Made by a program: the position numbers and the translations under genes
From: a virus
Lineage: Duplodnaviria; Heunggongvirae; Uroviricota; Caudoviricetes
DNA length: 61,063 nt
IMG/VR virus record: IMGVR_UViG_3300005264_000029
Span: 64,001 to 125,063 of that record
Reading direction: 5' to 3' (one strand)
Shown: positions 1-61,063 of the stretch, one piece after another
How the letters are laid out: each line of letters starts with the position of its first letter
How positions within the stretch are numbered: the first letter of the stretch is position 1
The notes under the pieces: model-generated
What the model saw: the letters and a program-made list of their open reading frames with translations, nothing else
Told to the model about the DNA's origin: nothing
The model's database searches: none

Positions 1-1084
1 TTGAAAAAACAAATATATCCTTATTTAGTTTTTCTTGATCTTTTGCTGAGGATTTAAAATCACCCTGTGCTAATAAATCAATTTTACCATTATCAAATAC
101 TCCATATTTATTTTTTGCAGCTTCTCTTTTCTTTTCAAGTTCTTTTGCATCTTTTCTAACAATTGCAAATTCAACATCTTTTCCTCCACCAGTAATTATT
201 GACCCTGATGTAGTAAATTCTTTCATTTCTGTTTGTAAAAAAGGAGTGTTCATAATAGTTTCAGGTGTTTTAATAGTTGTATCCATTAAATATGATGGTC
301 CTTTATAGACTTCTCTTGTCTCTTTTTGTTCTTGATCATATATAGTCCTAGGTTGTATTTTTGTTTCTTTTCTTTTAATTTCAGATTTACCTAATGAAAA
401 AGATTTGAATGCTTCGGGCGCATCACTCATTGCAGATACTAAAAAATCTTTCTTTTTAGATTTATCTGACGCAAGTATATTTAATTTTGATCTTTGAATT
501 GTAGTTTCTGGAGCCTCTGATACCATACTAGATGATCCAAAAATTGATGATAATCCTGAATTAGAATTACTAGTAGGTAACGCCTTAACTCTCGAAGAGC
601 TTCCTGAACTACTCCTAGATTTTCTAGAAGATGTAAATGATGTACTTGATTGCCCTGTTAATGGATTAACAGTTGTTGTACCTGATAATTTTGTAGTTGG
701 AACAGGAGTACTAATAAATGATGTACTTGATTGCCCTGTTAATGGATTAAATGTTGTTGTACCTGATAATTTTGGTGAACTACTACTTGAAGACCTTGAA
801 GAACTACTAGATGATTTAGACGTATTTTGTTTAGTATTATTATGATCTGATATTGTTTTAGTCGATGCAAATCTTTTTCCACTTGCATCTGTTGCATATG
901 CCGGTTTACCATTTCTATATTCAACCTTTACAATTCTTGATGATGATTTACTAGATCCTTTAGATTTACTCTTAGAACTACTAGATTTACTATTTGGATC
1001 CTTACCATTTTTAATTCTAGTTACTTTACCACTGCTCGAAACGTGTTTATACGGTTTATTATTTCTATAATATGTTTTTCCCAT
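1..1084 (-). CDS. Ser/Lys/Thr-rich low-complexity protein, runs off the window start (missed by the ORF track)
   Basis: Hand translation from ATG 1084 (MGKTYYRNNKPYKHVSSSGK...) is open to position 2; AAAAAATG leader and TATA-like element upstream. Confidence 0.85.
   Translation of the reverse strand, partial: MGKTYYRNNKPYKHVSSSGKVTRIKNGKDPNSKSSSSKSKSKGSSKSSSRIVKVEYRNGKPAYATDASGKRFASTKTISDHNNTKQNTSKSSSSSSRSSSSSSPKLSGTTTFNPLTGQSSTSFISTPVPTTKLSGTTTVNPLTGQSSTSFTSSRKSRSSSGSSSRVKALPTSNSNSGLSSIFGSSSMVSEAPETTIQRSKLNILASDKSKKKDFLVSAMSDAPEAFKSFSLGKSEIKRKETKIQPRTIYDQEQKETREVYKGPSYLMDTTIKTPETIMNTPFLQTEMKEFTTSGSIITGGGKDVEFAIVRKDAKELEKKREAAKNKYGVFDNGKIDLLAQGDFKSSAKDQEKLNKDIFVFS
635..773. repeat. two about 58-bp direct repeats (period 81 bp) encoding KLSGTTT(F/V)NPLTGQSSTSF
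   Basis: aaatgatgtacttgattgccctgttaatggattaa..gttgttgtacctgataattttg at 635-692 and 716-773. Confidence 0.9.
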
Positions 1085-1136
1085 TTTTTAATATATTATA
1101 ATAATAGGAAGTAAAGTTTATATATGTAATTATTAT

Positions 1137-1439
1137 CTAGATAATAAATGTCGCAATAATATTATTTATTAATACTATAGAATAGAATATACATATGCCA
1201 TACATTATATATGGATATGCCATATATGATTGTAATTCATCCTTATTATATTTATGAAAAAAATATGCACCTATCCCTATGATTATATGTAATATTAAAT
1301 TGTTTAATATATTAGTAGAATTGTTCTCTGTACTATATAATGGATTTGCGTCAGGTACACCAGAATTAAGTCCTATATGGGTAAGTACCATATCAGCTGT
1401 AAATAGAATTAAAAAAATATATATTAATTTGTTATGCAT
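1137..1439 (-). CDS. small membrane protein, DUF5658-like
   Basis: D-x2-T-x2-GL-x2-G-x2-ANPL motif and three hydrophobic segments; own promoter at about 1445-1470. Confidence 0.55.
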   Translation of the reverse strand: MHNKLIYIFLILFTADMVLTHIGLNSGVPDANPLYSTENNSTNILNNLILHIIIGIGAYFFHKYNKDELQSYMAYPYIMYGICIFYSIVLINNIIATFII

Positions 1440-1470
1440 ATATGTTATAAATAGTTAATGCTTTATAAAG

Positions 1471-1635
1471 TTATCGTTTTTTACATTTCGTAAGTTCTTT
1501 TTCTGCTTCTACACCTTTATCATATAGAGTAACAAATGGACTAAACAATCCTTTAATACCTGATTTACAATCGTCGAATGTAGGTTCTCTTCCTTTACTT
1601 CCCAATTTTATTTTCTCCCATATGTCTTGACTCAT
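1471..1635 (-). CDS. hypothetical 54-aa protein
   Basis: MSQDIWEKIKLGSKGREPTFDDCK...; ATGA overlap with the upstream ORF. Confidence 0.65.
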   Translation of the reverse strand: MSQDIWEKIKLGSKGREPTFDDCKSGIKGLFSPFVTLYDKGVEAEKELTKCKKR

Positions 1636-1778
1636 TTTTTATGATTACCATTACCGTTTAATACCTTACAATAAAATGGTGATACTCCACCTCTATAACA
1701 TTTTTGACTTGCTGAATCTTTGAATAGTGTTCCGATGCTTATTCTATCCCTAGTCATTCTAAGTTTTAGTTGTGTCAT
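1632..1778 (-). CDS. 48-aa basic peptide with C-x9-C (paralogue b)
   Basis: MTQLKLRMTRDRISIGTLFKDSASQKCYRGGVSPFYCKV...; aligns ungapped to the neighbouring ORF. Confidence 0.7.
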   Translation of the reverse strand: MTQLKLRMTRDRISIGTLFKDSASQKCYRGGVSPFYCKVLNGNGNHKK

Positions 1779-1781
1779 ATT

Positions 1782-1904
1782 TTACTTTCTCCCACAACTT
1801 AACGTTTTGATCCCAGTTTGCCTGCACTCTGCAGAAACTGTCTTAGTAATTAATTTACCTACCTTTATTCTATCCGCTGTTGTTCTAATTCCTATACCTG
1901 CCAT
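1782..1904 (-). CDS. 40-aa basic peptide with C-x9-C (paralogue a)
   Basis: MAGIGIRTTADRIKVGKLITKTVSAECRQTGIKTLSCGRK. Confidence 0.7.
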   Translation of the reverse strand: MAGIGIRTTADRIKVGKLITKTVSAECRQTGIKTLSCGRK

Positions 1905-1907
1905 GTT

Positions 1908-2048
1908 TTAATATCTCACTCCTTGTAATTGTTCATTAGTTTTCGCTAGTTTTCTAAATAGCTCCTCATGTAATTGTTGATTTGTTGTTCTAGACATCAA
2001 ATCATTCAAATAATCTCTTTGTTGTAATAGGCCTGCTGTAGATACCAT
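1908..2048 (-). CDS. hypothetical 46-aa helical protein
   Basis: MVSTAGLLQQRDYLNDLMSR...; tight packing with neighbours. Confidence 0.55.
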   Translation of the reverse strand: MVSTAGLLQQRDYLNDLMSRTTNQQLHEELFRKLAKTNEQLQGVRY

Positions 2049-2114
2049 ATAATATTCATATATTCTATATTTATATATGTTATTATTATCTATGTAAAAA
2101 AAGGGAAATAAGTT

Positions 2115-2777
2115 TTAGGTCACTATATATGTATCGTTTTTAATAATATTATCTTTCTGCCACAATGGTTGTAAGTTAGTATAATGACAATATTTTATAG
2201 ATTCTTCTTCATCTTTGGCTAAGGCTATCGGTTTGATATGATCTATATGCCACTCCCCATAATTTTCCCAAGACATTCCTTCAGTAAATAAATTAGCCAT
2301 ATGTTCTATAAAAAACGCTAATGTGCATCCCATAATTTCTAATTTATTTATATTCTTATTTTTTGATTTACATGCTACAATTCCGTGTATTTTATTTTTT
2401 AACCTTCTCTTAAAGGCTTTTAGTGGGTTTTTCTTATATGCATCATGTCTTGCTTTATTAATTTTTTCTTTGTTTTCGGCTCTATATTTCTTAGCTAATA
2501 CAGCTAATCTTTCTTTATTATTAGCTCTATACTTATGACTATATGCTTTATAATATTCTTTCATATCGTTTCTGATTCTTTGATATCTCTCAGTATAGTA
2601 TTTTTTATGTTGCTCTTTATTTTCTCTATAATGTTTTTTACCATATTCTATAATTTTTTCTTTATTTTTTTCATAATATTTTTTATTTCTATTACACCTA
2701 CACTCATCAGAACATATTTTATTACCATTACTAGCTTTAAATGATTTATTGCATTCTATACATATTTTTTCTATCAT
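2115..2777 (-). CDS. free-standing HNH homing endonuclease
   Basis: N-terminal CxxC/CSDEC Zn motif, basic repeats, WENYGEWHIDHIKP...HYTNLQPLW..DN; own promoter at 2785-2812. Confidence 0.85.
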   Translation of the reverse strand: MIEKICIECNKSFKASNGNKICSDECRCNRNKKYYEKNKEKIIEYGKKHYRENKEQHKKYYTERYQRIRNDMKEYYKAYSHKYRANNKERLAVLAKKYRAENKEKINKARHDAYKKNPLKAFKRRLKNKIHGIVACKSKNKNINKLEIMGCTLAFFIEHMANLFTEGMSWENYGEWHIDHIKPIALAKDEEESIKYCHYTNLQPLWQKDNIIKNDTYIVT

Positions 2778-3208
2778 AAATATATTAATACTTAACTGTT
2801 TATAAGGTTTTCTATTTCTAATTAGATTTCTAGGGTATTATAAGTACTAAAATAAAAAAAGTCTTCTCTAAGAGGCCTCTAAATTAACTTATACTATAAT
2901 TAATAAAAATAAGAACATTCTTTTTCGGAATATTAAATATTTTGAGGAATGGTTTTTAACATTTCCAGATGTAGTTTAAAAGTACTACTTTTTTATGGAA
3001 GTTTTGTGGTGATGTGAGTGGGGCACCGTATAATACTAAGATAACACTTTCACTTAGATATGTCGGATTTAAAATACTCCTTCTGGGCATTTTAAAGCAC
3101 ACAGAAAAGACTTTGTTCATACCATGATGTATTTTGTACTGTAGAAAAAAAGTGGTCTTATTTGCCCTAATTTATAGGTATAATAAAAGGTGTATATCGT
3201 ATATGTCA

Positions 3209-3523
3209 CTATTGACTTTGAGATTTATATAGACACCTTTCTTCCACACATTTATTGTATGGGCACTCTAACAACTCATTAAGTTCAGGTTTGATCATTT
3301 CATTGTTATAGGACAAATTAATACAGCTATCAGGTCTCATGAAGTTAACTATCATACTCTCTGTAATGTTTACCGTTGTATTCCCATAAACACCAGTAAG
3401 AGTCATATTAGCTAATTCATGCTCGTTGTCAGCATATAACATGAATAGTATAGCATTGGTAATAATTAATAAGAATATTATGAGTACTGAGAGTGACCCT
3501 AGTATCTTATTGTTACTTTCCAT
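3209..3523 (-). CDS. membrane-anchored hypothetical protein
   Basis: N-terminal TM helix, N-x-T/S sequons, Cys cluster. Confidence 0.65.
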   Translation of the reverse strand: MESNNKILGSLSVLIIFLLIITNAILFMLYADNEHELANMTLTGVYGNTTVNITESMIVNFMRPDSCINLSYNNEMIKPELNELLECPYNKCVEERCLYKSQSQ

Positions 3524-4103
3524 TTTCCACAGGTACTTCTGATTTATCTTGATCTTTTAATTCCTCAGGTTTTTCCGGTGGTGTAACCATTACAAGAATT
3601 CCTACGTCATTCAAGCTTTTGGACATTGTTATATCTTTAACACGATCGAGCCCTTTTGCGATAGCTTCCTTTGCTTTATTAGATTTAATCTTCTTACTGT
3701 ATTCTGCGGATAATTCTGGGTCAACCTCTACTTTGTCCATTCTCTGTTTGAAGACAGGATTGTCTTGCATTTTGCTAAAGAACAATAATGACTGATTATA
3801 CTCTTCTAGCTCTTCTTCGTAAGTTCCGGTCATTCGAAGTTCTAACCATTCTATGTTATAATTAAGGTTCTCCTCTTCAGTATATGTCTTCTTAACATAA
3901 TCAAATATATAACTAGGATTATGCTTATTCTTCTTCTTGGTCTGGTTCATCTTAATTGTTGCCAATTTAAATCCATACGTTATATTTGACCATATGTAGT
4001 TTTGGATACTTACTGAATTCTTTAGGTTAGCTACTTGTCTAAGGAACCATTTCTTATCGTTATTACGGTGTATCCTCCTTCCAACCTTTACTACTACAAC
4101 CAT
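3513..4103 (-). CDS. hypothetical protein
   Basis: 196-aa ORF in a coupled operon. Confidence 0.75.
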   Translation of the reverse strand: MVVVVKVGRRIHRNNDKKWFLRQVANLKNSVSIQNYIWSNITYGFKLATIKMNQTKKKNKHNPSYIFDYVKKTYTEEENLNYNIEWLELRMTGTYEEELEEYNQSLLFFSKMQDNPVFKQRMDKVEVDPELSAEYSKKIKSNKAKEAIAKGLDRVKDITMSKSLNDVGILVMVTPPEKPEELKDQDKSEVPVENGK

Positions 4104-4104
4104 C

Positions 4105-4410
4105 TTATCTTGCCTCGAATGCTTTTATATATGTATCAATGTCATCATATTGATTAATTATATTCTTTTCTTCTCTATGTAGAAGACCCCATCTTTTAAG
4201 CATGATACTAGATGGTATATTTCTAGATGATAATTCTAACCCATGCTTCTTATACAATGCTTCTATATATGGCGTGATCTCCATTTCCATTAACTTGTCT
4301 TCAAAAGCTTTCATATGAGGATATTGTTTTTTTATGTTCTTAAGATACCTATAGTACTTACCATTTTTCACTTTTTTACCTTTAATATCAACTAGTTCTT
4401 TTTTTTCCAT
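4105..4410 (-). CDS. hypothetical protein
   Basis: 101-aa ORF, AAAAAATG leader. Confidence 0.7.
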   Translation of the reverse strand: MEKKELVDIKGKKVKNGKYYRYLKNIKKQYPHMKAFEDKLMEMEITPYIEALYKKHGLELSSRNIPSSIMLKRWGLLHREEKNIINQYDDIDTYIKAFEAR

Positions 4411-4411
4411 T

Positions 4412-4618
4412 TTATTTCTTTATCCTCATATACATCTTAGATGCTTCATCGTATTTTAATTCTCCAAAACTCACCATAGCATTCAAATATTTCTTATTAG
4501 TAGGATGATTTAATTTATTTATTTTATGTATATCATATACAAGAAAAGTATCTTTTTCTAAATTATCAACTATATATTTAACCTTTTCATATACTGTTTT
4601 TTTTTCGTTTTTAGGCAT
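4412..4618 (-). CDS. small winged-helix-like DNA-binding protein
   Basis: helix-turn-helix then LKYDEASKMYMRIK wing-like hairpin; promoter directly upstream. Confidence 0.5.
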   Translation of the reverse strand: MPKNEKKTVYEKVKYIVDNLEKDTFLVYDIHKINKLNHPTNKKYLNAMVSFGELKYDEASKMYMRIKK

Positions 4619-4879
4619 AATATAAATAATATATTTTTAATCTTTATAAATGTATTTATTCATTGTTCTATATTTGTACTGTATTTAGTTTTGATTTAGT
4701 TCTAATTTGTACCGTATTTAGTTAAAGAATTTATCATTATTTTTCATAATAAAATATAAATAATGATAATATAAACAGTTAATTAAACGTTAATTTTGTA
4801 AACAAATTAAGAACAAATACGAACTAAATTCGGACCACCCATGTATAAGAGGACTTTTTTTAAAAAGTAATGTATATAC

Positions 4880-5281
4880 CTACATCTTTAGTCCTAGCTT
4901 ATTTAATCCCCATATAATACAAAACGCCATCAATCCTACAGATATTATACCGGTAAGTATATTTAATCTAAATCCAAACATAATTACTGGTTCTGTCATA
5001 TTAATCAAAATTGCCTGTGTTATAACAACAATGAATGACAGAATTTTCCAGGGGAATATATTAAATTGAATTCTTTCAGCTTCTTGATTATTGTTTATAT
5101 ATGATAACTGGTCCTCTAATGTGAGTTTATGATCTCGTTTTTTTTCCTTTGCTGCGACTTCAAATTTTCGCACCTTAACTATGTCTGTATATAAATTTTT
5201 TATATAAAACGAAGTAATTATAGTATAAGCTATATTGGAAAAAAATAATACAATGGCGATGTTTGCAGTACTTAAAAGCAC
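4880..5281 (-). CDS. membrane protein (3 TM)
   Basis: hydrophobic segments. Confidence 0.65.
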   Translation of the reverse strand: MLLSTANIAIVLFFSNIAYTIITSFYIKNLYTDIVKVRKFEVAAKEKKRDHKLTLEDQLSYINNNQEAERIQFNIFPWKILSFIVVITQAILINMTEPVIMFGFRLNILTGIISVGLMAFCIIWGLNKLGLKM

Positions 5282-5649
5282 AGTTCTACCTCTGATACAT
5301 CAAGTTCTACATTGCCCTTGGAGATCCATTTAGATTCCTTAAGTTCATATGATTCTTCCAGAATCATTGATTCTTTTTGTGGGTTTATATTAGAACAATA
5401 GAAACAACTTGTTTTAGAATATACTATGAAATATTCTTTTTCTACTTGAAAAAATATAACATCTCTTCCTCTACCAATTACTGTTATAGCCCTACTACTA
5501 ATTACCCCTGTACGTACAGCTTTAATCATTCTTCTTCTTACTTTCGATGTTTCAGTATTATGACCATAATTATCAGTTAATATTGTCTTATATGTCTCAG
5601 GCCTATTATTAAAATCTACAGTATATCCAGGTAAATATACATCTATCAT
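5272..5649 (-). CDS. hypothetical protein
   Basis: 125-aa ORF overlapping both neighbours. Confidence 0.7.
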   Translation of the reverse strand: MIDVYLPGYTVDFNNRPETYKTILTDNYGHNTETSKVRRRMIKAVRTGVISSRAITVIGRGRDVIFFQVEKEYFIVYSKTSCFYCSNINPQKESMILEESYELKESKWISKGNVELDVSEVELCF

Positions 5650-6398
5650 TTGTCCACCAACGATGATGTTTTTTTCAACAATTGTTCTGAATCCTTTAAA
5701 ATCAAATCAAGTTGTTGTTTACTCATATCAACCTTATAAATTCTATCAATTTGTTTTATTACCCTTTGCATTGATAGTGTACCATCTCTTGATATTAGAT
5801 CTTTAAGAGTCATTATTAAAGCTGCTCTCTGGAAATCTTCTTTACTCATTGCATCAATTACGGTATTATCATCATATACATTAGATTCCCTAACTTGTAA
5901 ATATCTAGCATAAACATTCTTAGGTACCTTCGGAACCTTAAATAATTTCCAAAAATTAGGATGACCTGCTAACTTTTTCTCAACCATTTTAGTTGTTGTA
6001 AACTCTGTCCAACTACCTAATTTCTCAAATTTTTTAAGATTCCATACATCACCTGATAAGTTCTTATCCTTTACGAAAATCGATCCTTCTCCTCTCGCAT
6101 GTAAATCTAACCAATAATCTACATATGAATTCAAATACGTTTTATCGAGTTTAGTTACTTTTAGAGGAAAACAAAGGATGTAAAACAGATGCTTTGTCCT
6201 AACTTGCCCCAGAACCTTCTTTAACTCCTTGTTTTCTTTTTTCGACCAATCTTCTGCTGATGCGAAGCGAATTGCCTCATCACAATTATGTACTACCATT
6301 GAATTTGCTACAAAATTATGATTATCAGGAACTCCTATAATATCATAAACTTTAGATTTTTTAGTCCCCTTTGTTATTTTTTTAATTTTAATAAACAT
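5646..6398 (-). CDS. P-loop ATPase, C-terminal half, preceded by a 38-aa split-intein C fragment (IntC 6398-6285)
   Basis: MFIKIKKITK...VYDIIGVPDNHNFVANSMVVHN followed by CDEA (Walker B); probable start ATG 6398 after GGTGATAAAA. Confidence 0.85.
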   Translation of the reverse strand: MFIKIKKITKGTKKSKVYDIIGVPDNHNFVANSMVVHNCDEAIRFASAEDWSKKENKELKKVLGQVRTKHLFYILCFPLKVTKLDKTYLNSYVDYWLDLHARGEGSIFVKDKNLSGDVWNLKKFEKLGSWTEFTTTKMVEKKLAGHPNFWKLFKVPKVPKNVYARYLQVRESNVYDDNTVIDAMSKEDFQRAALIMTLKDLISRDGTLSMQRVIKQIDRIYKVDMSKQQLDLILKDSEQLLKKTSSLVDK

Positions 6399-7785
6399 TT
6401 TTATCACCTTTTTTTAAATTATCTATTGCCCATAACGGTTGTAGATTATTATAATTAAAACATTTAATCTGTTCTTCTTTCTTTGTTAAATTAAAAGAAC
6501 TGCATGGTTTTATATGATCTATGTGCCACTCTCCATAATTTTTCCAATTCATTCCCTCAGTAAATAATTTATTTATATACTCTTTAAATTCAGGAATTGT
6601 GCACCCTAAAAAATCCTTAAGTGATATATCTTTAATCATTCCTTGATCATTTAATGCTAGGGATACTCTTCTTCTAAGGTTCCTTTTTATTTTGTATTCT
6701 GGGTTTGTTTTCATTAATTCTTTATGTTTATTATTTAAATATTTTCTGTGTTTAGTATAGTTGTTTTTTAACCATTTTTTTCGTGTTTCTTTTATTGCTT
6801 CTTTATTATTATCATAATATTTTTTATTTGATATTTTATATTTATCTTTATTTTTTTGATATTCCTTATGTTTTTGTTCTTTATATTTATCAGGATTCTC
6901 AATCGCCCATTTTTGTTTTTTCTTTAATAATTCTTCACTATTCTCTTTTCTATAAATATGTAAATATTTCTTTATTTTTTCTTTATGCTCTAAAGCATAA
7001 CGTTTTAATCCACACTTGCGACAACATACTTTTACTTCTTCTCTTACAGGAATAAACTCTTTATCACATATAACACAAGTTTTGCTTCGTACCTGTATTT
7101 CCTCGTCTTCTGTTAAATCTTTTAATTTTTTATAACCCTTTTTTGTGAGAAACAAATGATTTTCTGTAGCCTTTATTTTTTTACCATTAATCAATTCTAT
7201 TTCGAATACTACTTCTTTTCCGGTCTGAATTGTTTTTTCTGGTTTTTTATATTCGTATCTATCATTTTTTATATTATAAGATAAAACTTCATAATCATTC
7301 CTTCCAACTAAATCTTTTATGCTTTCTGTTTTTTCAATTCCTTCAACCTTTACTTTAATAGATGTATCACCAGACAAACATAAGATAGGACTAAAGGCCG
7401 GAAGTTCCTGAATCAATCTCATAATATCTTCGTTGTTATATGCAATATGTTTCTTTGGGTCAAATCGAATACCTATTAATTTGCACCACGCCCTACACAA
7501 TTGAATTCCTGTGCTGCTCTTGCCCGTCCCCTTATCACTACTTAACAGTAGTAATGTATCATAGTTTGCTAAATTTCTTTGTAAACAATATTTAACAAAT
7601 TGAGAAAACACTCTATACTTTGATTTCTTTTCAGGTTCCGCTGGTTTTAATCGATTCTTTTTATATTCGTGGAATAAATATAAAACTTGTTTATGTGTGA
7701 GATTATCTTTAGGTAAATTATTCTTTTTCATAATTTCCTCAATCACATTAACATCTACATTAGTTAATCCTATTTCATCTACCAT
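6388..7785 (-). CDS. P-loop ATPase N-half (Zot/FtsK-HerA-like, possibly genome packaging) + IntN (from 7380) + fused HNH endonuclease
   Basis: Walker A SDKGTGKS; FSPIL followed by CLSGDT intein block A and KATENHLF block B; terminal EWHIDHIKP..NLQPLW; no intein C-terminal motif in this ORF. Confidence 0.85.
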   Translation of the reverse strand: MVDEIGLTNVDVNVIEEIMKKNNLPKDNLTHKQVLYLFHEYKKNRLKPAEPEKKSKYRVFSQFVKYCLQRNLANYDTLLLLSSDKGTGKSSTGIQLCRAWCKLIGIRFDPKKHIAYNNEDIMRLIQELPAFSPILCLSGDTSIKVKVEGIEKTESIKDLVGRNDYEVLSYNIKNDRYEYKKPEKTIQTGKEVVFEIELINGKKIKATENHLFLTKKGYKKLKDLTEDEEIQVRSKTCVICDKEFIPVREEVKVCCRKCGLKRYALEHKEKIKKYLHIYRKENSEELLKKKQKWAIENPDKYKEQKHKEYQKNKDKYKISNKKYYDNNKEAIKETRKKWLKNNYTKHRKYLNNKHKELMKTNPEYKIKRNLRRRVSLALNDQGMIKDISLKDFLGCTIPEFKEYINKLFTEGMNWKNYGEWHIDHIKPCSSFNLTKKEEQIKCFNYNNLQPLWAIDNLKKGDKNVY

Positions 7786-7976
7786 TATCTTGAACCTCCG
7801 GTTAAAGTCATATTAATAATCCTCCCTATGATAACTTAGAAAATTAGATATCATCCATATACCTAATGTACCAAGAACAATTATTCCTATTGTTTTCTGT
7901 GCAAATGATCCTGCAGTTATTGCCGATATAGATACAAATATTACTATTAATATTATTCCTATAAGTAATATATCAC

Positions 7977-8159
7977 TCATTTCTTATCCTCTACTGCATT
8001 AGTACTTAAAATTCTAAAAGAAAGTATACTCATAATAATTCCACCTAAAAGAGGATGTGTATATATGTCAAATGTTACCCTTAATAAAAAAATTACTGCT
8101 AATAAAATTATAAATACTGCACCAATCAATACAAAATCTTCTCTAATATTTTTACTCAT
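7977..8159 (-). CDS. small membrane protein
   Basis: two TM segments. Confidence 0.55.
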   Translation of the reverse strand: MSKNIREDFVLIGAVFIILLAVIFLLRVTFDIYTHPLLGGIIMSILSFRILSTNAVEDKK

Positions 8160-8485
8160 TTCTTAATTGTACCTATATGTATTTTAATTAAATTCCAAAA
8201 GTCCATACCACATGCTACAAAATATGCAATCATTGCATACGCGGTCTCTTCTGAATGTATATAAAAAAAAGGTATAAAGGCAAACATACCAGCAATTATT
8301 CCTGAACCTAAGAACGCACTCTTTTGTAAATTGGTCATGAGTGTACCAGGTATAATTTTTACGTAAGTTTTCTTAAGTCTCACAGCTGGCCAATTTTTAA
8401 ACACTGACCAGTAAAAAAAAATATGTCCCAATTCATGAATAAGAATTGCAAATAAATATACTAATATCATAAAAATAAATTCCAT
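8156..8485 (-). CDS. membrane protein with HExxH (M50-like zinc peptidase fold)
   Basis: LIHELGH within a hydrophobic helix and a later GMD; own promoter. Confidence 0.6.
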   Translation of the reverse strand: MEFIFMILVYLFAILIHELGHIFFYWSVFKNWPAVRLKKTYVKIIPGTLMTNLQKSAFLGSGIIAGMFAFIPFFYIHSEETAYAMIAYFVACGMDFWNLIKIHIGTIKK

Positions 8486-8545
8486 ATATATTATATATGA
8501 TTAACTATTTATAAAGGTTTCGTTTAGATACATATATAAATCTCT

Positions 8546-8728
8546 ATGTCATGTATATACTATATGAAACAAAGAAATAATTTAAGATGTTTAGGTAACA
8601 ACACAATTGTTGGTGGAGCAATTGGTGGTCTAGTATTTGGTGCTCCTGGATTAATAGCAGGAGCAGTACTTGGAAATGTGGCAGATAATAAATGTAATTG
8701 TACTAATTGTAGAAAACAAAAAAGATAG
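8546..8728 (+). CDS. small glycine-zipper protein with Cys-rich tail
   Basis: GGAIGGLVFGAPGLIAGAVLG; divergent TATA at about 8530. Confidence 0.6.
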   Translation: MSCIYYMKQRNNLRCLGNNTIVGGAIGGLVFGAPGLIAGAVLGNVADNKCNCTNCRKQKR

Positions 8729-8733
8729 ATTAT

Positions 8734-10809
8734 TCATCCTTTTAAATTATAAACCGGTATTAATCTATGTTCTATTTCTACGGTTTCTTTAATATGTTTC
8801 ATTACTACATCTACAGATTTATATGCAAATGGACTTTCATCAATTCTTTTTTCATCTACACATGTACTATAAACATCTTTCATAGTATCTTTAAATTGAT
8901 CCATAGTAATAACACCATCAACTAATTGTTGTTTCATCTTACTTCTACTACCAGATCTTCCAGCTCCATGAGGTGCTGAATAATTATAATCCTTTATACC
9001 CTTACCTTTACCAAGTATTGACCCTTCAGCCATATTAAATGGTATGATTACATCTTGATTTTTATGTGCTTGGATTGCTCCTTTTCTTACAATGTTATCG
9101 TCTGCAATGAAATTATGTATAGATTCAATTAATTTAGTATCATCAAATTTAATTGATACTCTTTCTAATATATGTTGAATCATAATTCTTCTATTGATGG
9201 ATGCGTATTGTTGAGCTAACTTCATGTAATGTAAATATCTATCTCCACCAAATGTTTTTGGTAAAAATTCCATACCTTTAGGTGTAGAAATTCCAGCAGC
9301 TTTACAAAATTCTACCGCCTTCTTTTGATAATAATTAGCAATAGTTAATCCTATATTTCTAGATCCTGAGTGCACAATTAAATATGATTCATCTGTTTGT
9401 TCTGATTTAGCTATTTCTATAAAATGATTACCTCCTCCCAGTGTTCCTAATTGTAATTCACTATATTTATACTTAGTTTTTGTTTCCTCAAAGAACCTTT
9501 CTAATTCTTTAACAACTTTTTTATCCTTCATAGATAAAAACTTAGAGGCTTTATGTCTACTATTGAATCCTAAAGGAACTGAATCTCTAATTCTTTTATC
9601 AATTTCTTCGAAATTTAAAACACCTATTTGATCTTCATGTCCTAAGGTGTGCGCTACTACACCACAGTTACCAGTAATAAATATATTATTATTTCTTCTT
9701 GCAACAAAATACCCTGTGGGTACAGTAAAACAATACTTCTTTCCATCTATAGCTTTTATTTTTTTAATTTCATTATTATAGCCAACCATATTATTTTTTG
9801 TAGGTGTTACAACATAACAATCGTTCCAATTTTTCTTATCTGATTTGCTAATACTTATTCCTGCTCTAATGTTATTTGAACTAAATGCGAATTGTATAAT
9901 CTCAGCATTTAGTTTATTTGTTGAACTGAAATAAGATCTATATCCTTTATGTCCATCCCATAATAAACATTCTTCAGATATAATTTTTAATTGATTTTTA
10001 GTAGCATTCCAATATTTTGATAGATCTTTGTTAAACTTTTTATCGATAAAAAAATAAATATGTGATGTTTTATCCTTTCCTATTGTTTCTTTAAATTCAA
10101 TATTTAAAACATTTAATAATTCTTTAGCTCTGTTAATTTTTCTTTCTTTTTTTAAATGTAAATATATTTGATGTGTTGTTTCTCTTTTCCATTTTATACA
10201 TCCATCAGCAGAAATCATAATATCTAATTTAATTTCATCATCAGTTAAATCAATACCTTTATTATCTATTTCAAACGATGCTTTAAAACTATAATAACCA
10301 CTATCTAATTTTAAATTTAGAAAGTCTTTAGGTAACATATTAATTATTTTATATCCTTTCGATTTATATCCTTTAAATACTAACATTTTATGTTCATCAC
10401 TAACCATTTGATCTAATCCTTTAGAATTTTTAAAATGATAAAAGTAATCACAATCTTTAACTATATAATTTATAGGTTCTATAAAGCTGGCTTCATCAGT
10501 ATCTTTATTATATTGTAATACTAAATCATCTCTGTTATATTCAGAAATTTTCTTCCAACCTTTTTTTGTTAAAAATTCAGTATCTTTATCCAGACACCCA
10601 ATATCAACTCCAATAATATTTGGAATTATCCTATCGTTAAACCTGCCTGTAAATCCTATCACACACCCCGCACCTTGATGAACATCTGCCATTATAGCAA
10701 CTAAACCATGAATAGCTGGACTATTCTTAATTAATTTTATTTGATCTAATGCTCCTGATTCTACATCATCTGCATATATTTTTACATATGTATTTTCTTT
10801 ATTTTCCAT
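8734..10809 (-). CDS. rtcB: RtcB RNA 3'-phosphate ligase with a 310-aa intein (10596-9667) carrying a LAGLIDADG-like domain
   Basis: ADVHQG, GVDIG/CG, GTLGGGNHFIE, HSGSR, HNF, RKGA, SAPHGAGR, DESPFAYK; intein CLDKDT...ITGN then C. Confidence 0.95.
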   Translation of the reverse strand: MENKENTYVKIYADDVESGALDQIKLIKNSPAIHGLVAIMADVHQGAGCVIGFTGRFNDRIIPNIIGVDIGCLDKDTEFLTKKGWKKISEYNRDDLVLQYNKDTDEASFIEPINYIVKDCDYFYHFKNSKGLDQMVSDEHKMLVFKGYKSKGYKIINMLPKDFLNLKLDSGYYSFKASFEIDNKGIDLTDDEIKLDIMISADGCIKWKRETTHQIYLHLKKERKINRAKELLNVLNIEFKETIGKDKTSHIYFFIDKKFNKDLSKYWNATKNQLKIISEECLLWDGHKGYRSYFSSTNKLNAEIIQFAFSSNNIRAGISISKSDKKNWNDCYVVTPTKNNMVGYNNEIKKIKAIDGKKYCFTVPTGYFVARRNNNIFITGNCGVVAHTLGHEDQIGVLNFEEIDKRIRDSVPLGFNSRHKASKFLSMKDKKVVKELERFFEETKTKYKYSELQLGTLGGGNHFIEIAKSEQTDESYLIVHSGSRNIGLTIANYYQKKAVEFCKAAGISTPKGMEFLPKTFGGDRYLHYMKLAQQYASINRRIMIQHILERVSIKFDDTKLIESIHNFIADDNIVRKGAIQAHKNQDVIIPFNMAEGSILGKGKGIKDYNYSAPHGAGRSGSRSKMKQQLVDGVITMDQFKDTMKDVYSTCVDEKRIDESPFAYKSVDVVMKHIKETVEIEHRLIPVYNLKG

Positions 10810-10818
10810 TTTTATATC

Positions 10819-10962
10819 TTATTCTATATTTTTACTTAACAAAAATATTGCGAGTATGTTTATTGCAATAATCCAATATTGTCCTGAAAAAATATTAAAC
10901 GGTATTGCGATTACATTTAATATTAATAATACCTTACTGGTCTTATCTAATTTTTTCTTCAT
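10819..10962 (-). CDS. 47-aa membrane peptide heading the rtcB operon
   Basis: MKKKLDKTSKVLLILNVIAIP...; consensus promoter at 10965-10999. Confidence 0.5.
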   Translation of the reverse strand: MKKKLDKTSKVLLILNVIAIPFNIFSGQYWIIAINILAIFLLSKNIE

Positions 10963-11006
10963 ATTATATATAAATACTTAACTATTTATAAACCTTTCGT
11001 TATTAA

Positions 11007-11078
11007 TGATGTATAACAGAATCAAACTGTTTCTAATGGGGTTGGAATCCATCGTACAAATCATTATACTAATACATC
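11007..11078 (-). tRNA. tRNA-Trp(CCA), atypical T loop
   Basis: acceptor GATGTAT/ATACATC, loop TT-CCA-AC, T arm AACAG/TTTGATT/CTGTT. Confidence 0.7.
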
Positions 11079-11083
11079 TATAT

Positions 11084-11154
11084 TCTCGCAGCCAGTTCTG
11101 ACCTGGCACCAACAGGGTCACGACCTGTTATGCTGCCGTTAACACTATACGAGC
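11084..11154 (-). tRNA. tRNA-His(GTG)
   Basis: ACAGG TC-GTG-AC CCTGT; T arm GCCAG/CTGGC. Confidence 0.75.
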
Positions 11155-11155
11155 T

Positions 11156-11845
11156 TTAATTAATGTTTTTTAATTTATGATGTAATTTAACATGATCTAT
11201 TCTGGACATTAACTGTAAATTTTCTAATTTATTATTATGCTTATTACAATCTATATGATGTACTACTTCGTTATAATTTAATTTTCTTCCTATTTTTTGT
11301 TCCATTAAATATCTGTGTTCATCCATAGCTATACCATTTATTTTTATACCCTTATAATATTTTAACGGTAATTTATCAAAACATGATATACATAATATTG
11401 TTTTATCAATAGTTGATATATATTTATGACTATCAATAATATATTTATTATTGTATGCCCTCCATATCTTATTTATATCATTTTCTTTAAGAACACTATT
11501 ACATATATTACATTTACATTTAGTTCTATAAAATAATATTATATTATTGGCTTTACATAACTCAGTCTGATAATATGCTACTGTTCTATTATATGTACTA
11601 CCGATATTTATATTAATTAATTTATCTCTTAATGCTTTACCCTTATCAGATTTTTCAAATTTTAACATCGATTGTCTTGTTTTTTCTTTTGTTTCTTTAC
11701 TTGGTACTCTACTATTAGCACATTTTCTAGAACAACTTATTCCAGGTTTAGCATGTTCTGCACCACACTTCTCACATTTTTTTATACATATTTTATCATT
11801 CTTATTATGATATGTATTACATTTCTTACATCTAATCGAACTCAT
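11156..11845 (-). CDS. HNH homing endonuclease (HNH_3 type); probable start ATG 11845 because the track start lies inside tRNA-Gln
   Basis: DEHRYLMEQKIGRKL..NEVVHHIDCNKHNNKLENL; N-terminal CxxC motifs. Confidence 0.85.
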   Translation of the reverse strand: MSSIRCKKCNTYHNKNDKICIKKCEKCGAEHAKPGISCSRKCANSRVPSKETKEKTRQSMLKFEKSDKGKALRDKLININIGSTYNRTVAYYQTELCKANNIILFYRTKCKCNICNSVLKENDINKIWRAYNNKYIIDSHKYISTIDKTILCISCFDKLPLKYYKGIKINGIAMDEHRYLMEQKIGRKLNYNEVVHHIDCNKHNNKLENLQLMSRIDHVKLHHKLKNIN

Positions 11846-11887
11846 ATAAATAATTAGGGTGCGATTCTTTATAAGTTTATGTATTAA

Positions 11888-11960
11888 TACTCCTAGGCCG
11901 ATTCGAACGACCGTCTCAGCCTTCAAAGGGCTGCTAATTTGTCCGCTATTATATAGGAGT
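11888..11960 (-). tRNA. tRNA-Gln(TTG)
   Basis: CAGCC CT-TTG-AA GGCTG; TTCGAAT. Confidence 0.9.
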
Positions 11961-11996
11961 GTAAAAGGATTCTAAAACCCTATATACGTTGTTGAG

Positions 11997-12068
11997 CGCC
12001 TGAACTGTGATTCGAACACAGATTACTACCTTGACAGGATAGTGTCTTAACCGTTAAACGAAACAGGC
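11997..12068 (-). tRNA. tRNA-Asp(GTC)
   Basis: CTATC CT-GTC-AA GGTAG; TTCGAAT. Confidence 0.9.
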
Positions 12069-12072
12069 AATA

Positions 12073-12146
12073 TAGTCGCACCAGGACTTGAACCTGGAAT
12101 CACTGCCTTATCAGAGCAGCACCCTAACCAATTAGGCCATACGACT
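12073..12146 (-). tRNA. tRNA-Ile(GAT)
   Basis: CTGCT CT-GAT-AA GGCAG; TTCAAGT. Confidence 0.9.
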
Positions 12147-12152
12147 GTTAAA

Positions 12153-12224
12153 CGACCCATAACGGAATCTAACCATTTTTTCTGGATTAGAAGTCCAGTG
12201 TCCTCTACAGTAGACGAATGGGCC
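12153..12224 (-). tRNA. tRNA-Arg(TCT)
   Basis: CTGGA CT-TCT-AA TCCAG; T loop TTAGATT. Confidence 0.8.
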
Positions 12225-12228
12225 AATA

Positions 12229-12301
12229 AGATGATATCCAGATTTAAACTGGAACAAAACAGATTCGAAATCTGTGGCACTATTCATTATGCTATATCAC
12301 C
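12229..12301 (-). tRNA. tRNA-Arg(TCG)
   Basis: GGTGATA/TATCATC; ACAGA TT-TCG-AA TCTGT; T loop TTTAAAT. Confidence 0.75.
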
Positions 12302-12305
12302 AATA

Positions 12306-12376
12306 CGCTCCTATGGGGAATCGGACCCCAGCTTCTAGGTCGAAAGCCTAATGTCCTTCCATTAAACGATAGGAGC
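12306..12376 (-). tRNA. tRNA-Glu(TTC)
   Basis: GCTCCTA/TAGGAGC; TTAGG CT-TTC-GA CCTAG. Confidence 0.85.
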
Positions 12377-12381
12377 TAAAA

Positions 12382-12451
12382 TGCACTTACTGAGATTCAA
12401 ACTCAGATTGCCAACTTGGAAGGATGGTTGCTTATCATTAGTCATAAGTGC
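12382..12451 (-). tRNA. tRNA-Gly(TCC)
   Basis: GCACTTA/TAAGTGC; CCATC CT-TCC-AA GTTGG. Confidence 0.75.
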
Positions 12452-12486
12452 AATATAGTATTGTTACTACTTTTTATTATCTTAAA

Positions 12487-12558
12487 CGGAATACCTTGGA
12501 TTCAAACCAAGATCGAAACGTTCCAAACGAAACATGCTTATCATTACACCAATACTCC
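12487..12558 (-). tRNA. tRNA-Pro(TGG), weak anticodon stem
   Basis: GGAGTAT/GTATTCC; loop TT-TGG-AA closed by only 2 good pairs. Confidence 0.55.
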
Positions 12559-12688
12559 ATAATGATTAAGAAAAATAAAAAATATAGTAAAATTTATTGT
12601 TGATGATCGGGTTGCCACTGGCCTCTCCCGATCCTAGAAATAATTCTTTGACGTTCAACAATATTTGAAATCATAATATAGTATAGAG

Positions 12689-13358
12689 TTAATTGTTTAT
12701 AAACCTTTCGGTTTTCTTTTGATATTCTACCTTATTTATATATTGATAAATCCCATTCATTCCAGAGTATTCAAACTTCTCAAACTCTTTAAACTTAGAT
12801 TTATTATATGTATGCATATATTTTAAGAACCTATTTTTATATACGAAGTTTATTGCGAGCTTAATATCTCTGTTTTCTATCGGTTTAAGATATTCATTTA
12901 TTCTTTTATACCATTTAATAATCTCTTGATCTCTTATTCTTGAGAACCTTTGAGCGCTCTGACCCCCAGTCTTATGCTGACCTGGTACTTCTGAGTGTAG
13001 ATTAAATATTGTTTTTATCTCACCAGTAGAATAAATGTCGCAGCATATTGCATCAGTAAGATCTACAACCATTATTGTATATACAATAGTTCGAGTACTA
13101 TCAAATTTTAATAGTTCTTTACCGCAATAATAGATTTTCTTTTTATTATAATAAGGTTTAACTTCTAATGATTGATTATCCCAATATAGTGATATTCCAG
13201 AAATAGTTTTGTTCGTGCTAAAGATAAGTCTTAATTCTATTTAATCCATCAAGAGTATTATTTCTCGTTGCTCTATCTTTAATATTACTTGCTGATTTAA
13301 TCTCATTAGTAATATTAAATGCTTTACTTTTTTCAGGAATATGTATTGTTATAGCCAT
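12689..13358 (-). CDS. aRF1/eRF1-like class-1 peptide chain release factor (N+M domains), requiring a +1 frameshift at CTT TAG (13223-13218); about 222 aa
   Basis: Frame 0: MAITIHIPEKSKAFNITNEIKSASNIKDRATRNNTLDGLNRIKTYL then TAG. +1 frame open from 13222: STNKTISGISLYW...IYYCGKEL...VPGQHKTGGQSAQRFSR. The NIKS-like, YxC and GGQ motifs are colinear. Confidence 0.9.
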
Positions 13359-13377
13359 TTTTATTATTTGATTGAAA

Positions 13378-13448
13378 GGATAATATCGGAATCTAACCGA
13401 TTACTCTTGGGTTGCAACCAAGTGTCTTTGACATTTGACCAATCATCC
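13378..13448 (-). tRNA. tRNA-Cys(GCA)
   Basis: CTTGG TT-GCA-AC CCAAG; GGATGAT/ATTATCC. Confidence 0.8.
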
Positions 13449-13462
13449 AATATGGGTTTAAT

Positions 13463-13885
13463 TTATTTTTTACATAACTTACATCTTTCACTATATCCAG
13501 ACCATGTACGACCTTCTTTAAAAAATTCGGATATGTTTTTTACTATATTACATTTAGTGCATTTATAATGAGTATCATCTATTCTTCTACATTTTCTAAT
13601 ATCATTAGAACGAATTTTAGCATATTTATTAGACATATCCTTTAATTTATTTTTATCCCATGTTGCAAAACTGGCCATATCGCCATTTTTATGATGTAGT
13701 TTTACATGTTTAGATCTATCAATAACTTCTAAATTTTCAACTCTATTATCTTTTTTATTACCGTTAATATGATGTACTATTTCATTAAATTTTAATATTC
13801 TTCCTAAATATTTTTGCATTATTAATCGATGTTCATCTATAGTTTCATTTCTATTTATTCTAATTTTTTTATATATAGCTGTCAT
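13463..13885 (-). CDS. HNH homing endonuclease (HNH_3 type)
   Basis: [34 protein letters not shown]; C-terminal CxxC. Confidence 0.85.
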
Positions 13886-14073
13886 TTTTATCTTAATGAT
13901 ACAAACATGTTCATCATTACTTCAGATGGTCTTTTATTTTGTGCTTTACATTCCTTTAGAAATTTTATTGTTTTATCTTTTCTTTCAGGATTTATCTTGT
14001 TCTCAAATACTTTTCTAAATTCTGTTAAGAACCCATCAGTTTTTTCTAGTACTACTATTCTTTCCATATTTTA

Positions 14074-14149
14074 TACCTCTGATTTGATTTGAACAAATGT
14101 CCTTTGGAGTATGAATCCAACGTCCTAGACCTGACTAGACCACAGAGGT
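14074..14149 (-). tRNA. tRNA with CAT anticodon (Met or Ile2)
   Basis: ACCTCTG/CAGAGGT; TTGGA TT-CAT-AC TCCAA; TTCAAAT. Confidence 0.85.
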
Positions 14150-14154
14150 ATGAA

Positions 14155-14228
14155 TGAACCCGAAGAGATTCTAACTCCTGACTTATGCCTTAAAAGGGCA
14201 CCACTCTAACAGACTGAGTTACGAGTTC
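14155..14228 (-). tRNA. tRNA-Lys(TTT)
   Basis: GTGCC CT-TTT-AA GGCAT. Confidence 0.85.
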
Positions 14229-14273
14229 GAAAGACCGTATACATGATGGGGATTACCACATGCATTCCGGCAA

Positions 14274-14341
14274 TATACGCAGTAGGGGTTGCTCCTACTT
14301 TACCTCGGTGTAAGCGAAGTATCCATCTATTGGTTACGTAT
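14274..14341 (-). tRNA. tRNA-Val(TAC), shortened D arm and atypical T loop
   Basis: CTTCG CT-TAC-AC CGAGG; GTAGG/AGCAACC/CCTAC. Confidence 0.65.
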
Positions 14342-14349
14342 GTGAAAAA

Positions 14350-14424
14350 TGGACTGTGAGGAACTCAAATCCTCATTCTTCTCAGTGCAAGTGAGAGGCA
14401 GTATTTCAATTGTGCTAACAGCCC
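14350..14424 (-). tRNA. tRNA-Ala(TGC)
   Basis: GGGCTGT/ACAGTCC with G3:U70; TCTCA CT-TGC-AC TGAGA. Confidence 0.85.
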
Positions 14425-14429
14425 ATGAA

Positions 14430-14503
14430 TGCACTCATCAAGAGTTGAACTGGAAACCTCAAGTTTACAAGACTTGCGCGCTAATCCATTGCGCCATGAG
14501 TGC
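14430..14503 (-). tRNA. tRNA-Thr(TGT)
   Basis: CAAGT CT-TGT-AA ACTTG. Confidence 0.9.
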
Positions 14504-14511
14504 TTTATTTT

Positions 14512-15138
14512 TTAATTTGTTTTTAATATTTTTAAATACTTATATGTAGATGATCTACTTATATTATATTTTTCAGATATTTGAATTCTTGTTAGATTAT
14601 TTTTGATTCCTTCTTTAATTAAATCTATATTTATTTTTTTAAGCATTGAATAATTTTCTATCTTATTTAAATAATTATATACTGTTTTATTATTTAAATT
14701 ATATTTTTTAGCTATCTTATACCCTGAAAGATTATCTTTAATTCCTTGTTCTATTAAATCTTTATATTTACTATCTATTTTATTATTACTTTTATTATGA
14801 TGTTTGTAATAATTTACTACACATGTATGAGAGCAAAAAATATATCTTTGATGTTTGTTTTTATATTCTATTTCTTTTTTTCTAAATTTTATATTAGTTG
14901 AACAATTCTTACATTTTACAGATGAATGTTTATTTAAATCTATAGTATTGTGTAATTCTGAATGTTCTTTTCTTGACATAAGTTCTAAATTATCTATGTT
15001 ATTATTGAATTTATTCCCATCTTTATGATGTACTACTTCATTATATGATAATTTTCTTTTTAAAATGTTTTCAATAATATATCTATGTTCGTGTTTATAT
15101 ACACCATCTACTTTTATCCATTTATATGTTTTTATCAT
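14512..15138 (-). CDS. HNH homing endonuclease with C-terminal HTH repeats
   Basis: HEHRYIIENILKRKL..NEVVHHKDGNKFNNNIDNL; two HTH-like segments. Confidence 0.85.
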   Translation of the reverse strand: MIKTYKWIKVDGVYKHEHRYIIENILKRKLSYNEVVHHKDGNKFNNNIDNLELMSRKEHSELHNTIDLNKHSSVKCKNCSTNIKFRKKEIEYKNKHQRYIFCSHTCVVNYYKHHNKSNNKIDSKYKDLIEQGIKDNLSGYKIAKKYNLNNKTVYNYLNKIENYSMLKKINIDLIKEGIKNNLTRIQISEKYNISRSSTYKYLKILKTN

Positions 15139-15176
15139 TTTATTTATTTTGGTAATTAATTTTTAAATTTCTTGAA

Positions 15177-15250
15177 CACCTTTGACAAGACTTGAACTTG
15201 TAGCAATACGATTAACAGTCGTACCTCAATACCTGGATGAGCTCAAAGGT
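15177..15250 (-). tRNA. tRNA-Asn(GTT)
   Basis: TACGA CT-GTT-AA TCGTA. Confidence 0.9.
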
Positions 15251-15465
15251 AATATTGTAGAAATAAATTTTAATTAAAATAGTAATAATTATTACATATA
15301 AAATTAGATTTGGCCGTACAGACCATTGTTTTCTTTTTTGTAATAACCATTTTTTTATTAGTGCGCACCATGGCGACTTGAATCATCTAAAGACCTCGTA
15401 AGATCTATAGGGATCATGTTATATATAGTATAGACTTAATTGTTTATAAACCTTTCGTTTTTTAA

Positions 15466-15549
15466 CGTTATGCACCGGATTTGAACCGATGTGTCCAAAG
15501 GACATTGGTTAGCAACCAATTGCAATTGACCTGACTCTGCTAGCATAAC
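15466..15549 (-). tRNA. tRNA-Ser(GCT)
   Basis: ATTGG TT-GCT-AA CCAAT; long variable arm. Confidence 0.9.
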
Positions 15550-15553
15550 AATA

Positions 15554-15634
15554 TATACGCACCAGGATTTGAACCTGGGAACATTTAAGATACGGCTCTA
15601 AACCGCACGCTGTTGACCACTTAGCTATGCGTAT
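15554..15634 (-). tRNA. tRNA-Leu(TAG)
   Basis: TGCGG TT-TAG-AG CCGTA; long variable region. Confidence 0.85.
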
Positions 15635-15639
15635 TAAAA

Positions 15640-15721
15640 TATCAGGAGCCAGATTCTAACTGGCGATGCTATAAAGCATGGATCTTAAGTCCATTGGATT
15701 CATACACTCTCCCATCCTGAT
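15640..15721 (-). tRNA. tRNA-Leu(TAA)
   Basis: ATGGA CT-TAA-GA TCCAT; long variable arm. Confidence 0.85.
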
Positions 15722-15737
15722 CTTATATAATTTGAAA

Positions 15738-15819
15738 CGCTACAAGTGCGACTCGAACACACATATCTAAAAGAAACCTATTTTCAAGACAGGCGGACAA
15801 CCAATTGTCCAATTGTAGC
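15738..15819 (-). tRNA. tRNA-Ser(TGA)
   Basis: CCTGT CT-TGA-AA ATAGG; long variable arm. Confidence 0.9.
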
Positions 15820-15929
15820 ATAAGCTTAGAAAATTATAAGGATGATAATGATAATAAACTCAAAGAATTACAGGAACTGAGATTATTATTTTGATACATA
15901 ATATAGTATAGAGTTAATACTTTATAAGT

Positions 15930-16151
15930 CTATCTAATAACAAATCCTGTAGGAATTCTTTTGTTTCTCGATTTTAAAAATTTGATTCTGTTCTTCTCAG
16001 GCAATGCTCTAAACCCATCTCTATAATTTGTCCACTCATCATATAGAATTCTTTCTTCAAATAGATCTAATTCTTCTCTTAATGCAAATGGTAATCTCTC
16101 ATTATAATCTGGAGAGTATCTTCCTGATTTTCGTTGCGATCTCTTTCTCAT
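15930..16151 (-). CDS. hypothetical 73-aa protein
   Basis: ORF with TATA-like element upstream. Confidence 0.65.
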   Translation of the reverse strand: MRKRSQRKSGRYSPDYNERLPFALREELDLFEERILYDEWTNYRDGFRALPEKNRIKFLKSRNKRIPTGFVIR

Positions 16152-16200
16152 ATTTAATATTGATTTTTAGAATATATAAGGTTATTGAATAAGTTTTATA

Positions 16201-16249
16201 TTTGGGTGTCCACAAAACCAACTCTCGCAAACGTGTGTGGACACCCAAA
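16201..16249. other. 14-bp perfect inverted repeat with 21-nt loop
   Basis: tttgggtgtccaca / tgtggacacccaaa. Confidence 0.9.
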
Positions 16250-16360
16250 AGATTTAAGACGTACTTGCCGCCAAGCAAATGTGCGCCAATATTTTATTAG
16301 TCTCCCAGTGAGGTTACATTTTTGTTAAAGAATATATAAGTTTACGAAATTAATCATATC

Positions 16361-17629
16361 TTATATATTTAGTTTAACTGGGTGTAACCATCGATTACAT
16401 AAGTAATCTACCCCTATCCCATTACATAATGTATTAATATTAAATTTTGGGATTACTTTTCTAATTATATTATACGAACCATTTGTGTCTGCGTTAATCT
16501 TGATGTTATTTTTAGACCTATACATTCCTCGTTTAATTCGTTTACCACTAAATCCATATTTAGTTTTAGGTGAGTGTTTATCTGGAAGTGTATCGTTATC
16601 TATAAATGAACATTTAGATGTGTAACTCTCGTTAGTTATTGATAATTTAATATTATGGTTCTCAAGCTTATACTCTAATTTCTTCATAAGCTGACCTAAC
16701 GAAATGTTTACGAAATTCTGATTGTTTCTTTTACCAATATTAATATTAGTAAGTGATTTACTTACATCACCAACGATTACTTTGGAGATATTATTCTCCA
16801 CGCACTTATTAGTAATTAGTCTACTTGTTTTATGTAGTAAATCATTCATTTGTTTATTACGTTTATCTGTAATCCTTTGTAATCTTTTACTCCAATGTCT
16901 ATCGTTTCTCTTTTTTAATATTGTTTTAGCTTTAGACATTTGTTTATTGTAAAATTGGTTTACCGACTTTAAAGCTTTACCATTAATATTGAAAGGTGTA
17001 ATTGTATTACTTGTACATGCAGCAATATTATTCAATCCTAAATCAATACCTAAAACATTATCATTCTTTTCAATTTGTTTATATTCTACTTCATCTTCAT
17101 ATACAAATACAGCTTCAAAATAATCATATCTTGGTATCACTTCAATTTGTTTAATTCTTCTATTCCTAATTTGTTTAGGGATATTAATAAGTAATCCTTT
17201 TTCTAATTGTGCTTGAGTATCCTTAATTTGAAACCTCTGGTAATCATATATTAAATTATGATGTATTACATCTTCTTTCAAATACTTAGGAGGTTCTGGT
17301 TTATTTAAGTATTTCTCAGGATGAATTTTCCAATCCTTTATAGCTTTATAGAATGATATCCAATTAGTATCTAGTTGTTTAATGATTTTCTGAGATACTC
17401 CAGCTTTAAGTAATTCAAAATTAATAGTGTTATCTAAGTTCTTCCTTTCCTTGATACTTGAATATAATGAATCGTAGCCTAAATGAGAACTTGTATATCT
17501 ATGATATTGTTTAATTAAATAATTTGCTTGATTATACAAATTCTTAGATATTGAAGTTAAATAGTATAATCTAGAAATATTAATTTTTGATAAATTCCTA
17601 ATTTTTACTTTAAAACTTCTGTTACTCAT
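16361..17629 (-). mobile_element. tnpB: TnpB (IS200/IS605 family, IS1341-like RNA-guided endonuclease) without TnpA
   Basis: GIDLGLNN, NESYTSKCSF.D, NADTNG..NI, and the 3' GGGATAGGGG..GTTACACCCAG tail typical of this clade. Confidence 0.9.
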
Positions 17630-17684
17630 TTTCTATAATATTATAAATACTTAGTTGTTTATAAATATATGTTTATCACTTAAT

Positions 17685-17791
17685 TGAAAAGTACTGGACT
17701 TGAACCAATATACAATTTACATGAAACCTCAAATCAACCTTTGGTCGCATGGGACTAAGGATTACAGGCAATTCCATTATGCGAACTTTTC
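17685..17791 (-). ncRNA. tRNA-like RNA (107 nt) with expanded anticodon region; identity unresolved
   Basis: GAAAAGT/ACTTTTC acceptor, D arm GCA-TAATGGAAT-TGC, T arm ATTGG/TTCAAGT/CCAGT, about 30 extra nt between them. Confidence 0.65.
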
Positions 17792-17795
17792 ATTA

Positions 17796-17839
17796 TACAT
17801 CCTACAGATTGAAACACAACTAACGAACTGTAGGATGTA
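17796..17839. other. 12-bp inverted repeat with 20-nt loop
   Basis: tacatcctacag / ctgtaggatgta. Confidence 0.85.
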
Positions 17840-17840
17840 A

Positions 17841-17944
17841 TTGTCTTGCCAAGGATTTGCACCTTGGAATGTCGAACAACGAGGGTCTTCCATCGACAAA
17901 CTCCCTCAGCTTTGTGCTGCGTTTACCTTTTCCGCCACAAGACA
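17841..17944 (-). ncRNA. tRNA-like RNA (104 nt) with a possible pseudoknot in place of the anticodon arm
   Basis: TGTCTTG/CAAGACA, GCG-GAAAAGGTAAA-CGC, CCAAGG/TGCAAAT/CCTTGG; internal GAGGG/CCCTC and TGTCGA/TCGACA pairings. Confidence 0.65.
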
Positions 17945-17991
17945 TTATATAGTATATAAAATATATACTTAAGAGTTTATAAATATATTGC

Positions 17992-18294
17992 TTATCTATC
18001 TTTTAAATTTTCTGATAGTTCATTTATAGATTTCTTTAATCTTCTATGTAATTCAGATGTTATCATAAGGCTTCCAGAAGTTAATATTAATGCTATAATA
18101 TTCATCATCATTATTACTTTATCATCTTGCACGTATGCGACTATAGATGTTATAAGTAGTACACATAATAAAATATAAAACAGTTTATGATTTTTTATAA
18201 TGTCAATATAAATGTTCTCTCCTTCCTTTAGAACCTTAGGTTTCTCTAACTCTATATACTCTACTCCTTGTTGGTTTATTTTATTTTCTTTCAT
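17992..18294 (-). CDS. membrane protein (2 TM)
   Basis: hydrophobic segments. Confidence 0.6.
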   Translation of the reverse strand: MKENKINQQGVEYIELEKPKVLKEGENIYIDIIKNHKLFYILLCVLLITSIVAYVQDDKVIMMMNIIALILTSGSLMITSELHRRLKKSINELSENLKDR

Positions 18295-18331
18295 TTTTTT
18301 TTAATCATAAGTGTTTTTATTATCTTTCATA

Positions 18332-18595
18332 TTATATATTTTTTAGTAATTTATTACAATGTAAATCAACATAATCTATATAAACATGATCACTATAATT
18401 CAGTGTTGATTTATATTGTAACAAGCATTTTGTATTGTAAACTTCTAATCTTTTTGATTCATTATATTCATACCACGCATCGTGTATTATATAATTAGTA
18501 TAATTGAAATTTTTAGCATCGTCAATAATATATGCAGTAGTAACTAAAACTATTAATAATGCCAACATCATAAATGTGAATTTACTATCTTTCAT
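18332..18595 (-). CDS. membrane-anchored hypothetical protein
   Basis: N-terminal TM helix. Confidence 0.6.
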   Translation of the reverse strand: MKDSKFTFMMLALLIVLVTTAYIIDDAKNFNYTNYIIHDAWYEYNESKRLEVYNTKCLLQYKSTLNYSDHVYIDYVDLHCNKLLKNI

Positions 18596-18601
18596 TTTTA
18601 A

Positions 18602-18868
18602 TTATATATTTAACCAATGTTCAAATTTTTTATAACACTTTTTACATAAATCAAATTGTCTATTTTTAGTATTTGCTTCTTGTGAAGATAATTTATCTTT
18701 TAAAATCCTAGCTTTATATCCACCACATTTATTTACAATATTACTCCAATGTTTATTTCTTCTTTTAGAATAAGCTCTATTTCCCCTTCCCTTTCCTATG
18801 TAAAATACTGAATCAGTATCATTACGTATATGAGCATATACATAATAATCATTATTTTCTACTTCCAT
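18602..18868 (-). CDS. truncated GIY-YIG (LEM-3-like) nuclease domain
   Basis: YYVYAH...FYIGKG.GNRA; only 88 aa. Confidence 0.65.
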   Translation of the reverse strand: MEVENNDYYVYAHIRNDTDSVFYIGKGRGNRAYSKRRNKHWSNIVNKCGGYKARILKDKLSSQEANTKNRQFDLCKKCYKKFEHWLNI

Positions 18869-18906
18869 AAATGATATTAATAGTTAAGTGTTTATAAATG
18901 TATCGT

Positions 18907-20523
18907 TCATCCTACGATTCTCTCAGTATACTTTTTAGCTATCTTCATAATACGTTCACGTTTATCAAGGAAATACTTTTCTTCAAAGGTATCCTGCACT
19001 GTTATGTAGTATACCTTGGAATCATGATCCTTCTTTCTGAGGCTACGGCCGAGCCGCTGTAGGAATTGTCGCTCCGTACTGTTCTGGGCCATAATTATCG
19101 AGCAGTCTATTGCGGGAACATTGAAGCCCTCGTCCAAAATTAGACTCGCCAAAACGACCTCCAGAGCACCGGATTCAAAATCACGTAAGATCTCGGACTG
19201 CTTTGCTGAAGAAATATCGGAATTCATTATATCACATTTAACATCGTCTTCTTGTAGTTCCCAATACAGATCACGAGACATAGCATTTAATTGATTGAAC
19301 ACTAATATCTTTGATCCTTTATTTTCTGCAATGATTCCTCTAGCTACTACAGATTTCTGGGAGTAATTAGATATTAATTTCTTCCTGTCCTGCATTAACT
19401 TAAGTACTGCAGCATGTGCTGGGTTACTTCCTTTTAACTTAGATAAATCCATTCCACCAAGTGAATGAATTGCGGCTGTTAATCTCTGAGACATATTTTC
19501 ATATTGATCTCTTGTCTCTTCATCCATAATAATACTTATATGATAAAACTCGAACTGATTAAGTATTCCATCATTGAGAGCCTCTTCAATATCATAAACA
19601 AATATATTATAATCAAAACAGGCTTTAATTTTTATATGATTCCTATCTTGTCTTTCAAGAGTTGCAGTAAGTCCAATCTTATATGGTTTATCTATTGAAA
19701 TCAATTTCATATAATTAGCTGTTCCATAATTGTGAAGTTCATCATATATAATACAATCAAAAGAATCTATGATACCTGAATCGACTAGATTTTTCATAGA
19801 TTGAATACTTACCATGGTAATCTGAGAAAACTCTCTAGTAAACCCATTATACAATCCAATCTTATCTATTCCAATACCGAACTTATATAAATCCTCAAGC
19901 CACGCTTGTTCTAGTATAACATTCTTTGGTCCAACAATTAATATCTTCATATGTGGATCTTTTTCAATTAGTTTCTTAATAACATAAATTGCGAATGCTG
20001 TCTTCCCTGAATTTGAAACTATGATACTGTTTGCTATAAAATTATGATTGTCATGTACATTAACAATATCGTATGTTTTCTGTTTACCCTTTGGTGTTAT
20101 TGATTTTACTTGTGAAGCATTAATTAATAAGTTATCTTTATAGACTCTTATGATTTGACCAACTTCTAAATCTTTAGTCTTTGTGTATTCTCTTATTTGA
20201 TTTAGGAATGGATGATCTTCTGTAGCTTTTACTTTCATACCATTATTAAGTTCAACTTCATATACTTCAGCAATCTTAGAAAATACTGCACCATCAGATT
20301 CTTTATATTCAAATTTCATCGATTTGATATTAAACGATAAGACTTCTATTCCTTTATTACCCACAAAATCTTTTATAGGTCTAACACCATATTTTTTAGT
20401 ATGAATTAATGTATCACCTGTTAAACAACCTGTCGCAACATTATAGATAGATCTAGGATTATCTTTAAAAAATTCATATGCTCTTGCTTGCCATCCACGT
20501 AATTTTATTTCAAACTCATTCAT
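18907..20523 (-). CDS. SF2 DExH helicase (XPB/Rad25-like) with a 139-aa mini-intein (20427-20011) in Walker A
   Basis: ATG/[CLTGDT...IVSN]/SGKT, IYDELH, GLTAT, EGFNVP, QRLGRSLR. Confidence 0.9.
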   Translation of the reverse strand: MNEFEIKLRGWQARAYEFFKDNPRSIYNVATGCLTGDTLIHTKKYGVRPIKDFVGNKGIEVLSFNIKSMKFEYKESDGAVFSKIAEVYEVELNNGMKVKATEDHPFLNQIREYTKTKDLEVGQIIRVYKDNLLINASQVKSITPKGKQKTYDIVNVHDNHNFIANSIIVSNSGKTAFAIYVIKKLIEKDPHMKILIVGPKNVILEQAWLEDLYKFGIGIDKIGLYNGFTREFSQITMVSIQSMKNLVDSGIIDSFDCIIYDELHNYGTANYMKLISIDKPYKIGLTATLERQDRNHIKIKACFDYNIFVYDIEEALNDGILNQFEFYHISIIMDEETRDQYENMSQRLTAAIHSLGGMDLSKLKGSNPAHAAVLKLMQDRKKLISNYSQKSVVARGIIAENKGSKILVFNQLNAMSRDLYWELQEDDVKCDIMNSDISSAKQSEILRDFESGALEVVLASLILDEGFNVPAIDCSIIMAQNSTERQFLQRLGRSLRKKDHDSKVYYITVQDTFEEKYFLDKRERIMKIAKKYTERIVG

Positions 20524-22559
20524 TTTTTAATATTTTTTCAAATTGTATTTCTATATACGATTCTACATTTTTACTAAACAATCTAAAACCTGATTCATAT
20601 TTAACTGCTACACGACAAATATTTTCTATTTTATATCCAAACAACATTTCAATTATGTCATGGTCGTAAAGATATATAGAAATATTGTTATCGGTTTCTG
20701 CAACCAATTTAAATAATCCTACAGGATTGGTACATTCAAAATATGTAAATTCCTTAGCCTTCACATCTTTAAGAATCCTTTCTTTCAATTCTTTCATATA
20801 TATCTTCTTTTTAATATTCCTATAATACCCCATTATCCTTTCACTCTGCTATCACTTCGTTTAAAACTCGAAGCAATATTCTCGATTTCACCTATGGTTA
20901 AGGACATTTTCTTAATTTGTATTTGTTTAATCTTATATCTAATTACCTTTCTTACAACTAAGAACATAATTATCTTATATACCATGTACCACATCATATA
21001 AACTTCGAAGTTCATAATTTAAACCACCTCAGAAAATTAACTATAAAATTATGATTATTTGGATTGTATAGATCAAACTCTTTATCCATATCAAATACTT
21101 TACCATTATCTGAATTTTCAGTATACATTAATAATGTTTCATAATTATAATTCTCAAATGTTACTATATCACCGGTTCGACATTCAAATATTATCTTACC
21201 CTTTCTATATGATGGTGCTACCTTAATACCACTAGGTGATCCAGGATTTATCCAACACCTTGTATCCTCAGGTAGATTCTTAAAAGTAAACATAAGATCT
21301 TTTATGTCTTCTTTTACCTCACTAAACTCAGCATCCCTTATATCTTTCTTATTAATTATTTTTGACATTTATCATCTGCAAATTGTAAAGCTTTTCGTAA
21401 CTCTCTTCTTTTTAATTCCTCAAGACTTTCTTCAAACAACATTTTAAGTTCTTCATCATCAGCCTTTCCTAACATTCTTTTAAGTCTATTTTTCTTTTCT
21501 AATTCCATCATCTTTCTAGATTTCTAAATCGTTCTTTTAAACATTGATTACATGCAGATGTTTCTCCTCTATACCCTTCTCTATTACATTTACACATAGA
21601 AAATGTATGTATACCGGGTTTATTATTCCAATCAATTTCCCAAAGTAATCTATTCATCTCTTCTCTATTCATTCTACAAATACCTCAGAACTATCAGATA
21701 TTAATTTGATTCCTTTAATTGCCGAAATCGGAATAATATTATGATAATATAAATTAGATTTTTCATTATGTATTGTAAGAGTTACAAACTTTCCTTGAAT
21801 TTCTTTAATAACACCTTTAGTAATTGTTGGAACATGATAACATATCTTATAGCTTCCTTTAGCTTTACTATAATTAATATATGTTATATATTTTTTATTA
21901 ATCATCATTTCATCATGTTCTTGTTTAACACAATAAAAATCATCTACCTTTTCATATCCGTCAACAATCATAACATATGTTTTTGAAAAATTAATAACAC
22001 ATTCCTTATTCAATTGGTTATTTAATATTCTACTATTACTACTCAATTTTAATTAACTCCGATATATTTGTTTCCATTGCATAATTTATTCCAAACTTAG
22101 GTTGTATAAAAGATTCGGGGCACATAGATTCTAATGTTGAATCTGGCATTTTCTTATCAAATACATATACTTCCCTACCACATGTTATTGTTGTTTTATA
22201 GTTTTCGGGATCATTTACTTGTTCAATATAAAATCCTAAACTAACAAGAATTGCAATCATATATATAACAATCATTCCTTTTTGACCTTTAGATAATTCT
22301 TTGAATTTTTTCATTGTCCTTCATACTCCCTAACAGTTTTCATATATACTTCTTGAAATCCTTGCATTAATTTATCATAGTTTAAACATGTTGTATTAAT
22401 ATTATAAGCACCACTTACAGGTTTCGATCGAGGTAAAATATTTATATCATGTAAATTTCTGGATAATATAAAAGCAACACATTCATTATGATCACCATAT
22501 GTTACAATATTTCTATTGTCTCCTACTTCTTTATATGTTTTAATTATATCTTCTATCAT
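20516..22559 (-). other. run of short translationally coupled hypothetical ORFs (20516-20833, 20833-21015, 21012-21368, 21669-22046, 22039-22314, 22311-22559)
   Basis: ORF track; ATGA-type overlaps; no recognisable motifs. Confidence 0.65.
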
Positions 22560-22750
22560 TTTTCATTTACTTTATTTAATTTATTTAATCTTCTATCAAA
22601 ACATGATTGACATAATGTTCTTTTATAATAAATAATATTATCACAATTCTGACATTGTTTCATTTTTATCATTTTTGATCTTTTACTCATTTTTATTAGA
22701 TTCACATTTATGATGCGTACAATCAGTATCATTACTCATTTCAATATGGT

Positions 22751-23188
22751 TCATTTTACAATACAAGATCTTTGGAGTTCAGATGTTTTAAACTTATCCC
22801 AATTAAATTTGTTTGATTGGGAATTATATTCCTGACACAAATAATTATAAGATGATATAACTCCTGTTAATTCAGATTCCCATAACCATAATTGTTCTCT
22901 ATCCTGTCTACTCCATTCTTGCGGTGTTGAATTACCATAAAAATCTTTCATTGAATTAATCTTAGATTGATAAGCTATAGTGTCTTGTTCTTTTTTTACC
23001 AATTGTGCATCTGCATCTTTAAACCATTCGTATTTAGTAAGCATTGCTTTAGCACCAAACTCTTCATGTGCTACTTGTGATGCCCCACCTAGCCATCCTA
23101 ACATATTCATAGTAATTAATCCGATAACAAAAAGTGAAATTATTCCAATAATTGATAATAACCCTCCTTGTTTATTCATCGTTGTCAT
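22751..23188 (-). CDS. membrane-anchored coiled-coil protein
   Basis: N-terminal TM, then YEWF...coiled coil...YNSQS. Confidence 0.7.
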   Translation of the reverse strand: MTTMNKQGGLLSIIGIISLFVIGLITMNMLGWLGGASQVAHEEFGAKAMLTKYEWFKDADAQLVKKEQDTIAYQSKINSMKDFYGNSTPQEWSRQDREQLWLWESELTGVISSYNYLCQEYNSQSNKFNWDKFKTSELQRSCIVK

Positions 23189-23357
23189 CTCCCAATCTTA
23201 AATAATATTGTGTTAGCATACCTATAATTACTAATAACAAAATTATAATAATTGCTATCTGTGCTACATATCCTAAATAATTAGCAATTATTATAATTGT
23301 AGGAAATAATATAAGAAATGTAATTACAACTAAAAATCCTGCTTGTGCTTCATTCAT
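23172..23357 (-). CDS. small membrane protein
   Basis: two TM segments. Confidence 0.55.
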   Translation of the reverse strand: MNEAQAGFLVVITFLILFPTIIIIANYLGYVAQIAIIIILLLVIIGMLTQYYLRLGDDNDE

Positions 23358-23869
23358 TCTGTATATACCTCTTGTTCTGTAATAATTGAATTAAACGTAA
23401 GTGGTCCATCTGAGATATGTAAAACTTCATTACCTAAATAATGTTGATGATAAATATCTTTAGTGTCCCACCAATAAATATAATTTCCTGAATGACCATA
23501 AGTACCATCATCACCAATTCTTTCACCTAAAGCCCAGTATCCATTTCCACCAGAATAATACCCTGTTTGACTTGATGTTAATCTTTTTCCACCAGAAGTT
23601 ACCTTTCCTTTAACTGTTGAATATAATATCACCTGTCCAGAATAAGGACTTATAATATATAAATGTTTAATTGCACCTGGCAAATTTTCCATCTCATACC
23701 TTTTCCTGATATTGTTTTGTTCTGCAGTTAATCCATTAGCTTGTGTTTTTACTAATGCAGATACTTTAGATACTCCACTATCACTTACTGGACCAGTTGA
23801 TCTATCTTCACATCCAGTAAATAATAGAATTCCCATAATCATTAATATCATTAATATATTTTTTTTCAT
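23354..23869 (-). CDS. putative lipoprotein
   Basis: MKKNILMILMIMGILLFTG/C lipobox-like signal. Confidence 0.7.
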   Translation of the reverse strand: MKKNILMILMIMGILLFTGCEDRSTGPVSDSGVSKVSALVKTQANGLTAEQNNIRKRYEMENLPGAIKHLYIISPYSGQVILYSTVKGKVTSGGKRLTSSQTGYYSGGNGYWALGERIGDDGTYGHSGNYIYWWDTKDIYHQHYLGNEVLHISDGPLTFNSIITEQEVYTE

Positions 23870-23923
23870 TTTTTTTTTAATATAGGGTATTGATCCTATT
23901 AAGTATTATAAATACTTAGTTGT

Positions 23924-24130
23924 TTATAAACCTTCTGCTTTCCAAAGGTCATCTTCATACTTAATCATATTTTCAAATCCTATATCTGGAATATCAAAAT
24001 AAATATTATTTATTAAAATACCAGATTTAATAAATGTGAAAAATGTTTTACATTTTTGCTTTCTACATTTATATTCAGCCATATCAAATTCTTGTTCTAC
24101 ATCTTTTTTATATTTCAAACCTGTTTCCAT
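23924..24130 (-). CDS. hypothetical protein
   Basis: 68-aa ORF. Confidence 0.6.
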   Translation of the reverse strand: METGLKYKKDVEQEFDMAEYKCRKQKCKTFFTFIKSGILINNIYFDIPDIGFENMIKYEDDLWKAEGL

Positions 24131-24339
24131 ATTTTTCTTTAAATTCTTTTTCTTGTTTTTCCCTTTCCTTTAGATCTTGAAGAGCTTTATCAAAATCTAA
24201 ATGATTATTAAAATATCTTCTATCCAATTTTATACATCACGCTGTGATAATATATACTATTCAATGAAATGATATAAGAAGGTGTTGTCGCTAGAATTCA
24301 GTATTTGATATTTACTATTATTAAGTTATAAAGAAATAA

Positions 24340-24374
24340 GTATTTATAATTAAAAGCCATTTAATTATAAATAC
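24340..24374. other. 15-bp AT-rich inverted repeat, 5-nt loop
   Basis: gtatttataattaaa agcca tttaattataaatac. Confidence 0.75.
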
Positions 24375-24400
24375 GACTGGAGTGATAGCGAAAGAAGTAT

Positions 24401-24574
24401 TTATAAGTTGTTTTTTAAGTCTGTTCTGTTTTTACGTGTTTCATAATATATCTTTCCTCTAACAGACATTCTTTTACCTGGAGGCATAGCAGTTATCATT
24501 TTATCCATCCGGATATTTTTAATTGTTCCAGATTGTTTTTTTACTGTTGTAAGTACTTTTGAAAGATTTTTCAT
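24401..24574 (-). CDS. 57-aa basic protein (AMPPGKRMS..GKIYYETRKNRTD)
   Basis: hand translation; TATA (tacatatataaa) upstream. Confidence 0.7.
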   Translation of the reverse strand: MKNLSKVLTTVKKQSGTIKNIRMDKMITAMPPGKRMSVRGKIYYETRKNRTDLKNNL

Positions 24575-24617
24575 AATATAATAATAATGATTATTATTTA
24601 TATATGTATTTATTATC

Positions 24618-24670
24618 TATTGAACTACTCCTACCTAAAGGAAGGAGACTTCTCACATTTCAGTTAAAAA
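24618..24670 (+). mobile_element. IS200/IS605-type element end remnant
   Basis: ATTGAACTACTCCTACCTAAAGGAAGGAGACTTCT resembles the GTCAACTACCC..CTAAAG..GGGCTT terminal hairpin; no associated ORF. Confidence 0.5.
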
Positions 24671-24738
24671 CAGTGAACGAACTGTGTCCAATTATAGAAG
24701 ACTTTTTCTTTAAGTTGTAAGATTATTCAAAACAATAT

Positions 24739-24950
24739 CAATCGTTGTAATATAATCTTAATAGCAATATGTAAATGGTTAATTATCTTGACACAAGTAA
24801 TAACAATCGTTGTAATATAATCTTAATAGCAATATGTGACACAAGTAATATCAATCGTTGTAATATAATCTTAATAGCAATATGTAAATGGTTAATTATC
24901 TTGACACAAGTAATAACAATCGTTGTAATATAATCTTAATAGCAATATGT
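24739..24950. repeat. four copies of a 34-bp unit (24739, 24804, 24852, 24917) in a 113-bp higher-order duplication
   Basis: caatcgttgtaatataatcttaatagcaatatgt x4; linkers 31/14/31 nt, first and third identical. Confidence 0.95.
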
Positions 24951-25001
24951 GAATCACAAACGTTATAGTAAAAAATACTGAAACATCATTTATCATTTTT
25001 A

Positions 25002-25217
25002 TTATAAAATACATTTTCGATTATCATGATTGTATTTACACAATCCAAATGTTGAAATACCAAACAAAATAATAAGTGTCGCTAACTCATTTGAGTTCAA
25101 AGTTACACCTTCAAGTATTACCATAAGTGGTGCAACAAACATAAAAGAAATTGCAAACATTACTGCAATTAAATCTATATAATTTCTTATAGAAATAATG
25201 ATATTTTTACTATTCAA
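25002..25217 (-). CDS. small membrane protein
   Basis: two TM segments. Confidence 0.55.
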   Translation of the reverse strand: MNSKNIIISIRNYIDLIAVMFAISFMFVAPLMVILEGVTLNSNELATLIILFGISTFGLCKYNHDNRKCIL

Positions 25218-25219
25218 TT

Positions 25220-25381
25220 TTACTTACTTTTCTGTAAGAATTCTCTCACTAATTTTCTAAATAATTTCGACTTATCCATGTTGAAAATATTAGCCCTAAA
25301 CATCAAAGCGTCACTGTTAAATTTTGGACACTTAAATGATATCAATTTTACCTGATCATGTTGATCTATTTTTACTGACAT
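25220..25381 (-). CDS. ribbon-helix-helix DNA-binding protein (53 aa)
   Basis: KLISFKCP...NMDKSKLFRKLVREFL; consensus promoter at 25385-25415. Confidence 0.6.
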   Translation of the reverse strand: MSVKIDQHDQVKLISFKCPKFNSDALMFRANIFNMDKSKLFRKLVREFLQKSK

Positions 25382-25414
25382 AATATATATAAACAATTGA
25401 ATGTTTATAAACTT

Positions 25415-25960
25415 TTGTAATGTTTATTATCGTCCAAATAAATCCTTACAGGAATTTAAAATTACAGCGGTTTACTAGAGTGGTCCTGAAAAAGTCGTAG
25501 TCATTTTCAAGTGGTGAAAAAAAACGCTATTGACAAAACTTTGATATTTCGACCATGCTATCAAATATGGTGTAAGCCCTGTAATGAATATACTATATAT
25601 ATATATATATAATAAGAAGAAGTACCTCAAGTATCATTACAGCAATTTTTTTAGGCCCTAAATACACCCCTTTTGCTGTAATGGCGCTGTAAGGATTTTT
25701 TATATGAAGAATATTGATACTATATACACATTTTAAGGTGATATAGATTTTTTTTTAGAAAAAAAATAACAAAAATGGTGTTAGGATTTCCGATACTATG
25801 TTTAGTGACAACAACTTTTAAATAATTTCGATATAAACACTTAAGTATTAAGTTTTTAAAAATCCTTACAGCGAAAACTTTTTCTTTACATATAGTAGTA
25901 TCATAATATCCTTACATATATTATTTTTACATTACAAGATTACACCAGAAAAGGAAAAGT
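25415..25960. other. candidate replication origin
   Basis: strand-switch intergenic region; AAATCCTTACAG at 25440, 25860 and inverted at 25687; about 10 further TTACA(G); (TA)n tract near 25595; directly upstream of primase-helicase genes. Confidence 0.55.
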
Positions 25961-26213
25961 TTATAAACATGCTAATATTTGTAATATATACAGTCAGAAT
26001 AAGAGTGATAGGAGACCGATCTCTCCCATCATTAATTCTTAATAGATGGACTTTTTTAAACCTTCCTTTTATTCAGATTTTCAGTATACAAAATGGGAAA
26101 AAATACATACGAAAATTGGTTAGAATTAACAGGAAATATAACACCTATTTCTACAGATAAAAACGATAGAAGAATTGCTACTTTTAATACTATAAAAGGA
26201 GGATATAAATAAA

Positions 26214-27182
26214 ATGTTTACCGCCATAGATGACAACCTTGGGAAAATAATTTCTTCAGCAGCTATTTCATTAGATATTAGATATAATAATATTGAAGAC
26301 ATGCAATTTTCAGCAGATCCAAATGAAATCATTAATTATGAAGAAGTATTGAAAAAAAATAATATTAAAAAAATACCTGTATCATATAAAAAAAATCATG
26401 TTCGAAAATATGAAAATGGTAAAAATATAAATGTCACACAACATTTTTTTATTGTTAACGGAAAAAAATTAGGTGTGAAACATATTAATGAATCTATATA
26501 TCATAAAAGAATTAAAAATTTCATATATGGTGAAATGTTAAATGTTGCAAGTAATTTTAAATTCATGTATAGCAACATATCAAATAATAATTTTAATAAA
26601 CAAAATTATATAACAATGAAAACATTATATAACGCGATTAATCTTTTGGATATTAGAACTATTACATCAGGAGATTTATTTGAAGTTAGTATGAAGGATG
26701 TATATAATTGTAAACGTGCCGATATATTATTACCTTTTAAAAAGAAACATGATGTGTTAGGTGAAGGTATCGTTATAGAAGTTCAATTAAGCAAACAAAA
26801 TAATGAAACAACTGATAAGAGAACATTCGATAGAGCAATCAAAGGATATTCTGTATGTTGGGTTGACAGATCGCATTTTGTCGATTATAAATCTGATAAT
26901 CTACAAATTGTTAAACATCCAACATTACATTCATATTTAAGTGTTGTATCTAAATATGCTGATAATGTACAAGCCAAAATTTACTCAGATTTACAAATCA
27001 CTAAAAATAAAATAATTAAAGCTTGTATTGAACAATGTGTTGGGACTGAATGTGCACATTGTAAAGAACATGGAAATTTAGGTATTATGGGATTAACAAA
27101 AACAGGTACATGGCTCGTTTGTTCTAATAAAGGAAAGATGCTTAACAATAATATATGTAATAATATGTTGAGGATTCGATAA
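26214..27182 (+). CDS. CoiA-like PD-(D/E)XK nuclease
   Basis: ESIYHK..K, RADI, IVIEVQLS, GYSVCWV; C-terminal CxxC. Confidence 0.65.
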   Translation: MFTAIDDNLGKIISSAAISLDIRYNNIEDMQFSADPNEIINYEEVLKKNNIKKIPVSYKKNHVRKYENGKNINVTQHFFIVNGKKLGVKHINESIYHKRIKNFIYGEMLNVASNFKFMYSNISNNNFNKQNYITMKTLYNAINLLDIRTITSGDLFEVSMKDVYNCKRADILLPFKKKHDVLGEGIVIEVQLSKQNNETTDKRTFDRAIKGYSVCWVDRSHFVDYKSDNLQIVKHPTLHSYLSVVSKYADNVQAKIYSDLQITKNKIIKACIEQCVGTECAHCKEHGNLGIMGLTKTGTWLVCSNKGKMLNNNICNNMLRIR

Positions 27183-29986
27183 TGGTTATTGTTGAAGCAG
27201 AATATATAAAAGATCACAATGATGATAAGAAAGGGACTATATTCAATATTGCGCTCAATGGCGCGCAGGAATATGTGAAATTTGAAATAGCCAAAATACT
27301 AACACCTAAATACAACAACGAAGAAAACAATAATACAATTATTAAGGTTAAGGTTATTAGAGAATTATATCCTACATTTGATAAGGTGGGTGATATTTTA
27401 GAGATGTCTAAAACTAGAGCCTTATTATTTAAACGAGATGGATTCGTAGAAATAATTGAAGAACCTAAAAAAGTAGAACCTAAAAAAGTAGAACCTAAAA
27501 AAGTAGAAATAATTGAAGAACATAAAAAAGTAGAACATAAAAAAGTAGAACCTAAAAAAGTAGAACCTAAAAAAGAAATAGTGTTTGAAAATCCTGATGA
27601 TGATGGATCAACACTTGTAGAACAGTTAGTACTTAGACGTACTTATAATAAAAAATTCTTAGAAATATTTACATCTGATGACTTAAGAAAGAAAACAAAA
27701 ATACATTCAGAATACATTCCCATTAATAAGGAAAATATATCAAGATTTGCAAAATTCACAGCAAAACATAATATTGACAATTTTGGAGTATTTGTAAATA
27801 TTAATCCATTATCACAAAAGAAAAGACATTCAAATAATATATCTGATATTTGTAATATATTTATAGAGCTTGAACAAGCAACAGAAGATCATAATGAAAT
27901 CGTTAAAACTAATTTGAAAAATATGAATATCACTTATTCATATAATGCTCGAAGTGGTGATAACTATCATTTTATAATACCTGTTGATATGAAAGGTGTT
28001 AATGAATATAAGGTTAAGGGATTTATTAATTATATGAATGCGTACGTTTGTAATAATGTAAATGTGTTAACATATAATAATGAACAACTTATTAGAATTC
28101 AAGATTCTATTAAATTCAAAACCGATAAACAAAGTATTGTTAAAAAGATACATTCACATATTTCTAATAAAAATGAAGCGCAATCAAATAGTGTTTCCGT
28201 ATATAAATATCAATTAGAATACCGAAAGGGTGTAAAGGATAGATATTATTTAGAATCTTTAAAAAGATACGATTCGTTTTTTACAAGTATATTAAATAAA
28301 ACAACTGAATATAAAAAAATACAAACTGAACTCAATAAATATACTAAATTAAAAAAATCTTTTGTTGATAATTTGGCAATATATTCAATTGATGATGAGA
28401 TGCGTGAAAAAAAAGCAAGGTCTTTTCTTACAGGTCTCAATGGTATTAATATAAATTTCTTTAAGAATCAAATATTAACATCTAAAAATAATGGGTATAA
28501 TACAATCAATTATCATAATATATTAGAAGTATCTAAAAAACACAAGGTTGATGAAATAACAAACAAACTTAACAATCAATTACAAAAATCCTTTCTTGAT
28601 GAATATGAAATATATTATCTTGAAGCTGAGAAACCTGAATGTAACCATGTTATATTTTTCCCAGAAAAGAATTATTATATTCAAAAATCGTTTCAAGAAA
28701 TACTTATTAATATAAGTTACCTTGCAAACGATAAGGGTATAACAATGTCTAGAGAATTACACATGGAAGAATATGATGATAAGTGGGACGAGAAATCATA
28801 TAAACAAAAAACAAATGCTACATTTGATCATATGAAATATATCTTCGATGTTGAGAATAGAATAAAAACAATCAATAATATCAACTATGCACCAATAGAT
28901 AATAAATATGTATATAATAATGGTAAGAAATATTTCAATACATATACAAAAACAAAATATTGGGACTATAACAAAACAGCAAAAAAATATCATTTCCCAC
29001 ATATAAAAGATTTATTAATGAATCTTGTTGGAGAAGAAGAAAGACATTATGATTATTTTAATAAATGGATTGGTTGGATAATTCAGAACCCCACAGCTAA
29101 ATTACCGACAGCTGTTATTTTTCAAGGAAAACCTGGTAGTGGTAAAGGCACATTTAAATCCCATATACTTGATAGTATATTTGGAGAGAACTGTCAAGAA
29201 ATAAATCAAACACATTTAGAGAGTACCTTTAATGAATATCTTATGGGTAAACAAATAATTGTTGCTAACGAAGTTATGCATAATGAGAACAGACAAACAT
29301 TACCTAACGTACTTAAAAACTTAGTTACTGATCCAGACATAACTATAAGTAGAAAGTTTAGAAAGGAAATAGTATGCAAAAATTATACACATTGGATCTT
29401 CTGTACAAATTCAGATAACCCTTTAAAAATTGAAGAAGATGATAGACGGTATAATGTTTTCTATTCTGAGAAATTAAAAGGTGGTGGTAAAGCAGCAGCA
29501 GAATTTGTACAAGAATTACAAATTAATTTAGATTATGAATTAAAAGAATATATAAGTTACCTAAAAAGTTTAGAAATATATTATCATGAAGTTCATACAC
29601 CAATACACACAGATGCTAAAGACGAAATCGTTGAACTTAATAAAAATAGTATAGATAAGTTCAACGATTTCATCGGACAATTTAAATTGTTTGATGAAAT
29701 GGTTACAAGCTTAACAATAGTTGATAATAAATATGAGACATTTAAACCTTCATCCGATGATAATTATTATATCTCATCAGACAATTTTTATGTTCTGTAT
29801 TGTGATTGGTGTGAATCATATAAAGAACGTGGGGTTTTTTCCAAACAAAACTTCACCAAAAATATATCTAAATATAATTGTAAGTCCTCACCTAAATGGA
29901 AAACCGGATCTGGTGCTATAAGATGTTATAAAATAAAAGACATTGAAACAATAATGAAAACTATTGCCGATAAAAATAAAAGATGA
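27182..29986 (+). CDS. primase-helicase: degenerate primase-like domain + SF3 (D5/DUF5906-type) helicase
   Basis: QGKPGSGKGT, IVANEV, WIFCTN, EEDDRRY; degenerate IFIELE/SGDNYH/LIRIQDS. Confidence 0.85.
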   Translation: MVIVEAEYIKDHNDDKKGTIFNIALNGAQEYVKFEIAKILTPKYNNEENNNTIIKVKVIRELYPTFDKVGDILEMSKTRALLFKRDGFVEIIEEPKKVEPKKVEPKKVEIIEEHKKVEHKKVEPKKVEPKKEIVFENPDDDGSTLVEQLVLRRTYNKKFLEIFTSDDLRKKTKIHSEYIPINKENISRFAKFTAKHNIDNFGVFVNINPLSQKKRHSNNISDICNIFIELEQATEDHNEIVKTNLKNMNITYSYNARSGDNYHFIIPVDMKGVNEYKVKGFINYMNAYVCNNVNVLTYNNEQLIRIQDSIKFKTDKQSIVKKIHSHISNKNEAQSNSVSVYKYQLEYRKGVKDRYYLESLKRYDSFFTSILNKTTEYKKIQTELNKYTKLKKSFVDNLAIYSIDDEMREKKARSFLTGLNGININFFKNQILTSKNNGYNTINYHNILEVSKKHKVDEITNKLNNQLQKSFLDEYEIYYLEAEKPECNHVIFFPEKNYYIQKSFQEILINISYLANDKGITMSRELHMEEYDDKWDEKSYKQKTNATFDHMKYIFDVENRIKTINNINYAPIDNKYVYNNGKKYFNTYTKTKYWDYNKTAKKYHFPHIKDLLMNLVGEEERHYDYFNKWIGWIIQNPTAKLPTAVIFQGKPGSGKGTFKSHILDSIFGENCQEINQTHLESTFNEYLMGKQIIVANEVMHNENRQTLPNVLKNLVTDPDITISRKFRKEIVCKNYTHWIFCTNSDNPLKIEEDDRRYNVFYSEKLKGGGKAAAEFVQELQINLDYELKEYISYLKSLEIYYHEVHTPIHTDAKDEIVELNKNSIDKFNDFIGQFKLFDEMVTSLTIVDNKYETFKPSSDDNYYISSDNFYVLYCDWCESYKERGVFSKQNFTKNISKYNCKSSPKWKTGSGAIRCYKIKDIETIMKTIADKNKR
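27460..27575 (+). repeat. 15-bp coding repeat (P/H)KKVE
   Basis: gaacctaaaaaagta repeated; protein EEPKKVEPKKVEPKKVE..HKKVEHKKVEPKKVEPKK. Confidence 0.9.
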
Positions 29987-31032
29987 ATCAATCTAAAATT
30001 TTTTTCGATAGAATAACAGCAAGTAAAGGAAGAGGATATCATTGTTTAAATACTGTTACTAATGGATTCTTTTCAAAAAATACATTTGTTAAAAAATTTG
30101 ATAAGTTTGAGAAATATATAAATTCAAACAAACATCAGAATTGCTATATTAATTATATGCCTCTTAGATTTGACACATCACGTAAAACTGATAATGTACA
30201 TAAAATAAATGTTGTAGCCCTAGATATAGAATTAGTAAATAAGTCTAGACCTGAGACAGAAATTAATATATCTATAATGAAATCATATATAAATTTATTT
30301 TTAGAGAAGAGAAAAATAAGAGATTATATGCTTGTAAATTCCGGGAATGGATATCACTTATATATTTTTTTTAAAAGAGCAAAACCATTAAATGAAACCA
30401 TTTTAGATAAACATAAAATGGCATATAAAAATTTAGTTAAACATATTTCAAATGATATATCAAATATATCTGAGGGATTCCTTAATTCAGATGACAGAAA
30501 AGATTTAGCGGGGATACTTAGAATACCTGGTACAACAAATACGAAAGCTGGCAGAACAGTAACACTTGAGGAAAATATGTGTAAGGGTAATAATGACCAT
30601 ATTTCAAAAATATTTAATAGTTATTTATCTAAAGCTAAGAAGCAATTATTATTTTCAGCTAAATATGTAATTAAACAAAGTAAAAATATTAATCAGAATG
30701 GACTTCCTAAAGATATTCCTACATTACTTAAGTCACCGTTAATGAGAATGCGTATGGATAAAGATCTTCCAGCACCAAAAGAAAATCTTTGGCATAGTAC
30801 AGTGGTGTTTGCACTCCAAGCATTAATATATCATTCAGGTTTTTCCAATCATCCAGATATGCCAGCAATTTCAAATGAGTATAATCAAATTTGTAATTGC
30901 TCAGTAGATTTAGGAAGTTGTTCTTATACAAAAGATTTAGCAATGCCAATATTTGCAGCACTTAAATTTTGTAAAAGTAATAACTATGATGCTTACACTA
31001 AAGAAATAAAAGAATTATATCTTAACCAATAG
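29983..31032 (+). CDS. AEP-superfamily (RepB-like) primase
   Basis: VALDIE, NSGNGYHLY, AGILRIPGTTN. Confidence 0.8.
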   Translation: MNQSKIFFDRITASKGRGYHCLNTVTNGFFSKNTFVKKFDKFEKYINSNKHQNCYINYMPLRFDTSRKTDNVHKINVVALDIELVNKSRPETEINISIMKSYINLFLEKRKIRDYMLVNSGNGYHLYIFFKRAKPLNETILDKHKMAYKNLVKHISNDISNISEGFLNSDDRKDLAGILRIPGTTNTKAGRTVTLEENMCKGNNDHISKIFNSYLSKAKKQLLFSAKYVIKQSKNINQNGLPKDIPTLLKSPLMRMRMDKDLPAPKENLWHSTVVFALQALIYHSGFSNHPDMPAISNEYNQICNCSVDLGSCSYTKDLAMPIFAALKFCKSNNYDAYTKEIKELYLNQ

Positions 31033-31065
31033 GTTTATAAAGCATTAACTGTTTATAATATTAAG

Positions 31066-31380
31066 ATGGTAAGGTGTCCGCAATGCGATGGGAAAACAAC
31101 AGTTAGAGATTCAAGATATAAAACATTAAACAATAGTATATTTCGAAGAAGAGAGTGTTTGAAATGTTTTAATAGATTTAATACTGATGAGATAGTTCCT
31201 GATGAAAAGGATAAAAATTCATTAATAGAAATGAAAATTGAAATAATCGATTTAAAAGAAAGAATAGAAAACATTAATGCTGAAAATAAAAATATGGTTG
31301 AGGAATTAAAACAATATAAGTTTAATACACCAATAGTATTTGAAAGACCTAAATTAAGAGGTAGAAGGAATGTCGAATAA
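31066..31380 (+). CDS. NrdR-like Zn-ribbon protein with coiled-coil tail (no ATP cone)
   Basis: CPQC...VRDSR...RRRECLKC..RF.T.E. Confidence 0.75.
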   Translation: MVRCPQCDGKTTVRDSRYKTLNNSIFRRRECLKCFNRFNTDEIVPDEKDKNSLIEMKIEIIDLKERIENINAENKNMVEELKQYKFNTPIVFERPKLRGRRNVE

Positions 31381-31453
31381 ACAATTTTTCTAAGTAATAA
31401 ATACTTAAGTTTATAAACTAATAACTATTTATATATAATATATGGTTGATAAA

Positions 31454-31697
31454 GTCAATCACCCATTATAAATAATGGGCTCGAGAAGTGATTCTTGAGA
31501 GTAATTAGTTGATTAGAGAGTTGATTAAACAACAGAAGTTAGGAAAGAGAAATACATACACACCCTGTGATGCTTCACAAGTCCCCTGCTCTGTGACCAA
31601 GTCTTTAAACAAAGAGGAAACTCTTAGTGAGCTAGGTTTAAAAACCTTTCCTAACAATCTCGATGTGAACCTACGGTCCAGTATGACTGAACGAAAC
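31454..31697 (+). ncRNA. HEARO / IscB-type omegaRNA scaffold followed by only the first about 8 codons of an IscB-like gene
   Basis: GTCAATCACCC..GGGCT 5' hairpin, GTTGATTAG, ACACACCC..GATGCTTCACAAGT..GCTCTGTG, TAAACA, AAACC..TAACAATCTCGATGTGAACC, then ATG AGT GTA TTC GTT GTT AAC (MSVFVVN). Confidence 0.75.
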
Positions 31698-31791
31698 ATG
31701 AGTGTATTCGTTGTTAACTTACAAAACACAATCATAAAATTATATACCTCAATCGAAGAGAACAATATGTTCAAATAACAACAATATAAAA

Positions 31792-31986
31792 ATGGAATTA
31801 AAAGACAAAATGAAAACTATTGGTATTAAAGCCAGCATTAAGGATGACAAATTAATTGACATCAGAGCTAAACAACAAGGATTATCTAAATCTGAATTGT
31901 ATAGAAAAATAATCGATGATTATTTTAAAGCAAAACCGCTATCAGATGCTGAGAAGGCATTAATTAATATGATGCCAAATGATTGA
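31792..31986 (+). CDS. ribbon-helix-helix (CopG-like) regulator
   Basis: KTIGIKAS...AKQQGLSKSELYRKIIDDYF. Confidence 0.75.
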   Translation: MELKDKMKTIGIKASIKDDKLIDIRAKQQGLSKSELYRKIIDDYFKAKPLSDAEKALINMMPND

Positions 31987-33016
31987 TTCTAATCTAGAAT
32001 TGAATCTTACTAGAATATACTCATGGATATTTTTGATTGCTGCATTGGTGATATCTGTAATTGTTGCATACAAAGATAATGTGCCAGAATTACACGTTAC
32101 TACAGCAGCAATAATTGTAACTATGACTTTGATTTTTGGAATACATTTACATTTGAAGTTTTTAGCATTATCTCAGAAATAAAATAAAATGATTGATATA
32201 TCAACAATTTTATTTTTTATAGCGTTTCTTATTTTTGTATTTATTATAGTTGCTTCTAGGTGTACTGTAGGATTTTGTCCGAGTGCAAATCAAGGTGTAA
32301 TTATGAGGGAGTAGTTCACAATAATGCTTACAGTAGGAATATATAAAGTAGTTAATGAGGAAATAAAATTCAATAATATTATTGAATTTCCTGATGGAAC
32401 TACTATGACTGAGGAAACAACACGTGAACATTTAACATGTTTAGATGGTGTCTATAATACAATGTATTATTATAATCAAACGCAACATATTCCAATGAAC
32501 CAATCTATTCATTTGAAACTATCAGAGTTGTGTTACAATATTATTTATAATCATTATACGTTTGGAGATCAAATAGAATACATAAAAAATATTACAAAAT
32601 GAAAAAAATATTAATATTAGGATTATTATTAGTGACATTATTTATTGGATGTGCTAATACAGAAGAAGAAAAAAGTTCCCCATATGTAGAAGAAGAATGT
32701 AAAGATATGGATGGAGAGAGAGATTTATGTTATGCAACATGTGGTCCTAAGGATTATGATTGTGTAGATACATGTGATTCACAATTTAATAATATTACTG
32801 ACAGTTCAGGAAATTATTGTCAATAAAATGAAGTTATGTATAATAGGATCGGGAATAGGAATGGTTTTATTAGTTTGTATAACATTAATAAGAAATGAAT
32901 TGAATGTAATCATAAATGAAGAATTATTCATGATTACATTCACGGGGTTTTTATTTTTATTTTTATTTTCAATAATATTATGGTTAAACGACACATTCAC
33001 ATCTGATAGATTATAG
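31979..33016 (+). other. short membrane/secreted ORFs (31979-32182, 32324-32602, 32599-32826 Cys-rich lipoprotein-like, about 32826-33016)
   Basis: ORF track; TM segments; LFIG/C lipobox in 32599. Confidence 0.6.
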
Positions 33017-33215
33017 AGTTATATTATATCATCAAAACAAATATGTAAATAGAAAAAAAACTTATGTAAAATGATATCCTTATAAAATCAGTGTAATACG
33101 AAAAAACACATTACTTGGTCTCAATAAATGTTTCTACGAAACATTTATAAAGGTTTAATCATTTATACTTTATAGGTTGAAACATCTAACCTACCGAAAT
33201 ACCGAAATAACAAAA

Positions 33216-33815
33216 ATGGGAAATATCTTTAATGAAATCGCTGGACAATCAGATGTCCAAACAAGTGAAACTACAGCTCCAGTAGCTGATAATAATTCTA
33301 CAGAACAACAACCTGTATCAGATGAAATTAATTTTGATAATTTATCTAATGTGGCTGTTGGACAGCAAAAGAAATATGTTAGACCAGATCTTGGTGGAAA
33401 AACCGTAAAGATCAAATCAGCTAAATTATTTAATGCTAATAAAGAAACCGATGAACTTATTACTGGAATGACTAATAAAGAAACTAAATATTATAAGACA
33501 TCATTTCTAGTAACATTTGATACACAAAATGCCGATGGTGTTGATGATAGAGAATATATGAGTGGAGTAATCCAATACTTACAAAAAGATGGATCTATCT
33601 CAGCTCCTAATATTTGGTATGAAGGATCAAGATCTCAAGCATCAGCCCTTTGGGTTGCAGTAGCTAAAGTAAAAGGTGTGGAACCAAAAGAATTATCACC
33701 TAGAGCGTTCATGAATTATTTGAATTCAGAACCATCAGCAAAAATTGAAAATGTAGAAATTGATTTTCAAGGTAAAATCACAAAGAAAAATGTGGTTAAA
33801 GAGTTTATTAAATAA
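33216..33815 (+). CDS. hypothetical protein, possibly ssDNA-binding; probable start ATG 33216
   Basis: acidic/low-complexity N-terminus, beta-rich core, placed before the nuclease-helicase; function is a guess. Confidence 0.5.
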   Translation: MGNIFNEIAGQSDVQTSETTAPVADNNSTEQQPVSDEINFDNLSNVAVGQQKKYVRPDLGGKTVKIKSAKLFNANKETDELITGMTNKETKYYKTSFLVTFDTQNADGVDDREYMSGVIQYLQKDGSISAPNIWYEGSRSQASALWVAVAKVKGVEPKELSPRAFMNYLNSEPSAKIENVEIDFQGKITKKNVVKEFIK

Positions 33816-33892
33816 ACTTCATTTATTTTAAAATGGAATTATATTATATATCGATTATAGGATGAAAAATACAAATAAATTATTAGGATAAA

Positions 33893-34138
33893 ATGGAATT
33901 AGATATATCAGATATTTTTTATGCTACGATGATTGTTTTTGCGTGTTCGATGGTATTTTTTATATTATTGTTGGTTGATGAAAAAACAGATACAAACAAT
34001 AAACTTATTAATATACAAGATGACGATGATTTTTGTGAAAATCAAAGAGAATATTTATTTACTTGTGAGGAATCATATACAAAATCTTCTTGTTTAGATG
34101 ACTTAAATTACGAACGAATAAAGATAGGGTGTAAGTAA
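33893..34138 (+). CDS. TM + four-Cys ectodomain protein (paralogue 1)
   Basis: DDFC...C.E...SC...C. Confidence 0.6.
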   Translation: MELDISDIFYATMIVFACSMVFFILLLVDEKTDTNNKLINIQDDDDFCENQREYLFTCEESYTKSSCLDDLNYERIKIGCK

Positions 34139-34432
34139 ATGGAATTATATTATATATCGATTATAGGAGTTATATTACTTATAGCATTTTTTACTTATAT
34201 TTTTAAAACTGATAAATATCCGAGCACAAGTACAGTTTTTATTATTACTACTATTTGTACACTCTTAATGATTGTACCGCTAGTTATAAATGAAAATAAT
34301 AATTCAAAGGTATTAAATGATATAGATTTTTGTCAAGATAAACAGGAATGGATAGAATACTGTCAAGAAGTTCGTTCTGATGAAAGCTGCGCTACTAAAA
34401 TAATTTTAGAACAAGCTAAATGTGAATCATGA
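34139..34432 (+). CDS. TM + four-Cys ectodomain protein (paralogue 2)
   Basis: IDFC...C.E...SC...C. Confidence 0.6.
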   Translation: MELYYISIIGVILLIAFFTYIFKTDKYPSTSTVFIITTICTLLMIVPLVINENNNSKVLNDIDFCQDKQEWIEYCQEVRSDESCATKIILEQAKCES

Positions 34433-34730
34433 TAAAACTAAGTAGATCAGATATATGTATAATATTAGGATTATTTATTATATTAATATATGCTTGTCTA
34501 TATATTTTTAGTGAATTCTGGATGGTTATGTAATATGAAAGAAGAGAAAAATATTCAAATAAAAACTAGGAATTGGATTAAGGGTCATTACTATATGGGG
34601 TTATTTTATGGATTAATGTTTGGAGTATTAATAGGATTATCTCTTATGGTTGAACCTATTGCTGCATTAATAATAAGTATATTATTTATGTTTGTTAAAG
34701 ATGAAATAGAAGAATTGGAGTTTAGAAAAA

Positions 34731-37700
34731 ATGCTTAAATTAAGTTTCTCACAAATAAAATTATATAAAAGTTATCCTCTGGATTATTTTTATAGATATG
34801 TACAAAGGCTTCCTGAAAAAGATACTGAAACAAAGTGGTGCGACTTTGGACTTGGTGTACATGAAGTATTAGAGGATTATTATTCTGGAAAAAATAACGA
34901 TTATAGATCTAATACTATTAAAGCATATGACAAGTATAAGTTAAAAGGAAGAATGAAGTTAGAGGACTTCAAGAAAAATATTCTAAATGGTATAAAACTT
35001 GCATGGAAGACAACAGATCTAGAAGAAGAAATGTTTGTCGATGTATATGATGATGTTGGGTTTGTTGGATACATAGATGTACTCGATAAAGAAAAACATA
35101 CTATCCTTGATTGGAAAACTGGAACATACACAAAGGATAAAGAAGATGATTATAAATCTCAATTATTATGTTACGCTTGGATGTATCATAGGAAATATAA
35201 TATTGTACCTAGTGAGTGTTGTTTGTATTTTACAAAACAATCAAAGCTTATTCCATTTACATTTACACTTGAACAAATTAATCAGTTTGAGAACTATGTA
35301 AAAAAGATTGCGCAGGAAATTAAGTACAAGAGAATTAATCATACGAAAGCAGAGCAGTGGGGACATGAATTAGGATTCTTTTCTGGTTATCATTACTTGG
35401 AGAACCTTCCGACATTAAAGTTCCTAATAGAGATCAGAAACAGCTTCTGTTATTTGGGGGGATCTACATCGCCTTTATTATTACAAGGCTTGAAAAAGAA
35501 TTTCGCTGTAGACCACCAATCAAAATTCTTTATGCAAAAGAAAGTACTTGAGCGATATGGTAAAACAAAATTCTATGATGACATAGGTACAGTATATTTA
35601 TTTAATGAACGTCAGAAAAAATTCCCACTTGGAATGCTTAATGATGTAAAACAACAGTTAAAGGAATATGCAGAATATAAGAATTCAAAACATGAAGTAA
35701 CAGTTGTTGATCTAAGGGATAAAAAGATTCTTAATAAAAAATTAGGAATTATGCCAAACAAATTACAAGGTGGAATAGTTCTTCGTGATTATCAATTGAA
35801 TGCAGTATATGCATTTATAGTTAATCAAGGAATAGGAACGCTTGAGATTGGTACAGGTGGAGGTAAAAGTTTTCTGACAGCTGAAGTAATTAGAAGATTA
35901 GATACTCCAACATTATGGATTATTAATCAGAAAGAATTATTATATCAAACAAAAGAAGCATTTGAAAAATCACTTGGAATCCCTATTGGAGTTATTGGTG
36001 ATTCAAAAATAGATTTTCAAAATGTAACAGTTGCTACAGTTCAAACACTTGCAAAAAAAGTAAAGGATATGAATAGTGAAATGCTTGCATATCTTGCAGG
36101 AATTAATTTAGTAGTGATAGATGAGTGTTTATATGGAAATACAAAAATTCGTATGGGTGATGGTACTGAAAAAACTATTAAAGAAATATATGAATGTAAA
36201 GAAGAACAATATGTAATGTCATATAATGAAGATAAACAAATATTCGAAAGTAAAAAAGTTATTCGTAAAATGAAAAATAGTATGAATGATAAATGGCATA
36301 GTTTTAAAGTTAAAGACGAACTTGGAGACGAACATAAAATAATAGTTACAGATAATCATAAAATATGGACATCTGACGGATATAAGCAAGTAAAAGATTT
36401 AAATAGTAATGATATACTAAAGGTTTATTTAGAACCTATAAAATTTAAATGTAAATATTGTGATAAATTTTTTACTGGTAAACCATATAGTAAACATATA
36501 TTAATTCATAAAAACCCAGAAGCATGTTCTAATGGTGGAAAGGCTGCAACAAAAATATTAAAAGAAAAATTAAAAAATAAAAAATTTCATAAAAAATATT
36601 GTGCCAGTATAAAAAAAGGAATTTCTGTAGCTCAAAAAAGTGAGCATTATTGGGAAGCATATAAAAAAATGGGAGAGGGACGTAGAGGTAAAAATAATCC
36701 AATTTTTAATAGTCCTGAAACAATACTAAATATGATTAAAACAAAACAAAAACAATTTGCAGCAAAAACATTTGATGAACAACAAAAACAAATAAAAAGA
36801 TTTATGAATTCACCTGGTGGACAATGTAAAGGACCTACAAAATGTGAGAAAATTATCATGGATATGAAGATTGATAATCTAGAATATACAGGTAACGGAA
36901 GGAAAATTTATAAATTTAATAATTGGAAAGGTGATGTAAAGAAAAGAAAATTTAAAGTTCCTGATTTTAAAGTTAAAAATGAAGAAAAAGTAATAGAAGT
37001 TGGAGATTTTGAATACTGGCATAATAAAAAAGAAACAAATGAAGTTATAAAAAATTATGAAAATATAGGAGTTAAATGTTTGTATTTAGATGAAAAAGAA
37101 ATATTTAACGATTATGAATTATCGAAAAAAAAAATAGAGAAATTCTGTTATAATCATACTGCAAGATTAATTAAGAAGCAAAAACAAAATGGATTTATAG
37201 ATAAAGAAATAGCTAAATATAAATATAATATAGAAGTTGAAGATAATCATAATTATATAGCAAATAAGATATTAGTATCAAATTGTCATAATTCTTCATG
37301 TACTACATATGAAGAAGTATTTAAAGCATTATCAAATACTAAGTATAGATTAGGAACTACTGCAACAGCTTTTCGTGAAGACAAACAAGAACGAAGAATG
37401 TATGCACTTACTGGATCTATAGTATGTAAAATAGATTCTGAAGAATTAATTAAAAAAGGATTTCTTATGAAACCCATAATTAAGTTTTTTAAGGTTAAAG
37501 AATCTAATGTTACTAAAATTAACTATGCATTACTATCTACTGAAGAAAGACATTCAGCAAAGGATAGTGAATATGCTAGAGAATATGAAGAAGGTATAGT
37601 ATATAATCCTGAGAGGAATGAATTCATAAAAGAGTTTGTTGGAAAGGAAGTTAATTCAAAGATATTAATAATTGTTAAATCTATTGAACATGGAGAATTA

Positions 37701-38060
37701 CTTAATATGAATATTGAGGATAGTTTATTTATTCATGGTAGTTTGAACAAAAAAGTTAGAAAGGAATATTTTGATATACTTAAATCACCAAAACCATGTG
37801 TTGTTATTGCAACAATTAAGATTGCATCAGAAGGACTTGATGTACCAGATTTAAATATATTAATTAATGCTGCAGCTAATAAATCTGATAATAGAACAGT
37901 TCAAGCACTTGGTAGAATACTTAGAAAACATGAATCTAAGACTCAGGCCACATACATAGATTTTATAGATAAATCAAATCACGGAGCTCAACATAGTTGG
38001 CAAAGGGTAAAAGCTTTTAAAGCTCAAGGACATAAGGTAAGTATCATAGATATCAAATGA
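34731..38060 (+). CDS. PD-(D/E)XK (Cas4/RecB-like) nuclease fused to an SF2 helicase; 386-aa intein (36126-37283) with C2H2 finger and Vsr/DUF559-like nuclease
   Basis: LSFSQ, GLGVHEVLE, GYIDVLD, ILDWKTG, QLLCYA; LRDYQ, GTGGGKS, VIDE/[CLYG..VSN]/CH, GTTAT, EGLDVP, QALGRILR. Confidence 0.9.
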   Translation: MLKLSFSQIKLYKSYPLDYFYRYVQRLPEKDTETKWCDFGLGVHEVLEDYYSGKNNDYRSNTIKAYDKYKLKGRMKLEDFKKNILNGIKLAWKTTDLEEEMFVDVYDDVGFVGYIDVLDKEKHTILDWKTGTYTKDKEDDYKSQLLCYAWMYHRKYNIVPSECCLYFTKQSKLIPFTFTLEQINQFENYVKKIAQEIKYKRINHTKAEQWGHELGFFSGYHYLENLPTLKFLIEIRNSFCYLGGSTSPLLLQGLKKNFAVDHQSKFFMQKKVLERYGKTKFYDDIGTVYLFNERQKKFPLGMLNDVKQQLKEYAEYKNSKHEVTVVDLRDKKILNKKLGIMPNKLQGGIVLRDYQLNAVYAFIVNQGIGTLEIGTGGGKSFLTAEVIRRLDTPTLWIINQKELLYQTKEAFEKSLGIPIGVIGDSKIDFQNVTVATVQTLAKKVKDMNSEMLAYLAGINLVVIDECLYGNTKIRMGDGTEKTIKEIYECKEEQYVMSYNEDKQIFESKKVIRKMKNSMNDKWHSFKVKDELGDEHKIIVTDNHKIWTSDGYKQVKDLNSNDILKVYLEPIKFKCKYCDKFFTGKPYSKHILIHKNPEACSNGGKAATKILKEKLKNKKFHKKYCASIKKGISVAQKSEHYWEAYKKMGEGRRGKNNPIFNSPETILNMIKTKQKQFAAKTFDEQQKQIKRFMNSPGGQCKGPTKCEKIIMDMKIDNLEYTGNGRKIYKFNNWKGDVKKRKFKVPDFKVKNEEKVIEVGDFEYWHNKKETNEVIKNYENIGVKCLYLDEKEIFNDYELSKKKIEKFCYNHTARLIKKQKQNGFIDKEIAKYKYNIEVEDNHNYIANKILVSNCHNSSCTTYEEVFKALSNTKYRLGTTATAFREDKQERRMYALTGSIVCKIDSEELIKKGFLMKPIIKFFKVKESNVTKINYALLSTEERHSAKDSEYAREYEEGIVYNPERNEFIKEFVGKEVNSKILIIVKSIEHGELLNMNIEDSLFIHGSLNKKVRKEYFDILKSPKPCVVIATIKIASEGLDVPDLNILINAAANKSDNRTVQALGRILRKHESKTQATYIDFIDKSNHGAQHSWQRVKAFKAQGHKVSIIDIK

Positions 38061-38220
38061 ATAGACAATATATATTACAAGAGATAGCCTCTATAAAAAC
38101 AGAGTTTGAAAGAGGAAGAGAGAATAAAGATTATCTAATAGAAAAATTAGATAACATAAAAAATCATATACTAAATGAATATTGAGTACGAAGTACGAGT
38201 TATGAATGGAGTGAAGTGAA

Positions 38221-41200
38221 ATGAATAAAATACGAGAAGAAAATTTGATAGATGCTATAGTTGATTTACAAGTATTATATGAAGAAGATGGAACATTTCC
38301 ATTTATGATGTTACAATTAATTAAAGCTGAGAACGAAAAGATCGAGATGAAGAATGAAGAACTTGTTGATTCGCTTAATGAACAATGTAGAAAACTTTGG
38401 AATGAAAACGAATCAATGAAAGGTAGGTTATTTCATATGACCTATAAAAGAAAATGACAACAATAGATAGGATTAAAAACGATATTGAAGTTAGATATGG
38501 TTTGAATGTAGATTCTTATTACGAATTAGAAAATGTAATTGATGAATTGCAGAACTATAAAAATGATTGGTATAAGGAATTATGACTTGTCCTATTAACT
38601 TAAATGCTCCTGACGACTGCGAGTACTGTACTCATGGTAAGTTAGAAGATGAAACATATGAATACATATGTGAGTATCCGAAATCCAAATAAAGCGTAGA
38701 GGAAAGGAAAATGAAATTAGAAAATTTGATTAAAGAACTTAAAAAAGAAAATACATTATTTGTAATTCAAACAAGTGATGAGTTAATTCTAGATGGGTAT
38801 ATTTCATTAAAAAGATTAAAAGAGATAATAGAAAAATGAGTGAGTGTAAATTATCAAGAGAGGAACTATTAGAATATGTTTCAAATGATTTAGGTGTTCC
38901 TAAAGATAAATTAATATTTAGCCCAGTTTGTAAAAATCCATTAACAAATTTTGAGAATAAAGAATTAGGGACCGTTGACGGAGAGCTTGGGTATTATGTT
39001 GTAAAAGAGACTTTAACCAGAGGTGAAAGATAATGAAATTAGAATTTGATGAACAAAGGAAATTATTAGAGTTAGTGACTCATGACTTAGAACTTGCTAA
39101 GTTACATGTAAATGAATCAGACCATGATGAAGATTCAAAAGAACATAAAGATTTTTATAGGAAGGAAGTTAAATTACTTAAGAAGTTAATTCAAAAAATA
39201 TTAGATATAAAATGAGAATCCGAAAGCAAAGCTTTAGGTATGAATGGTGTGCAACAAAATGAGAAATAAAAGATTAGAAATGAAAATAGAAAGTCTGTGT
39301 TACGGATTAGATAAATGGATGGTTAAAAAATCAGAATGTAAATATTTGGCTAAATATAATACTGTCGAATGTGAATACATGCAAGGTACCAGATGTTATA
39401 ATATAGAAACAAACAATTCAAAAATTGATTTATATGGGTTAATTAAAAAACGATAAATGGTGACTATGAAAGAATTTGATAAACAACGAGAAGATAAACT
39501 AATAAAAGCATTTGATAAACAATTTCCTAAGATGATAGCTAAAGGCCAATGTATATATGTTGAGCCTATAGTTAAACATTTACCAAATACAATTAATAGG
39601 CTTCAAGAAAAATGGGAAGTAGAATTTAAATATGATGAAACTGGTAGTGAAATTAGATTCATGTGTCCAAAATATAAAAAATGACAAAAATAGTTAAACA
39701 AGATCAGGGAGCGATAAAATTTAAAGCGTCAGGAGAAAATTTATTTATATTAAATTGGAACGATGGAATAATTGAAGTTTGGAATAATGGAAAGAAAGAA
39801 TTGATTATTGATATGAACAAACAATAAATATATCGGTAACCGATATATTTATAAACTATTAAGTATTTATATAATTACGATGAAACAACTAAATCCAGTA
39901 ATGAAAACATTTCTATTATTAATAGCTTTTGTAGTGTTTGCTATTGGCATACAATGTATATTATAAAATGGCTAGGGGAATTAATACACGATGTATACAT
40001 GGAGAAGTTATAAGAGATAATATAGTATATTTCAAATGTGATTCCAAAAATGGTAATAGAACATATCACTATAAAGGAAAGATGTCAGCAAGGGGAATGA
40101 TAACCAATGCTGTGGGAATATCCAGAAGCAAATACTCAGAATTTGTGAGAGGAGTATCAACGGTTAATTAAAAATGAACGATATAGTACAATCATTAATA
40201 ATAATATTTGTAATATTGAATACACTTTATATAATAATTAATGGTAATAAAATTCGAGAAGTAGAAAAAATTCAAAAAGAAATCGATGATGATATTAAAA
40301 AATTTATTAAAAATATCAAAAAATAAAATATGGGAAAGAAATTTACTAAAGACGGACTAAGAGAAGAGATCATAAAGAATAATCCTGGAACAGATGTATC
40401 TGGATTAAATTATTATATAGATGATTTAAAGGAGGGTAAGAAATACTCTATGATTCAATTCCAAAGAATTGTTAATAAGAAATTATCTGCGCTTAAACAT
40501 AAGCAAGATGAATTTGGCGCTGATCATGAGATCTAAAGGAATTAAGATTAGACTATCTAAACAGCAAGCAGAGGAGTTAATAAAGATTGCCGAGGAAACA
40601 GGTTATCCTTATTCGGAGGAAAGAAAGATAGAAATAAGATTACGAAATGAATTAGGAACTTTATATTAAAAAGAGGACTTATAACAAGTTACAAGATAAA
40701 ATGGAAGAATTAAAATTAAAAATAGAATTAGATTATCGTTATATTTATAATGATTTGAAATTAGATAAATGTGATTTAGATAATATTAAAGAACTTATTA
40801 AAGATGCAATAGATGTAAAAATTAGTGAAGTGCTACTAGAACAATCTATGTGTGAGCATGCAAGTGATTTCTATCAAGCAATTACAAATACAGAAATAGT
40901 TGCAAGTACAAAACAAATAAAATGACAAAACATAAAATTGTAATAAGTATGACAATGGAATTCGAACTTGAAGGTTATGATGATTCAGAAATTAATGGTG
41001 TAGCATGCGAATATTATAAAAACCATATTGATGAAGGTGAATGGTATTTTGAAAGTATAAAAAATTTAGACACAAATAAGGAAGTATAGAAAATGAAAAC
41101 AAATAAAGAATATAATAAATTAGAATTAGAGTCTAAGAAATTAATATATCAAGAAAAACAATTAGATGAGGATATTAGTTTTCATAATGAAAAAATGAAA

Positions 41201-42788
41201 GTAGTTAAAGTGTTATTATCAAATCCTAAAATAAAAAAATTTTGTTGGACAAATGGATCCACAACGGTTTGGTCACGAAGTAAAACATGTATAGCTATAA
41301 GTCCTGTATATCCCGAAAATAAATTAGTGGATTATGTTAAGAATGAAATTGGACTACAACAAATTTCATGTCATGAATTTTTTGAGGAGAGAGAACGATG
41401 AATCAGAAATATGAGATAGGGGATAATGTTTGGATAATCAAAAATAGAAAACCTACAGAGATGATTATTGAAGCACTTAAAACATCTAATGATAAAATAA
41501 TATATTTATTTAATGCCTCTTCATGTGGTGGGTTTGAAAATGATAGATTATATAAGACAAAACGAGAGTGTGAATTATCTATTGCTGAAAGATTATCAAA
41601 TGCATCTTATAAGATAGGAGATATTATATTAGTACTTCATGACGAACATAGATATAGAAATAATATTAGAGATGTGGTAAATATAAATATTATTACTGGA
41701 GTTGATATAGATAATTGGCAAGGAATAGAATACACTATTAAATATTCATATGATACCGGTTATGATGAAACAACCGATAAGGTATCAGAAAATGAAGTAG
41801 TAAGTATAAAGAAAGATTTTATAATGGAGAACTTTGAAGTTGATGATTTAATTAGAGAACACACAATGGCTATGAAGCATATTAAAGATTTGGAAAAACA
41901 ACTTATAATAAAAACAGATAAGCTATCTAAAAAAATAAAATACAATTGGTGCTTTCAAAAGAAAAAAGAAAATATATTGTTTGGAAGAAATTTATATGAT
42001 TTAACATTTGAAAATAAATGATTGAAGTACCAGAAGGATTGATGCTATTATTGTTTGCAGCAGTGTTTGTACTACTGTGGTTGTATGTTGGAGTAAGTGT
42101 GAGATATGGAAAAAGATAAAGGATTATATGAAACATTTAAATCGCAAATAATAATATTAACCTTATTACTTGTAGGTGCTTTATGGATAACCGAAGAGTT
42201 TGATATATTTGAACCTGGATATACTATCCAAGATGTGTACGTGCATTGCTACAGAAATCCAGATACACTTATTACACATCGTGGAGATAATTGTTCTAAT
42301 GTTATGAATGTAATCTATAATGAGAATGAGAACTGGACCAGGTTTATCTATCAAGATAGATAATCCAAACGGAACGAAGTGTAGTGTAGATTTATAAACA
42401 ACGATGACTAGAATATATTAAAATGGGAAGTTATAATTATATGTTAATACATGCTTGGAAAGTAAAGATAGAAACTAAATTAGATAATAGAGGATACTCT
42501 GAATATAGTAGAGAAAAGTTTGATGATATGTTTGATAAGGATGCAATATATGATCTCGATGAATTAGAGGACACTAAATTAAAAAACCTAGGAGAAATAT
42601 CAATTGGTAATGCTTCAAGTATTTTTAAGTTAGCAAAGACTGCAATGAGATTTGATAATGAAATTAAGATGGAAGAATTATTTTGTTATTATTTAGATAT
42701 TAAGAAAATAGAATACGAGTTCATTCATGAATCTCAAGAAGAAGAATTAGAGAAATATAAGGATTATCATACTGTTGATTATTATTAA
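38221..42788 (+). other. dense run of short hypothetical ORFs (e.g. 38221-38457, 38836-39033, 39033-39215, 39244-39456, 39457-39684, 40330-40536, 40701-40925, 41093-41401, 41398-42021, 42106-42363, 42423-42788)
   Basis: ORF track; AAAATG starts and overlapping stop/start; no recognisable families. Confidence 0.65.
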
Positions 42789-42797
42789 AAATATAAA

Positions 42798-43181
42798 TTA
42801 AAGTAATTTATAAAGATCTTCGTTTTCTGATGTTAATGCTTTTCTCGCTTCTCTCTTTTCTTCTTCAATCACTTGCAAATAAAGATCAGTAATATTATCA
42901 AGGCCTGTAGCACCAGACATTAATTGTTTTAGTTCAGCTTCAACATTATGATATTCTTCAATAATATCTTGTGGTAATAATTCTTCAATATAATCTTGAT
43001 CTTCACCACACTCAGTAGTAAGTGCAACTTTAGTACCTTCTGTTTCTTTATCGTCTACTATAATATCACCATAATATAAATCACATTTATCAATATTATA
43101 TCCTATATCACTTTCAAGTTCATTAATTAAAACTTGTATTTTTTCTTCGCATTCATATATTAATGTTGAATCTTTTACCAT
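42798..43181 (-). CDS. acidic hypothetical protein, lone inverted gene
   Basis: 127-aa ORF with its own TATA, divergent from the PCNA promoter. Confidence 0.7.
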   Translation of the reverse strand: MVKDSTLIYECEEKIQVLINELESDIGYNIDKCDLYYGDIIVDDKETEGTKVALTTECGEDQDYIEELLPQDIIEEYHNVEAELKQLMSGATGLDNITDLYLQVIEEEKREARKALTSENEDLYKLL

Positions 43182-43249
43182 TGTAATTATTTAACAATAT
43201 TATAATATTTAAAGGTTTACTAGAAATATTAATACTTCCGATGGAATAA

Positions 43250-43280
43250 CGAAACCTTTATAAACACTTAAGTATTAATA
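43250..43280 (+). promoter_or_regulatory. archaeal-type promoter (BRE-TATA plus ACTTAAGT element), example of a family with more than 15 copies
   Basis: CGAAACC TTTATAAA C ACTTAAGT ATTAATAT; similar at 1445, 2785, 8490, 10965, 17645, 18870, 23900, 25385 (-) and 31031, 39841, 47650, 50998, 59541 (+). Confidence 0.75.
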
Positions 43281-43289
43281 TAATTAACA

Positions 43290-43985
43290 ATGGTATTAAA
43301 AATTAAAGCAGACATACTACTGGGTTTTTTAAGAAAAACTACAGCGAATGGATTAGTAGAGGATTGTAAGTTAAAATTTACAAAAGAAGGATTAGATATG
43401 CAACATATTAACCTTCAAAGAAATGTAATGATTCAAGGGGTATTACCAAAAGATATTTTTGATAGTTATGAAAATACTGAAATTAATATTAAGAACACTG
43501 AAACATTACTGAAAGTACTAGCAACTTTTATTGTATCATCTGATAACATGGTTAAGATTATGGATAGAAATGGTGGGATTGATTTATCACTTGCAGAGAA
43601 AGTAGAATGTTATAACGCTGAAGCAATCGCAAAAGTGAGTGATATCGAATATGATAATTCTGCAGTAATTCAAAAATCTACATTTGATGTTATTAAAAAA
43701 AGAAATGATATTATTAAATCAGAACAAATTGTCGTAGAGTTAAAAGATAAAAAAATGATATTAGCAATCGGTGATAAAATTGATAAGGCTAATGTAATTC
43801 AAGATGTTACAGTAGATGCAAATTGTAGAGTAGTATTTGAATACGATCTATTTGATAAACTATCAAAACAATTTGATGTAATGGTTGATGTATCATTAAC
43901 CGCTGAAGCAGCACCATCAAGATTTGCAGAAAATGGAGATGATTATTCTATTACATATTATTTAATGAGTAGTGAGGAAGATTAA
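43290..43985 (+). CDS. pcn: DNA sliding clamp (PCNA-like)
   Basis: 231 aa; CKLKFTKEGL.M..I....VMI...L....F..Y PCNA pattern; next to RFC. Confidence 0.75.
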   Translation: MVLKIKADILLGFLRKTTANGLVEDCKLKFTKEGLDMQHINLQRNVMIQGVLPKDIFDSYENTEINIKNTETLLKVLATFIVSSDNMVKIMDRNGGIDLSLAEKVECYNAEAIAKVSDIEYDNSAVIQKSTFDVIKKRNDIIKSEQIVVELKDKKMILAIGDKIDKANVIQDVTVDANCRVVFEYDLFDKLSKQFDVMVDVSLTAEAAPSRFAENGDDYSITYYLMSSEED

Positions 43986-44728
43986 GAATGACCAAGGTAA
44001 AAATATTTGAAGCTGAAGAAAAAGAAGAGTTAGAGAATTTAGTAAATGAATTTATTGATGGAGATTGTAAAGTTGTAGATATCAAATATACAATTTCACC
44101 AGATTATTCTGAATGTTATTCTGTTTTAATTATATATAATTAAAAATGGAATTAGAAAAATATATAAAAAAAGTAGTAGATAATTGTAAAAAGAATAATT
44201 TAGATAAGGTATCATTTGATATTAATATTTTATTACATGATGGAGATATAGTTGTAACAAATCAACCCACTAATAATAAAATAAAATTCGTGTATAATAA
44301 ACCTAAAAAATGAAGACTAAAGTATTTCAATGTAGAAAATGTGAATATGTAGGTATAACTTATAGCGCTAGATGTCCTTCATGTAATAGTGAAGAATATA
44401 AATACTACAGTCAAGAAATTAGAAGATGAAATTTACTAGAAAAGAAGCAGAGGATCAAATAGAATCAATGTTTAATATTGATATATCTGAATTAGAATCT
44501 GTAGAAATATTTCAAATTATAGGTATATTACAAAACATAGATTATGAAAATGAATAAAGCAACAGTAAACGTATATAGAAGTAATGAAACTATGAATATT
44601 CATATTTACATAGTTGATAGGATAAATAAACAATCTATAGATTTAGAATTGACAGCTAAAGAATATGGACTAATGCTTACAGGATTAGTAAACACAGATA
44701 ATTGTAATATAAAAATGAGGGAATTAAA

Positions 44729-45616
44729 ATGAAACAAATATTAAATGAAGTTTGGAGACCACAAGAATTTAAGGATGTAGTAGGAATTAGTCCAGAGATA
44801 GAAAAAATGGTAGAGTCTGGATCTATACCACATTTATTATTTCAAGGTATACAGGGGTCAGGAAAAACTACAAGTGCTAAGATAATTATTAGTAAATTAG
44901 GAGCTGAAGTATTATCATTAAACGCATCTAAGGAAAGAGGAATAGATGTCGTTAGAGATGTAATCGAACCGTTTGCAAAAAAGAAATCTGATAAATTAAA
45001 GATAGTCTTTCTTGATGAGATGGATGCTATGACTCCTATAGCGATGACTGCCCTTAGGAATTTTATGGAAACATATGCTCACTCAACAAGATTTATTGGA
45101 ACCTGTAATCATATAAATAAAATTATCCCAGCATTACAATCTAGATTCACATCATTTAAATTTGGCGGATTTACTTATGAAGATAAATGTATAAGATTAC
45201 AAAAAATAATTGCTAAGGAAAAAATAGAAATTGATGAAGATGCGGTAATTGTTTTAATGGAAAGATATAAAGATGACATCAGGAGTATGATTAATTTCTT
45301 AGAACAGAACAAAAATAAATCTATTACCAAAGACGATATCTCTTTAGAATCTAAAGCATCAGTTGTTTTATCTAAGTTGATAGATAAGAAATGGTATGAG
45401 ATCAGGCAAGAGTTAGCTAAAGACAATATTGATTATGAACAACTCCTTGAAGAAATGGATAGAACAATATTTCTACATAGTAAAATAACACTTGATAAGA
45501 AACGAGAACTTAACATGATTATAGCACAGGGCATGTTTGAAATGAATTTCTCGTTTAATAAGGAAATAGCGTTTGCAGCTATCTTAGGAAAACTACAGGG
45601 AGGATTACAATTCTAG
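44729..45616 (+). CDS. rfcS: replication factor C small subunit-like clamp loader ATPase
   Basis: WRPQ, GIQGSGKTT, LNASKERGIDVVR, FLDEMD, ALRNFME, IIPALQSR. Confidence 0.9.
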   Translation: MKQILNEVWRPQEFKDVVGISPEIEKMVESGSIPHLLFQGIQGSGKTTSAKIIISKLGAEVLSLNASKERGIDVVRDVIEPFAKKKSDKLKIVFLDEMDAMTPIAMTALRNFMETYAHSTRFIGTCNHINKIIPALQSRFTSFKFGGFTYEDKCIRLQKIIAKEKIEIDEDAVIVLMERYKDDIRSMINFLEQNKNKSITKDDISLESKASVVLSKLIDKKWYEIRQELAKDNIDYEQLLEEMDRTIFLHSKITLDKKRELNMIIAQGMFEMNFSFNKEIAFAAILGKLQGGLQF

Positions 45617-46332
45617 AAAATGGTACTAACTGAAGAACAAAAAGAATTGAGAAATACAAAGCAAGAATTAATTAACTTGAAGGATACTCATAATAGAATC
45701 AAAAATGAATTCATTGCTAATAAACAAATATGTAAATATCAAGAAGATTTAATTAATAAATTTTTAAATATATTAAACAAAAGCGATGTTAGTAAAAATC
45801 AATTTGATGATATGGATCGGTATTAAAATGAAAAAAATATTAGAAAGAATTATATTTTTACAAGGTTTTTGGCAAGGTGCACTTGGAATAGTTATGACTA
45901 TATTATTGATAGGTATATTATCAGGTATAGAAGATATTTTTGCATTAGGATTATTATTAGGATTAGCTGTAATATTACATATATTAATTATTGGAGGAAT
46001 AATGATAGTTAAAAAATGAGATGTATATTATGCAAAATGCAAACAGTATCAATTTTTAGAGAAGATGATATGGAAGAAACTTGTTGTCAGGTTTGTCAGG
46101 ATAAACATGGATCAAATACATTTAATAAGATCTATGATAAAAAGGAGAAACTCAGATGAACTGGGAAACTATAGGAATAATAGGAATGAATGCAATGTGT
46201 GTATTCATGGCTGGATTTTTCTATTGGTTATCAACCTGGAAAAATAATAAACATAGAGGAGAAGATATTGGTTTCTCAATATTTTTCTTATCATTTGCGA
46301 TAGTAGGAATAGTTATGAAATTTACATAAAAA

Positions 46333-46536
46333 ATGAAATCAAATAAAAATAGAAAAATAATAACCGCAAGTGTTACATTAGGAATGATATGTTTTGCTAT
46401 ATCAGGTGGATTACTTATAAATTATTATGGTATGAATATACTTGCAATATGTATGATTGTAATTAGTATAGTACTTATTATAATGTTACTTTATTCGTTA
46501 TACATGTTTGTTGATAGGGTATTATGGTGGACATAA
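46333..46536 (+). CDS. 2-TM membrane protein (tandem paralogue 1)
   Basis: VTLG.IC...GLLI..YG shared with the next ORF. Confidence 0.6.
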   Translation: MKSNKNRKIITASVTLGMICFAISGGLLINYYGMNILAICMIVISIVLIIMLLYSLYMFVDRVLWWT

Positions 46537-46740
46537 ATGAATAGAGATATATTAGAAAAATCAGTAACGCTTGTCGTAACACTTGGAATAATATGTTTAG
46601 TTGTAATAATAGGACTACTTATAAAAGTTTATGGAATAGAAGCGTTTGCTATATTTATTATTATACTAGCTGTACTAACAATATTAATCACATTATATAA
46701 ATTAATTGATTTAATATTATGGGGACATAAAGATGATTGA
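46537..46740 (+). CDS. 2-TM membrane protein (tandem paralogue 2)
   Basis: same pattern as the preceding ORF. Confidence 0.6.
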   Translation: MNRDILEKSVTLVVTLGIICLVVIIGLLIKVYGIEAFAIFIIILAVLTILITLYKLIDLILWGHKDD

Positions 46741-47254
46741 GTTTGAAAACTTTTTAGGAACATATAGAAAGCCAGAGATCATTGAATATAAAAAGAGTAA
46801 TGTAAATATTCTTGATGTTTTTAGAGGAGTGCAAAATGGTAAGGTACCACAAGTAGATTTATTGATTCCAATGTTCAGATGGTATAGTAATCATATCTAT
46901 AACATTCAGCAGATGCAGAATATAAATAGATACTTCTTCTGGGTTAGTAAGGAAGTCTTATCGAGACAATTAGTACTTGGGATAAACAGACATGTCAAAT
47001 TTATAAAAACTCTTCCAAAAAAGGTCGAGGGAGATTTCGATTTCATAATTCCATATATACTTAAATATTATGGATGGTCTAAAAAAGAATGGGGGCACTA
47101 TAAACAATTCTTTAATTTAGGAAGTCATGATTTACATTTAGAACTTGATAAGATATATACATTTGAAAAATCGGAATGCAGAAAGTTAGGAATTAAAAGA
47201 GATAAGATCAAAACAAAATTTGAAGGAATAAGAAAGACCAAATCTTTCTTCTAG
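46733..47254 (+). CDS. probable clamp-loader accessory subunit (T4 gp62-like)
   Basis: FRWYS...IN..F...KFIK..KK...I.KYYGWS..E pattern; ends TKSFF; between RFC and PolB. Confidence 0.5.
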   Translation: MIEFENFLGTYRKPEIIEYKKSNVNILDVFRGVQNGKVPQVDLLIPMFRWYSNHIYNIQQMQNINRYFFWVSKEVLSRQLVLGINRHVKFIKTLPKKVEGDFDFIIPYILKYYGWSKKEWGHYKQFFNLGSHDLHLELDKIYTFEKSECRKLGIKRDKIKTKFEGIRKTKSFF

Positions 47255-48025
47255 ATAAAAATGAAATTATATATAAAATGTGACAATTGTGAAAAAGAAT
47301 GCGAGTTAAATTCTGAATTATATTTTACAGGATATTTAGATGAGAGTATTGAGGTTAATGCTTATGAAATATGTTGTAGCATAAAATGTTTGGAAGAAAT
47401 TAAAAATTAAAATGAAATTATATATTGTTACAATAAAAGTAAAACATGGATTATCGCATAACCCAAGAAATAAGATTACTGGAGGATGCCCACAATTATG
47501 GGGATCTGAATGTAGTGATGTGACCGGAGAACATCATAGTTTTATTCATATCGCAGAAGATATTGATAGTGTTAAAAAACAATTAAATCATCTGCGAATA
47601 ACGAGAATTGAAGAAGCTAGATTCATGAATGGATATACAGTTGAAACAGAAAGACTTATAAATACTTAAGTGTTTATATATTCTATTACAATGAAATGGA
47701 TAGATAACTTAAGGATAAAATATGGAACAAAATATGTACTCGATGATGTGGTAGTTAAGTATAAACTATTTGATAAGAATGAACCAAAGTATTATTTAAT
47801 AGTTTTACATAATGAAGAAACAGGCAAACAGAAAATAATCAAATCTATTACAGATAGATTTTGTGATACAATGCATTGTTGGATTTGAGTGTAGTGGAAA
47901 TGAGGATTTAAAAATGAAAGAAAGCAGAGTAAAAGAATTAAGAAAGAAAGTTAGTAGATTGCAAAGTAAAGTGCAAAAATTACATTTTGATATACAGGAT
48001 ATTATGAGATATATTGATAGAGACG

Positions 48026-49798
48026 ATGAAAGTAATAAATAATCATAAAGAAATAGCAAAGGAATGTTTAAAAGATTGTCTAGTAGTAGATATTGAAACA
48101 TCATCAGAGTATGATATTAAAGAGTTTGATAATTATGTAAGAACAGCAGTAGTTAAATGGATAGGATTTTATTCATATACTTCAGGAAGATATTATGAAA
48201 TAGATTGCATGAAAACTTCTAAACTTAAAATACAAGAATTTTTTAATGCTCACAAAACATTAGTAAGTTTTAATGGAATAGAATTTGATATACCTGTTCT
48301 AAAAAATAATGGTATGCTTCCTGAAAGATATTTTTCGCAAGTAGATTGTAATGTTATATTGGGAAATAATCTAATTAGGGGTCATAAGAATAGAGGGATG
48401 CTTATGGGTTATAAGTTTCCAAATAATAAATTATCCACCATGGCGAAAGTTATGAAGCTTGAAACTATGAAAGGTAGTATCTCATACGATGTATTTAAAA
48501 AGAATGAATGGAATGAAGAAGAAACAAAGGACATTAGAAAATACCTAAGAGGTGATGTAGAAGTTACGAAACAAATGTTTGATAAACTATATTCTTTCTG
48601 GGAACCATTTACAGAATTTATATCTGAAAAGAATGTGAAACAATGGAATTGGTTAAGATCATCATCAGGATCTTTGAGTTATAAGGTATTGTGTAATTAT
48701 AGTAAACTGCCTGAAGAGTATGGTGAGTATACTGAAACTAAAGAAGAGATGGGTGGATTAGTATTATTGCCATCAGGTGCAGAATATAAAGACGTGTGGT
48801 ATATGGATTTTGCATGTTTGCCTACAGGTACAAAAATAAGAAGACAACGTGAAGATAAAAAAAAACCTGGTAATAGAGGGAATAAATATGATACTAATAT
48901 TGAAGATATTAAATCTGGAGATATTATATGTGGTGAAAATTTTGTAAACACAAAGGTCTCAAATGTACAATCAAAGGATTATGATGGGGAACTTTACGAA
49001 TTTGAATTAGAAAATGGAAAGGTATTATCTTGTACACCAGAACATAAGTTTCCTATAATACGCAATAGAAAAAGAATAGTTGCTGAAGCAAAGGATATTT
49101 TAGAAACAGATGAATTTATATCTACATTTAGTAAGTTCGAGAATATTAATCCTAATTATATATATGGTAGAGAAGTTAGAATGTGCACTATTTGTGGAAC
49201 GGAATTCGAAATCGATAGTAGAATGAAACAAAAAACATGTGGTAATGAGGAATGTGTTAATACATCTAGAAGTATACATGGAAAAATACATGGTTGCAAC
49301 ATAGGTAAGAATAAATATAATTGTAAACATTTGAAAAGGTTATCTGACGAAAGAACAGATGTTCCTAGAAAAGAAGAACATAAACAAAATATATCAATAG
49401 GTACTAAAAATGCCATTAAATTAATTCCACAATATGAAAAAATGAGATGGATGCAGAAACACATGCGTTCACAGAAATACAATACCGATACAGGAAGATT
49501 TGTGTATAATGATATAAATTTTAAAAGTAACTGGGAAATAATTACTGCAAAATATCTTGATAAAGCGAACATAAAATGGAGGTATGAACCAACAGGGTTT
49601 TTATTGTCAGATGGAAAGTATTATTATCCTGATTTTTATTTACCTGAATATGATAAATGGGTTGAAGTGAAGGGATACATGTATGATCGTGGGAGAGAGA
49701 AAATAAAAAAATTCACAGAAGAACATAAAGATTTATATTTACTAAACACATTAGATAAAATAAAAAATATTAGTAAGGAGAGCGTTAAAAAATGGTAA
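48026..49798 (+). CDS. polB: family B DNA polymerase N-half (3'-5' exonuclease) + IntN (from 48815) + fused PD-(D/E)XK-type endonuclease
   Basis: VVDIET, FNGIEFD, YLRGDV, MGGLV, YMDFA followed by CLPTGT; CTPEHKF; terminal FKSNWE..YEP...YYPDFYL...VEVKGY; probable start ATG 48026 (track start 48014). Confidence 0.9.
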   Translation: MKVINNHKEIAKECLKDCLVVDIETSSEYDIKEFDNYVRTAVVKWIGFYSYTSGRYYEIDCMKTSKLKIQEFFNAHKTLVSFNGIEFDIPVLKNNGMLPERYFSQVDCNVILGNNLIRGHKNRGMLMGYKFPNNKLSTMAKVMKLETMKGSISYDVFKKNEWNEEETKDIRKYLRGDVEVTKQMFDKLYSFWEPFTEFISEKNVKQWNWLRSSSGSLSYKVLCNYSKLPEEYGEYTETKEEMGGLVLLPSGAEYKDVWYMDFACLPTGTKIRRQREDKKKPGNRGNKYDTNIEDIKSGDIICGENFVNTKVSNVQSKDYDGELYEFELENGKVLSCTPEHKFPIIRNRKRIVAEAKDILETDEFISTFSKFENINPNYIYGREVRMCTICGTEFEIDSRMKQKTCGNEECVNTSRSIHGKIHGCNIGKNKYNCKHLKRLSDERTDVPRKEEHKQNISIGTKNAIKLIPQYEKMRWMQKHMRSQKYNTDTGRFVYNDINFKSNWEIITAKYLDKANIKWRYEPTGFLLSDGKYYYPDFYLPEYDKWVEVKGYMYDRGREKIKKFTEEHKDLYLLNTLDKIKNISKESVKKW

Positions 49799-50997
49799 AA
49801 ATTAAGAAAATATCAAAGAGACAATATAAGGGTAAGGTATATGATTTATCTTTAGACAGTCATGAATCACCATATTTTTATGCTAACAGAATTTTAACTC
49901 ACAACAGTTTATATCCACATATCATGATGATGTTTAATATATTTGGAAACCCTGTAACTAGACCTGATTGTAAGGAATGGTTTACTGGTAATGATGTGTT
50001 TAAAGTGACTGGTAAATATGCAATAGACAAACAACATAAACTATCAAAAGAATACCAACATATGTATAAAGAGAGAAAATTAATTAAACACACAAACCCA
50101 GAAAAAGCATATGCATACAAGATAATTTTGAATGGTGGATACGGCGTTTTGAGAAGCAAATTGTTTAAATCGTTATATTATGAAAATAGTGGATATGATA
50201 TTTGTTGGATTGGTCAACAGTTAAATGAAATGATAGGGGATTTTTTTGAGGCTGAAGGGTTCAAAACGATTTTTGGCGATACTGATAGCCGTGGACTTAA
50301 GTACATAAGAGAGCCAAAATTAACTATTGATGAACAGTATAAATTAATAGAAAAAATAAATAAAAAAATGAATAAATACATCATGGATAATGTGCCATAT
50401 CCATCAGACACATTTGACTTGGAAAGTGAAACTGGGGCATTACCTGTAGAATATTTCATGTTTGTACCTGATGAGAAGACTGGTAAATTTAAGAAAAAGA
50501 ATTACGCATATATTTACAATGATAAAGGAACAAAGAAAGTAAAGATCATGGGACTACCAATCAAAAAATCTAATGCAACTGAACTTGGTATGAAAATATT
50601 TCATAAACATATAGAACCTAAAATGCTTAGTGAAGTTAAAGGTAAGTTTGATTCAGAGTGGATTGCTAATTTAATTAAAGATGATGTTGTTAAAGATATA
50701 GAACAAATGGCGGTCGAATATAAATGCTCACCATTTGATACATATGCTGTTGGTGGTCGTAATGGAATCAATGCACAAACATCTCTTAATTACTTAGATA
50801 GTAAAGGAGGTCAAATTAGACTACTAAAAAATAAAAGTGTAGGTAAAGTAGGTAAGAAATTTAAATACTGTACATTAGAAGAAGCGCGAGAAGCAAAGTT
50901 AACATATAAAGATCTCGATTTGACTAAAGTGTTTAAAGAACTATATCCATTTTCAAATACAAAAATAGAGTTTGTGAGGACTAAGAAGTTTTTTTAG
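49792..50997 (+). CDS. polB: 38-aa IntC (49792-49905) + family B polymerase C-half
   Basis: MVKIKKISK..VYDLS...ANRILTHN followed by SLYP; KIILNGGYG, FGDTDS, KKNYA. Confidence 0.9.
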   Translation: MVKIKKISKRQYKGKVYDLSLDSHESPYFYANRILTHNSLYPHIMMMFNIFGNPVTRPDCKEWFTGNDVFKVTGKYAIDKQHKLSKEYQHMYKERKLIKHTNPEKAYAYKIILNGGYGVLRSKLFKSLYYENSGYDICWIGQQLNEMIGDFFEAEGFKTIFGDTDSRGLKYIREPKLTIDEQYKLIEKINKKMNKYIMDNVPYPSDTFDLESETGALPVEYFMFVPDEKTGKFKKKNYAYIYNDKGTKKVKIMGLPIKKSNATELGMKIFHKHIEPKMLSEVKGKFDSEWIANLIKDDVVKDIEQMAVEYKCSPFDTYAVGGRNGINAQTSLNYLDSKGGQIRLLKNKSVGKVGKKFKYCTLEEAREAKLTYKDLDLTKVFKELYPFSNTKIEFVRTKKFF

Positions 50998-51032
50998 AAA
51001 GACTTATAAAGTCTTAACTATTTATATACTTA

Positions 51033-53008
51033 ATGGATAATGATAAGAAAAAATTAATGTTTAAGTATAAATATTTATTCTTTAAAAACCTCTTTATTTA
51101 TGGGTCTTTAATTATATTTATAGTTGGAGTACTTATAGGAATTTTTTGGGGATTAGGATTATTAATAAGTTCTAATGCCGAAAGTATAGATACAATTGGA
51201 ATGATTATATTATCAGGATTCTGGTTTATTATTAGTACTTGGTATATTACAATATTTTTTGGAGTATTATCATTTGTATATAGAAATAAATTATTTGTTG
51301 AAAAACTAACAGATAAACAGATTAAAAAATATGATAAAAACACAGAAGATATTTTCTGGAAAGAGTTTATTATGTTATTAAGTAGTATGTTTTATATGAA
51401 TTATATTTCTGTATGGAAAGTAATATATGATATAGGAAATAATGAATGGACGTTTGTGATAGGTATTATATTATTTTTTTCATTACTTATAGCTATGACC
51501 CCAAGACCATACGAGGATGATGAAAAATGAAAGATAATATGTGGGGAGATATAACAGGTGAAGAAAAATTAGGTGATAACATTATTTATGATTATATGTC
51601 AGAAGAAAGAAGGAAAGAAAGACTTAGTAAATTTAAGATATCTTGTACTAAGTGTAATAGTAGTAATACAGAATTAAATATTTACAATGATACTGGAGAG
51701 GATGAATTTGAAGGATCCTATGGAGATGCTGGAATAGTTATCAGATGTAAGGATTGTGGATCAACGATAACAATAGAGGCTATGAGTAATTAAAAATGGA
51801 ATTAAAAAAGGTAAAAAAAGGAGAACTTGAAGTGTATATTAGATCAGAAAAAGAAGTAACGATGGTAGTACTACCATCGTTCATAGTTGACAAGATGAAC
51901 ACTATGAAACATGTTATGCAAACTGATGATTTGATGGAAGTACTAATTAGAACATCTGAAATGACTATGGATAATTATTATAAATTAATCAATAAAAAAT
52001 GAAACAAGAAACAATAGAGAATCTATCAACGTGGGGATTACTAGCTGTAGTAATATTTATGTTATATTTATTATCACTTACTCTGAACACTGAGTACAAC
52101 GACTGCACGACCGATGTTGAATTAAAAGAAACATTCTGGGAGAATACAACTTGTACTAATAGATACAATGAAAGATTTGAATGTGATAAAATAAACATTA
52201 CTAAAAGAGATAACTATTGTGAAGAAACATATGGTGGGTTCTGGGTGTGGGAAAAATGAGCTATAGTGAATTCATAACAATATATGGAATAGAACAGAAT
52301 AAAATAGATTACAAAAGAGTAGCAACACTTTGTAACAAAATGTATAAAACAAAATTTAATAATAGTGGTTATTGGGACGAAGATAATATCTTTGATTTCA
52401 TATCTAAACAATTAAATAAATCAAGTTATAAAAATAGTATATTTGAAAGTTGTAATCATGATGGTATAAATGATGATGAAGTAAATAAATGTCATAAGGT
52501 ATATTGTAAAGTTCTCAATTGTTTATATTCATGTGTTGTACAACATCACTCTCAAAATGGAGAACCTTATGAATATACTATTTACGATGAAGACCATAAT
52601 ATATTTACACAATATAAAGAATCGATGGATGAATCAGATGTACTAAAGGATTATCTTGAGAAGTTAGAATTAGAAGAAATGGTTAAAGATAAAGGAGAGT
52701 TTGATAAAAAAGAAATAGTAAAAGGGTTGTTAAAATAAGTACATATATAAACATGAATAAATATAAATTAATGAATTAGTAAAGTGATAAAAAGAATAGA
52801 AAATATATTATTATGCCAAGGCTCAGAAGGTCCTATACAGGATGATACAAGAACACTAATATATTATAATAGTCTAGCCAAGACGCATAATAAATATTTA
52901 GAAGAACGTGATGGGTTCTATAATTTCTATATACATTTATATAAATTAAAACCACATGATATTATTAAGAATATAGATTTGATTAATAGTAATAATATAT
53001 ATAAATAG
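51033..53008 (+). other. short hypothetical/membrane ORFs (51033-51530, 51527-51793 Zn-finger-like, 51796-52002, 51999-52259, 52247-52738, 52784-53008)
   Basis: ORF track; coupled overlaps. Confidence 0.65.
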
Positions 53009-53045
53009 TTAAATATATAAATAATGGAAAACAGAAAATAAGTAT

Positions 53046-53900
53046 ATGTTAAAAAATTTAATTATTATTCTTGGATTCTTAGTACTTTTTAGTGGGTGTT
53101 CTGGTATACAAGGTTATGATTATATTATAGATTATTATGAGTTATTAAATCAAAGTTATCCAACTGTTGATGAAATACAAATAACTGGTAAGGGTAGTGG
53201 AAGTGAAAAAACAACTACAGGAGTATATCAAAATATGATATATGAAGCATTTGGTATAAATGATAGATTATATTCAACATGGATAGTTCCATCAGCAATA
53301 GATTATAATGTGTCGGCAAATATAGTATTCAAATTTTATGTAGATAGTTCTGAGAGTTCAAAAAATATGAAGTTAAAATTCCAGTACACATTATTAGATG
53401 GTAATAAAATGGTGAATGTATCTAATATAGATTTCACATCACAAGATATAAATGTTTCATCGACACCATATGAATATTTTGAATATAAATTGCCGATGGA
53501 TATGGATATGTTAAAACAATGTACAAACAATTGTGTTATATCTGGAAGTATTCAAAGAGTATCTTCGTCAAATGATTATTCTAACGATATTAATTTGTTC
53601 TCAATGTCTGCAGAATATAATATTATAAGACCAGCACTTGAGACAGGAGATATAACATTAATCAATAATACTTATATTAATCAAACAATTTTATATAATG
53701 GAACTGTTGGTAATGGATCAGGAGTAGTTTATAATATAACAAATAATATAACTAATACAATTATAAATAATATAACTCAGGTTGTGCCAGGATTATGGTA
53801 TGGTAATAATACAGATATTTATGCCAATACAACAAATGTACATATTGGAGGATATAAAATGTATGATAATGGAACTGATATGATTTTTGAAATGAATTAA
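53046..53900 (+). CDS. secreted/lipoprotein-like, sequon-rich probable virion protein
   Basis: LVLFSG/C signal; about 15 N-x-S/T sequons. Confidence 0.7.
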   Translation: MLKNLIIILGFLVLFSGCSGIQGYDYIIDYYELLNQSYPTVDEIQITGKGSGSEKTTTGVYQNMIYEAFGINDRLYSTWIVPSAIDYNVSANIVFKFYVDSSESSKNMKLKFQYTLLDGNKMVNVSNIDFTSQDINVSSTPYEYFEYKLPMDMDMLKQCTNNCVISGSIQRVSSSNDYSNDINLFSMSAEYNIIRPALETGDITLINNTYINQTILYNGTVGNGSGVVYNITNNITNTIINNITQVVPGLWYGNNTDIYANTTNVHIGGYKMYDNGTDMIFEMN

Positions 53901-53902
53901 AA

Positions 53903-54280
53903 ATGGAAAGAGAAAAGATAAATACACAAAAAAGACAGAAGGTTAAAAATTTTATTAAGAAATCTGTAGGATTGGGTTTATTTGTTTCTATGCTTCCTCA
54001 AGCTTTTTCAGGATATATATTTAAAGATAATAATAATGAAGAAATATTAAACATTAATTCGAACACTAAAGATGTAGTGGCTCCGGCTTTCATTGCGACA
54101 GGTAATGTAGCTTTAGCAAGAGATGGTGATGGAGAGATCGCAACAATAACAAAGCATAATAGAGTATGGACTATTACTAGGGACGTTGATGGAGAGATCG
54201 CAAGTCTGTCAGATGGACTTATTACAAAAACTATAACACGTGATGTAAATGGTGAACTTACTGGAATTACAGTGACGTAA
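53903..54280 (+). CDS. probable virion protein with three YD-like repeats
   Basis: ARDGDGEIATI / TRDVDGEIASL / TRDVNGELTGI. Confidence 0.65.
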   Translation: MEREKINTQKRQKVKNFIKKSVGLGLFVSMLPQAFSGYIFKDNNNEEILNINSNTKDVVAPAFIATGNVALARDGDGEIATITKHNRVWTITRDVDGEIASLSDGLITKTITRDVNGELTGITVT

Positions 54281-54376
54281 ACATAAATACATATATAAAC
54301 ATTAAAAATGAAATATATAATATATAAAATAAATATGGAACTATATAATAATATAATTATACGGAGGGAACAATAA

Positions 54377-57082
54377 ATGGCATTCATAATAGATAGGAAA
54401 TATCAATATATTTTAGCAGCAGATGCAAATGGAACTGGTTTTTCAGAACCACCTATGTCTGGAGTTCTTGATGGAGATTTACTTATTATGATGTGGGCAA
54501 TTAATGATGATGATGTATTATCTATTGATGATGGAGGTTGGACAGAAGTTCCAAATACAAACCCTACAGCAAGTACTGATGAAGTTAGAGCTTATTATAA
54601 GTTTGCAACAAGTGATAATGAACAATGTTCAACATGGAGTAATACTGCAACTAATACTAATGTTTATATGCACACAATTTGTATTAGAGGAGTTGATGTT
54701 GCAAGTCCTATTGTTGATAGTGATTTTAGTAAATATACAAGTTCAAGTAATACTATAGTTCATTATCCTACATTAACATCAACAGCAGATAAACAATTAT
54801 GTTTTTATTTATCAAGTTCAGACGCAGATGCAATTACAGTAGGTAGCCATCCTGCATTCAAACAATTAGAAGGAATTAGTAATGTTAGTGATAGTATGTG
54901 TTATCAATATATTTCTAATGGTGTTGAAGTAATACCAAGTTTTGAAGATAGTGTGGCAAGTGACCAAACCTCAGCATTTGGATTTATACTTAATGATGCA
55001 GTTGGAAGTCCAGCACCTTTAGAAGTTAGTCCTTTAAGTGCATTAACTAAAATTACTCCTGATACTAATAATGATAGTGGTTGGATGGAAGCAGTTTATG
55101 CAAGTGGAATTGATATAGATACTGGTGTTGCAAGAGTGAATGAAACTCCCACTTTAACTGTATATTCTGGAACTGCATATAATTTCAGAACAGATGGAAT
55201 AAGTGGAACTCTTCAAATAGGAGAAACTATAACATTTGATGGTAGTGGAAATACTGGGGTGCTTGAAAGACAAGTCGGTTCTTCAAGTAATTGGTATATA
55301 ACATTATCACAAATGACTGGAACAACTGAACCTGATAATGCTACATTCATAGGTGGGACAAGTGGAGCAACTGGTAGAATTAAAGGAACAGGAAATTATC
55401 AAATAAATATAACTGGATTAATTATGGCAGAAGTAAAAATAGCAACTTATTTTTGTTTCAAGTCAAACGGATATAGTACTATTGGTTTAACTGATGGGAA
55501 TGTTTATTGGATTAAGGCTACAAGTCTTGCTAATACTTTCAATGAGGGTTATGGATATGAATGCACAACTCACGCATCAAGATATGATTTAGGAACAACT
55601 GTGACTCCTTCAGTAGGTAGTGCGACAGGGACAATGGGTCCTTATAATATGTGTAATTTTAGTTATAATATTGATGCAGATAATGATTATCCAACAGGTT
55701 CAACAGGAATTACTGGTTGGAAAAAATCTTTAGCTGGTAGTTGTAGAAGTTATACAACAAGTTCTGATATGAGTAATGAACTAATTGCTTTATGGCAAAA
55801 ACCTGCAAGTTCTAATGTTGCTTATATGTATTTCTTAATGATTGATACAAGTAATAATTGGAAGTTATGGAAGATTAGAAGTAAATATGTTGCAGGATAT
55901 ATTTATTCAGCATCAACACATAATTTAATTAGTCCTGATAGTGTTGATACTCCAATATTTCAAACTTCAAGTTTTAATTCTAATGCTATTAAGTATTATG
56001 GGATGATGTTTAGACTGAGTTCAGATACTGCAAGAAATGGAAGTTCAACTTATGACCAATACATTATTAATAAACAAACAATATATGGGGGTGGAAGTTC
56101 TAAACAAGTTAGTTGGTCAGATATATCTTCAGCAATTAATAGTGAAGTGAATGACAATGGATTAGTTTATGATAAAACACTTCAAAATATTGTTCCGTCA
56201 CAATTTGTATTAAGTAGAGATTTAGTTTTAAGTTGTAATATTGCAATGAACAATCAAGCATTATCATTTCCTCCTCAAGCAGATGGGATTAATGATTTCT
56301 TTTTTAATGTAGATGCTGGAACTACAGGACTTGAAACAATTAACGCAAGTGGTAATATTAATACTTCATTAGTTGCAAGTGATAAGGGAGCTTATTTAAC
56401 TAATACTTCAGGAGACACAATTGATTATACTGGAACAATATTTTCAAAATACAATCCAACATTACAAGATGGTAAAACTTATGATTCAGTAACTTTTGTT
56501 GAATGTGGTCAAATATTACAAGGAACTGCTACATTAAATAATTGTACCATTAGTAGTAGTACTGATTTAGTTGGTGCTGTTTTACTTGGTGGAACAATAA
56601 CAGGTGGAAGTATTATTAATAATGATTATGGGATTGAGATTGTGGCAGCAGGAGATTATACTTTGTCAGGCCTCACAATGAGTGGAAATACAAAAGATAT
56701 TAATGTGACTGCAGCAACTGGAACGGTAAATATTACTGTAGATTTTACCGCTCCAACATATCAAACAGCTGGAGCTACTGTTAATATAATTGCACCAACA
56801 CCAACATTTGGATTTACTGTTAGTCCAAGTATTGTAGGATATGAATGGAGAATTTACAATGTTGATGGTGTAGGTAGTTTGAAAGGTTCAGTTGAGCAAG
56901 ACGGAGAAGAATCTGCTGTAGCTGATAATCAAGCATACACACATGATGGTTCTGCTCAAGTAATTGCAGTACAAATATTATCACAACCAACTCATGATTA
57001 CGAAGAAAAGGTTTCATATTATACATTAGATGGAACAGACCAAAATGTTACTATTAATTTAGATAAAGATAACAACAATTAG
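54377..57082 (+). CDS. large Thr/Ser/Gly-rich beta-strand protein (fibre/adhesin-like)
   Basis: 901 aa, composition, beta-helix-like C-terminal third. Confidence 0.65.
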   Translation: MAFIIDRKYQYILAADANGTGFSEPPMSGVLDGDLLIMMWAINDDDVLSIDDGGWTEVPNTNPTASTDEVRAYYKFATSDNEQCSTWSNTATNTNVYMHTICIRGVDVASPIVDSDFSKYTSSSNTIVHYPTLTSTADKQLCFYLSSSDADAITVGSHPAFKQLEGISNVSDSMCYQYISNGVEVIPSFEDSVASDQTSAFGFILNDAVGSPAPLEVSPLSALTKITPDTNNDSGWMEAVYASGIDIDTGVARVNETPTLTVYSGTAYNFRTDGISGTLQIGETITFDGSGNTGVLERQVGSSSNWYITLSQMTGTTEPDNATFIGGTSGATGRIKGTGNYQINITGLIMAEVKIATYFCFKSNGYSTIGLTDGNVYWIKATSLANTFNEGYGYECTTHASRYDLGTTVTPSVGSATGTMGPYNMCNFSYNIDADNDYPTGSTGITGWKKSLAGSCRSYTTSSDMSNELIALWQKPASSNVAYMYFLMIDTSNNWKLWKIRSKYVAGYIYSASTHNLISPDSVDTPIFQTSSFNSNAIKYYGMMFRLSSDTARNGSSTYDQYIINKQTIYGGGSSKQVSWSDISSAINSEVNDNGLVYDKTLQNIVPSQFVLSRDLVLSCNIAMNNQALSFPPQADGINDFFFNVDAGTTGLETINASGNINTSLVASDKGAYLTNTSGDTIDYTGTIFSKYNPTLQDGKTYDSVTFVECGQILQGTATLNNCTISSSTDLVGAVLLGGTITGGSIINNDYGIEIVAAGDYTLSGLTMSGNTKDINVTAATGTVNITVDFTAPTYQTAGATVNIIAPTPTFGFTVSPSIVGYEWRIYNVDGVGSLKGSVEQDGEESAVADNQAYTHDGSAQVIAVQILSQPTHDYEEKVSYYTLDGTDQNVTINLDKDNNN

Positions 57083-57111
57083 TGTGCAGTTAAATCTGCA
57101 ACCACATCATT

Positions 57112-57489
57112 TTGGGTGTGTTATCTGTTGAACAAAACAAAATGGAAGAAAATAAAGAAAAGTTAGACTTAGCATTTGCATATGTTACCCAACAAGATGT
57201 GAGTAATAATAGTGATTGGTTAATTCAGAAAAACATAACTGAGGAAACTTTAGGTAGTTTTAATGGTAAAATTAATGATACGGATATGAGACAGATTTTA
57301 AAATTTGCTCAAAAATTTGAATTAAAAGCTTTTAACACTGGAATCAATTTTGAAAAACAAAAGTCAATCAAACTAATTAAAGATATGACTGACTCTTGTG
57401 AAGCAAGATTAAAAACAATGAGAGAGGAAAACGAGAGGTTATCTTTAAAGTTAATGCAACTTATAGGAGACCCAGACGATATTAAATAA
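57112..57489 (+). CDS. hypothetical protein with C-terminal coiled coil
   Basis: 125-aa ORF in the structural cassette. Confidence 0.65.
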   Translation: MGVLSVEQNKMEENKEKLDLAFAYVTQQDVSNNSDWLIQKNITEETLGSFNGKINDTDMRQILKFAQKFELKAFNTGINFEKQKSIKLIKDMTDSCEARLKTMREENERLSLKLMQLIGDPDDIK

Positions 57490-57491
57490 AA

Positions 57492-58985
57492 ATGGCAGTT
57501 ATACAATTAATAGATTTATCAAATTACGATACTTTGTTAGTTCAAAGTACACAAGGAAGATCAGGGACACCAGACGGAAATGTATTTTTCGATTCGGCGA
57601 ATAATAAAGTAGAATTTATTACAAAACAAGAATTATTACAAGTTAATTTAGGTAGTGGTTTAGAAGATAATCCATTAGATGAAACTCTAGGAATTAAACT
57701 TGAAGCAGCTTATGCTTTTGAAAATCAAGAAAGGCGTACAGATGAAAATTTGAGAGAGTTTGATAAAATGATTAAAGGAAACTTTAAGTTCGCAGGTGCT
57801 TATAACTTTGTTAATGGAAACAAACCAAGTACTGCTGCGGATCGAAATATTCTTAGAGGTTCAGGTTGGACAGAATTTGCTAAAGATGCTGGAACAGATA
57901 GAATTTATTACGGTAATACTGGACTTTCAAATATTGAAGTTACGTCACAACCATATTATCAATTATCGAGTTCAGCAGTACCTGATGTTAATACATTAGT
58001 ACCAGCAGATTATGCTAAACTAGGTCAATTTTCAGAAGCTGTTCAAGTATTTGGTTCAACAGCTAACACTCCAACAGATGCAGGTGCAGGAGATTTTGAT
58101 ACAAGAGCTTATGAAGCAGTATCAATTAGAACATTCGGTCAAAATTATGACAGAAAAGAAACAACTAACGATTTAGGTATTGCAGAATTAGGTGGATATT
58201 TAACAGGGTTTGCTGTAAATGAATCGGGACATCTTACTACAGGTAATTATACTTTAGCCGATGTTTATACCGCACCAATTGCTCCATGGACTGGAATGAC
58301 TATTGAGAAATTAGCAGTAGCACAAACTGAATCAGGATTCAATGAAGCCGATGGAAATTTCACTTGGGTATTAAATAATACAGCTAATGGAGATTTAGAC
58401 CAATGTGTAGCTTTCTTAGATGCATCAAGTCAAGATGATGTAGATATTGATTCAGGTGCAGAGTCAGTTACTTATGGAAAAAGAGTAGGTACTTGGTATA
58501 GTTATAATGCAACAGGTCAAGTAGTATTCAATAGTCCATTTTCAGGTGAAGGTTTATTTGCAGAGAATATTCCTGTATCTGATGAACAGAGATGTGTATT
58601 CGTAGATGATGCGGCAGCAACAAAAACAAGACCGTTCTCAGTATCGGTAGAAATGAATGTAGGAGCAACAGCTAAGGCAGATGCAAATGCTTGGTATCAT
58701 CATTACTTTGAAGCGGCTTATAATACTTCCAGTGCAATTACTGTGATGGATTCAAGTCCTGCTGCCGTTAAAGGTAATGCTTCAACAGCTGATGGAAACA
58801 ATAAAATAACTTATGCTTTTGATTACGATGGAGATACTGTAGGAGGAGGAGCTGGAACAGATAAAGACTGTGTAGCTCTTTGTGAAGGAGATGGTGGGGC
58901 AACTCAGGCTAAAACATTATTCACTATCACAAGACAAACAACTGTTGCTTTTGCGTGTGCACCAGCAGTAGAAAATAACGTATAA
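57492..58985 (+). CDS. probable structural protein
   Basis: 497 aa, acidic, Gly/Ala/Thr rich. Confidence 0.65.
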   Translation: MAVIQLIDLSNYDTLLVQSTQGRSGTPDGNVFFDSANNKVEFITKQELLQVNLGSGLEDNPLDETLGIKLEAAYAFENQERRTDENLREFDKMIKGNFKFAGAYNFVNGNKPSTAADRNILRGSGWTEFAKDAGTDRIYYGNTGLSNIEVTSQPYYQLSSSAVPDVNTLVPADYAKLGQFSEAVQVFGSTANTPTDAGAGDFDTRAYEAVSIRTFGQNYDRKETTNDLGIAELGGYLTGFAVNESGHLTTGNYTLADVYTAPIAPWTGMTIEKLAVAQTESGFNEADGNFTWVLNNTANGDLDQCVAFLDASSQDDVDIDSGAESVTYGKRVGTWYSYNATGQVVFNSPFSGEGLFAENIPVSDEQRCVFVDDAAATKTRPFSVSVEMNVGATAKADANAWYHHYFEAAYNTSSAITVMDSSPAAVKGNASTADGNNKITYAFDYDGDTVGGGAGTDKDCVALCEGDGGATQAKTLFTITRQTTVAFACAPAVENNV

Positions 58986-59002
58986 AGTTTAAATAAAACA
59001 AA

Positions 59003-59539
59003 ATGGTAGTTATAGATTATATAGACGGTAGCAATAGGAGAATTTATTTACATTCAAGTACCGTCAATACTATCGTACACCCAATTGATATCTATAAGGA
59101 AATGAGAACACTAAGACGTACAGATGAAACTTTGAGAGAGTTTGATCTGTTTTTATCAGCACATGGAAATGAATCTAAGGGTGGTGGGAAGTTCACAGAG
59201 AGATTTGTTAAAGAGTTGTTAGGAACACGAATTATTCCTTATGATATAGATGGTGTTTTAACAATTAACGGAACTATTATTACAGATGATGGTCAAGAAG
59301 GAATAGCGTGTTTTGATAGAACTATATTATCACCAACTTCAACAGTTGATATTAATTATGTTCCACCACAAGTAGAGATTATAACAGTTGGTGGGGGAGG
59401 TGGAGTAACAGCCGAGGAAATAGCAATAGCTGTTTGGGAAAGAGATAAATCATCATATACTACAGGAACAACATTTGGAAGAGCATTAAAGGATACTGAG
59501 AAACATTCTAAAGAATCTAAAGAAATAAGTTTAATGTAG
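59003..59539 (+). CDS. probable structural protein, partial paralogue of 57492-58985
   Basis: shared RRTDE.LREFD motif. Confidence 0.65.
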   Translation: MVVIDYIDGSNRRIYLHSSTVNTIVHPIDIYKEMRTLRRTDETLREFDLFLSAHGNESKGGGKFTERFVKELLGTRIIPYDIDGVLTINGTIITDDGQEGIACFDRTILSPTSTVDINYVPPQVEIITVGGGGGVTAEEIAIAVWERDKSSYTTGTTFGRALKDTEKHSKESKEISLM

Positions 59540-59608
59540 TAGAAAGGTTTATAAATACTTAAATATTTATATATTATAATACATGTGAGATTGTATATTA
59601 TAATAAGA

Positions 59609-60394
59609 ATGGTTAATATTAAAAAGGTTATTTTAACAGGAGTTATAGGAGCATTGACTTTAGGTAGTTCATATGCGTTAACATTAAATGATACGACAGA
59701 GTTTGGTGGGGATGTTAGTGGGACATATGATTCAATATCGATAGATTATAGTAGTGTAAATGTTGGAGAATTGGTTAATGATGCTGGATATATCACATTA
59801 GTTGACGAAGAGGATCAAGTGTTTGTTGCATCGGCAGCATCAAACATCGCAAATGTCGATATCACTAATTGGAATAATGCTTTTTCATGGGGTGATTGGA
59901 CATCTGAAGGGTTTGCTTTAGAAGACAATGTTTATAATAAGACAGAAGCAGACGGTAAGTTTGCCTTAGTATCACAATTACACACACCTACAGTAGATAC
60001 TGATACAAATTTAAATGAATCAGAAGTAGATATAAAACAAAATGTATTATTAGGAAGTGAAGCTGTTTTTTCTTCATGGGATAAAAATTCATCAGATGAT
60101 TTCTCAGGAGATTATAATGATTTATCAAATCAACCAGTAATTCCAGTAGATACAGATACACAACTTAACGAAGCTCAAGTAGATGCTTTAGTAGGTAATA
60201 ATGGATTTGCTTTTATTAGTGCTGTTTATAATAAGACAGAAGCAGACGGTAAGTTTGCCTTAGTATCACAATTACACACACCTACAGTAGATACTGATAC
60301 AAATTTAAATGAATCAGAAGTAGATAATGTACCGTCATATACTTTTAGTATTCATATGACTGCAGGAGCTACATTAGATATAGAGAGTAAATAA
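59609..60394 (+). CDS. secreted fibre-like repeat protein; probable start ATG 59609
   Basis: signal peptide; duplicated VYNKTEADGKFA...DTNLNESEVD module. Confidence 0.7.
   Translation: MVNIKKVILTGVIGALTLGSSYALTLNDTTEFGGDVSGTYDSISIDYSSVNVGELVNDAGYITLVDEEDQVFVASAASNIANVDITNWNNAFSWGDWTSEGFALEDNVYNKTEADGKFALVSQLHTPTVDTDTNLNESEVDIKQNVLLGSEAVFSSWDKNSSDDFSGDYNDLSNQPVIPVDTDTQLNEAQVDALVGNNGFAFISAVYNKTEADGKFALVSQLHTPTVDTDTNLNESEVDNVPSYTFSIHMTAGATLDIESK
59929..60326 (+). repeat. 104-bp perfect direct repeat (59929-60032 and 60223-60326)
   Basis: identical sequence, offset 294 bp, in frame. Confidence 0.95.
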
Positions 60395-60396
60395 AA

Positions 60397-61063
60397 ATGA
60401 AGAAAATATTATCATTTTTATTTATATTTTTATTTAGTATTGGAGCAGCGTTTGCCTTACCATTTACTATAAACGGAAATATAAATTATCAATCATCTAA
60501 TACAGGAACAATAAAAATTGTCACTGATTTAGATACACAAGAAAAAGTATTTACAACATTATATGAATTTGCTATTACGGGAACACCTGGAAGTAATGTT
60601 CAAGTATATTATAATAATGAATTACAAACAACTGAAACTGTTCCAGCTCAAGCGGGAAATATAAATTATGATATTTATAAAGCGCAAGTAATATCATCGA
60701 GTGGTTCAGGTGGAGGAAGCAGTAATAAGTATGAAACTTTTTATATAAGTTCAGTACTTGATAAAGAACAAGAAATCGATAAACGACTAGAAACATTAAC
60801 AATAAAAGACGGATCAAAATATATTAAATTAGAAATAGATGTTACATTAGATTATATACAAGTAGACGGTGAAGAATTAACAGATGCTAAAAAACACTTG
60901 TTTATATTAGATGGAAAACAATATCAATTACGAATTATATCTGTTGTGAATAAAAAAGTGGTTGTTGAAGAAACAAATGAAACTGAGGTTGTTGAAGAAA
61001 CAAATGAAACTGAGGTTGTTGAAGAAACAAATGAAACTGAGGTTGTTGAAGAAACAAATGAAA
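60397..61063 (+). CDS. secreted protein, runs off the window end (missed by the ORF track)
   Basis: MKKILSFLFIFLFSIGAAFA signal; SSGSGGGSS linker; open to the end. Confidence 0.85.
   Translation, partial: MKKILSFLFIFLFSIGAAFALPFTINGNINYQSSNTGTIKIVTDLDTQEKVFTTLYEFAITGTPGSNVQVYYNNELQTTETVPAQAGNINYDIYKAQVISSSGSGGGSSNKYETFYISSVLDKEQEIDKRLETLTIKDGSKYIKLEIDVTLDYIQVDGEELTDAKKHLFILDGKQYQLRIISVVNKKVVVEETNETEVVEETNETEVVEETNETEVVEETNE
60961..61063 (+). repeat. 27-bp tandem repeat encoding VVEETNETE (about 4 copies, truncated)
   Basis: gttgttgaagaaacaaatgaaactgag. Confidence 0.95.

Follow-up and report, generated by a model that had tools for sequence, protein, structure and literature searches.

Previous studies showed that the eRF1 homologues of Mimivirus (R726) and Megavirus (mg280) are expressed through stop-codon readthrough together with a +1 frameshift, located at CUU UAG C in the former and at CUU UAA C in the latter (PMC3521657). 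Jeudy et al. 2012 demonstrated the R726 shift by mass spectrometry in E. coli and read it as autoregulation of the RF2 kind (PMC3521657). Gating of a release-factor gene by a +1 slip, a classic form of translational feedback, was previously known from bacteria (RF2) and, once, from these giant viruses of amoebae, and the CUU-UAG-C device on a factor of the aRF1/eRF1 type is already published (PMC3521657). A 2021 review of archaeal recoding gives very few cases of frameshifting and none in a release factor (PMC8211752), and in the literature on viral aRF1 we found no account of the family of short release factors described here.

The DNA analysed in this study (the window) is a stretch of 61,063 nucleotides forming the latter half of an IMG/VR virus record that is 125,063 bp long and has direct terminal repeats (DTR) of 87 bp. 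A sequence-only reading of the window had described a 46-codon open reading frame carrying SASNIKD and ending TAT CTT TAG C, with a +1 frame open through YYCGKEL into GGQ, the two giving one colinear release factor of about 222 residues. We found the short frame at that place, and the remainder of the layout was borne out, the joined protein being 222 aa exactly (Table 1). By sequence inspection ORF1 consists of 46 codons and TAG without any second stop, its 3' end reads ...ACT TAT CTT TAG C, and its product contains KSASNIKD, the translation ending ...EIKSASNIKDRATRNNTLDGLNRIKTYL. When CTT-T is read as one step, the two frames are joined into a colinear protein (P0003) with the junction ...IKTYL/STNK.... 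Readthrough of the TAG, or a recoded TAG, was ruled out because frame 0 meets TAA 13 codons further on and homology continues in the +1 frame exactly at the stop; there was no suppressor tRNA among the 20 tRNA genes of the neighbouring array. When the whole genome was scanned for further NTT-T-stop sites flanked by long open reading frames, ordinary gene junctions were all that appeared besides this gene.

Table 1. Coordinates of the release-factor gene and of neighbouring features (positions in the window).
Feature	Position	Strand	Remarks
ORF1, frame 0	13218..13358	(-)	ATG at 13358; start of the predicted release-factor N domain, including E19 and NIKD (13286-13275)
Shift site TAT CTT TAG C	13217..13226	(-)	E-site TAT, P-site CTT, A-site TAG, then C
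Shift-site codons	TAT 13226-13224, CTT 13223-13221, TAG 13220-13218, C 13217	(-)	
ORF2, +1 frame	12689..13219	(-)	AGC after the slip to TAA (12691-12689), frame open from 13222; rest of the N domain and M domain, without C domain; YYCGKEL 13132-13112, GGQ 12967-12959
tRNA-Cys(GCA)	13377..13448	(-)	3' end 19 nt upstream of the ORF1 ATG
tRNA array	11007-15820	(-)	20 genes, 17 by ARAGORN and 3 more by Rfam; HNH genes interspersed
tRNAs found by Rfam and missed by ARAGORN	12487-12558, 12382-12451, 11083-11154	(-)	12382-12451 reads as tRNA-Gly(UCC)
tRNA-Leu(UAG)	15554..15634	(-)	virus-encoded; candidate decoder of the CTT P-site codon
RtcB RNA ligase with LAGLIDADG-type insertion	8734..10809	(-)	PF01139, 8.2e-57; about 1.9 kb downstream, same minus-strand block
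Genes bearing inteins or LAGLIDADG insertions	5646-7785, 18907-20523, 34731-38060, 48014-50997, 8734-10809		

The gene product is predicted to be a two-domain "mini" aRF1/eRF1 composed of N and M domains, because it matched Pfam PF03464 eRF1_2 over residues 93-211 of the joined protein (43.6 bits, cut-off 27.1, E 4.8e-11), was colinear in alignment with cellular aRF1 across both domains, and belongs to a family of which one modelled member matches eRF1 N+M in fold. For the last point, the AlphaFold model of an in-frame homologue (P0010, 212 aa, mean pLDDT 90.2) had as its best match the ribosome-bound, accommodated eRF1 5lzu_ii (TMq 0.75, rmsd 4.2, about 240 alignment columns, N+M). The release-factor identity assigned from the letters alone was supported by domain and fold. 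The ORF1 product matched the N-termini of cellular aRF1 and of in-frame homologues position by position, an agreement that, like the shared break site in 18 other genes, goes well beyond chance, and P8, E19, A23, N25, I26, R32 and L46 were invariant in that alignment; across the whole protein the columns invariant with aRF1 were E19, A23, N25 and I26 (the NIK of NIKS), Y76 and C78 (YxC), and GGQSA, the last being invariant among 27 family members. NIKS is changed to NIKD relative to cellular aRF1, and the F of YxCxxxF to L. Compared with aRF1 the protein lacks the first approximately 35 residues (helix 1 and the equivalent of the GTS loop), a 14-residue hairpin of the N domain and the entire C domain; the sequence-only reading had not noticed that the C domain and the GTS-loop region are missing. 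Pfam eRF1_1 and the C domain PF03465 gave no match in the window's protein, which ends about 10 residues past the M domain, whereas cellular relatives extend about 150 residues past that point in the alignment.

A PHROGs search with the joined protein and with each half gave no family, and tblastn of ORF2 against 50,697 phage records gave no match. Among 5.8 billion proteins searched there were about 40 close relatives (45-58% identity), followed by cellular aRF1 proteins of about 365 aa, one of which was named Woesearchaeota. Most other database entries of the family were calls of ORF2 only (157-178 aa), and one member is publicly annotated as a 157-aa "hypothetical protein / eRF1 domain-containing protein" that covers ORF2 only; as public annotation calls the ORF2 fragment only, the mini-factor family is systematically mis-annotated. 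Five deeper-branching relatives (L179, L181, P0088, P0090 and P0100) were 245-295 aa long with a short remnant after the M domain; P0090 was an in-frame form, and L179 and L181 carried the shift site. Lengths thus form an apparent reduction series, from three-domain cellular aRF1 (approximately 365-420 aa) through these relatives to the mini factors of 210-222 aa.

We found that the +1 shift was needed in all of the homologous genes inspected at the DNA level (19/19; 16 of the close family and three from distant loci with 26-32% identity), which came from 18 metagenomic loci representing independent assemblies and studies and having protein identities of 26-58%. At every site (19/19) an NTT codon is followed by the T of the stop, so that a +1 slip lands on TTT. 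The P-site codon was CTT in 16 genes, ATT in two and TTT in one; the stop was TAG in 16, TAA in two and TGA in one; and the base after the stop was C in 15, T in three and A in one. The E-site codon of the 16 close-family genes was TAT in 12 and TAC, TGT, TTT and GGT in one each, and in the three distant loci it was TAT, TGT and TGT. These conserved-site counts overstate independence, because the homologues are related. The same caution applies to the codon preference: close-family P sites that encode Leu used CTT in 13 of 13 cases, compared with 15% CTT among the 227 other Leu codons of the same genes (naive p approximately 3e-11, overstated since the genes are related).

Synonymous codons near the site vary freely; for the conserved Gly of T-x-x-G-L, approximately 8 codons before the stop, all four Gly codons occur. 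ORF1 has 44-46 codons in the close family, the exceptions being 38 (L176) and 59 (L180), and in L176 the site is displaced 7 codons upstream as GGT ATT TAG C. The three distant relatives, two of which are approximately 290 aa long with a remnant of the C-terminal region, carry TAT CTT TGA C, TGT CTT TAG C and TGT CTT TAG T at the same alignment position. Two paralogues on one 5.3-kb contig (L017, 119-760 and 1804-2435; 87% nucleotide identity) are both shifted, at CTT TAG C and CTT TAA A. At least 10 further database proteins have +1-frame N-termini (..IFS.., ..TFS.., ..FFS.. or ..IFN..) that would fit CTT-TAG or CTT-TAA. The homologues therefore break at one conserved NTT-T-stop site and not at random positions, while synonymous sites vary, and a programmed +1 frameshift in this viral release-factor gene is strongly supported by the comparison. 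The RF2-like CUU-U/stop design with UAG on an archaeal-type factor, as put forward in the sequence-only reading, has the support of the homologues; it is less new than that reading implied, since Mimivirus R726 already has it.

Two members showed additional stops. In L012 (about 1617-2232) the shift at CTT TAG T is accompanied by an internal TGA in place of the Gly of YxCG (TAT TGC TGA AAA), which may reflect decay of this copy, an error in sequencing or a second recoding. In L001:3001-3471, on a 44-kb IMG/VR contig (36% identity), the frame is unchanged and an in-frame stop occurs soon after NIKD (...VVEGL*KIRANL...), which could be a readthrough site or a broken gene.

In-frame forms of the gene also exist. 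The N-termini of three close relatives (P0005, P0010 and P0018) align with ORF1, and their junction (...YLS.N...GIS...) aligns gap-free with the predicted transframe product. In the in-frame genes available as DNA (L173 and L174) the junction reads TAT CTT AGC and TAT CTT AAA, exactly one T fewer than in shifted genes, so the predicted slip product is the in-frame protein. In a maximum-likelihood tree, the root of which is not established, the in-frame forms fall within groups of shifted genes, and at least four state changes are required by supported branches. These forms, like the displaced, paralogous and distant sites above, favour selection for the shift itself. The pattern suggests that the shift is kept across a deep and widespread metagenomic family, with repeated secondary loss by single-T deletion.

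The signal itself appears to be compact. No GGAGG-like or Shine-Dalgarno (SD) element was present in about 15-20 nt before the window's site, as had been noted before, and no conserved SD-like element was present upstream of the site in 15 aligned homologues. A consensus RNA structure computed for 15 sites aligned from -45 to +75 contained 0 base pairs, the single-sequence fold of the window was no better than shuffles (z +1.39), and the linker directly 3' of the site was variable in length and sequence. Therefore, the signal reduces to the (T)AT CTT TAG C block, a +1 recoding site that is free of stimulators and validated by phylogeny. Of the 97 ORFs in this genome that reach 100 aa or more, 10 end in TAG and none (0/97) in TAG-C, and thus the shift uses the least-used termination context of the genome.

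From these observations we infer ribosomal slippage, and we consider it probable that the gene encodes a mini class-I factor gated by a programmed +1 ribosomal frameshift of the RF2 type, with its synthesis coupled to slow termination. A ribosome would read the 46 codons of ORF1 until its P site holds CUU paired with peptidyl-tRNA-Leu and its A site holds UAG-C. Quick termination would release a 46-residue peptide; if termination were slow, the tRNA-Leu would re-pair from CUU to UUU, placing AGC (Ser) in the A site, and translation would proceed in +1 until the 222-residue factor (...KTYL-STNK...) is complete. Since slipping would compete with termination at the stop, more of the factor should be made at low total release-factor activity (host aRF1 and viral factor) and less at high activity, the logic also followed by bacterial prfB and Mimivirus R726. 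Such a design would amount to negative feedback, in which the product would itself terminate at the shift-site stop, and, as the sequence-only reading proposed, it might sense host aRF1. Members of the family differ in having TAG, TAA or TGA at the site, as an omnipotent reader of the aRF1 type would allow. The product, having neither C domain nor GTS-loop region, may behave differently from an ordinary stop-codon-specific factor. Were it not stop-specific, it could not feed back by its own activity, although host aRF1 would still compete at the stop.

The possible lack of stop specificity bears on the strongest alternative, in which the +1 shift is programmed without serving as a feedback sensor and delivers either a fixed low yield or two products, the 46-residue NIKD peptide and the full protein. 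We regard this as unlikely, although more plausible than the alternatives below. A factor without C domain and GTS region might recognise stop codons poorly, and the conserved length of ORF1 in the close family, two exceptions apart, also speaks for it; however, that conservation is explained by the part ORF1 plays in the N domain, a slip at an A-site stop inherently competes with termination, and the rarest stop context is the choice expected of a termination-sensitive switch. The termination-coupled shift is our preferred reading.

A split gene, in which ORF1 and ORF2 are made as two associating polypeptides and ORF2 arises by re-initiation near the stop, seems very improbable. Gene callers do place TTG or ATG starts in the +1 frame just upstream of the junction in several homologues, but no +1-frame start is conserved there (the codon covering the site is ATC, ACC, GTC, ATT, TTA or GTA), and the window's first ATG in the +1 frame is residue 96, inside the M domain. 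The conserved NTT-T is moreover a slip site and not a start, and the in-frame relatives fuse both parts with exactly the predicted junction.

We give still less credence to a pseudogene, or to a sequencing or assembly indel that added one T to the TTT run. The one-T difference of the in-frame relatives and the additional internal TGA of L012 would suit such an origin, but the same break recurs across the 19 genes and 18 independent loci at all levels of identity, and both halves are under protein-level conservation. The indel, on which the sequence-only reading had wanted a check, also failed to appear in a second assembly of the reads: Logan contigs matched 12500-13600 with 0 differences and 0 gaps at approximately 18x word depth. 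These contigs were assembled independently and derive from the probable source run, so that they are not an independent sample; the public sequencing runs holding the stretch amount to a single DNA run from a marine sediment metagenome, and no RNA run is listed among them. Because the Logan re-assembly is identical, an assembler-specific indel is excluded, and on the combined sequence evidence the gene is neither an assembly error nor a dead gene. Transcriptional slippage or RNA editing that deletes one U from the mRNA would yield the same protein and is just as hard to credit, since the run is three T (four in L014), far below known polymerase slippage tracts, and the conserved stop and C would have no role.

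The release-factor gene lies within the tRNA array of the minus strand. Its ORF1 ATG, separated from the preceding tRNA-Cys by positions 13358-13377, has no Shine-Dalgarno motif, unlike most homologues, in which GGAGG precedes the start by 6-9 nt; tRNA processing may yield the mRNA with a short leader. The tRNA at 12487-12558, some 130 nt past the stop codon of the release-factor gene, has an atypical anticodon arm: in the Rfam register (anticodon UUG) three of its pairs are non-standard, whereas another register gives a stem of 5 bp and a loop of 8 nt. This tRNA may be degenerate or unusual. Intein or LAGLIDADG insertions were present in many replication and repair genes of the window (an ATPase, two helicases, a PolB-like exonuclease/polymerase and RtcB). 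The association with tRNA arrays recurs in eight related loci, including L180 with 17 tRNAs immediately upstream, and RNA ligase or MJ1316 domains were found near three relatives. In one contig, labelled as a giant-virus MAG and resembling viruses of this family (L002), ARAGORN called two 87-nt tRNA-like genes with four-base anticodons (tgta and taca; L002:790-876 and L002:1813-1899), which sit in an array beside a frameshifted release-factor gene whose ORF2 ends early, at 114 codons.

We infer an archaeal host, which we consider likely. Relatives have GGAGG-type ribosome-binding sites before ORF1, which indicates that the hosts are prokaryotes. In three related loci the gene for tRNA-Tyr measures 71-75 nt, the size of the class-I form present in archaea and eukaryotes; in bacteria, tRNA-Tyr carries a long variable arm. 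Every named relative of the virus's clamp-loader subunit is an RFC small subunit from archaea (Nanohaloarchaea, Nanosalina and Methanomassiliicoccales), and an archaeal-type S-layer domain gene lies beside one relative. The host lineage is not established, because the searches pointing to DPANN were biased by length limits and by a DPANN-seeded alignment. Pfam and PHROGs searches on approximately 30 large ORFs revealed no capsid, portal or terminase, and a search of the virus genome for the NCLDV capsid family had no match, a result that is uninformative because its control likewise matched nowhere.

Relative to the published device, the new elements are a probably archaeal virus lineage, the two-domain architecture and a shift approximately 30 residues upstream of the mimivirus one; the heptamer is identical, but it has been recruited at another codon of this gene family by another, apparently archaeal lineage of viruses. 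A natural two-domain aRF1 could further be used to test the need for the C domain and the GTS loop in stop recognition and release. More speculatively, and with considerably more doubt than belief, the mini aRF1 might be an ancient core part of an archaeal-virus translation-maintenance module that also comprises tRNA arrays and RtcB or RNA ligases. Under this conjecture, loss of the aEF1-alpha-binding C domain would yield a GTPase-independent release or rescue factor acting on host ribosomes in infection, and the CUU-UAG-C switch would gauge how much termination capacity the host has. This switch would also represent a third independent invention of the RF2-type device, and no conserved +1 recoding signal would have been defined before it for archaeal ribosomes.

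Among known systems, the bacterial PrfH-RtcB rescue-and-repair pair offers a likeness in having a truncated release-factor homologue near RtcB (PMC6514570); PrfH belongs to a different RF superfamily, whereas the viral mini factor retains stop-codon-reading motifs, and its linkage to RtcB is loose. The nearest cellular sequences found were the aRF1 proteins of DPANN archaea (Woesearchaeota/Nanoarchaeota, approximately 365 aa, 27-36% identity), which share E, NIK, YxC and GGQ; their genes are in frame and encode three domains, while the viral factor is shortened to two. Bacterial prfB (RF2), with UAU CUU UGA C, shares with the window the short ORF1, the CUU-U, the C after the stop and the E-site UAU, and the distant member L179 carries the exact RF2 decamer TAT CTT TGA C. 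The in-frame variants scattered through the phylogeny of the mini-factor family resemble the scattered loss of the RF2 shift in bacteria. RF2 differs in its unrelated fold, in its internal Shine-Dalgarno approximately 3 nt upstream of CUU and in its UGA, whereas the present family has an aeRF1 fold, no SD and mostly UAG; unlike the ORF1 of RF2, that of the window has 46 codons encoding a functional part of the protein.

The closest likeness is to Mimivirus R726 and Megavirus mg280, in which a viral ORF of the aRF1/eRF1 type is likewise cut by a stop and continued in the +1 frame; the Mimivirus heptamer CUU UAG C is identical to that of the window, and neither has an SD stimulator. A giant-virus contig (L003) has the shift site CAG TAT CTT TAG C. 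The Mimiviridae are giant viruses of amoebae whose eRF1 genes keep the C domain and need an upstream readthrough, whereas the window virus has a 125-kb DTR genome, SD-led genes and an archaeal-type RFC, and its two-domain gene would need a single recoding event. When both are aligned with cellular aRF1, the shift of the window falls at the end of the helix after NIKS, and that of the Mimiviridae lies downstream of it by approximately 30 residues, past the NGLV..AG strand and its loop. The same heptamer is therefore found at two codons of homologous genes, approximately 30 positions apart, which points to convergence or relocation.

What the first reader, a model, noticed from the sequence alone, without database searches (positions are those of the whole stretch)
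31441..31778. Orphan IscB-type omegaRNA behind a viral promoter, with IscB deleted
Seen: a HEARO-like scaffold from 31454, a strong promoter about 40 nt upstream, and an IscB-like start (MSVFVVN) that breaks off before the PLMP motif. Established: IscB omegaRNAs carry the guide 5' of the scaffold, and stand-alone omegaRNAs can act in trans. Inference: the guide would be about ATATGGTTGATAAA; I found no match to it elsewhere in this window. The RNA may load an IscB encoded elsewhere or by the host, or be a retained remnant.
Basis: partly seen in the sequence, partly recalled or inferred. Interest (0 to 1): 0.7.

Follow-up and report, generated by a model that had tools for sequence, protein, structure and literature searches.

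The report
Nuclease-less IscB guide RNA in virus
A 125-kb uncultivated, probably archaeal virus carries the complete guide-RNA gene of an IscB transposon (a Cas9 ancestor) directly behind one of its own promoters, but the nuclease gene has been cut away after eight codons. This is a clean example of an already described kind of "orphan" guide RNA, most likely a transposon remnant.

Summary
Rfam's HEARO model (the IscB omegaRNA) matches 31454-31674 (+) full length at 111.4 bits (cut-off 83). Two further conserved hairpins and the first eight IscB codons (ATG 31698, MSVFVVNL) follow. Homology to the closest intact element (L168, 84.5% over 284 nt) stops at 31722. The virus record (125,063 bp, 87-bp terminal repeats) has no IscB, no TnpA and no second transposon end.

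The promoter is real-looking. TTTATAAA lies 29-36 nt before the ATG of 15 ORFs in this genome (control 8-mers: 0-3), the pattern of an archaeal TATA box with leaderless mRNA. The same box lies at 31410 with an ATG at +32. So the element sits four codons into a leaderless viral gene, and the transcript should start 12-14 nt before the scaffold.

The scaffold is undecayed: 66 of 70 consensus pairs are kept, against 62-68 in IscB-linked relatives. It is absent from the four related virus loci examined.

Best reading: a degenerate IscB insertion, still transcribed, and usable only if a matching IscB comes in trans. Standalone omegaRNAs are already published. This scan noted a similar orphan in another genome (e1-5110994). 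Expression could not be tested.

The parts
31385..31389 (+). T5 tract 5 nt after the stop codon (31378-31380) of the upstream NrdR-type zinc-ribbon gene. It is a likely archaeal-type terminator, so read-through into the locus is probably limited.
   Evidence: Sequence read directly. The terminator role is inferred.
31410..31417 (+). TTTATAAA, the virus's canonical TATA-type promoter box, 44 nt before the scaffold.
   Evidence: 15 of 86 exact sites have an ATG (ORF of 40 aa or more) at +28 to +37, against 0-3 for control 8-mers. Here the ATG is at +32. Searches show the shared cassette sequence at many gene starts.
31440..31453 (+). Predicted 5' end of the transcript and guide segment (12-14 nt). 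It contains ATG 31442 and four codons (MVDK) of the interrupted leaderless gene.
   Evidence: The TATA-to-ATG spacing is calibrated on this genome. The element boundary at 31454 comes from identical scaffolds in different flanks. The segment is unique in the genome. The transcription start is inferred, not measured.
31454..31674 (+). HEARO / IscB omegaRNA scaffold, full length.
   Evidence: RF02033 at 111.4 bits, positions 1-211 of 211. 66 of 70 consensus pairs are canonical, against 62-68 in IscB-linked relatives. Folding z-score is -4.1.
31462..31479 (+). Subterminal hairpin of the transposon end (arms CCCATTAT and ATAATGGG). It is also the first hairpin of the omegaRNA.
   Evidence: inverted repeat I14. 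In L026 a near-copy of this hairpin recurs after the IscB stop, as the other transposon end. No second copy exists in this virus.
31675..31712 (+). Two hairpins 3' of the Rfam model. In the second, AACGAA 31690-31695 pairs with TTCGTT 31707-31712, and its loop holds the IscB start codon.
   Evidence: The alignment shows both-sided changes in this stem in L017, L023, L004 and L016 that keep the pairing.
31698..31721 (+). First eight codons of IscB (MSVFVVNL).
   Evidence: Aligns to the IscB N-termini of L168 (TSVFVINL) and L026 (LRVFVINL). tblastn with IscB proteins finds only this piece in the whole virus.
31722..31723 (.). Deletion junction: homology to intact IscB elements ends here.
   Evidence: The blastn match to L168 ends at 31722. 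Local alignment of 31723-31800 to the rest of L168 iscB scores no better than shuffles. No hairpin of the other-end type follows.
31723..31778 (+). Tail of unknown origin, up to the stop of the residual 26-codon frame. It may be the 3' end of the interrupted viral gene.
   Evidence: ORF list. No similarity to IscB elements. The origin is inferred.
31792..31986 (+). First gene of the downstream small-gene operon (ribbon-helix-helix, weak NikA-like match), probably transcribed through the omegaRNA.
   Evidence: Pfam match below threshold. The next canonical promoter box on this strand is at 33144. Co-transcription is inferred.

Best explanation
This is the degenerate stage of an IscB-type IS200/IS605-family insertion in a virus genome.

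An IscB element, with its omegaRNA at the transposon end and iscB behind it, inserted 12 nt into a leaderless viral gene, directly behind that gene's TATA-box promoter. A later deletion removed iscB from codon 9 onward, together with the other transposon end. The 269 nt that remain (31454-31722) are the end hairpin, the complete omegaRNA scaffold, its two 3' hairpins and eight IscB codons.

The interrupted gene's promoter is intact, and the next promoter box lies 1.7 kb downstream. The RNA is therefore most likely still made, as the 5' part of the mRNA for the following small-gene operon, and it begins with a 12-14-nt guide.

The virus has no IscB and no TnpA. On its own the RNA can neither cut DNA nor move. 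It could guide cleavage only if an IscB of the same subfamily were supplied by the host or a co-infecting relative. Its target would then be the uninterrupted allele of the same site.

I judge that it is not maintained for a function of its own.

Shown: identity, boundaries, absence of IscB, TnpA and the second end, intact structure, and promoter family membership. Inferred: transcription start, co-transcription, order of events, and lack of selection.
For: - The HEARO match is full length at 111.4 bits and is the only copy in the record.
- The virus has no RRXRR or guided_IscB match. tblastn with five related IscB proteins finds only the 20-aa N-terminal piece. There is no Y1 transposase.
- No second end hairpin exists in the whole genome.
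- Homology to the closest intact element, L168, runs 31452-31722 at 84.5% and then ends.
- Four loci from related viruses (50-56% identical primase-helicase) carry no HEARO. The insert is therefore lineage-specific and lies in a variable small-gene region.
- Two of seven metagenomic members of the same HEARO subfamily are likewise nuclease-less, each with a different breakpoint. L013 keeps one end only. L017 keeps both ends. Loss of iscB with the scaffold left behind is thus a recurrent outcome.
- ATG 31442 sits at the canonical +32, which shows that an existing gene start was hit.
- The published background fits: standalone omegaRNAs exist and work in trans (PMC10691335, citing Altae-Tran 2021), and PATE-type elements carry omegaRNAs (bioRxiv 10.1101/2023.03.14.532601).
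Against: - The scaffold shows no decay at all. It keeps 66 of 70 pairs, and its bit score is higher than that of some IscB-linked copies (L006 at 79.4, L008 at 95.5). This fits either a recent deletion or continued selection.
- By my rough estimate, a random insertion would land within about 20 nt after a transcription start under 1% of the time. The placement therefore looks favoured, although selection acting on the transposon while it was intact would explain it.
- Intact IscB elements of the same subfamily occur on virus-like contigs with similar replication genes (L169, L026, L168). A trans supplier is therefore plausible.
- The time since the deletion is unknown.
Confidence: 0.6

Rival explanations
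1. A retained, selected trans-acting guide RNA. The virus keeps a nuclease-free omegaRNA gene behind its own promoter and borrows IscB from the host or from co-infecting relatives. The complex cuts genomes that carry the uninterrupted allele (guide match plus TAM). This either excludes competitors or drives the locus into them by repair.
For: - The scaffold is fully intact.
- A canonical viral promoter is placed so that the primary transcript starts with a 12-14-nt guide and needs no 5' processing.
- No run of four or more T lies inside 31454-31722.
- Same-subfamily IscB elements occur on related virus-like contigs.
- Standalone omegaRNAs have been shown to work in trans (PMC10691335).
Against: - The insert is not found in the four related viruses examined.
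- The guide is not chosen but fixed by the insertion site.
- 12-14 nt is shorter than the roughly 16-nt guides used with characterised IscB (my recollection, not tested here).
- The predicted fold pairs the guide's 3' half (31443-31450) with the first scaffold strand (31454-31461), which would occlude it.
- The host, and any host IscB, are unknown.
Confidence: 0.2
2. A co-opted RNA with a role other than guiding. It could be a structured 5' leader that stabilises or regulates the downstream operon mRNA. It could instead be a decoy that soaks up IscB made by invading elements, by analogy with phage RNA anti-CRISPRs built from solitary repeats.
For: - It now lies between the only promoter box and the operon at 31792-33016.
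- It is a very stable fold (z = -4.1).
- The guide is partly self-paired in the predicted minimum-energy structure.
Against: - There is no conservation in relatives.
- The arrangement is fully explained by insertion plus deletion.
- No precedent for an omegaRNA decoy turned up in the papers I read (PMC10691335, bioRxiv 10.1101/2023.03.14.532601, PMC13565253, PMC9755519).
Confidence: 0.07
3. An assembly chimera: a HEARO-bearing fragment from another organism in the sediment was joined into the viral contig.
For: - Other HEARO relatives are present in the same samples, seen as short unrelated contigs overlapping 31533-31566 and 31686-31728.
- The GC content of the scaffold (38%) is above that of the virus (27.7%).
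Against: - One 6.3-kb contig of run X1 covers 30000-33500 without a single difference. It may be the source assembly, so it is not independent.
- Both junctions make biological sense: an exact element end at 31454 after a canonical promoter plus ATG, and the break inside the iscB codons.
- Higher GC is expected for a structured RNA of foreign origin.
Confidence: 0.03

Closest known systems
HEARO RNA (Rfam RF02033), the omegaRNA of IscB OMEGA systems in IS200/IS605-family (ISC) elements, e.g. OgeuIscB
   Same: The covariance-model match is full length and above the curated cut-off. The guide side is 5' of the scaffold, outside the element end. A subterminal hairpin is present. The iscB start codon lies about 25 nt after the model end, inside a conserved hairpin.
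   Different: iscB is reduced to eight codons. The other transposon end is missing. No IscB or TnpA exists in the same replicon.
Standalone omegaRNAs of Altae-Tran et al. 2021 (as summarised in PMC10691335) and omegaRNA-bearing PATE elements (bioRxiv 10.1101/2023.03.14.532601)
   Same: An omegaRNA scaffold with its own flank-derived guide and no adjacent effector. L017, found here, is exactly this type: it keeps both ends and has lost the nuclease.
   Different: The published cases are 'evidently mobilized' copies, in genomes that also hold effector-containing loci. Here only one end is left, so it is not mobilisable. The replicon is a virus without any IscB. The RNA sits behind a viral TATA-box promoter.
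Virus-borne IscB/HEARO systems (Goltsman et al. 2022, PMC9755519: over 16% of HEARO-nuclease contigs were viral or prophage-derived)
   Same: The same family occurs on viral genomes. IMG/VR contigs L003/L007, L004/L002, L005/L008 and L006 carry HEARO plus IscB.
   Different: Those contigs keep the nuclease. This one does not.
Degenerate stage of the homing-endonuclease cycle (invasion, decay, loss), and OMEGA 'transposon homing' as reviewed in PMC13565253
   Same: This is a selfish nuclease element in a viral genome whose nuclease has been lost, while the disrupted target site stays immune to re-cutting.
   Different: Target recognition here is RNA-guided, and the part that survives is the guide RNA itself. 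The cycle framing is my inference.

Membership tests
HEARO / IscB omegaRNA (RF02033) | Covariance-model score at or above the curated gathering score, over the whole model | tested here: met
   111.4 bits against 83, positions 1-211 of 211, E = 3.8e-22.
HEARO / IscB omegaRNA (RF02033) | Consensus helices kept as base pairs | tested here: met
   66 of 70 RNAalifold consensus pairs are canonical. Ten relatives give 62-68.
HEARO / IscB omegaRNA (RF02033) | Lies directly upstream of, and on the same strand as, an IscB (RRXRR + HNH) ORF | tested here: not met
   Only eight homologous codons remain. Relatives L026, L027 and L008 have RRXRR + HNH proteins.
HEARO / IscB omegaRNA (RF02033) | The scaffold starts exactly at a transposon end, so the guide is flanking DNA | tested here: met
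   Identical or 99% identical scaffolds in different flanks all diverge at the G of GTCAAT (L013 against L026, L017 against L027). The same word starts at 31454.
HEARO / IscB omegaRNA (RF02033) | The RNA is expressed and bound by IscB | not testable with these tools
   No RNA sequencing run holds the stretch. The host is unknown.
Standalone (trans-acting) omegaRNA, in the sense of Altae-Tran 2021 | A compatible effector is encoded elsewhere in the same genome | tested here: not met
   No IscB in the 125-kb virus. The host genome is not available.
Standalone (trans-acting) omegaRNA, in the sense of Altae-Tran 2021 | Evidently mobilised copy (both transposon ends present) | tested here: not met
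   There is no second end hairpin after the junction or anywhere in the genome. L017 does meet this feature.
PATE / miniature IS200-IS605 derivative | Short non-coding element bounded by both IS200/IS605-type ends | tested here: not met
   Same result as the previous row: one end only.
Archaeal-type promoter with leaderless mRNA (context of the RNA) | A TATA box about 26-30 nt before the transcript start, with the start codon at or next to the 5' end | tested here: inconclusive
   The spacing statistics fit: TTTATAAA lies 29-36 nt before 15 ATG starts, against 0-3 for controls. No transcription start has been mapped, and the host domain is not proven.

The most novel reading that the evidence does not exclude
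The virus keeps a nuclease-free guide-RNA gene under its own promoter and uses IscB made by the host or by co-infecting relatives. The complex would cut the uninterrupted allele in competing viruses, either to exclude them or to drive the locus into them. Alternatively, the RNA would act as a decoy that titrates such IscB. This would be the OMEGA counterpart of virus-borne mini-CRISPR arrays and RNA anti-CRISPRs.
Probability: 0.15. Interest if true: 0.75.

Novelty: new member of a known kind. Interest (0 to 1): 0.35.

Why it matters
Orphan omegaRNAs are documented, but their biological role is explicitly unknown (PMC10691335). This copy has three unusual features. It lies on a virus that has no IscB at all. 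It is structurally perfect. By accident of insertion, it sits where a viral promoter should produce a transcript that begins with the guide.

If it were shown to be used, it would mean that viruses can carry guide RNAs alone and parasitise other elements' nucleases. If it is only a remnant, it is a tidy snapshot of how IscB elements decay in viral genomes. It also provides a natural, promoter-defined omegaRNA with a short guide that could be tested with the related IscB proteins found here.

The promoter calibration (TTTATAAA about 30 nt before ATG, leaderless) is also useful for annotating this virus group.

Tried and rejected
- **Expression.** No RNA holder is listed for the stretch, so expression could not be tested. 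Laying contigs of three DNA runs from one marine-sediment study gave one identical spanning contig, possibly the source assembly. The rest were only short pieces from other organisms, with no informative joints.
- **Guide targets.** The guide-side flank has no second copy of 10 nt or more in the virus. None encodes a relative of the neighbouring genes, and none extends the match by more than 7 nt, so these are chance matches in AT-rich DNA.
- **Empty-site relatives.** Single-protein scans with the 349-aa and 934-aa neighbours found nothing. The phage GenBank collection has no DNA match. Four relatives reached through the primase-helicase family share no detectable small genes around the site, so no empty site could be aligned.
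- **Second transposon end.** Nothing was found by blastn against the ends of L008, L026, L027 and L168, nor by hairpin and pattern searches.
- **Closer intact copy in IMG/VR.** A scan with the iscB-start hairpin word found none.
- **Host clue.** The subfamily 18-mer gave only chance matches, with no HEARO, in the GTDB species genomes. Named relatives of the closest IscB proteins are a mix of bacteria and archaea, including CPR, Phycisphaerae, Thermoplasmata and Thorarchaeota, so no host could be named.
- **Generic sigma-70 scan.** It is not significant on its own. I rejected 'bacterial -35/-10 promoter' in favour of the TATA-box reading, because the tight spacing is to the first box, not the second.
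- **Further iscB remnants.** Decayed iscB beyond 31722 was rejected by a shuffle test.

Full report
**What is there.** The window is the second half of a 125,063-bp IMG/VR virus record. The record has 87-bp direct terminal repeats and 27.7% G+C. Rfam's HEARO model (RF02033), which is the omegaRNA of IscB, matches 31454-31674 on the + strand. The match covers all 211 model positions at 111.4 bits (gathering score 83, E = 3.8e-22). It is the only copy in the record.

I aligned the scaffold with ten relatives and folded the alignment with RNAalifold. The window's copy keeps 66 of 70 consensus pairs as canonical pairs. The relatives give 62-68. Its bit score exceeds that of several copies that still have their nuclease: L006 at 79.4 and L008/L005 at 95.5. 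The RNA from 31438 to 31715 folds with a z-score of -4.1 against shuffles. The scaffold is therefore real and shows no decay.

**What follows the scaffold.** Two more hairpins follow the Rfam model, at 31675-31688 and 31690-31712. In relatives the second one changes on both sides of the stem while keeping the pairing: AACGAA/TTCGTT here, ACAGG/CCTGT in L017, ACACA/TGTGT in L023. Its loop contains the iscB start codon.

The frame starting at ATG 31698 reads MSVFVVNL. This aligns with the N-termini of true IscB proteins, TSVFVINL in L168 and LRVFVINL in L026. Those proteins carry the RRXRR and HNH domains. The closest intact element, L168, is 84.5% identical over 284 nt, covering window 31452-31722, and then diverges. 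Local alignment of 31723-31800 against the rest of its iscB scores no better than shuffled sequence.

**What is missing.**
- The whole virus record has no match to Pfam RRXRR or NCBIfam guided_IscB.
- tblastn with five related IscB proteins finds only the 20-residue N-terminal piece at this locus.
- There is no Y1 transposase.
- In the intact relatives, a near-copy of the first scaffold hairpin, or another end hairpin, recurs just after the iscB stop, as expected for the two ends of an IS200/IS605-type element (L026 and L027). No such second hairpin exists after the junction or anywhere else in this genome.

The piece is thus one transposon end, plus the omegaRNA, plus eight codons. It is 269 nt long and cannot move.

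**Where the element begins.** L013 and L026 share an identical scaffold. L017 and L027 share a 99% identical one. Their upstream DNA is unrelated right up to the G of GTCAAT. That fixes the element end, and hence the start of the guide-side flank, at 31454. [quoted passage not shown] It also means that a guide match elsewhere is not expected. The guide is simply the insertion flank, and its natural target is the uninterrupted site.

**The promoter.** The generic sigma-70 scan is not significant (8 sites found, 8.7 expected), but the virus has its own recurrent promoter cassette. There are 86 exact TTTATAAA sites on both strands. Fifteen have an ATG opening an ORF of at least 40 aa at +28 to +37, with modes at +30 and +32. 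Four control 8-mers of the same composition give 0, 1, 2 and 3.

The tight spacing is to this first box and not to the TATAAT-like second box, which lies 0-7 nt from the ATG. That is the geometry of an archaeal TATA box with leaderless mRNA. It fits earlier notes from this scan that the virus is probably archaeal.

The same box lies at 31410-31417, and an ATG lies at +32 (31442: ATG GTT GAT AAA, then GTCAAT of the element). The upstream gene, an NrdR-type zinc ribbon with its own box at 31034, ends at 31380 and is followed by a T5 tract at 31385-31389.

So the IscB element landed four codons into a leaderless viral gene. The transcript should begin at about 31440-31442, 12-14 nt before the scaffold. 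The next canonical box on this strand is at 33144. The small-gene operon starting at 31792 is therefore probably now transcribed through the omegaRNA. All of this is inferred from spacing. No transcription start has been measured.

**Conservation.** Homologues of the neighbouring primase-helicase (50-56% identity) are numerous. Four loci from such relatives, 53 kb in all, have no HEARO, and their downstream small genes are not detectably related. The insert is lineage-specific and lies in a variable region.

Intact IscB elements of the same HEARO subfamily sit on AT-rich, virus-like contigs with similar replication genes: L169 (97 kb, in a PD-(D/E)XK, helicase and PolB module), L026 and L168. 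Viral carriage of HEARO nucleases is already published (PMC9755519).

Seven metagenomic members of the subfamily were found with one 18-mer. Two of them are also nuclease-less:
- L013 breaks inside the start-codon hairpin and has one end only.
- L017 breaks after VFK, keeps the other end hairpin (96.7% over 30 nt to L027's), and is thus a PATE-like mini-element.

Loss of iscB with the scaffold left behind is therefore recurrent, and the breakpoints differ each time.

**Interpretation.** The simplest history is insertion into the 5' end of a leaderless gene, followed by a deletion. That deletion removed iscB, the other end and probably most of the interrupted gene. What is left is still transcribed, because it lies between a promoter and an operon the virus needs.

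Without IscB or TnpA the RNA can do nothing alone. With an IscB of the same subfamily supplied in trans, it could direct cleavage of the uninterrupted allele. Published work shows that standalone omegaRNAs can work in trans, and also that their role is unknown (PMC10691335).

Points that keep the functional reading alive:
- The scaffold is perfect.
- The placement is ideal. By my rough estimate, a random insertion would fall within about 20 nt after a transcription start under 1% of the time.
- Potential IscB donors exist among related viruses.

Points against it:
- The RNA is absent from the four relatives examined.
- The guide is fixed by the insertion site and short.
- The predicted fold pairs the guide's 3' half (31443-31450) with the first scaffold strand (31454-31461).
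- The placement could have been selected while the element was still intact, since an IscB element needs outside transcription to make its guide.

My estimates are about 0.6 for a remnant without a function of its own, 0.2 for a retained trans-acting guide, under 0.1 for another co-opted role, and a few per cent for an assembly artefact.

**Comparison with what is known.** The RNA is a member of the HEARO/omegaRNA family by sequence and structure. It fails the family's contextual feature of an adjacent IscB. It also fails two features of published standalone omegaRNAs: a compatible effector in the same genome, and evidence of mobilisation. It works like, or once worked like, an IscB omegaRNA. 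What is new is only the setting: a probably archaeal virus with no IscB, and a canonical viral promoter in front. This scan has already recorded a similar orphan in another genome and judged it ordinary (e1-5110994). I file this one as a new member of a known kind, of modest interest.

**Limits.** No RNA data exist for this virus. The host is unknown. The closest IscB proteins with names come from both bacteria and archaea, and the subfamily word is absent from GTDB species genomes. The only spanning contig may be the source assembly. CheckV rates the record 73% complete despite its terminal repeats, so an IscB on a missing part cannot be strictly excluded.

Noticed in passing
whole genome G000; examples in the window at 31034, 31410, 33144, 43257 (+) and 10992, 8515, 2806 (-): There is a recurrent promoter cassette: TTTATAAA, a partly palindromic core (ACTTAAGT), then a TATATAAT-like box. 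The ATG lies 29-36 nt after the first T of TTTATAAA, which is archaeal TATA-box and leaderless-mRNA geometry. Fifteen exact cases were found, against 0-3 for control words.
   Followed up: partly
window 16361-17632 (-) and G000:C1:14073-15341 (+): There are two TnpB-type (Cas12f1-like_TNB) ORFs of about 422 aa, 61% identical to each other. Each sits directly behind a canonical promoter box (ATG at +36 and +31). The virus has no TnpA. It therefore carries three IS200/IS605-family relics or passengers.
   Followed up: partly
window 31443-31461: The guide-side flank TGGTTGAT is a 7-of-8 copy of the scaffold's own P1 3' strand (TAGTTGAT, 31506-31513). In the predicted minimum-energy fold it pairs with GTCAATCA at the scaffold start as an 8-bp hairpin with a 3-nt loop. 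This would occlude both the guide and P1. My rough estimate of the chance probability is about 0.3%. It is unexplained.
   Followed up: partly
L017:2533-2890: This is a nuclease-less mini-element in an AT-rich virus-like contig. Its scaffold is 99% identical to L027's, iscB is cut after VFK, a terminator-like hairpin with a T run follows, and then comes the other end hairpin (96.7% over 30 nt to L027's). It is a PATE-like, presumably mobilisable, omegaRNA-only element.
   Followed up: partly
L013:1014-1270: This is another orphan. Its scaffold is 100% identical to that of the IscB-bearing L026. Its flanks are unrelated, and it diverges inside the start-codon hairpin. No second end lies in the 400 nt available.
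   Followed up: partly
window 31509-31778 (+), and the same frame in all relatives: One reading frame stays open through the 3' two-thirds of the scaffold and runs into iscB in every relative, so called proteins of 445-474 aa include about 60 extra N-terminal residues. The frame is open here too (89 codons). Earlier notes of this scan (e1-3169084, e1-3412160) suggest that this stretch is translated as well as folded. I did not test that.
   Followed up: no
window 31066-31380 (+): This 104-aa protein has an NrdR-type N-terminal zinc ribbon (Pfam PF22811, E = 3.8e-10) but no ATP-cone. It is followed by a coiled-coil-like tail and has its own promoter box at 31034.
   Followed up: no
window 34731-38060 (+): This 1109-aa protein fuses a PD-(D/E)XK nuclease domain to an SF2 (ResIII/XPB-type) helicase. 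The helicase is interrupted by an intein (Intein_splicing, residues 475-851). In the relative L169 the nuclease and the helicase are separate genes without an intein.
   Followed up: no
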